Source of the DNA: Dudresnaya verticillata
Taxonomy: Eukaryota
Assembly: GCA_977862235.1 (NCBI GenBank)
Contig: OZ374565.1
Location: forward strand, 186,001 to 250,000
Length of the DNA: 64,000 bases
Reading direction: 5' to 3'
Made by a program: the position numbers and the translations under genes. Numbering within the stretch: the stretch's first letter is position 1; each line of letters opens with the position of its first letter. Below the pieces are notes generated by a model that saw only the letters and a list, made by a program, of their open reading frames with translations, did no database searches and was not told the origin of the DNA. Below are positions 1 through 64,000 of the stretch, piece by piece.

Positions 1-281
1 GCTGGCGCCGGCTCAACGGCGCCTCGGCGCCACGTCGCGAAAACAAAATCCGGAAAGCGCCGCTTTCGGACCGGCAGCCGGAGCGCGGTGGTGCCGCCGC
101 GCGCGCACATCCGCGCGCCTCCGCGCGCCGCCAGGCACGCCCGCGCCACCCGCGCCCCATCCACCCATCCCTCGCTCCTCTTCCGCCGCCGCTACAACAC
201 CCGCAGCCCCGCCGCCGCCGCCGCCAGCAACCTCCCACCCCCACCCCCACCCGCACCCGCACCCGCACCCGCACCCACACC

Positions 282-2807
282 ATGCCGCTCCTCCACCTCC
301 GTCCCCGCCTCCGTCCCCGCCTCCGTCCCCGCCTCCTTCCCCCCCTCCTCCCCCCCCTCCTCCTCCTCCTCCTCGCGCCCCCCCGCCCCACGCTCGCATC
401 CTCCTCCCAAGTCTCCGCCGACTACGACTGCGCCAACCACAAGTCGCTCTTCTCCCTGCCGCCGCGCCGCGACGCCGACTGCCTGCAACTGCTGCGCGAC
501 CCTGCGCACGTCGCGCGCTTCGACATCTGCAAGTCCACCACGTGCTACCTGTTCCTGCAAGAGCCGCCGTTTGTCAAGTTCTCCACGGCCGCTCTGTCGT
601 CGTCGCGCGCCGCGCTGCTCTCCTACCAAAGGCCGTTTGCCTGCGCAGCCCCAAAGTCGCTGCACGCGTCGCTGGGCGGCGTGGCCTTCTCGCTGCACGC
701 GGCCACGTCGTCGCGCGACGCCCAGTGCGTGTGGGCGGGCCCCATCTCGGCGTGCTCGTTCAACGCGCTGGTGGACTTTGCGCACGTCATGTCGGCCCCG
801 CCGCCGCCGTCGTCGTCGGACGCCCAGCCCTACCGCTTTGCCATCACGGGCTTGCTGCTGGAGACCCCGCAGCGCCAGTGCGTGCACGAGCCGTCGGCCC
901 CGTTTATCGACAACTCGATGGTTGTCATCGGCCGCAACACCGGCGATGACCCGGCCGCAAAGGGCCCGTTCTACCAGCTCATGCGCCCGTTTCGCTGGAC
1001 CACGTGGGGTATCTTTGGCGCCGTCATCGCGCTCTTCATGCTTGTCTGCTTTGCTATCGCAGTCAGGTTTCATGTCTTTCGCGGACGCTCGCTTGTGACC
1101 GCCTTTTTCATCTTTACCGGCGAGCGCGACCAGGCCATGGCCCATGAGACTGGCCATCGCGCATACCATGCTGCCCACCCGTCGTCGTCGTCGTCGTCGC
1201 ACCAGCCCCACAACAACAACAACAACAACAATAATAATAATAATACTTGTACTACTAATAACCCCGCCCACCCCACCACCACCGCCGCCGCCTTGCCGTC
1301 CTCCATGCGCAAGCTGTTCTTCCGCCCGCGGAGGGGCCGTGTTGTGGAACGCGTCATAACCACCGCTCCACCTCCACCTTCACCTTCACCTTCTGCTGCT
1401 GCAAACGCAAACGCAGCTACTGCTGCTGCTTCTGTATCGCTCCCGCTACCGCCGCCGTCGGACCACCACCACCACCGCCACCGCAACCACGCACAACACC
1501 AACACTCGCTGCAGCCGCTGCAGCCAATGCCCTCAGAGGACGAGATGCTCAAGAAGAGCATGTCGTTTGCAACAAAGTACGGCCTCGCCATGACGCTGTT
1601 CCGCATCTCGCTGCTCGCCTTTGTCGCCGTCTTCATGCTCTTCTACGAGGTTGCCGTCGTCAACTTTCTGTTCCAGCAGCAGAGCCTCGAACTCAGCAAG
1701 AGCGTCAAGAGCCTCTCCATCTCAGAGCTCAACGAGTACTCGGTCCTCAAGGACTCGGCCCTCGAAAACGTCTGGAACGCCACAGGTAAGTCTTTTTTGT
1801 TGCGCTTTGTATCTTGTTGTTGTTGTTGTTGCTGCTGTGTTTCTCAACGAGCTGACCGACAAAAATGTCTCTAAAATAACAATGGCATGGCTCTCTCGAC
1901 AGTCAACCCAAAAGGCCTCAAGTACGACGGCCTCAACCCGAATGCCATCCCGTGGGAGCGCTGCTCCAGCGCGGCGCAATGCATCGAGTGGGCCGATGAC
2001 CCAGATGAGAAGGCCAACTTTGTCGTGTCGTTCGAAGTCGTCGGCAAGTACCTCATCAGCCAGTTGTCCAGTTGCAGTAAGTCACCACACGGACCGACCC
2101 GGTGCCTACCATGCAACGCACTATGTTGAGCCCCTTACTGACACAACATCAATCTCTTTCTCGCACGCACGCTCTCGCGACCACAGACGACCTGACTATC
2201 TTTGAGACAAAAGACATTCTCTACCAATTCAACGCTGGGTGGCTATACTCTGCCGCTGTGAATGAGACGTTTCGGAAACAGGTTGATCGTGAGATTGTGG
2301 CTCTTCGGATTTCCGGTGAGGTTTGTTTTGCAACGCCCCACGCCCTTTTTTTTGGTTGTTGTTGTCCGAATGCACCCTTTGTCGTGTGCGTACGTGAGGC
2401 AGACATGAAACATGTACTAACTGCAGTGGGCGTGTTCGTTGCCATGTGTCAACAAACTGCAGATTCGCAAGATGATCGATGAAGAGGTGGGCGACTTTAC
2501 GTGCACGCAAGACACGAGCGCCGACATCGGGCCGTTTATCATCCTGGTGCCTCTGGTATTCTTCGTGTTCCCGCCGCTGCTGGTGGCGATCCTGGTGTTG
2601 CTGTGCTGGAGCCCGCACGTGAGCGAGGAGGAGGACGACGAGTCTGTAGCCGACAAGCTGCCGGATTTCAAGGGCGACATCGAGGCCAACGATAGCAAGA
2701 GCAGCCTGCGCGACAGCAACAGCGGCGGCGACACGGCCTACTTGAGCGGCGCGCAGATGTCGGAACAGATTACTGCCGACCTGTCGGAGGACATGCGTGC
2801 TGCATAG
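282..2807 (+). CDS. Ionotropic glutamate receptor-like (GLR/IR-type) channel; predicted exons 282-1785, 1903-2076, 2187-2320, 2463-2807
   Basis: Hydrophobic signal-like N-terminus. Pre-M1/M1 motif YQLMRPFRWTTWGIFGAVIALF, M3-like LLAFVAVFMLFYEVAVVNFL followed by SVKSLSISEL, and Cys before a final TM helix (FTC...IGPFIILVPLVFF). Three GT..AG introns with branch-like GCTGAC/TACTGAC/TACTAAC join the ORFs 282, 1887, 2102 and 2439 in frame. Confidence 0.7.
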
Positions 2808-5548
2808 CGCGGCCGTGGTCTTTGTTGGGGGGGATGATATTTATTTTGATCTTGTCATGATGATGATGATGGTGCATGCACGTGTGTGTCAAGGTAAGAT
2901 GTGCGATGCGGGAGAAGGTGCAAGGTCGGGGTAGAGCCCTTCTCGTTGATGCGGACGGAGATCTCTTTTTGCGTCGCGTCGTCGTGGTGGGCGCCACTGG
3001 CGACGTGGGCCTTGTGGTCCACGGAGCTTTGTTATTTTTTTGTAATTTTTATCGCTTTGACTTTTGCGTACTCGGTGCGCTGCGGGTGCCAAAACAGTAA
3101 CGAGTAGCGAAGAGCGCATTCCATCGCCAAAGAAGAAGAGCATAAGGCCAGCGGTGCGTACGTAACTCTCAAGCCGTGGAGGCAACGCGCTTTGCACGCC
3201 TCGCCACGGCAGCGCGCTTGCTTGGCATCGATCATCGCGACGTGTATCTTATCGGGGTCGGCGTTGCGCGCGCCTGTTGGGGGGAAGCGGAATAGTCTTA
3301 CGTCCGCTGCGCGCGGAGCTGTGAGTAGCGGGGCGCGAGCTGTGCTGTGCTGCGGCCAAACTCGCCGCGCGCGCGCTCTCTCTCGCTCTCTCTGCAGCGC
3401 GCAGGCAAGCTTGTCGCGCCATGCGCAGCGCGTGGGGCGCCGCGCACAGCCCGCGTGTCCCACGCGCGTGGGTTACAAGCGCTTGTTTTGCAATGCGCCC
3501 ATTTGCTGCGCACACGCAACGGTGCGCGCGGCCGGTCGATCGGAGCGAGGCAGACGGGTCAGTCTCCGTCCGAGTTACGACAACAATTGGTATTGGTACA
3601 GTATCTAGGCAGCGTGTGACGGTGCTTCCGCAGCTGCGCGTGTCCCGGGCGATGTTGGAGAGCCCCTCGATGGGAGCTGTGTGCCGTCTGTGAGAAACGC
3701 AAAAAGTCTTGAGGGCGCCGGCCGGCCCTACACGTGCAAATCGTCCCGCGCTATGTACTCATCACGGCACGTCACTTTGTTCTTACTATCTCATACAGTA
3801 TGTCCGAGGTGGTCGTGGAACAAAGGAAGAGACCCTCTCAGAGGAACAGTAATGAAACAACATGGGTCCGACGTATGCCTCGAGAAGCCGTCAATTGTGC
3901 CAGCTCGTCGAGAAGAGACAAGGTCCACTTGTCACTGCCTTTCTCGCCTAAACCTCGATCGATTGATGCATACGGTATACCAACGCAAGCAAATGAATTC
4001 AGTACGAAACCGTGTGCCGTCGCAAGCTGAAAACCGAAGCGTCTGTCAGGCAGGTGATGCGGTCCGCTGCCCAAAGTGATACTCGCCATTCGGTCTGGCG
4101 GAGGCCAAGGTCATATGATGCTTGGGACGATCACTCCCTACACATCTTGCCCTTTCCTGCTCCTCGCTACTCGACCTCTCTCGCCAAAGCTGTCCACGCA
4201 GGACCCTGGTCCATGTCAATTTGTACCAAGCGCATACGCTATTCCCTCTACGTGTGCTGCCTGTTCCACTTTGTTTCACTAACGCACGCCGTCGAAGGTA
4301 ATGGCCGCCGCAAAGTGTCGTTAAAAATATCGAAAAGATTGGTTGCATTCAGCTCCACCATAGACCTCGCCGAGCAATAGCAGCTCAACAACGACTCTTT
4401 TCTTCCGCCGCCATCACAACCGCGCTCCGCAACGCCCTATGGCCGCGAACAACCCCTTTCTGACAATGCGTCGTTCACATACAAAAACGTCGGGCGAGTT
4501 GCAGTCTCGAGCTTCGCACCTCTAGCCGGTCTCGAGCGTCGGGGGAAAAAGAAGAAAAGTATGCATCGCGCCTGGGACGGGACAGCCACAGTTTTGACAG
4601 CTGCACAAACAACGGCGAAAAAGACCGCGGAAAGGGATCGCGGTGTCACTCAGGAGGTACAGCTCTACTTCCGTCGTGCGTTCAGGAGCACCATAGCTGG
4701 CTGGCATAACGTTTGCTTCCTTTTCACGACTGCCTTCGAAGAAGAGATGTACAACTCAGAAACGCTACTACACGGCAGTGCAGAAAGTAAAGCACAAACA
4801 AGTTGCATCACTCGCTCAGTTGCTTTCAGCTGCTTACGGCAGACTGGCAACGAGAAAGGACGTGCTGACCGGAGAGTGCTCAACTGTGCCATTGCCTTCA
4901 CTATTTACACCGTACCGCGCCATCAAATTACTGCGTGCACTGCACAAGTACACGATATACACACACGCGCTTGTTATTACGCTTCACAATGTACCGCGCT
5001 ACCGTGCACTTCATCCGTCCCGTGCAACATGGTACACGCGTCGCTATGGAAACCACAAAGCATCCATTCGCGATTCGCAGGAACCACAATTGCCAGCTAC
5101 CACACAACGTCAATTCAATGTGATGAGGACACGTTCAGACACACGACTTTTCGATCGCTGTTCCGTAAGGATCAAACAACTCGGCCCCAATTGACCCGTG
5201 GGCGTCGCAGTAGGCCTACACGAAAACCCCCTTCGTCCCTCAACTAGTCCCCGCAAAACCATTGTTCATTTCAAACGTTCCACGTTTACTCGTCCACGCC
5301 TTCCTTTCCGAGTTACCCGCCAAGCGCACTGCTACGTTACATCGTTCGCCAAAGTAGTGCTTCTTCTAGAAAATGCTGAGAAGAATAAGAAAAGCCCCTT
5401 TGCGCAGGCTGCCTAACATGTTGCTGTATCTTCTTATATCCCTCCAAGGCAGGTCGAAGCCGAGTAATTCGACCCCGAGGAGGACACACACCCGCACAGC
5501 AACCTCTCTCATTCGCACCAGCCTCTGTTTCGATATCCAAGCTTCACG

Positions 5549-5935
5549 ATGCCGTTCAACACCGTCCTCATCCTCACGCTATTCTCTTTGGTGGTCTTCA
5601 ACGATTTCAGTCGCGCAAGTGCCGCAATGCCGCTGATGGCCCGCTCATCACAATGCGAGTACAACCCTGACACCGAGGAATTTTACCCCTTGGGCTGCCT
5701 CCCGGTTCCGAAAGCCCTTCCAGAGTGCTCAGTCTGCGAGGACGCCACCCAGTGTCAAACATCTTCCTGCATTCAGCACCAGTGCGTCCACGATACGAAG
5801 GAGTCCAAGTTGAAATGCTTCGGCCCCAGTTTGCTCCCGGAATGCGCCGAGTGCTGGAACAATTCCGTCTGCCAGTCTGGTATGTGCAAGGCCGGCGTTT
5901 GCATGGGCGGCGGAGTTGGGCCGAGCTCGTGCTAG
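5549..5935 (+). CDS. Small secreted cysteine-rich protein (128 aa) with two LPECxxC...CQ(T/S)xxC...C repeats
   Basis: ATG start, hydrophobic signal peptide (VLILTLFSLVVF), and a duplicated Cys motif: LPECSVCEDATQCQTSSCIQHQC / LPECAECWNNSVCQSGMCKAGVC. Confidence 0.7.
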   Translation: MPFNTVLILTLFSLVVFNDFSRASAAMPLMARSSQCEYNPDTEEFYPLGCLPVPKALPECSVCEDATQCQTSSCIQHQCVHDTKESKLKCFGPSLLPECAECWNNSVCQSGMCKAGVCMGGGVGPSSC

Positions 5936-6388
5936 GAAACCCGACGCTCAGCCCTCGCCAGCTGCATACTTTTTAGAAGGCTTCAACAGGTCTGCTATGC
6001 AGAGCTGGAGCGGTGGTTGCCACATTCTCTCCGAGAGTCAATTTCGGCCACCGTCGAGGGCAGCCTGCAATACCTGTTAGCAGTTAGCTCCATGTTCATG
6101 AGCAACGTTGACATGCTGTCCCGCAGTGCTTACCTCAGCAGCTGCGATTCAAAGTGCTCCCCTCTCTCCCATTCTTTCGTGTGTGTTTGTGCCGGCGAGA
6201 AGTGAAAAGGTGTGGTTATCAAAATGAATACAAATGAACAGCGTTCTGTTCTGTTCACGTTTATGTGCAGCTGGAACCAAACTCAAAACTATACAGCCGT
6301 GGCCATGCCTCTGCATCTACGGAAATCTTGGCTCTAGATCCCATAGTCAGTCCTTGCAATGCCCACGAAAACTCTCGAGCTCGACAGC

Positions 6389-7774
6389 TTACTTCATAAA
6401 GTAAATTCTAGATTCCATGTAGTCGCCATCGGCTTCTACCCGAAGAAGGAACACCTTATTCACGATAGGATCAGCCCAATAGTTGGGCACCCTTTTCCGG
6501 TTCCCAAACAAGAAGTACGGCATCTGATAGTCGGTCCACTCCTTCGTTCCATCAATGAAGAACGTTACAAATGTCGCAGCTGCTTCCAAAGTCACAGCCT
6601 CAATCGAGATTTCTTTGTAGCCGCGAATATCAACGGCGCAGCGATCTGGCAATGACTGGATCACCTTGCCATCAGCTACAAGCTCAAAATGCTTGAAGAT
6701 TCCTGTGCCGGAAGAGGGACCCATGGAATGAAGTGGAGTTCCTCTACTCGGCACTGGAGCAATCGACATATACGGCTTCGGCGCCCCGGGACTTGGCGTC
6801 ACCGTTATTGAGGGCGACGCCTCGGGGGAAGGTGAGGCCGCCCCTTCCGACTTGGACCCAACGTCCTTCTTGATGGCCACATCAGCGCATGTGTAGTACT
6901 CCTCCGGGAACCGGTCCTTGGCGCAGTCCTTCTGCACCTTTGTGTAACCACCCCTGGCTCCGCCCTGTCCGAAGCAGTTGCCCCATGTCTTCGGCCCATT
7001 CGGGCCCTCAAAGTACTCGATGACACCTGGCGGGTTGCACGTGTTCGCCGCAGACCAGAACCAGTGGATAACGCAGTGGTCACACACAAGGTCTTCGGGC
7101 AGTTTGTATAGCATCTTGTCGTTGCCAAAGCGTTCCTGAGTATTTTCCGGAACGGTTGTGCACGGCAGATACCAACGGCCTGGGTAGTCCGGGTCGATCG
7201 GACCACACCTCTTGTCCATGCCTGAATCACATGACGGGTTGGGCGCGCGGAGAAGCTTGGAGCAGTGGCCGTCCTTGAAGCATTTCTCCGAAATCTCACC
7301 GCCGCACTTGGCCACATCGCACACATGCAGCTGCACAAAGCCATTGTGGTGCGCGACGATGTTGATTTCGATCTCGATGACCTGTCCCTGGGTGTAGTTC
7401 TGGGTGACGAGGCCGTTGAAGTAGTAGTATCCCCCGCGCATGTGGTCCTGTTTACCGCTCTTCAGATCGCCGCAGACGCCTGCTCGCCACTTGAAGTCGC
7501 TTTCTAAGGGGGCGAACGGACCCCAACCGGCGGGGCCGGCCTCTTTGATCTGGGAACGCACGGCGGCACCTGGCGATTTGTCTTTGTCACCTGCAGGGAA
7601 GTGGGCCTTCTGGTCAGCAGGGGCCGACGGGTATTTACCCTTCGAGTTGAACTTGTTAAACGGGGAGAGGGCGCCCCGTTGTGCTGGGATTGTCATCAAA
7701 CCATGCCCCAAGACGCATGGCAGGAAGAGGAGGGCGAGCAGCATTCGAACAGGAGGGGACGGTAGGCCGGCCAT
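6389..7774 (-). CDS. Secreted lytic polysaccharide monooxygenase (His-brace, AA15/AA10-like) with S/P/T linker and C-terminal Ig-like domain
   Basis: Signal peptide LLALLFLPCVLG followed by His1 (HGLMTIPAQRG), second His in IVAHHNGF, and CDHCVIHWFW...NTC and EEYYTCADVAI motifs. Intact 461-aa intronless ORF. Confidence 0.85.
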   Translation of the reverse strand: MAGLPSPPVRMLLALLFLPCVLGHGLMTIPAQRGALSPFNKFNSKGKYPSAPADQKAHFPAGDKDKSPGAAVRSQIKEAGPAGWGPFAPLESDFKWRAGVCGDLKSGKQDHMRGGYYYFNGLVTQNYTQGQVIEIEINIVAHHNGFVQLHVCDVAKCGGEISEKCFKDGHCSKLLRAPNPSCDSGMDKRCGPIDPDYPGRWYLPCTTVPENTQERFGNDKMLYKLPEDLVCDHCVIHWFWSAANTCNPPGVIEYFEGPNGPKTWGNCFGQGGARGGYTKVQKDCAKDRFPEEYYTCADVAIKKDVGSKSEGAASPSPEASPSITVTPSPGAPKPYMSIAPVPSRGTPLHSMGPSSGTGIFKHFELVADGKVIQSLPDRCAVDIRGYKEISIEAVTLEAAATFVTFFIDGTKEWTDYQMPYFLFGNRKRVPNYWADPIVNKVFLLRVEADGDYMESRIYFMK

Positions 7775-8861
7775 TGCGTTGTCACCGGCAAGCGGGAGCG
7801 TGTTTGGGCGTGTGTGGGCGTGGGTCTACGTGTTTGTGGGTGTTTGAGCTTGTGGGTGTGGGTGTGGGTGTGGGTGGGTGGGGAGCGGTGGGGAGCGGTG
7901 AAGAGCGGGTACCCTTCTCCACGACTCCGGGCAAAGCGGGAGGGCATTTAAGGACATCAGAAGCAGACGGGCGGGTTGGTTTCGCGGGCGCGCTGCGCGG
8001 CAATCTGTGGAACATGCTCGGACGCCACGCGGCAATCTGTGGAGCATGCTCGTGCGCGCGGGCTTCGTTGCCGGGCTGCGCTCACACACGCAAGTGGCAT
8101 CATTGTGCATTCCGAAAGCACGCGCTACCTACCTGCGATCCGCGCGAGGTATCACATTGCGTGCGAAGGAAGGAGAAGGCGTTGGCTAGACGCCGCCGCG
8201 GAGCACAGTGACTGCGCGTGATTGCGCATGACGTATGGGCGCGGAGGGGGGTGTCCGCTTACGTGGACTTGCTTGGTGGCGGGGTAGGGTCCGTCGCGCT
8301 GTGCGTGCTGAGCCGTGTTGCGCGGCAGTGCGCGGCACTGGCGCGGCGGTGCGGCGGCGGCGGCGGCGGCGGCGGCGCGGCGACGGAGCATGGAGCATGA
8401 GGAGCGGCGGTGGATGCGCGCAGGCGGGCTTCGCGGGTTACGTGGACGCGGCTGGCGGCGCGGCGGCGCGGACGCGGAGTGCGCGCGTTTGGCAGCGGCG
8501 GAGAGGGTTGGTTGGTCGAGTTTGCGCGGGAGTTTGGACCCGCGGCAGTGCAGGTCGGTGCGGAGGCGGAGAGGATGGAGCGCTTGCTGAGAGCGACGGC
8601 GGGGCCGGAGGGCGGGACGCCTATGGCGTGGTGCAGCCCGTGATTGACATTAAATGGCGCATTTTGCAGTGCGGTGAGCTTTACGTGTGCAGCCCGTGCG
8701 GATTCTGCCTTTGACGTAGTGCGTTTGGCTTAGCAAATGGAACTGCATCTCACGCTTGCGACGCAGCGGCATCAACTTCGATATCGTCCGGCTGCGCAAG
8801 CATTGCCCACAACGCCCGACTCCACGTGACAGAATCTCTAAAGAGCAACTCGGACTGCCCG

Positions 8862-9701
8862 TCACGTACTGCTATCGACAGCTGAAGTGCCCAACTGCTC
8901 GAGGAAAATCGTTGATTCCAAGCAGGAACCATCGGCCTCGACACGGAGCACAAACTCCACCTTCTCGATACGGTTCGCCCAGTAGTTCGGGACCCTCCTC
9001 TTGTTCCCAAAAATGAAGTAGGGCCGTTGGTAGTCTGTCCGTTCCTTCTCCTTTCCATGACGCTCCTGGGCCTTGTCCGGCACGTTAGAGCACTGCGTTG
9101 TAAAAGCAACCCGGGTAGTTCGGGTCGATTGGGACACAGCCCCTGTCCATACCATCGTCACAGATACGGTTGGGCGACCGATTCAGCGTAGAGCAGTGGC
9201 CGTCTTGGAAACATGCCTCTGAGATCTCGCCGCCGCACTTGCAACGTCGCAAATGTGGAGCTCCATGAAGGCCTTATGGTTGGAGACGAGCTTGACCTCG
9301 ATCTCAATGTCCTGTCCCTGGCTGCAGTTCTGCCTAACGAGACCATTCTAGTAACACTCACCGCCGCGCATATGCTGCTGCGGCCCACTCTTCAGGTCGC
9401 CACTCACGCCGGCGCGCCAGGCTGGGTTGCAGCGGGGCGAACGGGGACCAGCCGGCGGCGCGCGCCTCGCGGATCTGCGAACGGGCTGCGGAGGCCGGGA
9501 AGGGGTCCTTGCCGCCTGTGGGGAAGTGGGCCCAAAAGTCGACCGCAGCGCCGGGCTACTTTCCCGCCTGTTGAAAGGATTGACCGGGGAAGTCGCACCG
9601 CGCTGGGCCGGGATAGTCATGAGGCCGTGGCCCAGGGCGTATGGGCGCAGCAGTTGCACGAGCAGCGCCAGTTGCAAAAGCGAAAAGAGCAGAGCAGACA
9701 T
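8862..9701 (-). pseudogene. Decayed tandem paralog of the LPMO gene
   Basis: Retains LGHGLMTIPAQRG, WRAGVSGDLKSG..HMRGG and the C-terminal TDYQRPYFIFGNKRRVPNYWAN..LRVEADG, spread over several frames with a large internal deletion. Confidence 0.85.
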
Positions 9702-12700
9702 GGTGGGTGAACTCTTGTGTTTGCGAGGGCGAGCTCGGCCGGTTCGCTTGTATGTTCGCCGGTGCTCGTTCCGAGTGAAGCGGGTGGGGGGGCTTAATAC
9801 CGTCGCCAGCTCCGTGCACGGCCGTCTCCGATTGCGCGACGGCATTGCTCGGACGCGGAGGCGCGCAAGCACCAGGTTGCATGCCTCAGATCGAAACCAC
9901 AAGTTGGACGGTGGCATTACTACGCCTGCGAGAGCGGGGCTTTGGGAGGAGAAAGACGCAGAGACGCGCGGGTGAGCTGCCGCAATGCTCGCGCGGGTAC
10001 GCGGACGGGCGCGGCGGGGGTGAGCGTGGGCACGGGCGCGCGCGCGCTCTCCCTGCAGCGGGGGCGAGCACCGGACGGCATTGGCCCCGGCTCGGCAAAC
10101 CGCCGCGGAGGGGCCGTTCGCTGCATGACGCGAGGCAGATGTGCGCGTGTGTCTGCTCGCGCGCGCACGACCGAGCGGCGGGTCGACGGCGCGGTGCTGC
10201 GCGGTCGTGCGGTTCCGGCACGGGGGGCGGGTGTTGCCGCAGTGCGGCAGTTGTCGGTCGCCGGTCGGAGCGGAGGCGCGTGAGACTTTTTTTGGGTGAC
10301 TTGGAGCGCGGCGCAGGGCTCCACCAATGCCTTTTCTTCACATCGCACCGGCACCCGCCTCCCGCCGCGGCACTCCCTTCGCACCAACATCAACATCCCG
10401 CCGCGCCCGCGCCCCCGCCGCTTTCGACCTCGCGCAACCTTCCTTCAAGGTACCACCGTTCTGAATCCCACAAAGGCGTACTCTCCTTCGGCGCGCCAAC
10501 CTGCTTCCTCGCCGCGTCTTCCCGAACCGCGCGCGTGTATATCTCGTCTTCCCTTTCCGCCCCGCCCGCCCGCACCCGGTCCGCCCGCGCTGCCCCTGCA
10601 AGCGACCGTCCGTACGCGTCCCGACGGCCTCTGCTTCGCGCTCGCTGCCTTTCGGCGTGGGCAGGTACTGTGGCTTGTCCGCCGCGCCCCTCTGCATGCG
10701 GGCATCCGTGTCGTGTGTCACCCTGTAGCTCCGACGCAGCCATTCTCGCTCCCGCTCGCGCCGCCGCCTGCGCTGCCGTCGCCACCGCATGTATCATCGA
10801 AACATGTCATCCTCAACCGTTCTCTCTGCAGCTGCCGTCCTGTGTGTAACGTGGACGCCTCGTCCTCTCGTCGCGTGTAACATCATCCTCCCATCCGACA
10901 ATACCTGCCGCTTAACCTCGCAGACACCGCACCTGGCGAGAGGGCTAGGGTGACACGGAACATCAGAAACCATCCGTGTGTGCCCAACTGCTTTTCCCCC
11001 GGCTCGCATCATAAGAACAATAGACAGAGAGAGCAGATCTGGAAGCAACTGAAGCCCTGCCCACCTGTCCAGACATGCGCAAGACCACAATTCGGACGGC
11101 CCCGCCGCACCCACCGCAGCCGCAGCCCTTTGCGAGCTCCCTAGGATACCCTCCTGAAGCTGCCGCAATCTCCTCCGTCTCGCGCGTACCACCTACGTGC
11201 GGCCCATCCACCTGACAACCCCAGGCTATGCTTAAACCGCCGCCTGTTCCTGCTCGTGGTGGCGCACAAGCACACCAGTCTCAGGTGCCCCGCGAATTCC
11301 AACTCTACGCTATGTGCTCGCAATAGAAGCAAAAGCAAAGCAGACGCCTTCTGCGTGCCACCGCGCAACGCACGGGGTACTGGCACACCATGCACGAGAG
11401 TATCCGAGAGGGGACAACTTCAGCAGAAGTGACGCGAAGTGAAGAAACTGCCTAGTCGCCCTCCCGCCAGTCGGTGGTAGCGGAGAGAGGACGGGGACGG
11501 ACATGCTGCAAGGCATGTTTTCGTCCTCTCACAGCACGGGCGGACCGTCAGAGTTGGCCGGTCAACGCACATAGCGCGAGATAGGAAAGGCGCAGTTGGA
11601 TCTTTCCTTTTCCCAAGGTGGAGCAACGACGGGGTAACATTACAACCTCGACGTGTGCCGTGCAGCAAACTTAACCGTGTTGTTCTGTGATGATGTGGCG
11701 ATGCGGGTGTTCATCTGTGTGCCCCTTCAGATGTGTAGACATGTGGCCGTGCGAACAGTCAGTGTGGAGTAGATGCAGTTGGATATTTGTGGTCCAGTTG
11801 AGAGCGACGATGGCGAAAAGAGTATGTGGGTGTGGTTGTGGAGCAGATCAAAAAAGTTTGCAAGGATTGAGAGAGAAGAGCTAGACTGCATACATCAGCA
11901 CTAGTGTGTGTTTATGTACTTGTGTATGTAGATGCGACACGTTAGAGCGCGTCGCCAAGGGACAGCTTCTCCATGAAATGGTGAAGGAGAGTGAGCATTG
12001 ATGTGCTCGAGCTGGACGCAACCGCGATTTCCGTTCGTGGACTGAAATAGCACTTGATAGGGACGAAGACTAAAAGAGAGAAGCTGTGAAGCAAGAGAGA
12101 ATGCTGAGTTGTTGAGACGGTGACCAACGGCGCATGACGCCACACTACTGCAGCTATCATGCAAGTCGCGAAACTCACGAAGTTTGACAGTTGGGACAGC
12201 GAGGCATTGCACTCTGGTAAGTCGGGGGGATGCGGCTGCTCAGGCGACCCGCGCCCCCGCCAGCAGCACGAGTGTAGCCACCAGTATAGGCTATGCCCGC
12301 CGTTTCCCCTCCAGGCGTTAACGGGGTTACAGCAGCGCCTCCGGCACAACGCATAGTTCCACGTATTGCTCCGGCTTGCTGGACAAGAAAGGGGACGCGA
12401 GCGCATTGATCATTTTCGGTTCCCAATCGACTCCAGCATTCCCGCACCCGCTTCCTCAAACTTCTTCTCTACCACACCACGCCGAAGTCTACATTCAACC
12501 CCTCCGTAAACACATTGCGCCCTCTCGCCGCGGCCTTCGAACCCACTCGCCCAACTTTGATTCTGACAGAAACGCCTATCCAGCGGCCATTCCTCGCCTT
12601 GCGCGCCCAGCAACCGCAGCGTCAGGAACATGTGATAAAAAGGATCACGTTCTGCCAAAGCTACTTCCGTTTGAAACATCTTGTTGCCAAACGGAGCTTG

Positions 12701-13579
12701 AGCAGTTGGGGGAGAGCCAGTTCAAAATGTTACGGTAAAAGCATAGTGCTGAACGTGATCTCGAGAGGGAACATCTTCGCGGGTGACTATGGACCACTAC
12801 CAAGCATGGTGGCACTGGATGCTACAGCAACCGCAAGGGTAGGGGGATACAGAGAGGATGCCTGGGCGGGGGGCAGGGTCATACCCTCCAGCGTTCTGCT
12901 CTCGAATGGCAGCAAGGGTGGCGGAGATGGTTAGGCCGTGCAAAGCCCCGTTGCGCCAACTCTGTTCTGCAAGCATCCGTGCATGGGTACGGAGGATCAG
13001 TCAGAGTGGGCAAGGGCAGAGGTGTTGGCACCAGTGAGTCAGCGCACTACTGGTGCCAGCAGTGGTCGGTTGCTGTGGTTGGAGAGTTGAGGGTAGAAGC
13101 AAAGCATGGCAAGCGGGAAACAGGTAATGGACGGGCTGTTATCAGCACAGCACGCCATTCTGCAGTGGGCTGAGTGGGGAGGCCACATCGGAAGCACCCG
13201 GGTGTAGAGAGGGATAGCGCAAGTGGTATACCTTATAAAAGCGTGCGGTTTGCGTGTGAAGACGTTGAGTCAAGCACTGCGTACTTGTCCCGAAGATATT
13301 GCAGGTGCATCCTATTGCGGCATACAGAAGAAGTAGAGGTGACTAGAGTTATTGGACGTTCCCAGCCTTGTTGAAGATGGCAATATGGGGCTCCTCTTGT
13401 GTCGCACTTTCAGTTTGCGAAAACAAAACCCCTCCCGTGGTAGCAATCAAGGTCTTCCCTAATACGTTACATGCAACTGCTTCCCGTCTTTTGGGGCTTT
13501 TGACAGGCTTTTAACACCTCAGCAGAACCCCGTAGACAACAACGAAAGCATACCGCCATTCCACGAAGAATACCACGTC

Positions 13580-16072
13580 CTACTCCGAATTGCTCGTCGG
13601 CGGGCGCACCCGCTTTCGCTCCTTCTCTTTCTCGCTCTGAGTCGTGTCAACTGCCTCGCAAGCCTTGCGACTCAGCTTCATCTGCCCATTACGCCCGAGC
13701 TCAATAACCTTAACCTCTATCACATCTCCAACGTTGCACACATCAGTCACACTGCTCGTCCGCTTACTCTCCAGCTCAGAGATATGCAGCCATCCCTCCT
13801 TTCCCTCGGCAACCTGAACATACGCCCCAAACGGAAGAATCTTCGTCACCTTGCCTTGCAACCGCGTCCCTACATCCACCGTCATCGTCATCCCGCGTAC
13901 AATTCCTTTTGCTTTCTTGATCATTTCCACGTCACTCGACGAAAATGAAACGCTTCCATCGTTGTCGATCGAGATTCGCATCTCCTCCTCCCCACCACAC
14001 TTTTCAATAATCGATCGAACCGTCTTCCCGCCCGGTCCAATCACCTCCCCAATCCGCTTGGGTGGGATCTGAATCACTTCCATCTTGGGCACCGAGCTCG
14101 GAAGCTCTGTCTTGGCCTGGGGCATAACGGCGTCCATGCAATCCAGCACATGCAACCGCCCCGCCCGCGCCTCCGTCAGAATCTGCCCAAACAGCGGTAA
14201 CGAGATCCCTCGCAGCTTCACGTCCAGCTGCAGCGCGGACAGTCCATCGCGGTTCCCAGCAAACTTGGCGTCGCAGCTCCCGAGTGCATCCTCCAACCCC
14301 AAAATGTCCGTCAGCACAACCGCAGGCAGCTCTCCGGTTTCAAGATCTGGACCAGCGCTCTTGTCTACGACGAGTCCCATCGCGATGCCCGCTACTGAAC
14401 ACTTGAGTGGGACACCAGCCTCCAGGAGCGCCAGACAGCCGCCGCAAACACTCGCCATACTCGAACTTCCGTTGCTCTCCAAGATGTTGCTCTCCACACG
14501 CAGTACGTACGGAAATTCCTCCTTCGGCGGTATTGCCGCCTGCAACGCACGCTCCGCAAGCTTGCCGTGACCGATTTCGCGCCGACCCGGCGCGCCCACC
14601 CTGCCTACCTCACCGACTGAGAAAGGGGGGAAGGAGTACTGCAGGTAAAAGCGCGCTGCGTCCTCACCCTCAAGCGTCTCAAAGCGTTGGGCCATGTCAT
14701 CTCCGCCTAGAGTGGCGACCGCAAGAGTTTGGGTCTCTCCGCGCGTAAAAAGGGACGACCCATGTGTGTGCGGCAACAGCGCCTGGTCTATGGAGATTGG
14801 TCGAACCGTGCTCGAGTCTCGCCCGTCCGGTCGAACATTGTGGTCCAGGATTCGTCGGCGCATGCGTTCCGACACCAACTCCTTCCATGCAATTCGCAGC
14901 AGTGTGACCTTTTCCGCCGCAGCGTCGGGGTCTGCTAGCTCTTCCTCCCGGGTAGGCTTGAGAGCATCGAAGACTCGGTTGCGGACTTCGCGCACAAATT
15001 CTTCGCGGTCCTTCTTGCCAATGACGGCCAAGGCCTCGTCAATGCCAGCAGAGAGCTCGACCATTCGCGCGTTTGTTTCAGCTGGGATGGTGCGCAGCGC
15101 ATCGGTGATCTTCTCCACAGATCCGGTCTTCTCGCGGAGCTCGTCGAGCGCGTCGCATAGCTTAACAATGGAGGCGTGGGCCAGCTCGACACCGGCTACG
15201 ATCTGGTCCTCAGAGAGAAAATCGCAAAAGCCCTCGATCATGAGAATTCCGTCACGAGTACCGGCTACAACAAGTTCAGACTCGCAGTCCTTGAGCTCTT
15301 GCACTGTGGGCTCGACGACAAATGCGCCATTCACGTGAGCCAGGCGAACGGCGGCAACCGGGGCGACAAGCGGGATATGGGATATGTGCAGGGCAGCAGC
15401 GGCGGAGCAAATGGCCAAGGCATCAGCGGGATTCTTGCCGTCGTAAGAGAAGACATTGGCTAGGACTTGGACCTCGTTAAAATAGCCGTCCGCAAACATA
15501 GGCCTGAGCGGACGGTCAATGAGTCTAGACACGAGAATCTCCCTTTCTGACGGACGTCCCTCCCGCTTGATGTAGCTACCAGCGGTCTTCCCTGTGGCGG
15601 AGAACTTCTCAGCATAGTCGACTCTGAGCGGGAGAAAGTCGACTGTAGCGGCGGCGGAAGAGTCGGCGCAGGCGGCGCAGAAGACGATGGTCTCCCCTAT
15701 GCGGGCCAAGACAGCGCCGGAAGCCTGGCGGGCCATTCGGCCGGTCTCAAAACGCACGGTCTTCCCGGGCGCAAACTCGACCTCGACAACGGTAGGCGCG
15801 GGCGGGGTGGGGATAGCGGCGGGGGCTGGGGCGGAGGCGGAGAGGCGCTGCGCGCGGCGCTGGCGCTCGGAGAGGTCTGTGTCGGGGACTTCGGCGGGGT
15901 CGACTGCGTCGGTGGCGTCGAGAGCGGCGGGGGTGGGGCGCGCGGCGCAGGCCGCGGCGAAGCGGCGGCCGCGGCGCAGCGGCGCGGCGCGCGAGCGGAC
16001 GCGCGCATTGTGCGCGGCGCGCGTGAGCGGGGCCGGCGGGGCGAAGGCCGCGCGCGAGCGACTCGCCGCCAT
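13580..16072 (-). CDS. pnp: Polyribonucleotide nucleotidyltransferase (PNPase), probably plastid-targeted
   Basis: FETGRMARQASGAV, DFLPLRVDYAEKF, SRLIDRPLRPMF, RREIGHGKLAERAL and ESNGSSSMASVCGG motifs, KH domain (IGEVIGPGGK) and S1 domain. Likely start is MAASRSRAAFAPP at 16072, with an Ala/Arg-rich transit peptide. Confidence 0.95.
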   Translation of the reverse strand: MAASRSRAAFAPPAPLTRAAHNARVRSRAAPLRRGRRFAAACAARPTPAALDATDAVDPAEVPDTDLSERQRRAQRLSASAPAPAAIPTPPAPTVVEVEFAPGKTVRFETGRMARQASGAVLARIGETIVFCAACADSSAAATVDFLPLRVDYAEKFSATGKTAGSYIKREGRPSEREILVSRLIDRPLRPMFADGYFNEVQVLANVFSYDGKNPADALAICSAAAALHISHIPLVAPVAAVRLAHVNGAFVVEPTVQELKDCESELVVAGTRDGILMIEGFCDFLSEDQIVAGVELAHASIVKLCDALDELREKTGSVEKITDALRTIPAETNARMVELSAGIDEALAVIGKKDREEFVREVRNRVFDALKPTREEELADPDAAAEKVTLLRIAWKELVSERMRRRILDHNVRPDGRDSSTVRPISIDQALLPHTHGSSLFTRGETQTLAVATLGGDDMAQRFETLEGEDAARFYLQYSFPPFSVGEVGRVGAPGRREIGHGKLAERALQAAIPPKEEFPYVLRVESNILESNGSSSMASVCGGCLALLEAGVPLKCSVAGIAMGLVVDKSAGPDLETGELPAVVLTDILGLEDALGSCDAKFAGNRDGLSALQLDVKLRGISLPLFGQILTEARAGRLHVLDCMDAVMPQAKTELPSSVPKMEVIQIPPKRIGEVIGPGGKTVRSIIEKCGGEEEMRISIDNDGSVSFSSSDVEMIKKAKGIVRGMTMTVDVGTRLQGKVTKILPFGAYVQVAEGKEGWLHISELESKRTSSVTDVCNVGDVIEVKVIELGRNGQMKLSRKACEAVDTTQSEKEKERKRVRPPTSNSE

Positions 16073-17024
16073 GGTTGCTCGCGGTCGGACGGGGGGAGGG
16101 GGCGGGGGGGACGCGCGAGCTGAGCTCGGCACGACGGGCGCGGCGCGAGGCTGATCTGCGCGTTGGGGCGGGGAGTGAGAGCTCGCGGCGCGGCATCGGC
16201 ACGAACGGCGCCGCTGCGGTGCGCGGCGCGCGCGCATTGGTCGAGGCGCGGGGCGATTGGAGTTTTTCTGTGAAGGGTTCTCGCTGCCGCGTTGCACACG
16301 TGTATCGAGCGTTTCTTGTGTGACCTGCCATGAAGGCTTCATTGCAGGCATCGCGCAGACGCTCCTTGTGCCCACTATGCACTACCACTCTCACAATCCG
16401 CGCAAGGTCCGGAATGCTGCAAAGTAGACCTCCGGAAGCATTCCCTCACTTACAAAACACCGGCACCCTCCGCGGCACCGCCTTCCTTTCGTTCACAGCA
16501 CTTTCGATACCACCCCAATTCCACTTTTGTTAGTCGACAACTTTGCGTGCTTCCATGCTCCTCATTCCGCAGCCTGCTCAACCTCGTTCTATCACTCGGA
16601 TCGACCATCTCATTCTTCAAACGTTCACCGAGGCAATAAAGTTGACAAATTCTCTCGAGTTCCTATTTTCAATACTACCCATGGGAAGCAAAACAATATC
16701 ACTCCCATAAAGAGAGTCGCGAGATTTAGCTTTGCACCGCAGTAACCGTAGGCCCCTTCATTGTTCAATGCCAATTAACTCCAACAAAGGGCATGATGAC
16801 CAACCTTAGTGGTCTTTCCATCATTTCCATTCAGAAAATCCATACCATAAGAATCCCCTCGACAGAGCTGCTCGCTCCCTTGTGCTTGTGCTACCTCATA
16901 TCAACTCCCCATCCGATCCGACCCTGTAGCAACCTCCAACGTTTCCCGCATGTTCCTCGGCTGCAAGGGCTCGTCACTGAAAAAAGAAACGGACTACCTT
17001 GCTTGACATAACTCTGCATCGATA

Positions 17025-17609
17025 ATGACTACTGATGCATGGCTTGAAAGACTCAATCCGGAGGAAGAAGAGGTCTACAACCTGATTAACAGTGCCGAAG
17101 AGGAATATTTGCGATATTTATCCGCAAAGGCACATCACGCCCCGCTTCCCTTAGAAGAATATCATCTTGTCTATTCTGCGCTATCACGAGCACTACGATG
17201 CCAGCAGCGTCTGGTTCTACTTGGGGTCAACGTCATGGAAAACTTCTTGGCCTCCGGAACACTCAACATTGTTGAAAACCAAATCAACCTCCACGCTGCT
17301 CCATCGCGTAGAATTTCGTATCCGCCATTGAGGAACAATGCGCAGAAAATTGCCAGTGATACGCAAATGAAGAGAATCCAGAACACAAAACATGCCTTCA
17401 AAGCCTACATCTTCGCGAAGGACACCAGTCAAAAGAATAACCTCATCGCACAGCACTACATCAAGGACGCCACCGAAAATCTGTTGAAGGTCATCAACGA
17501 TTTGCATCAGATGTTCAAACTTGCGGGGAGGAAGGCTGAAGCGATTCAAAAGTCGAAAGAAGCGCTTGGATACAATGAAAGTCTTATTTCTCGAGTCGAA
17601 CGGCTGTAA
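17025..17609 (+). CDS. Hypothetical protein (194 aa), predicted helical, function unknown
   Basis: ATG-initiated ORF with protein-like composition in AT-richer DNA. Stays open in the duplicate at 61508. Confidence 0.55.
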   Translation: MTTDAWLERLNPEEEEVYNLINSAEEEYLRYLSAKAHHAPLPLEEYHLVYSALSRALRCQQRLVLLGVNVMENFLASGTLNIVENQINLHAAPSRRISYPPLRNNAQKIASDTQMKRIQNTKHAFKAYIFAKDTSQKNNLIAQHYIKDATENLLKVINDLHQMFKLAGRKAEAIQKSKEALGYNESLISRVERL

Positions 17610-19229
17610 CACCCCAACAATGTGGAACGGGTTTGAAGAGCCGTAGTAGCTACTACAGTAACAACGTACCAATCTACCGAGATCATGGAAAGGCATGAGA
17701 AACTCTAAGCTCCCTGGTCTTTCCCTTATGCGGGACAAACATAATCAAGATAGCTTTTCTTGACCCGAGTATAATTTGCCTACCTCGGTAATGATGTGAG
17801 TTCGTGGTGGCTGTTAACCGCCGTGCACTCTTTGACCGTTGCCTTTCACATGAATTGTAAGCAGGTCCCCTTAAGGGCTGTAGTCTTACCTATGCATAAA
17901 GGGCTCCCTCAACGTATTGTTTGCTTGTTTAGGCCAGGGCTTTGCCGCGTACTATTGCGGTCTATTTTTCGTCAGTATTGACAATATGCAGTAATATTGC
18001 AATACTGAGAGAAAGGGCAATATTTATTGCTATTTGGTCCAATGTTTCACCAGATCGATTCCTCATATGCTCTATGAATTATATTCAGTCCAACGAGTCG
18101 GTATCACTATCATATTGATGACATTGATGTAGTAGACAGCACCCGGACCAACAGCATTAGTAGAATGTTGTCTGTCCAGTGTTCTCTCGATGACATATGA
18201 ATGCAATCTTAGGCCCATTCGTTACTGTTTGGGTGCACTCCGACATATTCTATGAACAATTCCACGATACTTAACATATGCAGTGCAAGAGAGCAAACGT
18301 CTGGCCTTGGTAACTACTCTTGCTGTCGTTTTAAAGTGGACTCTTTTCTGTGTGTGAATCGTTTGATGCGTGTGTGTTGTGTCGTGCTGTCTATGTATGA
18401 ACAGCCGAGGCTATGTAGAGCCTCTTCGCCACAACAAAATACTACGAAAGGAATGTATCTGAGATATACTGGCACTACGAGCTGTCACAACGCTAGCGGT
18501 ATATTATTGCCGTAGCTTTGGTGACACTCTACTATCAGAATGCAGCTGCAGTATTCGTGGAGTGCACTCTCTTACATGCAATACTTAGACAACTGCCCTA
18601 TACATACATATATATCTACTATTGAGATATATATTCAACTATATAAATAGTAGCATCTTTTCAGTCTGAAGACTATTTCCATAATGGCCTCGTTCTTTTC
18701 GTAATGGAACTGATACGGCGTTACCAGGAGCACTGTTCCTTAACACAAGCAGCATTTCTTATCTCTCAACTTTTAATTCCTTAAAAGAAATACGTCAGCA
18801 GGCTGTCGACATCAAGAAAGAGACGACCGCATTTCGAAGCCCAGCATTTGAAGGTTGTCAAGGTACAACCGAGTAAAGGCTTAGAAGCCTTTAGGGTTAC
18901 GGTACCTAATTACAGTGTCTTACACCTGGTGATATCGAAAGTGCAGAGTTTGTATGGATCTGGGGCGAATCAGTAGTTCCGGAGAGAGAGGACGAGTTTG
19001 AAGGTCCAGTGGAAGGTATAGAACGTACCCCATTGTGCACCCATTGCCCGAGAAGCACAAACATACGATTTTATGGCAGTGCAAATCCACAAGGGGTCCC
19101 CAATATCTGATCTGATTGTCGGCGACAGGCCGTCTGCTCGACATCGCCTGATAGAGCGTGATGCGAGGACGTGAGAATATTAATTTCTATCACAGATTCG
19201 AGTCTGTCTGGGTGTGGTGCAGTTGACAG

Positions 19230-19839
19230 TGTTACACATAGCGCTCGCACTGTTTGGGAGTACTCCCTACAATGGGATCCCAAAGCGCACACGCGACGCT
19301 GCAGGGTAATTCCCTAGAATGGGAGCCTGCTGGGGAACGCACTGCTGAACAATGGCAGACCCCACGGCCGATCATGGCTATCGCGCACAGACCTGGTGAA
19401 CCTGCACAAGGCAGAACTGCCGGTCTGACAAGGCGAATTTGCGTCCCTTCGGACAACCCTCTACATCTTATTGGCTAACGCTCAGGGTCCCCTGACAACA
19501 GGGTTCAGACCTGAATGACTTTCCGTCCGTCCCCGACCCACTGTGGGACGGCGGGTGTGAACACATCCACCTGTTCAGGTCTATCTGACTTGGAGCGGAT
19601 CCCGCGAGCATGCGGGCCACAAATACTGTGGGTCGCTTTGAGCCGTCCGGCTGTAGAAATAATAAAGCCAGCACGCTGGCGTCGAACGACGAAGACGAGG
19701 GACAACACACCACTCCTCATCCACGCCGTGACTTTGCCCTCCACTTTGCCAACCCCAACTTTCTCTCTACCGACCTTTTACTTTTCCTTTTCGCGTTCGC
19801 GATCTACTGCTTCGAAGGCAAAAGCGGTTACGCGTCACA
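19230..19839 (+). repeat. 5' LTR of the Gypsy element
   Basis: TGTTACACAT...CGCGTCACA; about 8 substitutions versus 35871-36480 by eye. Confidence 0.95.
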
Positions 19840-19922
19840 GTAATTACTTTTCCCCGGAGTAGTTTCGTTTTTGTTGACGAAGCGAGATTGTGTTCACGGT
19901 GACCAGCACTAGGAGTGCTACG

Positions 19923-21655
19923 AATGGATCCAATGCCCAAGATTCATGCACAAAATCCGTGTCCGTCAGACGATCGTCGAAACGGTGGAAGCGAAGGCTG
20001 ATAGGACTGTCAACGGCTGACTTCGTCTTGTTCAAGCACGATCGCGAGATCTATGAACGACGAGTCGCTGAGAAGAATTCGGATCCGAATGTTAAGATCC
20101 AGCTTACGACCTACAAGGACTCTATTCTACCTGCTGTGCTGGAGATCTTCGCACTAGGTGACTGGGTTCCGATGGACACCGTTGATGACATCTGTAGTAG
20201 AATGGCTTTGAAGCCAACAGAGACGGCGACACGGCACGACAGCTGTCCTCAAAGAGCGATCCCACTCGCGTGGTTGGTAGCTCGGTAAAGGGGTGGTAGA
20301 GACTTGAAAGGGCTTAAAGCCCTAACAAAGGAAAAAGGGATAGGCGAACCCTGCTGAATAGAGCAATTCGTCGTAGACGACAGGGCTTGTAGACGCCCAA
20401 AGGGAAGTTGTAGCGGTAGCACCGTAAGCGTCCAAAAAGGGGAAAACCCAAGGCACAGACCGCTGCCGGTTTAGTGCCGGGCCCCTGCTACTCAGGGGCC
20501 CCATAAATACAGCGAGAGCCGAAAAGTGCTCCTCGCTCAGTTAGAGCTCTATGGCTAATACTTAGCTAATACTGTACAATACAGGTACGATATATCCTTA
20601 GATAGGAATGAGTGGTCAGGCCACAAGGCCCGCGCGGCGCCACTGTCAGGCGCCGTGCGGCAAACATCCGCCAGCAATGCATGGCGCGATGGTGCGGCCA
20701 TGGTTAATCCCCAAATGGCACAGGGCCATATTATCTGGAGCAGTGTGCCCTACAGATCAACTCTGTACACGTGTTGCCTTACAGCGCAGGAGCGTTCCAG
20801 CAATGAAATCAATCGGAGCACCAGCCATGTCATCCGGGCAGTTGTGCGCCCGTCATTCCTTACAGAGGACTCGTGTCCACGTGGCTCCTTACAGGGCGTC
20901 AACGCCCGTTGTACCACAACATCACGGAGAACCATCTTGAGGACTGTGTGGCCAAGCAGGCTGTAGTTAATCCTGATGATTATGATCTTGGAAAGCTCGA
21001 TGATTCCCTCAATGACTAGAAGCTCGGACGAGCGGATAGTGAACACAACCTAGAAGCCCAAGTTTAGCAGCTGATCTTTGAATACACCAAGATCTTACAG
21101 AACTGTGGTTACAATAAGTTTGCCGAACGGCACCCGAAGCTTGCCGTGGAGCACATACTGAAGCGTATCACTCACCCGTTCCTGAAGAACCGCATGATCA
21201 TGACTGCGCGTCTGAAGAAGGACGAGGACTTTCAGAAGAACTTCAAAGTTTTCGTACGAGAACTCGCGAAGGAGGCGCGGCTGATCGACCGCATGAACGC
21301 CGCCAAGAAATACAAAGCGCCCGCTACCGCTTTCGACAAGTTTGCTACTCGTGTTGCGGATGATCCGCCGCCGACGGCGCCATACCGATCGGGTAGTTCC
21401 GGTTCCGGACGTAAGAATAAGAACCGTTGTAATAAAGGTGGTGCATCTGGCAGTACTGCAGAAGATGGGAACCACAATCAAGACAAACCGTTCGGTGGTA
21501 ACGATGGCAGAGGTAAACACTTTCGCGAACCTCCCCATTGTCTCAACCCAAAGTGCGACAAGCGCCATTGGGTTGATGACTGTGAAATAACTGCGGACGC
21601 AGAGAAGAAACGTCTCAAGGATGAGTGCCGTGCGCGTTCGCAAGCGCGCAAGTGA
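19923..21655 (+). pseudogene. gag of the host Gypsy element, split by the solo LTR at 20193-20918
   Basis: Reading PMDTVDDI|TENHLEDCVAK resumes across the insertion. C-terminal Zn-knuckle-like CLNPKCDKRHWVDDC. Confidence 0.8.
20193..20918. mobile_element. Solo LTR (726 bp) inserted in gag
   Basis: TGTAGTA...TACCACA ends with perfect 5-bp TSD ACATC (20188-20192 and 20919-20923). Confidence 0.9.
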
Positions 21656-21727
21656 TCGAAGCAGGACTCAGAGAAGCGAGAAAACATCGGATCTGTAGAA
21701 CTACCTACCGAAGGAGAACACACTTCA

Positions 21728-22757
21728 ATGTTCTCAGCCTCATTCTGTTCAGGTGCTGTAGAGGTGTCCGCCTTAACCGATCAAGGTTCGGATGCTAATC
21801 TAATTTCACCATCAGTACTGAAGGAGATCTTACAGGCTGACCCAGATGTTCGAGTTGTGACTCTACCAAAGAAGCTGGAGTTCTCCAATGCTCATTCTTC
21901 TGCTGTGAAGATCACGTGCAGCAGGCAAGTATCCGCTGACGTAATGCTACGCGTACGCCATGGTACGAACCTCATCTTGCGAGGAATGAAGTGGCTGGTC
22001 ACAAACGCTGCAGTACAGCACGTTTATGTCGGACGACATGTTCTCGCGTCTATAGGGTTGAACAACCGTGTCATGCTCGAGTTCGCGGCTGATAGATTCG
22101 GAGGAGTCGTCGACGTCCCAGAAGTTCTTCATAAGGATGGGAGTGGCGACAATCCTTGCGCCGACGCCGGTGCGTCTATCCATGGAATCCTTCGCGAACG
22201 CGGTTTGGATTTCGGAAGCACCTTCCACAGCAAAGGGGGTGCTGAGGACGATCAACTCGAAGACAGTAACGTCTACGTCGATCTTGGCGAGGACTCGCCG
22301 GATGATTTGAAACAGGCGATCGCCGCAATGGTCGAAGACGCTCGCAACAATGGACTGAGCGATACCGGAGCCGAACGGCTGACCTCTATCCTGGACAGGT
22401 ACCCGGTTTTCGGATTCGGCTGGGCAAATCCCAACCAGTCGACGTTCCGCCAATGAGGGTACGACGTCAACAAGGATACCGACCGGTACGTTTGAAAGCA
22501 AGGAGATACTCCGGTGAACAAAGGAACTTCCTGAACGCGCGCGTCGTACGCGTACGTGGATCGGCTCAAGGAGATGGAATTTTCGAGGAGATGACAACCG
22601 CCGAATGGCAAGCGGCACCTCTCCTTGTGCCGAAGCCTGTTTGCAGAGCTGGGTATCGTATGACCGTGGACCTTCGCCCGGTCAATGGCGCGACAATCAA
22701 AGAGTCGTGGCCAATGCCTCATCTGGACAGCGAGGTGTATGATTTCTCAGGGAGCAC
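21728..22757 (+). pseudogene. pol 5' part of the host element (protease and RT N-terminus)
   Basis: DQGS protease motif. RT N-terminus ends EVYDFSGST at the insertion and continues CFASLDFVSGYWQ at 33142. Confidence 0.9.
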
Positions 22758-23185
22758 TGTGGTGCAAGGGAAGGGCTGCCCCTTTTTCGCTGTGAGCGTA
22801 TTATATGCCAACGTCTACCGACGGCACGTCGACCGCCGTTGGCGCGCGAACACGTCATGGACGGTTGGCCCACGGGCATACGGCCGCCGTTACCCGGCGC
22901 GGCGCACGCGCCCACTGTACGGCCAGATCCAGATGCACGATCCGGATCGGCCAGGCGCAAGGCGCACGCCTGTAAGCCTGGCCCGGATCCGGATCGGATC
23001 CGGATGGGACATCGGGATCCGGCATCGGGATCCACAGTGATGTAAGGAGCGCGTCTGTAATGGCCGCGCGCCAGCAATGCTGGTAGGGATCTGGATCCGA
23101 ATCCGGATCACCCACAATGCTACACGCATGCGCCTATAAGCTACTCCTGAGCTCCCGCGCGCGCGGCTGCATGGCGACGACGACG
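22758..23185 (+). repeat. Outer inverted arm A (428 bp), left; contains a GGATCC/GATCCG cluster
   Basis: Reverse complement of 32709-33136, about 9 mismatches by eye. Confidence 0.95.
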
Positions 23186-23803
23186 TGTCAGACACTCGAC
23201 GACGCGACACGCGTCCTGAGTCCCCGCGCACCGCGCCTGCCGCCGTCACTCACGTAGTATATGAGGTAATCCGTCTGAGACGCTGAGTAAATCCCGGACA
23301 AGCCGGCCTTGGTCCAGACTTCCCCGTTCCGCACGCGCGTACCCTACCGCTGCCTACGGCTAAGCGTCTACCTCCCGTGCTTCTACGTCTACCATCGTCC
23401 TTGACGTGCTCCCTTTCTGTTTCCTTTCCCCTTCCTTCACACCTTCCGCCTCGGGCGTCTACAGTCCGCCCAAGGCGTGCCCCTTTTGCTCTACCAACAA
23501 CTCGCCCACGGCGGGATCACCTACCGCCAAGGGCGCAGCTACCCACCGAGCCCCGCACTGCTCGGCGGTCTATCGTCTCGGACGTTTTGCACCACATCTG
23601 GTCTCCCGACCTAAAATTGTGCTACGTTTCAACGAGTTACTCCGTCGTGCGACGTCCGACTCTTCGTCTTCAGACGTTTGTCGCTAATCGTCCACGACGT
23701 TCAAGCAACTCTACGATTGTATCATGGCCTCACGACCGCCGCCGTCGAGAGGCCCAAGTTCAAGAAGACCGTCTTCGACGCCAGGGAGTGTACCCGCGTC
23801 ACA
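23186..23803 (+). other. Left LTR-like cassette D (R/U5-like, internal LTR end, PBS-like site, gag-like start)
   Basis: Starts TGTCA and ends TCACA. Directly oriented, diverged homolog of 32152-32708. TTGCACCACA at 23587-23596 is followed by TGGTCTCCCGAC at 23599-23610. Confidence 0.7.
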
Positions 23804-25172
23804 AGCGCCCTCGGAATGCAGCCGCGCGCCTGACACATTTGCCCACGCCACCGCGCGCGCCGCGCTAATGCTTACACCTACACGTGTTCACGCACCGCGC
23901 TTACAGACTCTTGGTCCCATTGTCCTCCGCTGCCCTGTGACACGTGCCACGTGTGCAAGTATGCCACGGGGCGCAGCAGCGTGACCCAGTAACTACACCT
24001 CACGCGTTCTCTCAACCCGACATTGCCGTCACTATCCGCTGTGAGCGGGAGGTCTGGTTCTTGACCAAGTTGCCCGACAAAGTCGAATGACTAGCGCCAT
24101 CGGCGGAAACAGGGATCACGAGCGGGTTCGCGCCTCGAGCTCAATTCCAGTCGCCAAAGGCGGTAGAAACGTCAAAGACGGGAGCTATCCGTCTAGGACG
24201 GTACAGAGCGCCAGCGGCGTTGGATAATTTGCACCATATGGCCCCCTTCCAAAACGCGAACACGCGAAGCAAATTCGTGAGGAACGTATTATTACCGGCC
24301 GTGCCGTGGTTATGTCACTTCCATTCCCCTCAAGGACGTGCGGCGTTGCCGAGTTTCCCGTCATAAGACGACTTGAGCAATTCACTAGTAGCGGTGTGCC
24401 CAGGGCTCCGAGGTCACCGGTGGTAGAACGTCCAAGACGGTTATCCCCGTGTAGGGCGGCTACCAGCGCTGCGCAGTAGCCGGGCGTCCACGCGCATAAA
24501 TAAACGATAAATTTTGACGGCATGCAGAAGCGCACCAATCAGCGTTCAATTTGCGTGCGGCGTGAAGCGCACCAATGAGCGCTCAATTTGGGTGTGCGCA
24601 GGTCACGTGCCTGTAAGCCCAAGCGCACCAATCAACGTCCAATTTGCGTGCAGCGCGAAGCGCACCAATGAGCGCGCAATTTGGGTGTAAGGCGAAGCGC
24701 ACCAATGGGCGTTCAATTTCCTGGCGCACAGGTCACGTGCCTGTAAGCTCAAGCGCACCAATGAGTGTCCAATTTGCGCGCGGGGCGAAGCGCACCAATC
24801 ACCATCCAATTTGGGTGTAAGCTGAAGCGCACCAATTAGCGCTTGATTTCCTTGTGCACAGGCCATTCGTCTGTAAGGCGGAGCGCACCAGTCATGCGTC
24901 GGGGGCTCTTACGTTCGGCGCGGCGTGCAGTGAACCGCCATCGGCGGGCGTGATCGTCAGGGACGGTATGAAAAACGCTAATGCGTGCGGTTGCGTCTTT
25001 GACGATATGGCGCGGCATGGCGCGGGTGCGGCCCAGCCGGAAAACGTCTGTGACGATATTGTGCGGCATGGCGCGGGTGTGCGCCATCCGGAAAACGTCT
25101 GAGACGGCATATCCTGGGATGGCGCAGGTGTGCGCCAGCCGGGAAGCGTCTAGGACGATATAGCGCGGCATG
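23804..25172 (+). repeat. Inner inverted arm B (1369 bp), left
   Basis: Reverse complement of 30783-32151, about 6 mismatches by eye. The ORF track mirrors it (24185..24538 minus equals 31417..31770 plus). Confidence 0.95.
24527..24895. repeat. Tandem array of AAGCGCACCAAT..CAATTT units (about 37 and 57 bp; 8-9 copies), mirrored at about 31060-31428
   Basis: Repeated GAAGCGCACCAATnAGCG.TCAATTT; the longer units contain GGTCACGTGCCTGTAAG. Confidence 0.9.
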
Positions 25173-27412
25173 GCGCGGGTGTGCGCCAGCCAGAAAACGT
25201 CTGAGACGGTATATCTTGGGATTGCGCAGTTGTGCGCCAGCCCGGAAGCGTCTCGGACGATATAGCGCGGCAGGGCGCGAGTGCGTCTCAGCCGGAAAAC
25301 GTCAATGACGATGCAAAGCGGCCGCGGCGGATCACCGTGTGGCCTCAAACGTCAATGACGATATGTAACGTCGATAACGATAAGATTCGGCACATTTCTG
25401 CTTACCCGAGAACGAAAACGTCAATGACGATATGCAACGTCTATCACGATACGAAGCGGCTCGTTCAGGGTGACCACGAACGTGCCAACGTCGATGACGG
25501 TGAAACGGGGCACTTCGCAGGTAAGCGCGTGCCCCAAAACGTCGATGACGACATTGAGCGTCGATGACGATAAGAAGCAGCTGTGGCGGGTGACCGGGTG
25601 GACCACGAACGTTCAAACGTCGACGACGGTGAAAAGGTGCACAGTGGAGGTAACCACGTGTCCCAAACGTCAATGACGCTATTGAGCGTCGACAACGTTG
25701 CAAAAGGGGTCGACAAGAGTGACCGCGTTGACCAAAACGTCAATGACGGTATGCAACGTCGATGACGATATTGAGCGGCCGTGTTAGGAGCCTGCCCCTA
25801 CTAAAAACGTCGATGACGATATGAGACGTCCATGACGGTACGAAGTGGAACGGCATGGGTTACCGAGTACAACAAAACGTCAATGACGATATTCAACGTC
25901 GGTAACGGCACGAGGCGGCACATGCGGTTGACCCCGAGTACCAAAACGTCCATGACTGTGAAATGACGGTACGAAGCGGCACATGGCAGCTGTCCGTGAG
26001 TCTGCAAACGTCTGTGACGGTAAACTTGGCAGTTCGCGTGTGATCGCGTGCACGTAACGTCAATGACGACACGCAACGTCGATGACGGTATGAAGCAGCA
26101 CATTGCGGGTGCCGCGATCCTTAAGACGTCGACAACGGTGAGGTGTGGCTCGAGGAGGGCAACCGCGTGCACTAAAGCGTCAATAACGATACAAAACGTC
26201 GATGACGATTCGAAGACGCCGTTGCCGGAGACCGCGAGCCTGAGCACGTCGACGACGGCACCAAATGGCACTGTACGGGTTACCGCGAGCCGGGAAAACG
26301 TCTATGACGGTATTGAGCTGGCATGGCGCGGTGATTCGCAAGCCGGGAAACGTCTGTGACGGTGTGTATCTGTGTGCTGCGAGTGAACGCGCAACGGCAG
26401 AACGTCTGTGACGGCGTATTTCGGCATAGAACAGGGTTGTGCGAGCCGTGTGCGAGCCGCGACCCGCACCAAAACGTCAATGACGATACGAAACGTCGAT
26501 GACGACAGGAAACGGCACGTTTCGGATGACCACGAGCCGGATAACGTCGACGACGGTGCTATATCGCACTAAGTGGCTGACCGAATGCACTAGAACGTCG
26601 ATGACGATACGAAACGTCGAAGACGATACGAAGCTGTCTTTGCTTGTGACCACGGGTACCAAGTGCTGCAAAGCGTCAGTGACGGTATAAAGCGACGTTG
26701 CGTGGGCTTCACCGCGCGACTGAAGAGCAGGAAACGTCAATGACGGTAAAAAGCAACATGTCGCGAATATCGGCGAAACGTCATTGACGGGATATCAAGG
26801 CAATAGGCCGGTTGCAGCAGAGCGGGAATCGTCGGTGACGGTAGAGAGCAGCATGGCACCGATATTCTCGTGGCATGAAACGTCCATGACGATAATGAAA
26901 CCACATGTGCCAGGTTTCTGTGTACTCGACGTCGACGACGATATACCGCAAGAGGGATCGGGTGATCACGAGTTTGCAATCGTCGATGACGGAAAACACA
27001 GTATGGCGTGAGTAACCACGATCCAAGAATCGTCTTTGACGCTAAAATGCGTCATGAGACGGTTGGTCGCGTTCCAAGCGTCGATGACGGTATCAATCGC
27101 TTCAGCGAGATAGTGCGGCTGAGTACGCATCGGTGATCGTACATGACGGAAAAGGCAACATGGTCCACATGTCGTGAGTAACCATGCGAATGAATCGTCT
27201 GTGACGGTGCAAAGCGGCACGCCGGGCATGGAACGCGAAGTCGCGTGCAGAACGTCAACAGTGATTAACAACCAAGTGGAGACCCCGGAGGGCCCGATTT
27301 CGATATTGTTCCAACGTCTCAAGACGGGTAAGTGTTACACCGACTCTGTCGAACCGATGAATCGTCGAAGACGTATTGGTGCGTACTGCGGTCTTGAACG
27401 TCAACGACGTTT
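24990..27412. repeat. Array of about 50 palindromic AACGTC-NNN-GACG motifs at about 51-bp and 19-bp spacing with diverged spacers
   Basis: Examples: AAAACGTCTGTGACGAT, AAACGTCAATGACGAT and AACGTCGATGACGG at about 25045, 25096, 25147, 25198, 25249, 25300, 25350, 25369, 25419, 25438 and onward. Confidence 0.9.
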
Positions 27413-27832
27413 TTGGTGGGATGGGTGTCCGGAATCACAATATCCAGTGGATATTCGGCCAAGCCGGCTTGAGCTCCGTCATCGACGCTCTATTGTTAGA
27501 CTTGAACTTGAGCGCTCGGATGCACGGAGGGCAGACTCGCCAGAGGCGGAAATACGGATGACGACACGTTCGGCAGGGGATATAAAGATCCCCTGTTAGG
27601 CGAACGGTCGGAAACGTCGCATATCGGCATAGCCGGGAGAGCCGAAGCAAACACGGGGCGGACACGGTATTCCGACTTCATCGTCATGCGTCTTGACCGT
27701 TCGAACGATGGTTCACTGCCAATCGCCCATGACGGGCGCCTTGAAGAGGCCCCAGGGGACAGTGATGGTCGGGACGGACCCACAGTATTCTCAAAAACGT
27801 AGAAAAACGTCGTGGACGAGTAGCGAAACGCT

Positions 27833-29776
27833 TTGAAAGCGGTTGATCGGTCGTCGCACGACGTTGCAGTTCGTAGAAACGTAGTCCGTCCGCAAGTGGT
27901 CGTACCCTGCGCGTTACGCGCTCGCTTACTCCACCTCCGGCACCACGCCAAGTTGGCAGGGCACCCAGGGGGGCGTAAGTTGTATCATACGCTTCGACGC
28001 GAATACTATTGGCCATCGATGCCAGTGGACTGCTATGCGACCGTCCGCAACTGCGTAACCTGCGCTAAGAATCGCGTATTGCTGCGAAAGAACACCAAGT
28101 AATTGAAGTTGTTCCCGGCAACCGAGCCTCTCGAATTCGTATCGATCGACATCCTGGGCGAACTCATACGCACGAAGCGAGGAAACAAGTTCCTACTCGT
28201 CATTGTGGACCGCTTTTCGAAGCTGGTCCGGACGGTCCCACTGCGTAGTATTGCGGCATTGGAAATCGCTAAGGCGTTTGTACGAAATTGGGTCTTCGGG
28301 TACGGTCCTCCCAAGACATTGTTGTCCGACAACGGACCACAGTTTGTGGCTAAGCTGTTTCAGGATATCTGCCGTCTTTTGGGAGTGGAGAATCTCTTCA
28401 CCACGACGTACCATCCGCAATGCAATGGCCAGGTAGAACGATTCAATCGAACTATCCTGGCCTCGCTGCATCACTACGTCGCGGATCATCCGAGAGACTG
28501 GGACCTGTTCACGGATGCCTTGACGTTCGCATACAACACCCAGTTGCATTCTTCTACGCATCTCGCTCCGTTTGAATTGGTGCTGTCTAAGCCACCACGG
28601 CTATTGTCGCTCGAAGCGGAACCGTCGCTCGAAAGTGTACCCACCGCGGGGCAATACTACACCAAGTGGCGAACCTGGCTGGCCGCACTGATGGGAGCCG
28701 CTAAAGCGTCGTTGGAGAAAACTCAAGCACGTTACAAACGACACTTCGATACCAGATTAAGGAAATCGAAGGAAGCAATCGCCATAGGCGACTTCGTATT
28801 CGTACGTAAGGAATACTTCGCCCCAGGCGGGAGCACGGATAGCGCAGAGCGTAAGCATAAGCTGGCACCAGTGGCGGACGGACCATACTGGGTAACTCAC
28901 GTTGATAACGAGACAGTAACCGTCGACAAGGGACGGGATGAGCGGGAACGTTTGTCCCAAGATCGCGTGGTCTGGGCGCCGACCCCACCGGGTCAGGCGG
29001 CCCCTCCAATCGTCGTACCACCAGGCCCGCCTGAGGAGCAGGGAGCAGTCGCCCCCACGTCACACGACGAAGGGATGACTACCCCAAGCACGCCGCCAGC
29101 GGACCCGGAAGAGGACGCAGACACTTCGCATACTGCGAGAGATCCGCAAGAGCGTACGATCGCAGCGTCACGCAGTCGTGGGTTGGCAGAGCGTTCGCCC
29201 TTCGCCGCCGATCCCGACGACCGCGCTTCGCAATCCGTCTCCAACGACGACAGTACCCCAGGGGTTCGCACCCGTTTGGAACACGTCGCTACGGCACCGC
29301 CGAATGAGAACAATGACTCAGCTGAAAGCGCGTCCGATAACGAAGACGTTAACCGTGCAAGCACGAAGCAAGGCGCTGCAAGCGATGAAATCGTCTCAAG
29401 ACGCAACAACCCACTGGCCGCTGATCGAGCGTCCGAGGCCCAAGGCCAACGCCTTCGGCGATCAACTCGTCGAGTACGCTTGGCCGAACCGGAACAGACG
29501 CCCATCACGCAACGAGACAAACCGCCAAAGGCGCTGGACAGGCCCACGTCCAAGCCGAACGCTGTGAGCGGAAAATAATACATGATTGAACGCATCGAGT
29601 CGCACGCGTACGCGGATGATGATGAGATCCTCTACCGCGTCAAGTGGTTTGGATACCCCGCTTCAGCGAACACCTGGGAGCCAGTCTACAGTTTTCCGCG
29701 ATCCCACGTCACACGATACGACCGTCGAAAACGTACGCAGCTACCGCCAAACGTCGACGACGCGGAGCGCGGCTAA
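27833..29776 (+). pseudogene. Gypsy-type DDE integrase with HHCC zinc finger, GPY motif, low-complexity linker and chromodomain; one frame, two in-frame TAA stops
   Basis: HHAKLAGHPG..YYWP..CVTC, SIDILG, LLSDNGPQF, NGQVERFN, ADGPYWV and YRVKWFGYPASANTWEP. ORFs 27833, 28103 and 29582 share a frame, with stops at 28100-28102 and 29576-29578. Confidence 0.92.
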
Positions 29777-30782
29777 CCCTAATCCGGAAATACCGCTGGA
29801 AGCGAATGGACGGACGATCGAGACCGCGTGTTCGACCTACGATCGCCAAAGGCGCGGAAGCGCAACCCATAGCCTGTGGACGCGGTCGCCAGAGCGACAG
29901 CGCCAAACACGTGTGCACACCATGGACGAACGCGGACGCAAGTCGTTGCGTCATAGACAGCCTCTCGCACGCCACCTCGCAGCAGCCCCAATACGGAACC
30001 TCTGGATGGGTGCGCTGTTGACAGTGGATCCAGATCGCAAATCGAGATCCACCACCGGCGCCCCTCAGGTAATAGGAGGCAGTAGTTGGTCAAATTTTAA
30101 TTTCCAAACACGGCAGCGCGCACCACCCCGCCGTCAACGCACGACGAACGCAATCATGCCAAGTGGCTGATCAGGTGCTACAAGCCCCAGCGACGACAGG
30201 CTCAAGTGGCAGCGCACAACAACCGTCTCCGACGTCGAGACGTGCACTCGCCCCACGGCCAAGTCCCTGGGACCGCCACCCTGCCGGCCACGGTCTCGCG
30301 CGCAAGCACCCGTCGAACGTCTCCGACGTATCTTGCCGGAGAAGGGGCGCACCGACAAACCCACCCCCGAAGGGGGGGAAGATGGTTGAAGACGCATTTG
30401 CTGTGGGTTCCGTGCACGACGCGCCAACAAATCGCCAACGACTCCACCGCTGCCCGTGGCCGCCGCGGTCGCAGTCGCGCGAGCGCGACCGACAACTCTA
30501 CCCTACCCCCAAGAAGGAACGTCGAAGACGAAAGGGGCGGCAACGCTAAGGCGTCAACACCTACCTCACCGCCTTCGCGACCCTCGTTGAGGACGCCGAC
30601 AAACCACGCCTAAGGCGCAGTGCGACACATGCATTATAAAAACGCTAAGTAAGCGGAAATACACCAACGCCGCACGTGAAACACGAAGAAAAACGCTACT
30701 ACAGTGGACACTACCAGCCAAACACAGCCGCAGCGCAACGCACGGCCAAGGCTAAAGGCATCAAACGCCAACGCTACGATAG

Positions 30783-32151
30783 CATGCCGCGCTATATCGT
30801 CCTAGACGCTTCCCGGCTGGCGCACACCTGCGCCATCCCAGGATATACCGTCTCAAACGTTTTCCGGATGGCGCACACCCGCGCCATGCCGCACAATATC
30901 GTCACAGACGTTTTCCGGCTGGGCCGCACCCGCGCCATGCCGCGCCATATCGTCAAAGACGCAACCGCACGCATTAGCGTTTTTCATACCATCCCTGACG
31001 ATCACGCCCGCCGATGGCGGTTCACTGCACGCCGCGCCGAACGTAAGAGCCCCCGACGCATGACTGGTGCGCTCCGCCTTACAGACGAATGGCCTGTGCA
31101 CAAGGAAATCAAGCGCTAATTGGTGCGCTTCAGCTTACACCCAAATTGGATGGTGATTGGTGCGCTTCGCCCCGCGCGCAAATTGGACACTCATTGGTGC
31201 GCTTGAGCTTACAGGCACGTGACCTGTGCGCCAGGAAATTGAACGCCCATTGGTGCGCTTCGCCTTACACCCAAATTGCGCGCTCATTGGTGCGCTTCGC
31301 GCTGCACGCAAATTGGACGTTGATTGGTGCGCTTGGGCTTACAGGCACGTGACCTGCGCACACCCAAATTGAGCGCTCATTGGTGCGCTTCACGCCGCAC
31401 GCAAATTGAACGCTGATTGGTGCGCTTCTGCATGCCGTCAAAATTTATCGTTTATTTATGCGCGTGGACGCCCGGCTACTGCGCAGCGCTGGTAGCCGCC
31501 CTACACGGGGATAACCGTCTTGGACGTTCTACCACCGGTGACCTCGGAGCCCTGGGCACACCGCTACTAGTGAATTGCTCAAGTCGTCTTATGACGGGAA
31601 ACTCGGCAACGCCGCACGTCCTTGAGGGGAATGGAAGTGACATAACCACGGCACGGCCGGTAATAATACGTTCCTCACGAATTTGCTTCGCGTGTTCGCG
31701 TTTTGGAAGGGGGCCATATGGTGCAAATTATCCAACGCCGCTGGCGCTCTGTACCGTCCTAGACGGATAGCTCCCGTCTTTGACGTTTCTACCGCCTTTG
31801 GCGACTGGGATTGAGCTCGAGGCGCGAACCCGCTCGTGATCCCTGTTTCCGCCGATGGCGCTAGTCATTCGACTTTGTCGGGCAACTTGGTCAAGAACCA
31901 GACCTCCCGCTCACAGCGGATAGTGACGGCAATGTCGGGTTGAGAGAACGCGTGAGGTGTAGTTACTGGGTCACGCTGCTGCGACCCGTGGCATACTTGC
32001 ACACGTGGCACGTGTCACAGGGCAGCGGAGGACAATGGGACCAAGAGTCTGTAAGCGCGGTGCGTGAACACGTGTAGGTGTAAGCATTAGCGCGGCGCGC
32101 GCGGTGGCGTGGGCAAACGTGTCAGGCGCGCGGCTGCATTCCGAGGGCGCT
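30783..32151 (-). repeat. Inner inverted arm B', right
   Basis: Reverse complement of 23804-25172. Confidence 0.95.
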
Positions 32152-32708
32152 TGTCACACGCACGACGGAACGACACGTGTCCTGAGTTCCCGCGCGCCGC
32201 AGCGCCACCGCCGTCGCCCACGCAGCAGTAGTAATACTTAGGTAACCCGTCTAGGACGTCCCAGTAAACCCCGGCAAGCCGGTATGCCTTCACACTTCGC
32301 CCCTTCGCTCGTTAGCGTCACTGCCGCTACCGACGTTGGCTACGCGTTGCGACGATCGCGCTTCCGCGTCAATGTCCGTCTTTGACGTGTATCCCCTTTT
32401 GTTTTCCCCCTTTATGGCCTTGGTAGCCGAATGCCCCTTCCCGCTAGTGTGTGCGTCGCCACCGCTTCCGTTAGGCAAAGCGTCGGTACCACCGTCCCTC
32501 CACGTGCAACACCGTCGTTGACGTGTTTCCATTTCCGTCTTGTCTCGCTTCTTTGGTTTCGATCTACCTACCGCCCAGGGAGTTTACAGTCCGCCTTGTG
32601 GCGTTGTCCATGCTCTACCACCCCTACCGTCTCTGACGTGCTACCCGCCGGGTCTCGAACTGCCCGGGCATGTTTTTCCGTCCTAGACGTTTTGCACCAC
32701 ATCTGACA
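32152..32708 (+). other. Right LTR-like cassette D' (557 bp), direct orientation relative to D
   Basis: TGTCA...TGACA. Shares CGACACG.GTCCTGAGT.CCCGCGC, GGTAA.CCGTCT..GACG, TACAGTCCGCC and GACGTTTTGCACCACATCTG with D. Confidence 0.75.
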
Positions 32709-33136
32709 CGTCGTCGTCGCCATGCAGCCGCGCGCGCGGGAGCTCAGGAGTAGCTTACAGGCGCATGCGTGTAGCATTGTGGGTGATCCGGATTCGGATC
32801 CAGATCCCTACCAGCATTGCTGGCGCGCGGCCATTACAGGCGCGCTCCTTACATCACTGTGGATCCCGATGCCGGATCCCGATGTCCCATCCGGATCCGA
32901 TCCGGATCCGGGCCAGGGTTACAGGCGTGCGCCTTGCGCCTGGCCGATCCGGATCGTGCATCTGGATCTGGCCGTACAGTGGGCGCGTGCGCCGCGCCGG
33001 GTAACGGCGGCCGTATGCCCGTGGGCCAACCGTCCATGACGTGTTCGCTCGCCAACGGCGGTCGACGTGCCGTCAGTAGACGTTGGTATATAATACGCTC
33101 ACAGAGAAAAAGGGGCAGCCCTCCCCTTGCACTACA
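32709..33136 (-). repeat. Outer inverted arm A', right
   Basis: Reverse complement of 22758-23185. Confidence 0.95.
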
Positions 33137-33141
33137 AGCAC

Positions 33142-35830
33142 GTGTTTCGCCTCCCTGGATTTCGTGTCGGGTTATTGGCAGCTTCCACCGCATCCCGATT
33201 CCTACACCGCGTGTGGCGTCATCACACCGCGCGGGGTAATGATATCAAAACGCGTGTTGGATGATCTGGCGAACGCCCTGGCTTTTTCCAGAGCTCGGTC
33301 GAGCCTCTATTCGCCAGCCTGCGTGATTTTCTGAAGGCATGGCTGGACGATTTCAGCCTTCACGCCCCATCCCAGGAGATTCTTTTGGACAATCTCGAGA
33401 TTTTTCTCTGCATTTGTAAGGAGAAGAGATTGTGGCTTTCCGCACGGAAATGCAAACTCTTTCGCAAGAAACTTCGCTGGTACGGTCGCATTGTGTCTGG
33501 AGAAGGGTACACACTCGACCCCACACGTCTTTCGGGTTTGCAAGAAATGGGAACCCCGAAGACTGCGGAAGAACTTGCGCAGTTCATCTACTGCTATCGC
33601 TGGATGTCGCTCGCCATCCCCGACTTCGCGCGCCGCATCGCGCCGCTCAACAACATCTGGGAAGAGGCGTACGCCAAATCTGGAAGCGTACGAAGAGATC
33701 TATCCGCACGATCGCGCTCAGTAACCTGTCTTGGGGGTCCCCGCATGAGAAGGCATTTCTCGATCTTCAAGACAGCCTACGGACCGCTGTCACCCTCTCT
33801 TATCCGGATCCGGACAAAGCTATTTGCGTATTCACCGATGCGTCCGAACGGTTCTGGTCTGTCGTTGCCACGCAGTGCGACGAATTAGATCTGAAGAAGC
33901 CGGTCGGCGAACAGAAGCATGAACCCCTCGCATTTTTGGGTTCCCAGTTTACAGGCGCATCGTTGAACTGGTATACCTTCGAGAAAGAAGGATTCGCGGT
34001 GTTCCAGACCTTTGAGAAACTCGACTACATGCTGCTTGGTCACGCGCGTACTCACGCGTTCACGGATCATCGAAATCTAATGTTCGTGTTCGCACCTCTT
34101 GCGCTGGAACCAGCTCTTGGAAGGCACATTGTCTCAAAAGTTCAACGTTGGGCTCTGTACTTGTCCAAGTTCAGCTACGTCATTGAGCACATCAAGGGAG
34201 AAGAAAATGTGTTTGCAGATATTCTTACTCGCTGGGTCAAGGGCTACCGCAACGAGAAGTCAATGCTATGCAGCGTTATACTCGGAGAAGCTGAACAGCT
34301 CATCCCTGCCGCCGACGCAATTGTCTGGCCGGATATCGAAGTGATTCGCGACTCACAAGCGTCTCACACACGCACTGAAGGAGTACTCCTTGACGAGGAT
34401 GACAGATTGTGGAAGAAAAGAAATCTCTTCTAGATTCCGAAGGAGGACCTCGAACTCAAGCTCACAGTAATTGTGTGTTCACACTGTGGTACAATCGGAC
34501 ACCGAGGTATGGATGCAACCAAGAGCATCATACTCGAGAACTTTTGGTGGGAGACCAAGAAGGAGGATGTCGACGAGTTGGTTCGCGGATGCCTACACTG
34601 CATCGTAACTCGTACGGGGGAGATCGTCCCGAGACCGCTCGGACACGCTCTGCACGGCGAACGCCCTAATGAAGTTGTCCACGCCGATTTCCTTTCCATG
34701 GGTCAAGGTGTGGACGAGAAGAAATACGTCCTCATCATACGGGACGACTTGTCCTCGTAAATCTGGCTTTGGCCAACAGACGAGGCGGACGCCAACGCTG
34801 CCGCTGCTGTCCTGAACTCCTGGGTTGGCAGCTTTAGTTCTATGGATTGGCTGGTCAGCGATCAGGGCTCCCATTTCAAGAACAAACTACGCAAGGAGAT
34901 GGTGGAAGAACTGCGTTCGCAACATCATTTCACCACGGCTTATTCTCCGTGGGCGAACGGTTCCGTCGAGAGAGTTTGCCGCGAAGTCCTTCGTGCGTGC
35001 CGCGCGCTGCTCAGCGAATGGAAGCTATCGCCGAAGGATTGGCCTACAGTAACCGAGTAGAACATCATCAATCAAGCTCCGCTTCGGAAGCTCGGCTTCG
35101 CGACGTGGAAGTGCCAGGTGTACACCGCACTCCGCTCGAGGTCTTCACAGGACATCGACCTGTGCGTCCTCTACTGAGAGCCTTACCGAAGAACAAGTAC
35201 CGGTCGGCCAAAACAATCGAAGAGCTACGCGCACGCGCGCTTCTAAACATTGATCAACTCCAGGATGCGTTGTTCAACGTTCATCGAGATGTGAAAGAGA
35301 TCTCAAGTGCTGCGCGGAAGAGAAAGGTTGACCAACACAACAAGCGCACGAACGTTCACCGCGCTAACTTCATCGAAGGCGACTTTGTCCTCGTTCATCG
35401 CGCTCAGCCCGGTGGACACATGCTGAAATTGGTTTGGCGAGGACCTCGCCGCGTCACACAAGTCCGTTCGGAATGGGTCTTCGAGATACAGAACCTCATA
35501 ACGGACAAAAGGGAAGTGGTGCACGCGCGCCGCTTACACCTTTACCGCTCGGATATGGATGGCAAGGAAGTCCTTCCTGCACTGCTTAAAGCTGCGGAGC
35601 ACTCCGAGACAAGCTACCAGATTGCCGAACAAATACGCGGCATCAGCGAAGTTGATGGGAACTCCAGATTCACTTGGAGTGGTGTGGGCTCCCCGATGAG
35701 GTCGACTGGACCTGGGAAACCTTTCGCCAAGTCTTCGAGGACATGCCTGGACTGCTCGAAGATTTTCTCCACACTGCCGGGACCCGCAGTCTCAAACGAC
35801 GCGCGCTCGCGCAATGCAATTTCTCGTAAC
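33142..35830 (+). pseudogene. pol 3' part of the host element (RT, RNase H, integrase, chromo-like), with frameshifts and stops
   Basis: Motifs are spread over ORFs 33083, 33385, 33432, 34473, 34842 and 34847. Confidence 0.9.
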
Positions 35831-35870
35831 CAAGCTTCTTTGTTCACGCTGAACAGAAGCTTGGGGGCAC

Positions 35871-36480
35871 TGTTACACATAGCGCTCGCACTGTTTGGGA
35901 GCACTCCCTACAATGGGATCCCAAAGCGCACACGCGACGCTGCAGGGTAATTCCCTAGAATGGGAGCCTGCTGGGGAACGCACTGCTGAACAATGGCAGA
36001 CCCCACGGCCGATCATGGCTATCGCGCACAGACCTGGTGAACCTGCACAAGGCAGAACTGCCGGTCTGACAAGGCGAATTTGCGTCCCTTCGGACAACCC
36101 TCTACATCTTATTGGCTAACTCTCAGGGTCCCCTAACAACAGGATTCAGACCTGAATGACTTTCCGTCCGTCCCCGACCCTCTGTGGGACGGCGGGTGTG
36201 AACACATCCACCTGTTCAGGTCTATCTGACTTGGAGCGGATCCCGCGAGCATGCGGGCCACAAATACTGTGGGTCGCTTTGAGCCGTCCGGCTGTAGAAA
36301 TAATAAAGGCAGCACGCTGGCGTCGAACGACGACGACGAGGGACAACACACCACTCCTCATCCACGCCGTGACTTTGCCTTCCACTTTGCCAACCCCAAC
36401 TTTCTCTCTACCGACCTTTTACTTTTCCTTTTCGCGTTCGCGATCTACTGCTTCGAAGGCAAAAGCGGTTACGCGTCACA
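35871..36480 (+). repeat. 3' LTR of the Gypsy element
   Basis: Direct repeat of 19230-19839. Confidence 0.95.
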
Positions 36481-37938
36481 AGAGCAATGAGGAAGCGATG
36501 ATTCTTTTTAATGAATGTGTACGGTGGTCTTATGCGTGGGGCTGTTCCCGACAGGCAAGCATACCGGTGGGGTTTGGGTCTATCCTATGGAAGGGTTTGA
36601 GTTATGTGAGAACCTAAAGGGTTTTTTGGGGGACCCGAAAGGGTAAAATCGTGCCTGCAGGCGTCTCGGATGGACGAGATTGCACCGACGATGGCGCAGA
36701 GATTACATGCGCCAAGTGATGGTAGCGAAAGGGCTTTCAGAGACTGGGCCAGGAGTTGGGCTTCTTCGTCGAAAAATGGGTACCGAGGCGGGATGAGGAA
36801 CGTCCAGACGTGCCACTGATTTCCGCTTTCCTCCTCTGCGGTTCGACAACTTCAAGACAGGTGCTAACCGGTTTGCAGAGTACACAGGGCCAGGGAATCG
36901 CCCAGATAATTCCGCAAACCATTCTTGTAGCAGCGCTTCGCGCAATTCCCTCTGCGCTCCTGTGTGTCGGGGTGCTTGGCACCAAAAACACGTTGTGTAG
37001 TCTTAACAGCAAGTGTTATTTGAGCAAGCCGGGAGATCAGAAGTTTTGCTACGTCAACAAGGTTTCGTAACCCGCGCGCATCATAGTGCCCTAAAACGTA
37101 TGCTGAGCGTTAGAAAAGGATGTCCGATGCGGAAGAGGTCCCTGAGATCCTGCTAACGTGTGGCAGTGGTAACAAAATTGCCGTCAGGAACGCAAAAGCT
37201 GCTCTAGAAGTCACTCAGAGGGACACAGGTGTAGAGAAACCTCGGGGTAGAGGACAGGAGTCCGTCTACAGTACGTTTAATGTGGTGAAGTGGGGTCGGC
37301 TGCGTACGAGCGCAGATGAAGTGCCTAGATACGCAGGGTAGTGTGCAATCGCAAGCGTAGGTTCAGATGCCGCAGGTCTTCACTTAGGCTGAAATGTATA
37401 GGACTATTGCCGATTGGCATCACAACACTTTACGTATGTGTACAGACGGACCTACGCTGTATAGCGACTAACTTACCCAAGAGCCGGCAGCTCACACTGT
37501 TGCTCAGTCAGCAGTGGCTGCGACGCTTCCCCGGCTCGGGTTCACGGAGAGCGCCTCTGGGTGGCGCTTCGGCCAAAAGACACAGCCAATCATGGCGGTT
37601 TACACTTACGGTGCCGTCACGAAACGCAAACCGCGAAGCTCCGCACCAATTACAAAGCGGAGCGCCGCTTAACATTAATTTTGTGCACTCTACAGTACGC
37701 ACTGTACTCTAATTTATGGGAAAATTCCCCCGGTCAAGGACACGCGATGGACTCCGCGATAAGTTAGAGCGAGGATGGTATGCCGCGGCACGGAGGGGAA
37801 GGGTATTCGGTCAATGCAAAGTTTACTTAGGCGTTACAACGCGGAAAGGTCCACTAGCTAATCGGGCGCTCCCCCACTCACACCAATCTACTATCCCTAG
37901 GGAGCGTCCGATGCGAGCACTACAATGAGGAATTGACG

Positions 37939-40269
37939 TCAGTCCGAGTCAGAGTCCATTAGGTCAATGACTTCGTTTGGGCGCAACGGCGGATTCGCAA
38001 CGGGGCCTTGCCCTGGCATCATGGTCACGCGACGGACCTCGCGTACCATGCGACGACCGCGGCCGCGCCGAGCTCCGACTCCCCGCGCCGTAACTTCACC
38101 ACCCGCCTCGCTAGGCCCGGCATCTCCATCGCCAGACGGCGCGTCACCCTCCTGGACACCCATGTCCTCTTCCTAGAGCTCCTCCTTGAGCAGCAGCTCC
38201 GTCTTGACAATAACCTCTTGCGGCTCAGCCGCCGCCGGGGGAGATTCAACGGCGTTAGCAGGAAGGGTCAGCTCGAGTTGCAAACCATGGCCAGCGGGCA
38301 CTTCTGGCACGGGTAGGTTGACCGTTACCTCCATGGGTGAAGAAGTCGGGGCGCTCTCCTCAACGGCTCCTACCGCCAGCTGCGAAGCTGCAGCGGTTGG
38401 AGAATTGGTATGCGGACCCGAGGTAGCGACGGAAGACCCTTCACGCGGAACAGCGGATGTATCGGCAAGCGTGCCCTCGCGCGGATCCGCACCCTGTCTA
38501 CCACCGACTGGTGCCACGGGAGCACCCATACTTGGCAGCGAAACAGCGCGACGGTCTTGATGACCCAAGCCCAAACGGGAACGGCGCTGAAGTCGCGGGT
38601 CTCTTGAAACGGAAGCGGAAGCTGAGGCGCTCGGCGCGCTCGCCGCAGCTGAAGGATCTGCCACAGCGGAACCCAACACACTCGGCGCGCTCGCCGCAGC
38701 CGAAGGGCCTGGAGCCACGGCACTCGTCGGAGCTTCCTGAGCCTGCTCCGACTCCACGACGGTCTGCTGACCGACAGGCGGAAGCGCGGCTAACGACGCC
38801 TTCAACGCCTCGATGGGCCCCGGTGAGCTCACCCAGTTCGACTCATAGTTGCAAAGGACGTCTTCGACCCAATCCGCGAGACTGTAGAGAGTCAGATGGG
38901 TCACCTCCCAATGGACAGCCAAGCGGATGGCGAGACCTCGACGGTTGAATAAGTCCCGAATGGCGGCATCAGCCCTTGCGACGTTTCGCACTCTGGGTGC
39001 GTACGGACCCTGGGGCTGTCCCGACACAGTAGTGTCCATCGGCGGCACGTCAGCCGGAGTCGCGGGAGCCTCGCCGGAAGCACTATGCCAGTCTTTGGTG
39101 TAACCAGTCATGCGCTCACCGGTGTCAACGAGAAGCGTCTCACCTTCGGCGGGTTGCGGTTGCAGCAGATACTACGGTAGGAGAGGGTGCCACTGCACCG
39201 GGTCGAAGTCGACCCAATCACCACGGTCGTACACCGGCGTCACAAACCCGGTGTCCTCCGGAAGGTAGCGATTGCGCTTGCTCACACGACTCCAACGAAT
39301 GCGTTCGACGAACACGAGGAGCGCCTCCAAATCCGTAGCGTCGACAGCTGTCGTGGTGAGTAGGCCAATTCCAAGTCCCCGGATCTCGGTGCGCAGACCT
39401 GCGTTGATGTAATACAAGTACCCCCGACGGGCTTCATACATGAAGGTCTGCGCCACCATCACCACCCATTCGCTACGGAAGATCATCCACAAGAGGCCAT
39501 GATGATAGCTTTCGTGCATCATATCAAGGCCTCTATACGCCACGACTGGGGGTGTGCCGACAGGCATGGAGTAGGAAACTTCGTACTCACGATGATCCGT
39601 GGGAATAGGGACGTACTTCCCCGTGTAGAACTCGGGCTTGATGGCCACCACTTCTTGGCAGTGCGCCGGCACGAAGCACCCGGTCCGATGACGATGACGA
39701 CGCTCGAAGCGAAGGAGCTCGCGAGACATCACTGTCTGCGGATTGTCCAATGCGTACTTGAAGTTGGACGTCTCGTCCCACCACGTAATGCGCGCCATCG
39801 TGAATGGATAGTTATCCCGACCGGGGCGGATGAGTGGTCGTTCAAAAGCGACCAACTCCAGGCTGTAGCCTCCCTTCGCGTGGAACTCAATCAGCTCCGG
39901 CATGAACTCCATGAAGGCTTGAGAGTGGTGCTCCACGTAACGTTGCTCGAAGAGGAAGCGCACCATCGCGAGGTCCCACTTGTGGTTCGTTGGCAACGGC
40001 GGAAGCGCGATATTGGTCCCTCGCAGGATACCAATTCGCTCACGAATGAGAAACTCCCACGAGCGGGCTTGAGCGCGATGACGGCCATAACGGCGGATAT
40101 CTTCACGACGCGCACCGGCGGTGGCCCGAATATGGGTGAGGTCCGTTCGGAGCAGCCAGTCGCGGCTCTTCGTGATAGACAAAGGCACACCTGCCGCATC
40201 AACGCCAAACCCGAGGACAGCCGAGCTAGAGCCCGCCTGCCCATACGGGAGGTTGGGAGTCGTCGCCAT
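37939..40269 (-). pseudogene. Long antisense accessory ORF of an LTR element (about 776 codons, two in-frame TAG stops), function unknown
   Basis: ORFs 39172..40269, 38173..39111 and 37939..38163 share one frame. Globular N-terminal half, low-complexity C-terminal half. Lies just upstream of the PPT and LTR at 41045. Confidence 0.7.
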
Positions 40270-40761
40270 GCGGGCCGAAAAGAGTAGTGAAGCGGAGCGC
40301 CGCGCGGATGAGATCTTCTACTTGAGTTCTTCTCCCTGAAGCTTGAAAACTTGAAGGTCTTCTGCCTGAGGTCTTCTACCTGAAAGCTTGAGCCTGAGAC
40401 TTGATGGTCTTCTCCCTGAGATTCTTGAAGGTGTAGCAACACCGGCACAACCGGCCGCGCCAACAAGGCGATGAGAAGCGACGGCGAAGCGCGCAGTCGC
40501 GTGAGCACCGCTCCGAAGCAGCTCGCGGAAGCGCCGCTGCGTACGACGCCGTGCAGGGAAGGGCGAGCGCGATTCGCGTTATGAAAGGAAAGACGCGCAC
40601 GCCGCGTGGGAGTAATGAAGGATGAAGGCCGGAGGGCGACAAAGGAGGAGAGAGAAGGAAGCCGATGGCGCAGCGCAGCTGGGAACGTTGAAGAGCGTTG
40701 AGTTGCTGCGGGCTGTTGATGCCGAGACGTGAGAAGTCGCAATCGGGTTGCAACCCTTTGC

Positions 40762-40768
40762 TTATATA
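40762..40768 (-). promoter_or_regulatory. Candidate TATA box (TATATAA) for the antisense ORF
   Basis: GCTATATAAG on the minus strand in GC-rich context, about 490 bp upstream of the ATG at 40269 and followed by a pyrimidine-rich leader. Confidence 0.4.
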
Positions 40769-41044
40769 GCCGCGCCGCCGCGCCAAAATTGGCTCACGCA
40801 AACTCGTGAGCCGCAATGCTCACGAGTCGCCGACGTCGAGACGGGCGTGCCCGCACACTGAGGTGATGGTCCGCGATGACACGCATGTAACCCGGGCCTG
40901 CACGGCCGCTGGCCCGACTTAATTCCCCACCGGGCGCGATACATAGACAGACGTTGGGCGCTCAACCGCTCAGGAAGGAGATTTAAGATTCAGAAACCGC
41001 CAATCATAGCCTCGCGGGCCGCTTCGGTCTTCAGAGGGGGGCTG

Positions 41045-41845
41045 TGTGGCAGTATGGACGCTGTCAGCAGAAGGGCTTACAGAAGCGCACTTCTTTTCGC
41101 GGGACAGACTGTCCCTTAATCAGGACAGCTGTCCTTTCATCGCTGTACACGTGGATGACACTTGGGATACACGTGTGTACACGTGGACTTACAGCTGCAC
41201 ACGTGGCATACACGTGGCCTTGTAATGACGCCAGTTGGGCGTCTCGTATTGGCTGATTTATGACGCGCCGCTGCGCTCCTACTCACGGACGAGGAGCACC
41301 TCTGCGCTCAGGGTATCGACAGTGCAGCCGGGACCTCGGCTTGCGCACCGGCGCATCCGCCACCAAGTCCCCTAACTGGAATGCATTCCCACTTTTGACT
41401 TGTACTGACTGTACTAATCTTTGTATCTATAATCGTAGACTAACTTATACCCCCTTTTGGGCTGATAGAGTTTTCGGCTGTCAAGCCCTACTTATGGGCG
41501 CCGGAATAGCCGGCGCCCTCAGAATAAACACTCAGCGGAGTTGTCCGGGAAGTTTCCATCTTTTGGTCGCTCGGACGCTCCGCGCCTGCAGGGGTCGCCC
41601 AGTACAGGCCCGGACATCGTACGACAAGTACTCTACGAAACACCGGGTCGCAACCTCTATACTTTCCTTCAGTCGGTCGCGCCGAGTCTTTACCTTGCTT
41701 CCGCACCCCCCCTTTCGGGTCATCAGGGCCCGCCTTTTCCAAGCCTCTACCAATCCTCCCTCGAGCTACCACCAATTAGCGTGTGACATCGGACAGCTGT
41801 CTTTTCTTGTTCTTTGCTGTTTCTGGCCGCTGCCATACTGCTACA
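41045..41845 (+). mobile_element. 3' LTR (801 bp) of a second retroelement whose internal remnant is 36481-41044
   Basis: Terminal inverted repeat TGTGGCAGTATGG...CCATACTGCTACA, with a polypurine tract (AGAG plus G run) immediately upstream. Confidence 0.85.
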
Positions 41846-42171
41846 GCTCACACCGCGGAAGGGCAAGGCTAAGGTTGATAAGAACAACAGGTCCAAAGAC
41901 GGTCAGAAAGGCAGTGCTACCGACCGGGGAAACTCCGTAAACAATGCAGGGAAGGACCGGGAACGTCCTGCGCCTATTTTTCTAAACGAGGTCTGTGCGA
42001 AGAAGTGGAAGCTCCATCCTGGAGGGGTTCGTAATTGCCCGTTCACCGACCCTGAGAAGGCTGAGGCCGTGATCAAGGAACACATTACCCGCAAGTGAGA
42101 TAAGGCTGAGGAGGCAAGGCAGGTTCGCTTCGACCAACAAGACATTTATGTGAATACTACGCTAATGGGAG

Positions 42172-42845
42172 TGTGGTGTAGTGAGCCGAGGCGCGCATGC
42201 GGCACGCCGACGGCGAGCGAACCGTAACGGGTGATGTGGCAATACGCCACGCTGATGATCTGGCAACTGTAATCGTGGCGGGTGTGTGCGCATTACTGTG
42301 CACTTGTCTGCATCGCTGTACTGTAAGTGGAGCGCACCAAACGTAGCGGAGTATTTGTAGTCTTTATTCTTTATTTTTAGTGAGTCTGTGTACAGTGTGT
42401 AGAGTAGCGCGCCAGCCAATGAGAATGCTGCGCATGTCCGTGTCGGAGATTCGGACCAGCAGGGCCAATTCCACCATAGGACCAGACCACTAGGGTCCGG
42501 CCCCCACGGACCGGACCGCTCGGTGCCACCCTGACTTGTATATCAGGGCGGCACCGCAGCGGCTCCTAAGGTAAAGGGGTAAGCAACCTTAGCCCAATCC
42601 TTTGCGGTTTTCCCCGCGCCGAGCCCGTTGCAGTCTACCACCACCACCGTTACGGAGTCCGTCCCGGCACTTGTACCACCCCCTTGTCTGTTGCTTCCGA
42701 ATATCCGTCTCGGTTAGCCGCTCGCTGTACTCCCGTTTCGGTGCGAACTGCTCTACCACCCCGTGGAGGTAGTGTTGCTCTCGTCCGTTAAGGAAAGTCA
42801 GGCCAGCTGTCCGTCTCGGAGTTCGTTGGTTTTCACTACACCACA
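42172..42845. mobile_element. Solo LTR (674 bp)
   Basis: 13-bp perfect terminal IR TGTGGTGTAGTGA/TCACTACACCACA with TSD GGGAG. Related to the LTR at 47263 (CAGCCAAT.AGAATGC, CACGGACCGGACCGC). Confidence 0.9.
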
Positions 42846-42971
42846 GGGAGCTACATTCGCTGGGCTAGTGGAACGCACGACGTGTGCTGATGGCGTTTCA
42901 GACATAAATTTGATGCCGCCAGGACTGTATGCCACACTTCTAGAGAAGAGAGCAGACATGTCAGTGAAGAC

Positions 42972-43745
42972 TGTAATATAGACGTCGGGTCGATCCGACG
43001 TCTGGTACTTGCTGGTCCGAAGCCGCCAAACAGACCCGTCGATGGGTAGCTGTTGGGGTTGGTAGAGCGGTGTCGGCCGCGTGCGCCCCGCAGGTGTGGA
43101 TCGACGACGTCGATGCCGAAGCGCGCACGGGGCGTACCGTACGTGGGTAGGCAGCGGCCGGATCCCAGCGTTCCTGTCGAAGGGCGGCACGAAGCCGACG
43201 GAAAGGAAAAGGAAAGGGGAAAGCCTAGCGAGGCAAGGTGAAAAAGGGAAACCGCCCGCTGGCGTAAGGCATAGGGATCGAACCCGAAAAGGCTGGGGGC
43301 AAGCTTCAGCGCGAGCTGTTGCTTACCCGGTTTACTGAGCCGTCGATGGCCGACGGTCTTAAATACCCTACACTATGTGCACTACGACTAATTCTACAGT
43401 AGGTGCGCCCCACAACACCAACGCGGGAGGTGTGCGAGCGCGCGCCCATACACGTGTCGACACGTCCGGGTAACGGTTACCCGTGGGCGCGCGCGGGGCG
43501 TAACGGGCAGCGGCCCTCTCAACGGCTCGATGCCGGAGAGCGTCACAGGGGCGCGCCATGTGCGGCACGGCGCGTGGCCGCTGCCGGCAGCAATGCGGTC
43601 GACCGCTACTAATTCAACGAAAAAACGAAGGGCACGCTGCCCAACCACGACTCGCCAGCGGGCGTCATCGTGTGCACCCTTACAGTGCAGAGCTGCCAGC
43701 ATACCTTACAGCCGCTGCTGGTAGGGTGCTGACAGCTATACTACA
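42972..43745. mobile_element. Solo LTR (774 bp) in the protease region
   Basis: TGTAATATAG...CTATACTACA with TSD AAGAC (42967-42971 and 43746-43750); the protease frame resumes afterwards. Confidence 0.9.
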
Positions 43746-45160
43746 AAGACGTTTGAAAAGACAAATAAGTTCGGGCTAGCAGCGTCCGACTGTCATGTCC
43801 AGTACAGTAAGGAGGTGTCTCTTGACACCGAACTCCACATAAGGCACGGCAAATCACTGATGATACGGAACCTAAAGTGGTATGCGTCAGTCCAGAAAAT
43901 GAAAGAGCCGTTTTTGGGACGCCCGATTCAAGAAGCCCTGGGATTAGATGCTAAGAAGATGTTAAAGGCAACGTGCGATAGGTACCGAGGGATGGTAGAT
44001 GCTAATGATTTAGTAGAAAGCGAGGAGTACGTAGAAGGTTCGATAGCTAGGATCCTGTCATCGAGACTCTTCCACTCGGACAAGGCAGCGACGGAGGATG
44101 ATTCCGCAGCAGAAGAAGGGCATTCGATTGATCTTGGAATCGATACGCCGGAGGAGCTAGATGCAGCATTTAATAGGATGCTCAGGCAAGCAGAAGAGAA
44201 TGGGATTAGTCAACCAGGATTGGAATATATGCGAAAATTGTTGGGCGAGTACTCTGACGTGTTCTGCGTAAGATTAGGCCTCGGGCTGCCAGCGGACGTG
44301 GAGCCAATGCAAGTACACATCAAGGAAGGTTTGGTCCCATATATTGCGAAGGCACGGTGTTAGCCAACTGATCAACGTGCGTTCATGTCGAAGTTTATGA
44401 GCAGACTGATCGACTATGGTATGGCAAAGCCCAACCCGAATGCTGAATGGGCTGCGCCTGCGCTACTGGTCCCGAAGAACCCCCGGCGAAATACAGACTC
44501 ACTTTCGATCTGAGACGAGTTAATCAGTGTACGAAACCCACGACGTGGCCAATGCCACAAATACAGTCCGAGCTCATGGACTTCTCTGGGAGTGGATTCT
44601 TCGCGAGTATTGATTTCTGTAACGGATATTGGCAGATGCCGTTACACCAGGACAGCCAGGCCTATCACAGTTTCCTGACACCTACATGGGCATGTCAGCC
44701 GACGAGAACCCTTCAGGGCGCCCAGAACGCCGCCCAAAACTTCCAGTCAAGGGTGGAACCGTGTTTCAGAGAGTTGAAGGAATTGCTAAAGGCATTGCTC
44801 GACGATTTTGCAGTACATAATCGGCCGGAGGCTGGTCTGATACAAACTCTAAGGTCATTCTTTGAAATATGCAGATAGAGAAACTTGAAGATCTCAGCAA
44901 GAAGACGGTATTATTCGCTAGGACACTGCGTTGGTGCGGATACGTTGTCGACAAGGACGGGGTGGAATGCGACCCGCGTCGGCTCAGCGGCCTGAAGGAC
45001 GGGCACCCACCCGTCAATGCAGCAGAATTGTCTCAGTTTGTCAATTGTCTCCAATGCATGAGCGCGTACATCCCAGACTTTGCGCAAAGGATCTTGTGCA
45101 CAGATCTCGCCACTACGTGATGTACTAGAACGGTCTCAACTCCTTCAGGAGTAGACTACG

Positions 45161-47247
45161 TTACGGTCTTCTTCGGCGACGAGGTCGTGCGGTGGCCCCA
45201 CGCCTTGATGGCTTCTCCACCCGGGGATTCTCTGGGCACAAGGACCCTGGGGTCCTCGCACCCCTCTCGATCTCGTCAACGCCTACTGGTGTAATCTCGT
45301 CAGGGGGTGGACTGTCCAGTCGCCCCTGTAACGGATATACACCGGATGGAGTTCCCCACTCGCACGACAACGGAATCCTTGATGGCCCCTCCGTCATGGG
45401 GTACAACCTCGAGCGGGAGCGCATCGCGTGCCAGCTCGACATTTGCTCGTTGATTAACCACACCGGCTCGGGGTCTTCTTCTGACGGGAAATAGGCCATC
45501 TCACATCCAGAGTTGAGCGGTGGCAACAACAGCAGGCCGTCTTCATCCCAATGGTAACCGGTAAACCCTGGGTTCTCTACCATTTGGTTTTCGCGTGGAC
45601 CGTGAATGAAGAGTCGCTCAACACGCGCCAAAGGGTATTCGGTCCCCTCGACCAGCCGGGCTACTCCAACTTGGTGTATAAGCGCAACCACCTTGCCGGG
45701 AAATTTGAAGATTCGCCCACACTCGCCACCCTCCGGGTCCGTCCTGTTCCGCGGGTATGCTCTCCAGTCGGTCATCTTCGAATTGGCTCTCATGCCCCGG
45801 TAGGTAACCTGTAACCACGAGAAAAGGACGAATATTGCCCATTCCGCTCGGCGTATCCGCCCCAACACGGTCATCAGTGGATGGTCAGCTGACTTCTCCC
45901 CACCTGGGTGTGCAGCTTGCCAGTCGTGATGCTGTATAAACCGATTGGAGAAATAAGCCACCACCGTCGGAGTTGGCACTGACAACCAACGGGTGACTTA
46001 GTACTCAGCCCTCCAATCCGGAGCGGTGCAGTACAGTCGACGATGCGCGCTCCCGGCGCCACCTGGAAAAAATCGTTCGTGTTCCAAGTATGGAGTATCA
46101 CCCTTCTGAGGTGGCGCACGTCTCTACCCCGCAACAGGATCCGGTGTTCTTTCGCTGCGTCATCCGCCCACCGTTGCGGATTCCCAAACCAGTGGAAGCC
46201 TTGGTAGTACGGCTTCTCGTAGCACAGGAAGACGACACGAACTGCAAGGTCTCGCAGTCGATGGGCCAGCGCCAGCAGCCGACACACCTTGTTGGGGTAG
46301 CCTTCCTGTTCCTGACACCTCAACCACACGATGTCGCAACCGGTTGGAGTCCTCACTCTACAATTTGAGTGGATCCACCTAGCCCTCCACATCTCCTCAC
46401 GCCGATTCGGGAACCACTTGTTGTTGATTTACCCACTGGAGTCCGTTACGGCGCTATAGCGACGTCCCGGGAGGTTGTCACCATCGTTTGCCACGAGCAC
46501 CGCTACCGGCATGGGGAGGAGGACCATATCAGGCTCCTCTTCAGTACGCTGCCGCCGGCCGGTACGGTGATCATAGTCCCGACCCGGCAACGTTCTTTCA
46601 TCGGTGTATCCCGTCGATTCCGCGTGCCCATGGTAGCTCCCTTGCGTTCCCGGCGTATATGGCAGCGAGCCCGACGGTCCGCCGCCTGCACCCATGTGGA
46701 GTGGGGGTGAGGCTACTGCACCTCCAACTTGCCCATACGGGGGACCCGGCGCGTACGTCTCGTATCGCCGATGCGGAGTTGCCCGACGATAGCCAAGGGA
46801 CCCCATCGCGGTGTTGCCTTTCGAGGGGCCAAGCCGTTGTGCCCCCAGCCCCACTTGTCGATCCGGAGGCGGAGTAGGCGTCGTTGGAGCCTCGCCACCA
46901 TCACGCCGCCTCGGCACCCGCGGGCTTATCGCACGTGTCGGCAACGCCGGTGTTGCGCTCGTTGCAGCCACAAACTCCGGCATGGTGTCCGCGGGCTCGC
47001 CGCCTTCTCCTTCTTCTGCTTCCGGCCCAGGAGCCTCTCCCACTAAGGGTGTATGCCGTGTCGGATGGAAGGGGCGCCGTGCGCGGTCAGTGTTACCGCC
47101 CGCCATCGCTAGCGGCACACCGGGTTGGACTCGAGCGTTTGTGGATTTGCCCGAGGTGGAGCGCACTGTTGGTGTTAGTTCCGCTGTTGGATACACCTGA
47201 GTGGAGATGCCAAAGACGTGCTGCGGCGCACGAGGACGTGGCGCCAT
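45161..47247 (-). pseudogene. Second antisense accessory ORF (one stop, one frameshift), function unknown
   Basis: ORFs 46429..47247 and 45874..46392 are in frame, then shift to 45161..45985. The ATG abuts the PPT. Shares P.VVAY and H.L...I.R.EW motifs with the 39172..40269 ORF. Confidence 0.65.
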
Positions 47248-47262
47248 TGAAGAAGGGGGGTC

Positions 47263-47943
47263 TGTGGTGAAGTGTCCGTTTCGGAGTGCGGACGACGGGC
47301 GAGCCGACGTGCGACCGTCGACAACCCGCGCTCTGCTAAGCGCGCGTCAAAAGCCGAAGCGGGAGTACAGCGACACAGTAGCACTGTATGCCCTGCTGGA
47401 GTCTGCGCTCACCACCAATCGGAGCCAAGTAGTTGATTTATTTGTAATTAGGTAATTGTAATGATGCTGTACAGTACGTAGTGTCAGCCAGCCAATAAGA
47501 ATGCCGAGCATGTCCGAAACGTTGACCGGGACCAGTAGGACCGGACCCACCTGGTGGACCAGACCCATTGGGGTCTGGCCCACACGGACCGGACCGCGGG
47601 GCGTATCTCCCAGTATAATAATGGGTGGCCACCGCGAGTCCTACAGTAAACGGGTACGCAACCCTGGGCAAAGTGACTCACCCTAAGCCTTACCCTCATA
47701 CTCCTTTTCGGTTTCCCCTCGCCAGCCCGGTGCACGGATTCGTCTTACCTCCGTCCCGGCGTAGCTGTCCTGTCACTGTACCGTCCTCCTTGTCCGTTGC
47801 GTCCTGTTACTCCTTACAGGTTTTGCCGCTCTAGGTACTCCCTTCGGTCTACGAACTAAGCTCTACCTCCCCGGTGCCGTGTTAGATCACTCCTTCTTGG
47901 GATTGCCTGATCAAATCTCCTTAAAGGTGCGCCTTTCACTACA
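47263..47943 (+). mobile_element. 3' LTR (681 bp)
   Basis: TGTGGTGAA...TTCACTACA with PPT GAAGAAGGGGGG upstream. Confidence 0.85.
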
Positions 47944-47972
47944 GCACATCAAGCGAAAACGTTTTGGCAGTG

Positions 47973-48615
47973 TGTAGTAGTATGGCCCGTCAAGGCAGAA
48001 ACCCGCCAACCGGCAAGGACAGCTGTCCTGACGGTGCACAACACACTAGCTTGGGTAGCTCGGGAAAATGTTGGTAGAGACTTTGAAAGGCACAGAGCCT
48101 AAGGGAAAAGGGAAAAAATGGGCGGCGCCACCCAGCTCGCACAGAGCAACCGTCGTGTGGAGGCAAGGCTCGTAAAGCACCTGAAAGAGAGGTTACGGTG
48201 AGTCCGTGAATTCCAGAAAAAGGGTAAAGACCCAAAACCCACCGTGGGTTCTATTCAGGAGGCCCCTGCTACTCAGGGGCCTATTAAGTATACAGAGCCG
48301 AAAATGCTCTTACCTCCTGTGAGCTATTCTAAGCTATTCTAACTGTCATTATTAGTCTAATTGTACTGTTGTCAGTTATAAATACGGATTAGTGGTAGTA
48401 CCGCGTCGGGACGTGTGAGCGGCCACAATAAATTACCCAATGGCAATTTGCCATCAAATTTGGTGCCAGCAGGGACGCCAGCGAGGAGCATCGCCCTTGC
48501 AGCACACGGTGCTTGTGCGCGCCTTACAGCTTGATGCGCGTGGCCGTCTTACACCTTAACGCGCACAAATGACTTACAGTGCGCCAGCACTTCTGCTGCG
48601 GCTCATTCTTCCACA
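47973..48615. mobile_element. LTR related to the 20193-20918 solo LTR
   Basis: Starts TGTAGTAGTATGG and shares GGCCCCTGCTACTCAGGGGCC and AGAGCCGAAAA. Right end (TTCCACA) is uncertain and no TSD was found. Confidence 0.55.
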
Positions 48616-49299
48616 GAGGGTTGTAGAACGGGGAATGCAGAATCCGTATTAAGACAGCATGCATATACAAACGGGCTGTGCTGCGGAGAAGGACGAGGCT
48701 ACCCAATACTGATACGGTAATTGATATTTTTTGACGGTAGATCCTCCATTTGTATGCTTTGCTGGGCCCTGCAACCCATTATATTACTTTTGGATAGCTT
48801 AAACAAACAACCGGGTAGACAACCCGAACACTCAATTTAGGAGTAGCTTAATCAGGTAGTGCCTGGCCCCATTCCTGGGTGAGACCTTCTATTTTACCCT
48901 TTTCCTAGTATATTGTACAACATTTAGCCTTTCGCTACAGTACTATAAAGCTGCAGTGAATCGGGGAGCTGAAAACTTCCCGGCACCAAGAATGTTATCA
49001 AGAACACCAACCTCAGAAGCTTCAGCAACCCGCCGTCGCAGCCGCTACCCCGGCACGATACGCCCCAGCCCTCGGTGTGTGTCTCGAGCTACCGAGTACA
49101 CACCGTCGAATAGGCCGATTATTATTTTTACAAGGCCCACCGGTCCGCCCATCGGACCAACTCCAAGTCGATTCTACGACAGCCACGTCTTTATTAAAAT
49201 CCAGAGGCAATAATTACATCTTTTGAATGGCTCCTGTCATCCCCATCAGTTCCTGACAACTCCTGTTGTGGCTGCGCCACTCCTAACACGCATCATGAA

Positions 49300-49560
49300 T
49301 TTTTATGCGCGACCACTGTACATACACGTATACCATCAACAGGTGTGGCGTTTGTCTCGTCAGGTTCCGACGACGGATCAGTTCATGTGTGGGATTTGCG
49401 ATCTCAAAGCCTATTGCTGGAGCGGAGGACGATTCACGCGCTGCCTTCAACCTGTGCCTTATGGAACCCGGTGTACCAAATGCTCACGACTTCACGCCAA
49501 AACGTTCTGTTTTGGTTGCCGGAAGGGCCGGACTCCTCTCCCGAGTACTAGGTTGCTATA
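49300..49560 (+). pseudogene. WD40-repeat gene fragment
   Basis: FVSSGSDDGSVHVWDLR motif with broken surrounding frames. Confidence 0.55.
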
Positions 49561-49836
49561 TGTCCGAGGTTCGTGGCATGTTGATTCGTAGACCTACTGC
49601 TGTATCAAGTGTGTAGAAACTGTTGCCTCGAAAGCTTACTGCCAACTTCTCATTGTCGATCGAGAATCTGTCGAACAAAACTGGCCCTGTTTTTATAAAG
49701 GCGTCATCGCCCCAAACTGTACAGATTAAGACGGTATGTCACGTTTCACCTCAACTACAACTTCTTCCTTGTTCTGGAAGCAGCTTCCCATCACATGGAA
49801 AGCTACAGCATACGGTCATTCCTTCTGCGCTTCTTA

Positions 49837-52800
49837 CTAAGAACTAGGCTTCACACTCCAATGGACATAGTCGCGTGCCTGGTCCTTAACTAGAGCACGC
49901 TTCTCCTGGTCACCAAACTCTTTCTCAAAGTCCAACCACTTCTTGAAGACGAACTTCATCTTCTTCGAACTGAGTTCTAATGTCGTACATCTTTCGAACA
50001 GTTTCCTGGTTACTTCCACATTCTCAGTGTTTCCGCCTTCGAGGTCTCTTCTGCAGTAGCTTGTCTGCATTTCCAAGTAGATACTCCACAGATCTAACCT
50101 CTTTGGAAAGTTGCCGACCAGGGACTCAAAAACTGTTCTACCACGTTCAGATGAGCCAAACTTGTACTCAAACTGCGCGAACTTGCATATGACAGCGACA
50201 TGTTTTCGCTTCTCAAGGCTTTTCAATGCTTTCTCTAGGCATTGTCGGGCTCCGGAGATATTCCCAGAACTGAAGCGGGCGTTTCCAAGTGATATCCACA
50301 CCTTCTTTGAACCTCTGAATCGGCGACTGGCTCTCCGAAGGACTTCATCGGCCAGGCCAGTGCTCGAGGAACGTAGCGCAGCTGCAGCCTGCATGTGAAA
50401 GCCCTTCATATCAGTGACACGCGCGCACCCGCGATCGAATACGCGAAACACGGCGGCGCCTCTCTTCGGACCAAACGCATCCGTAACGGTATCGCTTGTG
50501 GAATTTGATGCTCCAAACTGAGCTTCCAAGTTCAAATAAGCAATCCATACATTCATTTGTCAGTTTCTTTTTGGAGACTTATCGTCTCCAGCGCTCGTTC
50601 GGCGATAGATCTCGCCTTGTTAACCTGAGATAGAGACCAACAAAAAGCCATGTATGGAATCCACAAAACCGATGAGTTCGGCTCTCCGACGAGTAGTCGT
50701 TCAAAATCCTCTGCTGTCTCGGGGGAGTCTAGGTTATTCGCAAGAGCCTCCTCGCGCATATTTTCGCTGTCTCTGTCGCCTCCTGTCGTTTTTCTCCCTT
50801 TTGTCCCGGGACTTGCGTTTTGTTTGCTCTCCATGACCTTCGTTTTCACCCTCCAACTCTGGTTCCTCGTCTTTCTCTTCACGCTTTGTCGCCAGTTCGT
50901 CATCTTCGGCAAAGTTGAAGCCTTGTCGAACTCTAAGTGGGGCAATTTGAGATTTTCTTCGCCTTGAACAGTCGCTAGTTCGATGTCGCCACTCTCGACA
51001 GTACAGACATTAGCGCCGGAGCCCTCATCTGAGCCAGACGAACCCTCCAGTTCACTCTCTCTGTCATTGAATGGTTCGTCTCTGTCAGCATTGCTGTCTT
51101 CTCCATCCAAGATTCTCGGAACCATGTCAACATCTTCAGCACTCCTTAAGGCTGCTTGACGAGAGTTTTGGTTACTCTCAATAAGGGCATTCATATGGTC
51201 TTCATCAAGGCCAGCGGCTTCGAAGTAACATGTTTTGGTGCCAACCTTAACACCCTTTTCATCGACTTTGATGACAATTGCGTTAACCGTCTGTCCTACA
51301 CACCATTCCTCATTCGGGTTTTGAATGAAGCGATCCTGATCTACCTCAATTTTGTGCAACAACGCAGTAACTTTTTTGGATAGTTCAAGCACCGCGCCAT
51401 AGTTTCCTATGTGCTTGACAGTCCCCGTCACCTTGGTTCCCTCCTGCAAGTCTTTGACAGCTGAATTCTCTTTCAATTTCTTCGTTGGGCGCTTTCGCAA
51501 GATGAGTGGAATACGTATCTCCCCGTTGTTACTCTTGGGTTTGCCGGCCCCCTTCAACAAGCATACCAACCAGAAATTATTCTTCCGGATCCTTGACATA
51601 GCCATCCGCGAGGTCACAAAGCAAAACCTGAGCAGATGCATTTCTTCCGACCGCTACAAAGTACCCTTTCTTGCTCACAACTCTAACAAACCCACGCATT
51701 TTCGCTCCCTCTTTGATCAACGGCATGGTGGCCTTCGTGACGAGTAGATCTCCACCGGAATCCGTGTCACTGGGTCTCACGGAAAGGCATATTGCCCCAT
51801 CGGCTGAATCGGAATTCGAATCGAGCCCAACCTTCCGAACCCGAACGACGTCACCTTTCTGAACTGTTTGCATCTTCTGAGCGACCTCACCGAAGTTTAC
51901 CGCCATGTCACACAGACCTACGGTTCCAAGGGCGATATTTTTCGCCGTAGCATCACGAGTGAACCACGGGATCTCCACTCGGAGCCCAACTCCTTGCATC
52001 ACGGCTTGTACTATTCCGTGGAAGAACCCAGGGTCTTTGCCGTTCTCGGAGAGAGCGCCCCAAATCCGACCATTTTCTTTCTCCTCGACTTCGGTAACCA
52101 TGCACACTACTTCAGATGCCACCTTTAAATCGATAGGGTCCCCTTGGACCCGGCAGCTTACATCCATACAGCATATCGATGCAGACGCGTTCACTGCCAC
52201 CCGCGTATACGACTGGGTGCGGTCCTCAGACTTGCCAGAATTAGATTTGCGTAGGCGGGACGACAAGTGGGTTACGAACCCTACCACTTTGCTCCCTTTC
52301 GCAATCGCGTGATGCCTCGCTCGTTCTTCTGAAAGGGAAAGTTCAACCACCACTGGGGTATTCTCTTCACCCTCGCACATGCGACGGCGAATCCCAGAAA
52401 TGAAGGCATGTTCAACACGGCTTCCGTCCTTCGGTAGAACAAAACGAGTACTCAGATTGGCAGGGAGAACCCCAAGAGGCATCCCTAATGTTTCCTCCGG
52501 AGTGACAAAAGAATGATTGGTCCTGTGCAGATGCCCTACAACACCGCGCGCAATCGCCACGAAGCTATGCAGCGGGAAAGTTCGATTTATCTTGCCTTTG
52601 ATGTGTCTTCCTAGAACCTTCTGCTCCTCTACTAAAGATTGTCGAAGCAGTGTCAACGTATCGCCAGTTCTGTCATCGTTGTGTTGGGTTACCTTTTGAG
52701 AATGTCGTTGCTGACTCGCCCGAAAACATTTTCAGTCAATCATAACCAAGTTGCTTCGTATTTCTGCCTTAACCTTGTCGAGCACTGTGCAACGCACAGA

Positions 52801-55800
52801 CGCGCCGAGAGTAATTGACAGCTTGACTGATACAGTGTAACGCCCTGCGCTATAAGCGCATCCTTCCGCTCTGCGAGAAAAGTAGAGAGCGTACTAGAAC
52901 CTATCTGGTCTAGTTGTCTGTGAGCCGTTGGAGTAGCCCAGCACAGGGTGAAAGGTCGCAGGTTCGAGTCTCCGAGCGGGAGGCTCGAGCTCTTTTTCCT
53001 GACGCGACGCTGCGACTCCGAAACTCGCTACGACAGGCGGACTTAGGGCGAAAGCAATAGCGCTCCTAGTCTTCGATCTAGCGACAGCTAGGATCAAGTA
53101 GGCACTCTTAACAAGCAGTATGGTTGCGCTGAATGGGCTTCCTGCATTCAAAATGGACTTTCCCGCCCCTGCAACCACCTCTTCCTGTCTGGAAAGGAGG
53201 TCGATAACACCATAAAAGGGATCCACGTCCAAGACTCGGACGTTGTCTTCCTTTGATGCTTCACTGCGTTTGGTCTTCTCAGAAAATGCTGATTCTGTGC
53301 CGATGCAGGTAGCCAGAGGAAGAGCTTCATCTCTCATCGCTTCAGAGTCTGGCTGAGTGACATCAAGACATACACCGACTGCAGACTCACCAGCTGTCTG
53401 CAACTTGTAAATCACACCATAGCTGTGTTCTGCATGCACTCGCGCTTGCTCGATTCATCCAATTGCAAACCCCTTCAACACACCTGTCTTGCCAAGGAGG
53501 TCTTGCCATTTCTCCAGTGAGCTGAACAACGACAAAGTGTCTGCCTCAAGACCAGAAAACCCCACATTGGAGAGTCGAAGGGATAATGAAAAACGCTGTT
53601 TCTTCTCGTCGATATTGTCCACCACAGCTGCCACACTATTGTGAATCTGCAAAGCTCTAGAAGGGTCACTTAAAAAATGGTCGGCAATGCGAGAGATACG
53701 GGTGAAACCTAACGAATCCCCAAGGAACGCAACTATCGCCCCAGTACCCAACAGCGCCTTAAGGTAGCCACGCAAAACTGGCTTCTGCTGATCGGTTGTC
53801 GTCCTTTCAACAATGCGCTTCACATCATTACAAGATTTTGGCAATAACCCTTGTGCTGAAGCGGTCTTCAGGCTTGGTTTGAGGGTAAGAACAGGCCTGT
53901 CTTCCGAAACAGAAAGGACCATCAGGTCTGACAAAGTGATAGGAGAACCTCTTTCTCCTTTCTGGGCTTTGCCAAGAAGGCTTAGAACTTCCTTGACTAG
54001 TTGCGGGGCAATCCCGGGGACGTCTGCAATATGTCCAAACGGCAGGTAGCATTCCACACTGCCGTTAGAGCTTCCCGATTTTCCTTGCTCGGTGGCCTGG
54101 TCTTGAGGCCCACCCTTTGCGGCTGTGGTAACAGAATTAGATGGTACCTGTACCGACACTATGAAATGTTTCGCTTGCTCATCTGCAGAGGTGATGTGGC
54201 CACCTACAACCTGACCCAGGCTAAGGGTCTTTTGTTGCAGAAGAGCCTGAAGCACCACGCAAATCCATAGAGATAGTGATGCGCCTTCGCGGAGAGTCAA
54301 TCTTAGTTAGTTTGACAAACACTGTCTGTCCGACAGGGTATACTTCTTTGATATCTGCCAACTGCTCAGCTTGAGTCTTGTTCGTGTCAATGCAAAGCTC
54401 GCGAATTGGTGAAAGACCTGCCATGTCTTCACAAAAGCAACAAGAACAGACCCGAAATCCAACACTTTGATAACAGATCCCGTGAAAATGCCTTTGGTCG
54501 ATCAGGTTCAACCAAGTCATCTTCGGATGATCTCCTTTTGCTAACGACAAGCGACTTCTCGGCCTGCTCGAAGGGAGTAAGAAGTGGATACTTCGGGGAA
54601 AATAGGGACTTCTTCGCAGATAAATAGGTCTTTCCCCTTCCCACGTCGATACCAATGGCTCTGCAACGTATCGTTGCTCCTATCCGCAAATTCTCCAGCA
54701 TGGCCATTCGCTTCGGGGTCATCGGTACAATAGAAAGGTGTGCTGCTTGGGTAATACCAAGCAGGTGCGAGTCACCAGCCACAGCTACCGTAACGGCACC
54801 CATCGTGGTGTGACTCATCACCTTGCAATCATACAAAGCGCCGACCTCAATCTCCTCAATGGAAAGAGCTTTGCGTGCCAGAATACTTCGTCGGAGGACG
54901 ATGTTAACAAGCCCATCGAATCGTGGCACCGAAATAACCCTCGCACCATCTTCAACGATCATGCCGGGGTGGTACCTTGATTCGAGTTTGACATCTTTCG
55001 AGTCTGAAACTCTGCTTATGTGAGCAAACACTGGTACAGTACGTGCATTCCAATATTATCCCCAGCGAATTTGGCAGTGTCTTCATCTTTAAGAGTTTCT
55101 TCTGCTCCTTCCGCACCGACATAGCTCATTATGAGGCCAGACCCGGGTTTCACTCTTTCGACTTTCAGCCGTTTCATGAAACTGCCTATCTTCCACGACT
55201 GCGGCACTTCCCGAGGGCGTAGTTCGTCGACCAGCGAAGGTAGCAGTGAAGAGGCAATGCGCTTCTGCGAGGGGTCCACGTAGAAAATCCGCGCCGTTAC
55301 CAGCTTGCCGACGTCAACATCCCATGTCCCATCCGCCCTTCGCGGAACATGGGACGCATCAACAGACAACTTGGACACCGAAAACGCAGTCAAGGCAACC
55401 CCCCAGGACCCTCCTTAACGACGCGTGCGGGAACTACCATACCGGCGGTGAGCTCACTGTACGTAAGCCCAGCGGTATCTTCAACGCACGCCTTGATAAC
55501 CTTCTTCTTCAGTTCCGACACATTGACGACCACGGGCAACACTGGACCGTTCTTCCGTTTCTTCTTCCGAGATACATCCGCTTCCACAACAACTTCCACC
55601 GGACTACCCATGCGCAATTCCCCCTCGCTCTCGTCGAACGGAAGAAAGGCCGTGTGCGGCACACCAGACCCGAACGTCAATACATAACCATGGTCCTCAA
55701 CCGAGCGCACAACTGCGTACAGCGGGGACCCGCGGCGCGTGACGCGCTTTTCGGACAGGCCGGCATTAACGAGCCCCGGATTCATGGAAACAGTCAGGGC

Positions 55801-56105
55801 GCGCTTTCCATGGGCATTATGCTCGTTCGAAACAACAGCCACACGCACAGTCTCCCCCGTGCTGACCGCCTCGCATAGGGCGAAGTGGACTGCGCAGAGA
55901 ATTCTGTTCGGGTGACTACTGCGAGGAGAGTGACACCGGGGGCAAGATGGGAGTGTCTCAGCGAGAGGCCGGTGCGGGTTACAGGGAGCGGCGGGTCTGC
56001 GTGGTCCGCGGACGGATTTCGTCGTGCGCGTCGGGCGCGTACGCTTGGACAGAGGTCGCCTTCGGACGAGGGCCTCGGTGCTGGCTTGTTGCGTGATGGC
56101 GCCAT
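49837..56105 (-). pseudogene. RRP5: rRNA biogenesis protein RRP5 (S1 repeats plus C-terminal HAT/TPR), multiply frameshifted
   Basis: VRSVEDHGY, FAHISRVSD, DFERLLVGEPNSSVLWI.YMAF, NVWIAYLNLE, KFAQFEYKFG..ERGRTVFE..PKRLDLWSIY and KKMKFVFKKWLDFE, spread over about nine ORFs without intron-like gaps. Confidence 0.9.
52877..53009 (+). mobile_element. tRNA-like (SINE-type) insertion in the RRP5 pseudogene
   Basis: A-box-like TGGTCTAGTTG, B box GGTTCGAGTC (52961-52970) and T5 terminator, flanked by the direct repeat CTGCGA (52871-52876 and 53010-53015). Confidence 0.6.
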
Positions 56106-56853
56106 GTCGTCTCGGACGGGCGCGGGTTGAGGGCGTTGGGGGCGTCTGGGGGGTGAGCACACGGTTGGCAGTTGGGGGGGAGCAGGAGAGGATATGGTCG
56201 GATCAAAAAGCTGAAGGACGGCGAGACCCAAGCGAGAAGTGGGCAAACAACCCCAGTGGGGAAAAACCTTGAAAAATGTAGAACCGTCGTACCTGTCGGG
56301 AGTCGAACCCGGTTTCCGGAAATCAACGACAGCGCCGAAACCACTGTGCCACACGTCCGCCTCCGCGCGCGTATATGGGGCCGACGCGCCGGCGGTGGCG
56401 GAGACGATGTGATATGATTGAAATTACAGAGAGACTTGGCTTACACGATCTTGCGTGTTTAGCGGTGACTGGTTTCATTGCCGGTCCAATGATGTCCGTG
56501 TGTGTCGACTGACAAGATACACGGCAGGTCGGTTGCCCTTCGCCCTTCTCATGATGTCAACAACTACGACTAAGCCTCAGCAACCTCTCGTTAGTTTCAT
56601 GCAGTGCAGCAATTCAAACATGCAGTCCCTAACGTACACAGTGCGGTTCCAGAAAGCACATCATCGGAGCAGTAGTCCCACAATGAAAATGACTGGCACA
56701 ACAAAGGAAATTTATTACGTGTAAAAGAGAAATGGTGAAGATAAATTCTTCACGCTTACTTCAAAAGGAGCCCTACAAAGCTCCGAGAGTTGGGCTTTCT
56801 TAGACCCGTGCGAAAGGTGAAAACCCGCCGATTGTTCGATATCCATAACCTTG

Positions 56854-58920
56854 TTAAGCAAGCTTGAATACCACGCAGTAATTAGGAGAGTTCGAAGTTC
56901 CTCGGACACGGAAAATAACTTTCAGGCACTTCCTGTCAATCCTCTCGAACGGCCGCGGGTCAAAACGATTCGGCACAACCGCGTACTGCCCATAGCGGGA
57001 AGATGCCGCAAATAGCTTCCCTTTCGCTCGAGTCTCCTGGCCATTGGGTTTCACAAATACAGTGCGCAATATTGCAGAGCGCAACACCCCGGGATGCCTC
57101 CCATCGAGCAAGTTCACAACAGGCGGTGTGAACTTCTTCTTGAATATCGGCTCACCAGGAATCAGAAACGCTGGAATCCCAGTCGGGAATGTATGGAATC
57201 GCAGCAAGCAGTGGTAGCTTGCGCTTCTACATGCGTCTTTAAGCGGTGCGGGTGTTGGGGCAGCAGCTCCCAAACAAAGATCTCCAGCCAACTTATTCAC
57301 TTGCGAAGAGAGCACTGCGAATGAAGGTGCACGCAGAGCGAAGCTGGGACTTGATGCCAGATCTTCTAGGTACTTTCCGGCCACTCCGTTTCCAATTCCG
57401 ACAGTAAGAATTGCTATTCCGTGGCTCTTCACTGACGCTGATATATTGGTTACCCGAGGAACGGCATTGTCCCTTCCGTCTGTTACCACGACGAGAAGTT
57501 TCGTCCCTTTCCTTGGGTGCAGATCATTGAAGCATGCCTGAACACCAGCAAACATGTTCGTGTATCCAATCGTCCCCTTCAGAGCTGTGATAGCAGGCAT
57601 GAACTGTTGCAATCTCTGCATAGTCATAGTGCGGACCGATTTCGCCCGAATATTGAAGGTGTGAGCAGAGTAATAAGCCATAGGACTCCTCAAGGCGACC
57701 TGCCTGGAGGTTTCCCGCACAAATTCCTTCTCCATTTCAAGTTCAGCGGCGCTCATCGATCGACTGTTGTCAATTGCGAAACAAACGTTGTCGACAGGGC
57801 AAGGCGTCGGTGATGGCGACACAGATGGGGTGACAGAGGTTGATGGGGTGGCAGAGGTTGATGGGGTGGCAGAGGTTGATGGAGTCGGTGATGGCGACCC
57901 AGATGGGGTGACAGAGGTTGATGGGGTGGCAGAGGTTGATGGAGTCGGTGATGGCGACCCAGATGGGATGACCGAGGTTGATGGGGTGACAGACGTTGAT
58001 GGAGTCGGTGATGGCGACCCAGATGGGATGACAGAGGTTGATGGGGTGACAGACGTTGATGGAGTCGGTGATGGCGACCCAGATGGGATGACAGAGGTTG
58101 ATGGGGTGGCAGACGTTGATGGAGTCGGTGATGGCGACCCAGATGGGGTGACAGAGGTTGATGGGGTGGCAGAGGTTGATGAAGTCGGTGATGGCGATAC
58201 AGATGGGGTGGCAGCGGTTGATGAAGTGGGTGAGGCAGTTGGTGTAATTGTAGGCGTAGGGCTTGTTGTCGGGCAGGGAGAAGTCATCGAGACTTGGCAC
58301 GAAGCCTTCGTAGCTTGTTGAATGACAGAAGCCAAGTTTCCGAACCTTGCGTTGATGTAGAATGCCGGACTGCTGGCAACTTGTTTCAGAAAGGCTTCGC
58401 TTATGCCACTGCCGATGCCTATTGTGACAATGGCAATACCATTCCTAGTCTTCAAGGAATTGGCAAAAGATCGGGTTGACGAAGGATTCCTATCAACTCC
58501 ATCAGTCAGGACCACAACCACACGGTTTCCGGCTGTTCCAACAAGCGACCTACAGACTGCTAAGCCACTCGCAATGTTCGTTCCTCCAGCGGTTTGGGTT
58601 GTGCTCTGGATTGCATTCTTGAAACTGGAAATGCTTGAGGTACTAGTAGACACCGTGCGAGCACCATTTGAAAAAGAAGCTGCGCTGTACCTAACAATTG
58701 CCCCTGGGTTTGCAGCAGCAACAGCATCAGCGAACGATGAAACAAAGCCCTTCTGCTCTAGAAATTGGGGGGAAGTGATCGATCCACTCTCATCCAATGC
58801 GAAACACACATGTTGAATGGAACAAGTCGTTGTCCCCGTTCCGCATGGCGGCGGAGATGCAGCTTTTGCGCTGGAAATGATTCCAAGCAAAACACAGAGC
58901 AAAGAAAAGAACGTCTTCAT
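56854..58920 (-). CDS. Secreted protein with two von Willebrand factor A domains separated by a Ser/Thr/Pro repeat linker
   Basis: Signal peptide, MIDAS motifs FALDESGSI and FAIDNSRSM, GGTNI, VVLTDG/VVVTDG and IGIG. Intact 688-aa ORF. Confidence 0.92.
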   Translation of the reverse strand: MKTFFSLLCVLLGIISSAKAASPPPCGTGTTTCSIQHVCFALDESGSITSPQFLEQKGFVSSFADAVAAANPGAIVRYSAASFSNGARTVSTSTSSISSFKNAIQSTTQTAGGTNIASGLAVCRSLVGTAGNRVVVVLTDGVDRNPSSTRSFANSLKTRNGIAIVTIGIGSGISEAFLKQVASSPAFYINARFGNLASVIQQATKASCQVSMTSPCPTTSPTPTITPTASPTSSTAATPSVSPSPTSSTSATPSTSVTPSGSPSPTPSTSATPSTSVIPSGSPSPTPSTSVTPSTSVIPSGSPSPTPSTSVTPSTSVIPSGSPSPTPSTSATPSTSVTPSGSPSPTPSTSATPSTSATPSTSVTPSVSPSPTPCPVDNVCFAIDNSRSMSAAELEMEKEFVRETSRQVALRSPMAYYSAHTFNIRAKSVRTMTMQRLQQFMPAITALKGTIGYTNMFAGVQACFNDLHPRKGTKLLVVVTDGRDNAVPRVTNISASVKSHGIAILTVGIGNGVAGKYLEDLASSPSFALRAPSFAVLSSQVNKLAGDLCLGAAAPTPAPLKDACRSASYHCLLRFHTFPTGIPAFLIPGEPIFKKKFTPPVVNLLDGRHPGVLRSAILRTVFVKPNGQETRAKGKLFAASSRYGQYAVVPNRFDPRPFERIDRKCLKVIFRVRGTSNSPNYCVVFKLA
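57806..58230. repeat. Coding minisatellite (60-bp higher-order unit with 18-bp subunits) encoding TPSTSV.PSGSPSP
   Basis: Lines 57901-58141 align in register. Confidence 0.9.
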
Positions 58921-61507
58921 GCTACCTCTTAAACAGATGGAGAGGTTGCGCTTACGAATTAAATCCCAGAAACGAAGCCAACACTCTGTGTGTCGGCCGA
59001 TAACAGTCTGAACACTTTCCCTGAAGCCAGAGCCCCTTGAGTTCAGAAGGGTCTTAGTCTTATATACTGTCTTATTTGAAAGACTTCCCTGATATCTTAG
59101 ATGCTACGTCGGAGCAGAAGTTTTCACCATCTATCGACACATTCAAGACGATAGGTTTATACCGACCACGGGTTTATTTAAAATGTTTATGTACCTAGTC
59201 AATCGCCAACGATTTCCTGCTTATTGCAGGTTTTTCTTAATAGAAGAAACAATGCCAATCGACTAGCGTTCTGCTTGTAACGTCGCCATGCCCCCCTCTG
59301 ATGCAGGAAACTTGTTCGAAACTGTGAAGTGCTGCACAGTAAGGCACAGGAAGGTACGTAAAAGCAGCAAATCTACAAAAAATGGTGCCTAGTCTTCCCA
59401 TGGATTCAGAGAGGTCATTAGATAGACATCTGCGGGGAAGAGTAAGAAGGACATCCAAGTCTGTATAATAAATTGGCAAAACTGGCAATGCCGTAGTCCA
59501 TAATTTAGGAAGCTCTTCGAAATGGTGAGGCACTGTTATGCATGCACTACATTTACAGGATGTGTAGAATATATAAGAAAGAACGCGGTCGTGGTGCATG
59601 AGATAACTCACAAACCTTATTGAAAATGCACATTTTACACAATGAGCCTCCAGAGAGACTGGTCACTGAACCAGACTCGTTCATTACTGCAGGGAGGGTC
59701 GATGTAGAAAGCGAGAGACCGCGTTGGGGTATCTGCCTGATTGTAGCGCGGCATTGCTCACCATCTGTCACAGAGTACAGTACGTCACTATCGCGAGCGC
59801 TGATTATTATATCCCGATTTTTTCTGCAATAAGTATTAAACGTGTTAGAATCCAGAAATGCATCTTTCGCTGCCTGTGGAACAGCAGTACCAAGAGGCAG
59901 TCAATCCGATGCATGGCGCTTATGTACAAAATGGCACCTCTGATTAAACTGGTAGAAGGCGTTTCTGCTGGGTATATACGTCACTTGCGGCGTAACAGAA
60001 CTGCATTACCGCACAAATTGAAACCCGAACGGCGGGGCCTTAAAATAGCTGCTTCAGTACTCCTCGAGATTCATCGACATGACCTATTGCAAACGGAGAC
60101 CTGATTACAAAACAAGAAAAAAACAACAGGAGACTCAACAGGGGCGGGCTCACCCGTCCCCTGTAATTTCATTATTGTATTGAGAGAGACCTTTATTAAA
60201 GAACAAGAGTTTATTGTACTGTGTAATCGGCAGGGGGTCTTCCTAGGACACATCTCTTTTCGCACATAAGCCCATCAATCGACCGTGTGAACGTTAAACA
60301 ACAAATAAAATACAACAACACATAGAAATTGCTCTTGTTGCGAAACCAATCGACAGTTTTATAAAATGCTCACCCTTTTCTGCAACATGTCGTTTTAATT
60401 CTAATATTATTGCAATCTGTGTCGTTCTGTTGTCTACACTGCAGGATCGCGTGCTACGGCGTCGGTGGCGTCGAGAGCGGCGCGGCGCATTGTGCGCGGC
60501 GCGCGTGAGCGGGGCCGGCGGGGCGAAGGCCGCGCGCGAGCGACTCGCCGCCATGGTTGCTCGCGGTCGGACGGGGGGAGGGGGCGGGGGGGACGCGCGA
60601 GCTGAGCTCGGCACGACGGGCGCGGCGCGAGGCTGATCTGCGCGTTGGGGCGGGGAGTGAGAGCTCGCGGCGCGGCATCGGCACGAACGGCGCCGCTGCG
60701 GTGCGCGGCGCGCGCGCATTGGTCGAGGCGCGGGGCGATTGGAGTTTTTCTGTGAAGGGTTCTCGCTGCCGCGTTGCACACGTGTATCGAGCGTTTCTTG
60801 TGTGACCTGCCATGAAGGCTTCATTGCAGGCATCGCGCAGACGCTCCTTGTGCCCACTATGCACTACCACTCTCACAATCCGCGCAAGGTCCGGAATGCT
60901 GCAAAGTAGACCTCCGGAAGCATTCCCTCACTTACAAAACACCGGCACCCTCCGCGGCACCGCCTTCCTTTCGTTCACAGCACTTTCGATACCACCCCAA
61001 TTCCACTTTTGTTAGTCGACAACTTCGCGTGCTTCCATGCTCCTCATTCCGCAGCCTGCTCAACCTAGTTCTATCACTCGGATCGACCATCTCATTCTTC
61101 AAACGTTCACCGAGGCAATAAAGTTGACAAATTCTCTCGAGTTCCTATTTTCAATACTACCCATGGGAAGCAAAACAATATCACTCCCATAAAGAGAGTC
61201 GCGAGATTTAGCTTTGCACCGCAGTAACCGTAGGCCCCTTCATTGTTCAATGCCAATTAACTCCAACAAAGGGCATGATGACCAACCTTAGTGGTCTTTC
61301 CATCATTTCCATTCAGAAAAATCCATACCATAAGAATCCCCTCGACAGAGCTGCTCGCTCCCTTGTGCTTGTGCTACCTCATATCAACTCCCCATCCGAT
61401 CCGACCCTGTAGCAACCTCCAACGTTTCCCGCATGTTCCTCGGCTGCAAGGGCTCGTCACTGAAAAAAGAAACGGACTACCTTGCTTGACATAACTCTGC
61501 ATCGATA

Positions 61508-62092
61508 ATGACTACTGATGCATGGCTTGAAAGACTCAATCCGGAGGAAGAAGAGGTCTACAACCTGATTAACAGTGCCGAAGAGGAATATTTGCGATAT
61601 TTATCCGCAAAGGCACATCACGCCCCGCTTCCCTTAGAAGAATATCATCTTGTCTATTCTGCGCTATCACGAGCACTACGATGCCAGCAGCGTCTGATTC
61701 TACTTGGGGTCAACGTCATGGAAAACTTCTTGGCCTCCGGAACACTCAACATTGTTGAAAACCAAATCAACCTCCACGCTGCTCCATCGCGTAGAATTTC
61801 GTATCCGCCATTGAGGAACAATGCGCAGAAAATTGCCAGTGATACGCAAATGAAGAGAATCCAGAACACAAAACATGCCTTCAAAGCCTACATCTTCGCG
61901 AAGGACACCAGTCAAAAGAATAACCTCATCGCACAGCACTACATCAAGGACGCCACCGAAAATCTGTTGAAGGTCATCAACGATTTGCATCAGATGTTCA
62001 AACTTGCGGGGAGGAAGGCTGAAGCGATTCAAAAGTCGAAAGAAGCGCTTGGATACAATGAAAGTCTTATTTCTCGAGTCGAACGGCTGTAA
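61508..62092 (+). CDS. Duplicate of the 194-aa hypothetical protein (one V to I change)
   Basis: Identical to 17025..17609 except QRLV versus QRLI. Confidence 0.55.
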   Translation: MTTDAWLERLNPEEEEVYNLINSAEEEYLRYLSAKAHHAPLPLEEYHLVYSALSRALRCQQRLILLGVNVMENFLASGTLNIVENQINLHAAPSRRISYPPLRNNAQKIASDTQMKRIQNTKHAFKAYIFAKDTSQKNNLIAQHYIKDATENLLKVINDLHQMFKLAGRKAEAIQKSKEALGYNESLISRVERL

Positions 62093-63712
62093 CACCCCAA
62101 CAATGTGGAACGGGTTTGAAGAGCCGTAGTAGCTACTACAGTAACAACGTACCAATCTACCGAGATCATGGAAAGGCATGAGAAACTCTAAGCTCCCTGG
62201 TCTTTCCCTTATGCGGGACAAACATAATCAAGATAGCTTTTCTTGACCCGAGTATAATTTGCCTACCTCGGTAATGATGTGAGTTCGTGGTGGCTGTTAA
62301 CCGCCGTGCACTCTTTGACCGTTGCCTTTCACATGAATTGTAAGCAGGTCCCCTTAAGGGCTGTAGTCTTACCTATGCATAAAGGGCTCCCTCAACGTAT
62401 TGTTTGCTTGTTTAGGCCAGGGCTTTGCCGCGTACTATTGCGGTCTATTTTTCGTCAGTATTGACAATATGCAGTAATATTGCAATACTGAGAGAAAGGG
62501 CAATATTTATTGCTATTTGGTCCAATGTTTCACCAGATCGATTCCTCATATGCTCTATGAATTATATTCAGTCCAACGAGTCGGTATCACTATCATATTG
62601 ATGACATTGATGTAGTAGACAGCACCCGGACCAACAGCATTAGTAGAATGTTGTCTGTCCAGTGTTCTCTCGATGACATATGAATGCAATCTTAGGCCCA
62701 TTCGTTACTGTTTGGGTGCACTCCGACATATTCTATGAACAATTCCACGATACTTAACATATGCAGTGCAAGAGAGCAAACGTCTGGCCTTGGTAACTAC
62801 TCTTGCTGTCGTTTTAAAGTGGACTCTTTTCTGTGTGTGAATCGTTTGATGCGTGTGTGTTGTGTCGTGCTGTCTATGTATGAACAGCCGAGGCTATGTA
62901 GAGCCTCTTCGCCACAACAAAATACTACGAAAGGAATGTATCTGAGATATACTGGCACTACGAGCTGTCACAACGCTAGCGGTATATTATTGCCGTAGCT
63001 TTGGTGACACTCTACTATCAGAATGCAGCTGCAGTATTCGTGGAGTGCACTCTCTTACATGCAATACTTAGACAACTGCCCTATACATACATATATATCT
63101 ACTATTGAGATATATATTCAACTATATAAATAGTAGCATCTTTTCAGTCTGAAGACTATTTCCATAATGGCCTCGTTCTTTTCGTAATGGAACTGATACG
63201 GCGTTACCAGGAGCACTGTTCCTTAACACAAGCAGCATTTCTTATCTCTCAACTTTTAATTCCTTAAAAGAAATACGTCAGCAGGCTGTCGACATCAAGA
63301 AAGAGACGACCGCATTTCGAAGCCCAGCATTTGAAGGTTGTCAAGGTACAACCGAGTAAAGGCTTAGAAGCCTTTAGGGTTACGGTACCTAATTACAGTG
63401 TCTTACACCTGGTGATATCGAAAGTGCAGAGTTTGTATGGATCTGGGGCGAATCAGTAGTTCCGGAGAGAGAGGACGAGTTTGAAGGTCCAGTGGAAGGT
63501 ATAGAACGTACCCCATTGTGCACCCATTGCCCGAGAAGCACAAACATACGATTTTATGGCAGTGCAAATCCACAAGGGGTCCCCAATATCTGATCTGATT
63601 GTCGGCGACAGGCCGTCTGCTCGACATCGCCTGATAGAGCGTGATGCGAGGACGTGAGAATATTAATTTCTATCACAGATTCGAGTCTGTCTGGGTGTGG
63701 TGCAGTTGACAG

Positions 63713-64000
63713 TGTTACACATAGCGCTCGCACTGTTTGGGAGTACTCCCTACAATGGGATCCCAAAGCGCACACGCGACGCTGCAGGGTAATTCCCTAG
63801 AATGGGAGCCTGCTGGGGAACGCACTGCTGAACAATGGCAGACCCCACGGCCGATCATGGCTATCGCGCACAGACCTGGTGAACCTGCACAAGGCAGAAC
63901 TGCCGGTCTGACAAGGCGAATTTGCGTCCCTTCGGACAACCCTCTACATCTTATTGGCTAACGCTCAGGGTCCCCTGACAACAGGGTTCAGACCTGAATG
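63713..64000 (+). mobile_element. Start of a third copy of the 610-bp LTR (runs off the window)
   Basis: Same left flank (GACAG) and the same diagnostic bases as the 5' LTR at 19230. Confidence 0.95.

Follow-up and report, generated by a model that had tools for sequence, protein, structure and literature searches.

A 10.4-kb insert with flipped LTR fronts around a chromodomain integrase in Dudresnaya verticillata, best explained as a chimeric reverse-transcription product

The layout of nonautonomous LTR elements of the LARD type is one of the reference points for the locus described here. Chimeras that arise by template switching and carry flanking target-site duplications (TSDs) have been published, and the complex insertions described in the sections of that work considered here fuse two members of a single family, both in direct orientation (PMC1950507). 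Bao et al. proposed that the terminal inverted repeats (TIRs) of Ginger1 transposons could have started out as a pair of LTRs in opposite orientation, one on each side of an integrase (PMC2836005). No Gypsy element with the layout reported below was found described in our literature search, whose scope excluded most subscription journals and Repbase Reports, and inverted LTRs in Gypsy elements led only to DIRS. We analyzed a 10.4-kb insert within a 64-kb window, the whole stretch of Dudresnaya verticillata DNA under study. We propose, with a probability of about 0.6, that it is a single aberrant chimera reverse transcribed from multiple templates and integrated via two U3 att ends by an integrase acting in trans.

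The existence of the insert is confirmed. It starts with TGTGG at 22758 and ends with CTACA at 33136, and these TG...CA termini are flanked by the 5-bp TSD AGCAC on the left (22753 to 22757, plus strand) and on the right (33137 to 33141, plus strand). The left copy lies inside the reverse transcriptase (RT) of a host Gypsy-type element (19227 to 36480, plus strand), which the insert splits and whose LTRs (19227 to 19839 and 35868 to 36480) show 9 differences in 613 nt (1.5%). A segment that takes in the beginning of the host 5' LTR, 15986 to 19517, recurs at 60467 to 64000 with 99.8% identity; the corresponding target site is predicted near 67240, beyond the end of the window. The host RT frame is continuous over the flanks, with the Pol profile matched from 333 to 420 up to 22737 and again from 426 at 33137, and the window contains no N bases. 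The original observation of an exact split of the host RT, and of TG...CA ends with an AGCAC duplication, is borne out by these data. Its view that the element entered as one unit through a Gypsy-type integrase and is of chromovirus origin is supported.

Each end had been thought to carry an inverted repeat of about 1.8 kb. Inverted arms of 435 bp (97.9% identical) and 1378 bp (99.4%) are indeed present, but the repeat is not continuous, because the spacers between the arms (602 and 541 nt) are alike in direct, not inverted, orientation, with local scores of 174 and 22, respectively, and a maximum of 53 among 100 shuffles. Arm A (22758 to 23192, plus strand) is the front 435 nt of LTR1, U3-like with a presumed boundary, and ends at the palindrome GTGT-CAG-ACAC; arm A' (32702 to 33136, minus strand) is the same front flipped and provides the right att end. 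The two differ by nine substitutions in 435 nt and no indels, six of the nine lying within the outer 90 nt. Arm B (23795 to 25172, minus strand, with a perfect match to B' from 23801) is the reversed 3' region of a second family, composed of repeat units, a PPT (24250 to 24242) and the front 438 nt of LTR2. Arm B' (30783 to 32160, plus strand) is this region in native orientation, beginning within a 51-bp array and carrying the PPT GGAAGGGGG at 31705 to 31713; eight substitutions in 1378 nt and no indels separate it from B. Divergence is lower for B/B' (6/1372, 0.44%) than for A/A' (9/435; Fisher p 0.003), and it is also lower than for the two host LTRs (p 0.02). To accommodate the excess A/A' divergence, mostly in the outer 90 nt, a chimera model must invoke either two distinct family-1 templates or conversion at a later stage. 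Each spacer is the body of an LTR in direct orientation whose U5 att end is intact, and the two flipped copies end at nearly the same homologous LTR position, within 4 nt of each other (23192, and 32154, which aligns to 23188). The arms are not TIRs; like the ends, they resolve into parts of ordinary LTR retrotransposons from sister families.

On the left side, LTR1 is a complete 5' LTR of 839 nt (22758 to 23596, plus strand; TGTGGTGCAA...TTGCACCACA) with a 10-nt terminal inverted repeat. The primer-binding site (PBS) TGGTCTCCCGACCTA follows at 23599 to 23613 (plus strand) and matches that of RT-bearing relatives: it is identical at 15 of 15 positions in L005 and L007 and at 13 of 15 in L043, L045 and L046, each time 5' of pol, with pol-ORF positions known for four of the five loci. 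In L045, the LTR end shares 9 of 10 bases with that of LTR1, the TC spacer after it recurs and the PBS is similar, and LTR pairs of relatives have the same ...CCACA-NN-TGG and purine-run-TGT layout. ARAGORN found no tRNA in the window or in the related loci, and TGTAA/TATAA positions in the LTRs did not locate a TATA box or poly(A) site. The leader of family 1 and its start of about 24 codons (23614 to 23800, plus strand; ATG at 23724), which is gag-like by position only, are cut at junction J1.

On the right side, LTR2 (31717 to 32701, plus strand; 985 nt; TATGGTGCAA...TTGCACCACA) has TA, not TG, as its front att in both B and B'. Its distal part is 75 to 77% identical to LTR1 in direct orientation, and its front part is unalignable. 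The LTR bodies, and also the leaders (70% identity), differ far more than the two host LTRs do, so LTR1 and LTR2 are not the pair of one element. The insert has both a PBS after the 5' LTR and a PPT before the 3' LTR. LTR2 is followed, as is LTR1, by TCTG (32702 to 32705, plus strand), the spacer and PBS start, rather than by host flank (chance, 1 in 256); this is what the end of a cDNA that has not integrated should look like, and the four bases form the microhomology of junction J3. Near-identical direct LTRs do not bound the insert: its outer repeats, 97.9% identical, are inverted and U3 only, and the right terminus is a flipped U3. Upstream of B', the 3' region of the integrase donor (29777 to 30782, plus strand) contains the longest plus-strand purine run (30369 to 30382), 400 nt before junction J4. 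This candidate third PPT is tentative, since the next 400 nt are weakly like the LTR2 front (z 3.0) and unlike the LTR1 front (z 1.2).

The middle of the insert is occupied by the remainder of a nonautonomous family-2 element's reversed interior (25173 to 27884, minus strand), with a leader (27884 to 27784), a decayed gag-like start (27783 to 27499) and a noncoding array; a tandem array of 51-bp repeats (24994 to 25312) joins it to arm B. The leader is 70% identical to that of family 1 (z 13.6), and the match between the gag-like start peptides of the two families beats 500 of 500 shuffles. Because the 95-residue remnant has no homolog among longer proteins, the gag assignment rests on position and on the likeness of the two starts. 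The interval 25173 to 27884 holds 42 exact copies of CGTC-N3-GACG, and 72 of the 74 copies in the window are inside the insert (null mean, 0.6). The motif also occurs in both LTR bodies and leaders and is therefore older than the chimera; no comparable array was found in 90 related loci. A role of the motif as an RNA hairpin is at most tentative: among one-mismatch variants, transitions favor changes that keep G·U pairing by 7 to 1 when read on the LTR-sense strand (p 0.07), but the two strands of 25300 to 26300 have similar fold energies (-362.8 and -371.5 kcal/mol, calculated without shuffles). An Rfam search returned two sub-threshold matches only. The array suggests that a nonautonomous red-algal LTR family carries a cis element not described before. 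The symmetric layout and the 72-copy motif can also be read as design, which speaks against a chimera.

The sole recognizable protein is an N-truncated chromovirus Pol fragment (27857 to 29776, plus strand) with HHCC, DDE and GPY/F motifs and a C-terminal chromodomain, which groups with chromovirus Pols. That no RT, RNase H or protease accompanies it, as originally noted, was verified in three ways. In the eight element frames scanned with Pfam, the only noteworthy domains were Integrase_H2C2, rve and Chromo. A Pol profile of 33 related full-length proteins matched the insert only at 27857 to 29773, corresponding to profile positions 858 to 1389 of 1389, and hence the insert retains no trace of PR, RT or RNase H. 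In agreement with tblastn, the profile found no gag-PR-RT-RNase H-IN coding region in the insert. Identity over the integrase and chromodomain core reaches 65%, with Chondrus matches at 52 to 66%. Pfam assigns RT or RNase H to 119 of the 120 longer homologs among the matches listed; the remaining one has the RNase H end motif. In a quick tree, which contained no named Ginger or Polinton sequence, the integrase nests among red-algal Pols bearing RT/RNase H, with an end branch of 0.26 (median, 0.25). The integrase frame has no in-frame ATG upstream of the zinc finger, and the two nonsense stops noted earlier were found at 28100 and 29576, within the homologous frame. If B/B' (0.44%) dates the insert, 0.13 to 0.17 stops are expected and two have a P of ~0.01, suggesting that the integrase was dead on arrival; dated instead by host-LTR or A/A' divergence, two stops are unremarkable (P 0.07 to 0.19). 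An acceptor-like TTGCAG at the start of the integrase (27864 to 27869) makes a spliced mRNA conceivable.

The insert thus consists of LTR1, primer site and leader, the reversed family-2 segment, the integrase fragment with its 3' region, B' with the rest of LTR2, and flipped A', in this order and orientation and joined at four junctions, with a single flanking TSD around parts of several templates and with LTR ends inside. Among the readings we considered, a one-off aberrant cDNA fits best. Its templates would be RNAs from two or three sister chromovirus families packaged together. A family-1 plus strand with LTR1, PBS, leader and gag start would have switched templates at J1, landing in the 3' end region of a nonautonomous family-2 RNA, and backward copying of this RNA almost to its primer site would have given arm B and the reversed array. 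At J2, transfer to a minus-strand DNA running from an integrase-bearing RNA (J4) into the family-2 3' end would have added the integrase, chromodomain, B' and LTR2. At the unintegrated end of that minus-strand DNA (U5, TC and two tRNA-copied bases), TCTG may have annealed to LTR1 sequence (J3), and the front of LTR1 would then have been copied back to its att end, yielding A'. Some junctions were perhaps inherited from earlier chimeric copies rather than made in one particle, and the insert's own integrase would be a nonfunctional passenger. A point against such a chimera is that it calls for four junctions and no fewer than three templates, including two that are 25 to 30% apart.

Assembly on the chromosome is an unlikely alternative, in which an element inserted first with the AGCAC TSD and was remodeled later by nested insertion, deletion, inversion and gene conversion. 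Opposite-orientation nested insertions are common in the related loci (L082, L107), a switch between the ends could start at the 10-nt att repeats, and a later duplication or conversion would leave B/B' less diverged than A/A' (p 0.003) and the host LTRs (p 0.02). However, no internal TSDs were seen by eye at J1, J2 and J4, LTR2 is followed by primer-site bases and not by a target duplication, neither the outer TSD nor the host RT has been disturbed, and breaks at one LTR position twice would have no evident reason. We also considered that one inversion between the homologous break sites produced the layout, and rejected it since either inversion leaves two independent junctions. Inverted repeats that are long and nearly identical pose difficulties for assembly, and polishing could homogenize B and B', yet a misassembly or foldback-read artifact is hardly plausible given the exact TSD, the continuity of the host RT, arm differences that are substitutions only, and unique spacers and core unlike those of a foldback read.

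That the insert belongs to a multicopy family is unlikely. A decayed copy of a propagating, TIR-bounded family, with flipped U3 ends, a chromodomain integrase perhaps spliced from the gag start over a 4-kb reversed segment and the 72-copy dyad array as a binding platform, has a similarly small chance. Quite unlikely is a young chromovirus-derived DNA-transposon family, in which the U3 ends would serve as TIRs, the array would bind the enzyme and an intact integrase from elsewhere would cut the unit out and reinsert it. The TG...CA ends, the 5-bp TSD, the integrase flanked by long inverted arms, the concentration of the dyad motif in the insert (72 of 74 copies in the window, no comparable array in 90 related loci), the acceptor-like TTGCAG and the idea of Bao et al. 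that Ginger1 TIRs come from oppositely oriented LTRs (PMC2836005) would all suit such a family. It would not account for a truncated integrase with two stops and a branch that is not long, for a motif older than the chimera in LTR bodies and leaders, or for the retention of PBS, PPT, internal U5 att ends and gag-like starts, unneeded by a DNA transposon. An RT-less integrase between inverted arms occurs in 0 of the 90 related loci, a weak argument as these come from other organisms with at most 54% identity. The original suggestion of a new DNA-transposon or foldback class is not supported, the insert being made of LTRs with att ends, a family PBS, PPT, leaders and gag-like starts. Its alternative, a nonautonomous retroelement with an unusual replication scheme, fares no better: in a self-regenerating family, helper RT and integrase would remake the inverted arms in each round, as in DIRS. 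A promoter LTR, PBS, PPT and second LTR in the right order, near-identical arms next to LTR bodies 25% apart, and a junction pair at one site are compatible with it, but standard reverse transcription would yield direct LTRs with the LTR2 front and att TA. Moreover, no PPT or primer adjoins either A copy, so that the outer ends cannot be defined from the insert's own RNA, and the internal region complementary to both outer ends that DIRS needs, according to the part of the source used here, is absent (PMC7192593). We consider this reading very unlikely. As for relatives elsewhere, an exact 26-nt probe from arm B' had no match in metagenome contigs, a single-protein scan of viral contigs confirmed nothing, and the alignment scan gave five distant loci.

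As a one-off chimera, the insert is an unusually readable fossil, which would show a chromovirus integrase accepting two U3 ends in vivo and a reverse transcriptase jumping between co-packaged families 25 to 30% apart; the recurrent break position in the LTRs is probably an RNA end or a strand-transfer site. Ginger1 transposons have been proposed to originate from substrates of this kind, in which inverted LTR ends enclose an integrase (PMC2836005). Were a family to exist, it would link LTR retrotransposons directly to DNA transposons as an intermediate form and, if propagating, would be a living example of a Gypsy-to-Ginger transition that has so far only been proposed.

Polintons/Mavericks have a protein-primed DNA polymerase B, 6-bp TSDs and AG...-type ends; the insert has TG...CA ends, a 5-bp TSD, no long enough ORF and no such Pfam hit in the scanned frames. 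Inverted, nonidentical terminal regions in a retroelement context recall DIRS-1, but the tyrosine recombinase, own RT and internal complementary region that the consulted part of the source gives for DIRS-1 are all three missing from the insert (PMC7192593). Ginger1, Ginger2/Tdd (PMC2836005) and GingerRoot (PMC6839031) share with the insert a Gypsy-like integrase without RT, TG...CA ends and inverted termini, and the insert resembles TDD-4/5 in its 5-bp TSD and Ginger1 in its GPY motif. Ginger TIRs, however, measure 40 to 297 bp, compared with an outer arm of 435 bp, and TSDs are 4 bp in Ginger1 and most Ginger2 and 6 bp in GingerRoot. Ginger1 in particular has 40- to 270-bp TIRs, a 4-bp CCGG/CCGT TSD (AGCAC in the insert) and a single ORF with an OTU/Ulp1 tail, whereas the insert has a chromodomain, no start codon and two stops. 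The Ginger2/Tdd transposase is without GPY/F and GingerRoot without a chromodomain, both of which the insert has; unlike the Ginger group, it has retained a PBS, a PPT and LTR bodies, and its integrase amounts to a broken piece of Pol. The reversed middle resembles a LARD-type element in its leader, gag remnant, long noncoding array, PPT and LTR front, although here the nonautonomous part was seen only embedded and reversed, with no free copy. The template-switch insertions of Sabot and Schulman (2007), in the portion of that work used here, likewise fuse several templates before integration, have internal LTR ends and are flanked by a single TSD; those are direct tandems of one family with matching outer LTRs, whereas in the insert the right end is formed by a flipped U3 and the parts, two of which are reversed, come from families 25 to 30% apart (PMC1950507). 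Compared with chromoviruses, whose Pol is RT-RNase H-IN-chromodomain, the insert is without PR, RT and RNase H and has two nonidentical LTRs, a reversed interior and U3-type ends at both termini, while in its integrase, chromodomain, PBS, att ends, PPT layout and 5-bp TSD it is like red-algal Ty3/Gypsy chromoviruses, with named matches from Chondrus crispus and Agarophyton chilense.

The insert at 22758-33136 is a real feature. It begins with TGTGG and ends with CTACA, is bordered directly on both sides by AGCAC, and interrupts a host Gypsy-type element (19227-36480) within its RT; the LTRs of that host element (19227-19839 and 35868-36480) show 9 differences in 613 positions. With a Pol profile built from 33 full-length related Pols and searched against the six frames of 19000-37000, stops being read as X, the host match stops at 22737 and restarts six profile positions on, at 33137. 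Between the outer arm A (22758-23192) and its flipped counterpart A' (32702-33136) there are 9 differences in 435 positions, and between arm B (23795-25172) and flipped B' (30783-32160) there are 8 in 1378, two of them at the outer edge of B; neither pair contains indels. The original prediction of TG...CA ends with an AGCAC TSD, near-identical inverted arms and an exactly split host RT is thereby borne out.

The spacers between the arms, whose direct likeness was missed in the first reading, resemble each other in direct orientation (score 174 versus 22 inverted; maximum 53 in 100 shuffles), with 77% identity in the first block and 75% in the last. Both are closed by TTGCACCACA, the inverted repeat of the first ten bases of the element, and 22758-23596 is therefore a complete plus-strand LTR (LTR1, family 1). 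It is followed by TC and a primer-binding site (PBS), TGGTCTCCCGACCTA, which recurs at 15/15 bases in loci L005 and L007 and at 13/15 in L043, L045 and L046, all five RT-bearing; a search of 90 related loci with up to 3 mismatches gave scattered weaker matches elsewhere too. A PBS beginning TGGTC would presumably suit tRNA-Tyr (C1:G72, A73). Next on this strand come the family-1 leader and, at 23724, an ATG. At the far end, a plus-strand purine run (PPT, 31705-31713) precedes TATGGTGCAA at 31717, which opens LTR2 (31717-32701, plus strand) of a sister family 2. The front att of LTR2 is TA, not TG, in B and B' alike, and the front parts of the two LTRs show no alignable likeness (z 0.6 and 1.2). 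Directly after LTR2 stands TCTG, which is both the four bases that follow LTR1 and the first four of A'.

The middle together with arm B is the reversed interior of a non-autonomous family-2 element. The minus strand at 27884-27714 matches the family-1 leader in 113 of 161 columns (70%, z 13.6), and the two gag-like starts, compared as peptides, match better than 500 of 500 shuffles. From its gag-like start the minus strand passes unbroken through a non-coding array into arm B, with a 51-bp array (24994-25312) spanning B's inner edge, and on to the PPT and the LTR2 front; the reversed interior extends from about 25 nt after the primer site to 438 nt into LTR2. Of 74 copies of the motif CGTC-N3-GACG in the window, 72 lie within the element (100 dinucleotide shuffles gave 0.61 on average and at most 4), 42 of them in the reversed middle array and 5 per spacer, and no comparably enriched spaced palindrome was found among the 90 related loci. 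As to a possible role of the motif, both strands of 25300-26300 fold alike, and a 7 to 1 G.U bias among variants (p 0.07) is suggestive only. Copies often stand in pairs 19 nt apart, and the polarity of their flanks is that of the LTR sense strand. Another spaced palindrome, CGCC-N3-GGCG, has a raw count of 21 in 22758-33136. On the antisense strand upstream of the family-2 PPT, 24527-24894 and 31061-31428 hold 37-bp/130-bp repeats that carry the motifs GCGCACCAAT (CCAAT-like) and TGTAAG, possibly the promoter or terminator of an antisense transcript. Related loci L005, L008, L045 and L046 carry antisense ORFs of 750-1000 codons after pol.

The integrase is probably a passenger. As predicted, a chromodomain integrase is the only recognisable protein of the insert (Pfam H2C2, rve and Chromo; Pol profile match within the insert at 27857-29773 only), with stops at 28100 and 29576. 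Two stops have P ~0.01 on the B/B' clock and 0.07-0.19 on the older clocks. It begins abruptly at the end of the reversed leader, within the RNase H-integrase linker, and no in-frame ATG precedes its zinc finger. Named relatives are from the red algae Chondrus and Agarophyton. A quick maximum-likelihood tree (102 rows: the element, up to 40 of 122 loci picked by hand, and those proteins that were closest or RT-tagged, none of them a named Ginger or Polinton) places the integrase within red-algal Pols next to a protein that carries RNase H (local support 85), on an end branch of 0.26 against a median of 0.25. Among the 120 longer homologs listed of 252, Pfam detects RT or RNase H in 119, and the remaining one has an RNase H end motif. 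The 90 loci are all 80 found in metagenomes plus the top 10 of the 37 from genome contigs (the other 27 and 5 viral loci were omitted as distant or short); in 53 of them the upstream sequence reaches 2.5 kb or more, and RT or RNase H is present in 51 of the 53. Of the exceptions, L088 is a scoring artefact that has RT, and L064 is a 5'-truncated fragment without inverted arms. Among the bacterial MAGs of the genome collection, several include chromovirus contigs of a eukaryotic (algal) type (L001-L010, L004, L006), which are contamination.

From the observed parts, their order and their junctions, we infer, with a probability of roughly 0.6, that the insert is an aberrant multi-template cDNA. 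Between the gag-like start and arm B (J1), a family-1 plus strand would have switched to a family-2 RNA, landing in its 3' end region and copying it backwards nearly to the primer site. Where the reversed interior meets the integrase (J2), the strand would have moved to a minus-strand DNA in which an integrase-bearing RNA had been fused to a family-2 3' end (J4, at B'), and would then have reached the unintegrated end of that DNA. A backward copy of the LTR1 front, via TCTG microhomology, may have added the cap where LTR2 meets A' (J3), and two U3 att ends would have served for insertion, with integrase acting in trans. A ends at 23192, 435 nt into LTR1, and the perfect B match at 32154, aligned to 23188, so the breaks of the two flipped copies fall no more than 4 nt apart on the LTR, at a small palindrome, GTGT-CAG-ACAC. 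The longest plus-strand purine run (30369-30382), 400 nt 5' of J4, may be the integrase donor's own PPT, a weak suggestion (z 3.0).

Against a multi-template cDNA stand the need for four junctions, templates 25-30% apart and unequal arm divergence: divergence is lower in B/B' (6/1372, the two edge differences excluded) than in either A/A' (p 0.003) or the host LTR pair (p 0.02), and the latter two do not differ from each other (p 0.48). Six of the nine A/A' differences lie within the outer 90 nt. Chromosomal rearrangement could also have built the present layout, which we consider unlikely. A DNA-transposon family is slightly less probable again; no RT-less integrase bounded by inverted repeats was found in L074, L082, L107, L112 or L121, whose inverted repeats were checked, and the 90 loci, which belong to other organisms and reach no more than 54% identity, have little bearing on the Dudresnaya verticillata genome. 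A self-regenerating retro family is improbable, because the element has no PPT or primer adjoining A and so cannot remake its outer ends by copying its own RNA; ordinary reverse transcription would yield direct LTRs with the TA end in front. Least probable of all is an artefact.

The host region is surrounded by genes for PNPase, LPMO, VWA and HAT-repeat proteins. No clean TSD was found for the host element (19205-19240, 36470-36490), ACAG and AGAG having one mismatch if it is 4 bp. Its gag-pol (19840-35867) consists of many short frames broken by stops and frameshifts though the LTRs are only 1.5% apart, so the host element was likely also copied in trans from a decayed template. TGTGGTGCAG, with 9/10 bases of the insert att, lies 14 nt upstream of the host 5' LTR, and the host LTR end CGCGTCACA recurs at J1; both are probably chance. 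A 3.5-kb segmental duplication (15986-19517 and 60467-64000, 99.8% identity, 44.5 kb apart) contains part of the PNPase gene (its 5' end), a frame of 200 codons and the beginning of the host 5' LTR (0/291 differences from that LTR); the second copy extends past the window end and may carry an empty or filled target site near 67240. Elsewhere, 6389-10337 holds a gene for an AA10-type lytic polysaccharide monooxygenase (PF03067), which has a decayed tandem paralog (68% DNA identity) at a distance of about 1.9 kb, and 56854-59103 encodes a secreted-looking protein with a Pro/Ser/Thr-rich 60-bp tandem repeat between two VWA domains. More retrotransposon-like debris lies at 38173-47346, where frame 43725-44363 resembles the host pre-RT region; the long minus-strand frames 39172-40317 and 45161-45997 have no Pfam match.

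We found no published description of a Gypsy element with such a layout in the literature searched, and the available part of a giant-transposon review (PMC6431247) holds nothing like the insert. In the excerpts compared here, DIRS requires an internal complementary region (PMC7192593), and template-switch fusions with one TSD are direct and within one family (Sabot and Schulman, PMC1950507), whereas the insert joins families 25-30% apart with flipped parts. In GingerRoot the TSD is 6 bp long and a chromodomain is absent (PMC6839031), unlike in the insert with its 5-bp TSD and chromodomain. The insert also departs from Ginger1 and Ginger2, as defined in the available text of Bao et al. (PMC2836005), in the membership features tested. 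The same text suggests that Ginger1 TIRs may stem from two oppositely oriented LTRs flanking an integrase, and it is this hypothetical precursor, with inverted LTRs around an integrase, that the insert resembles.
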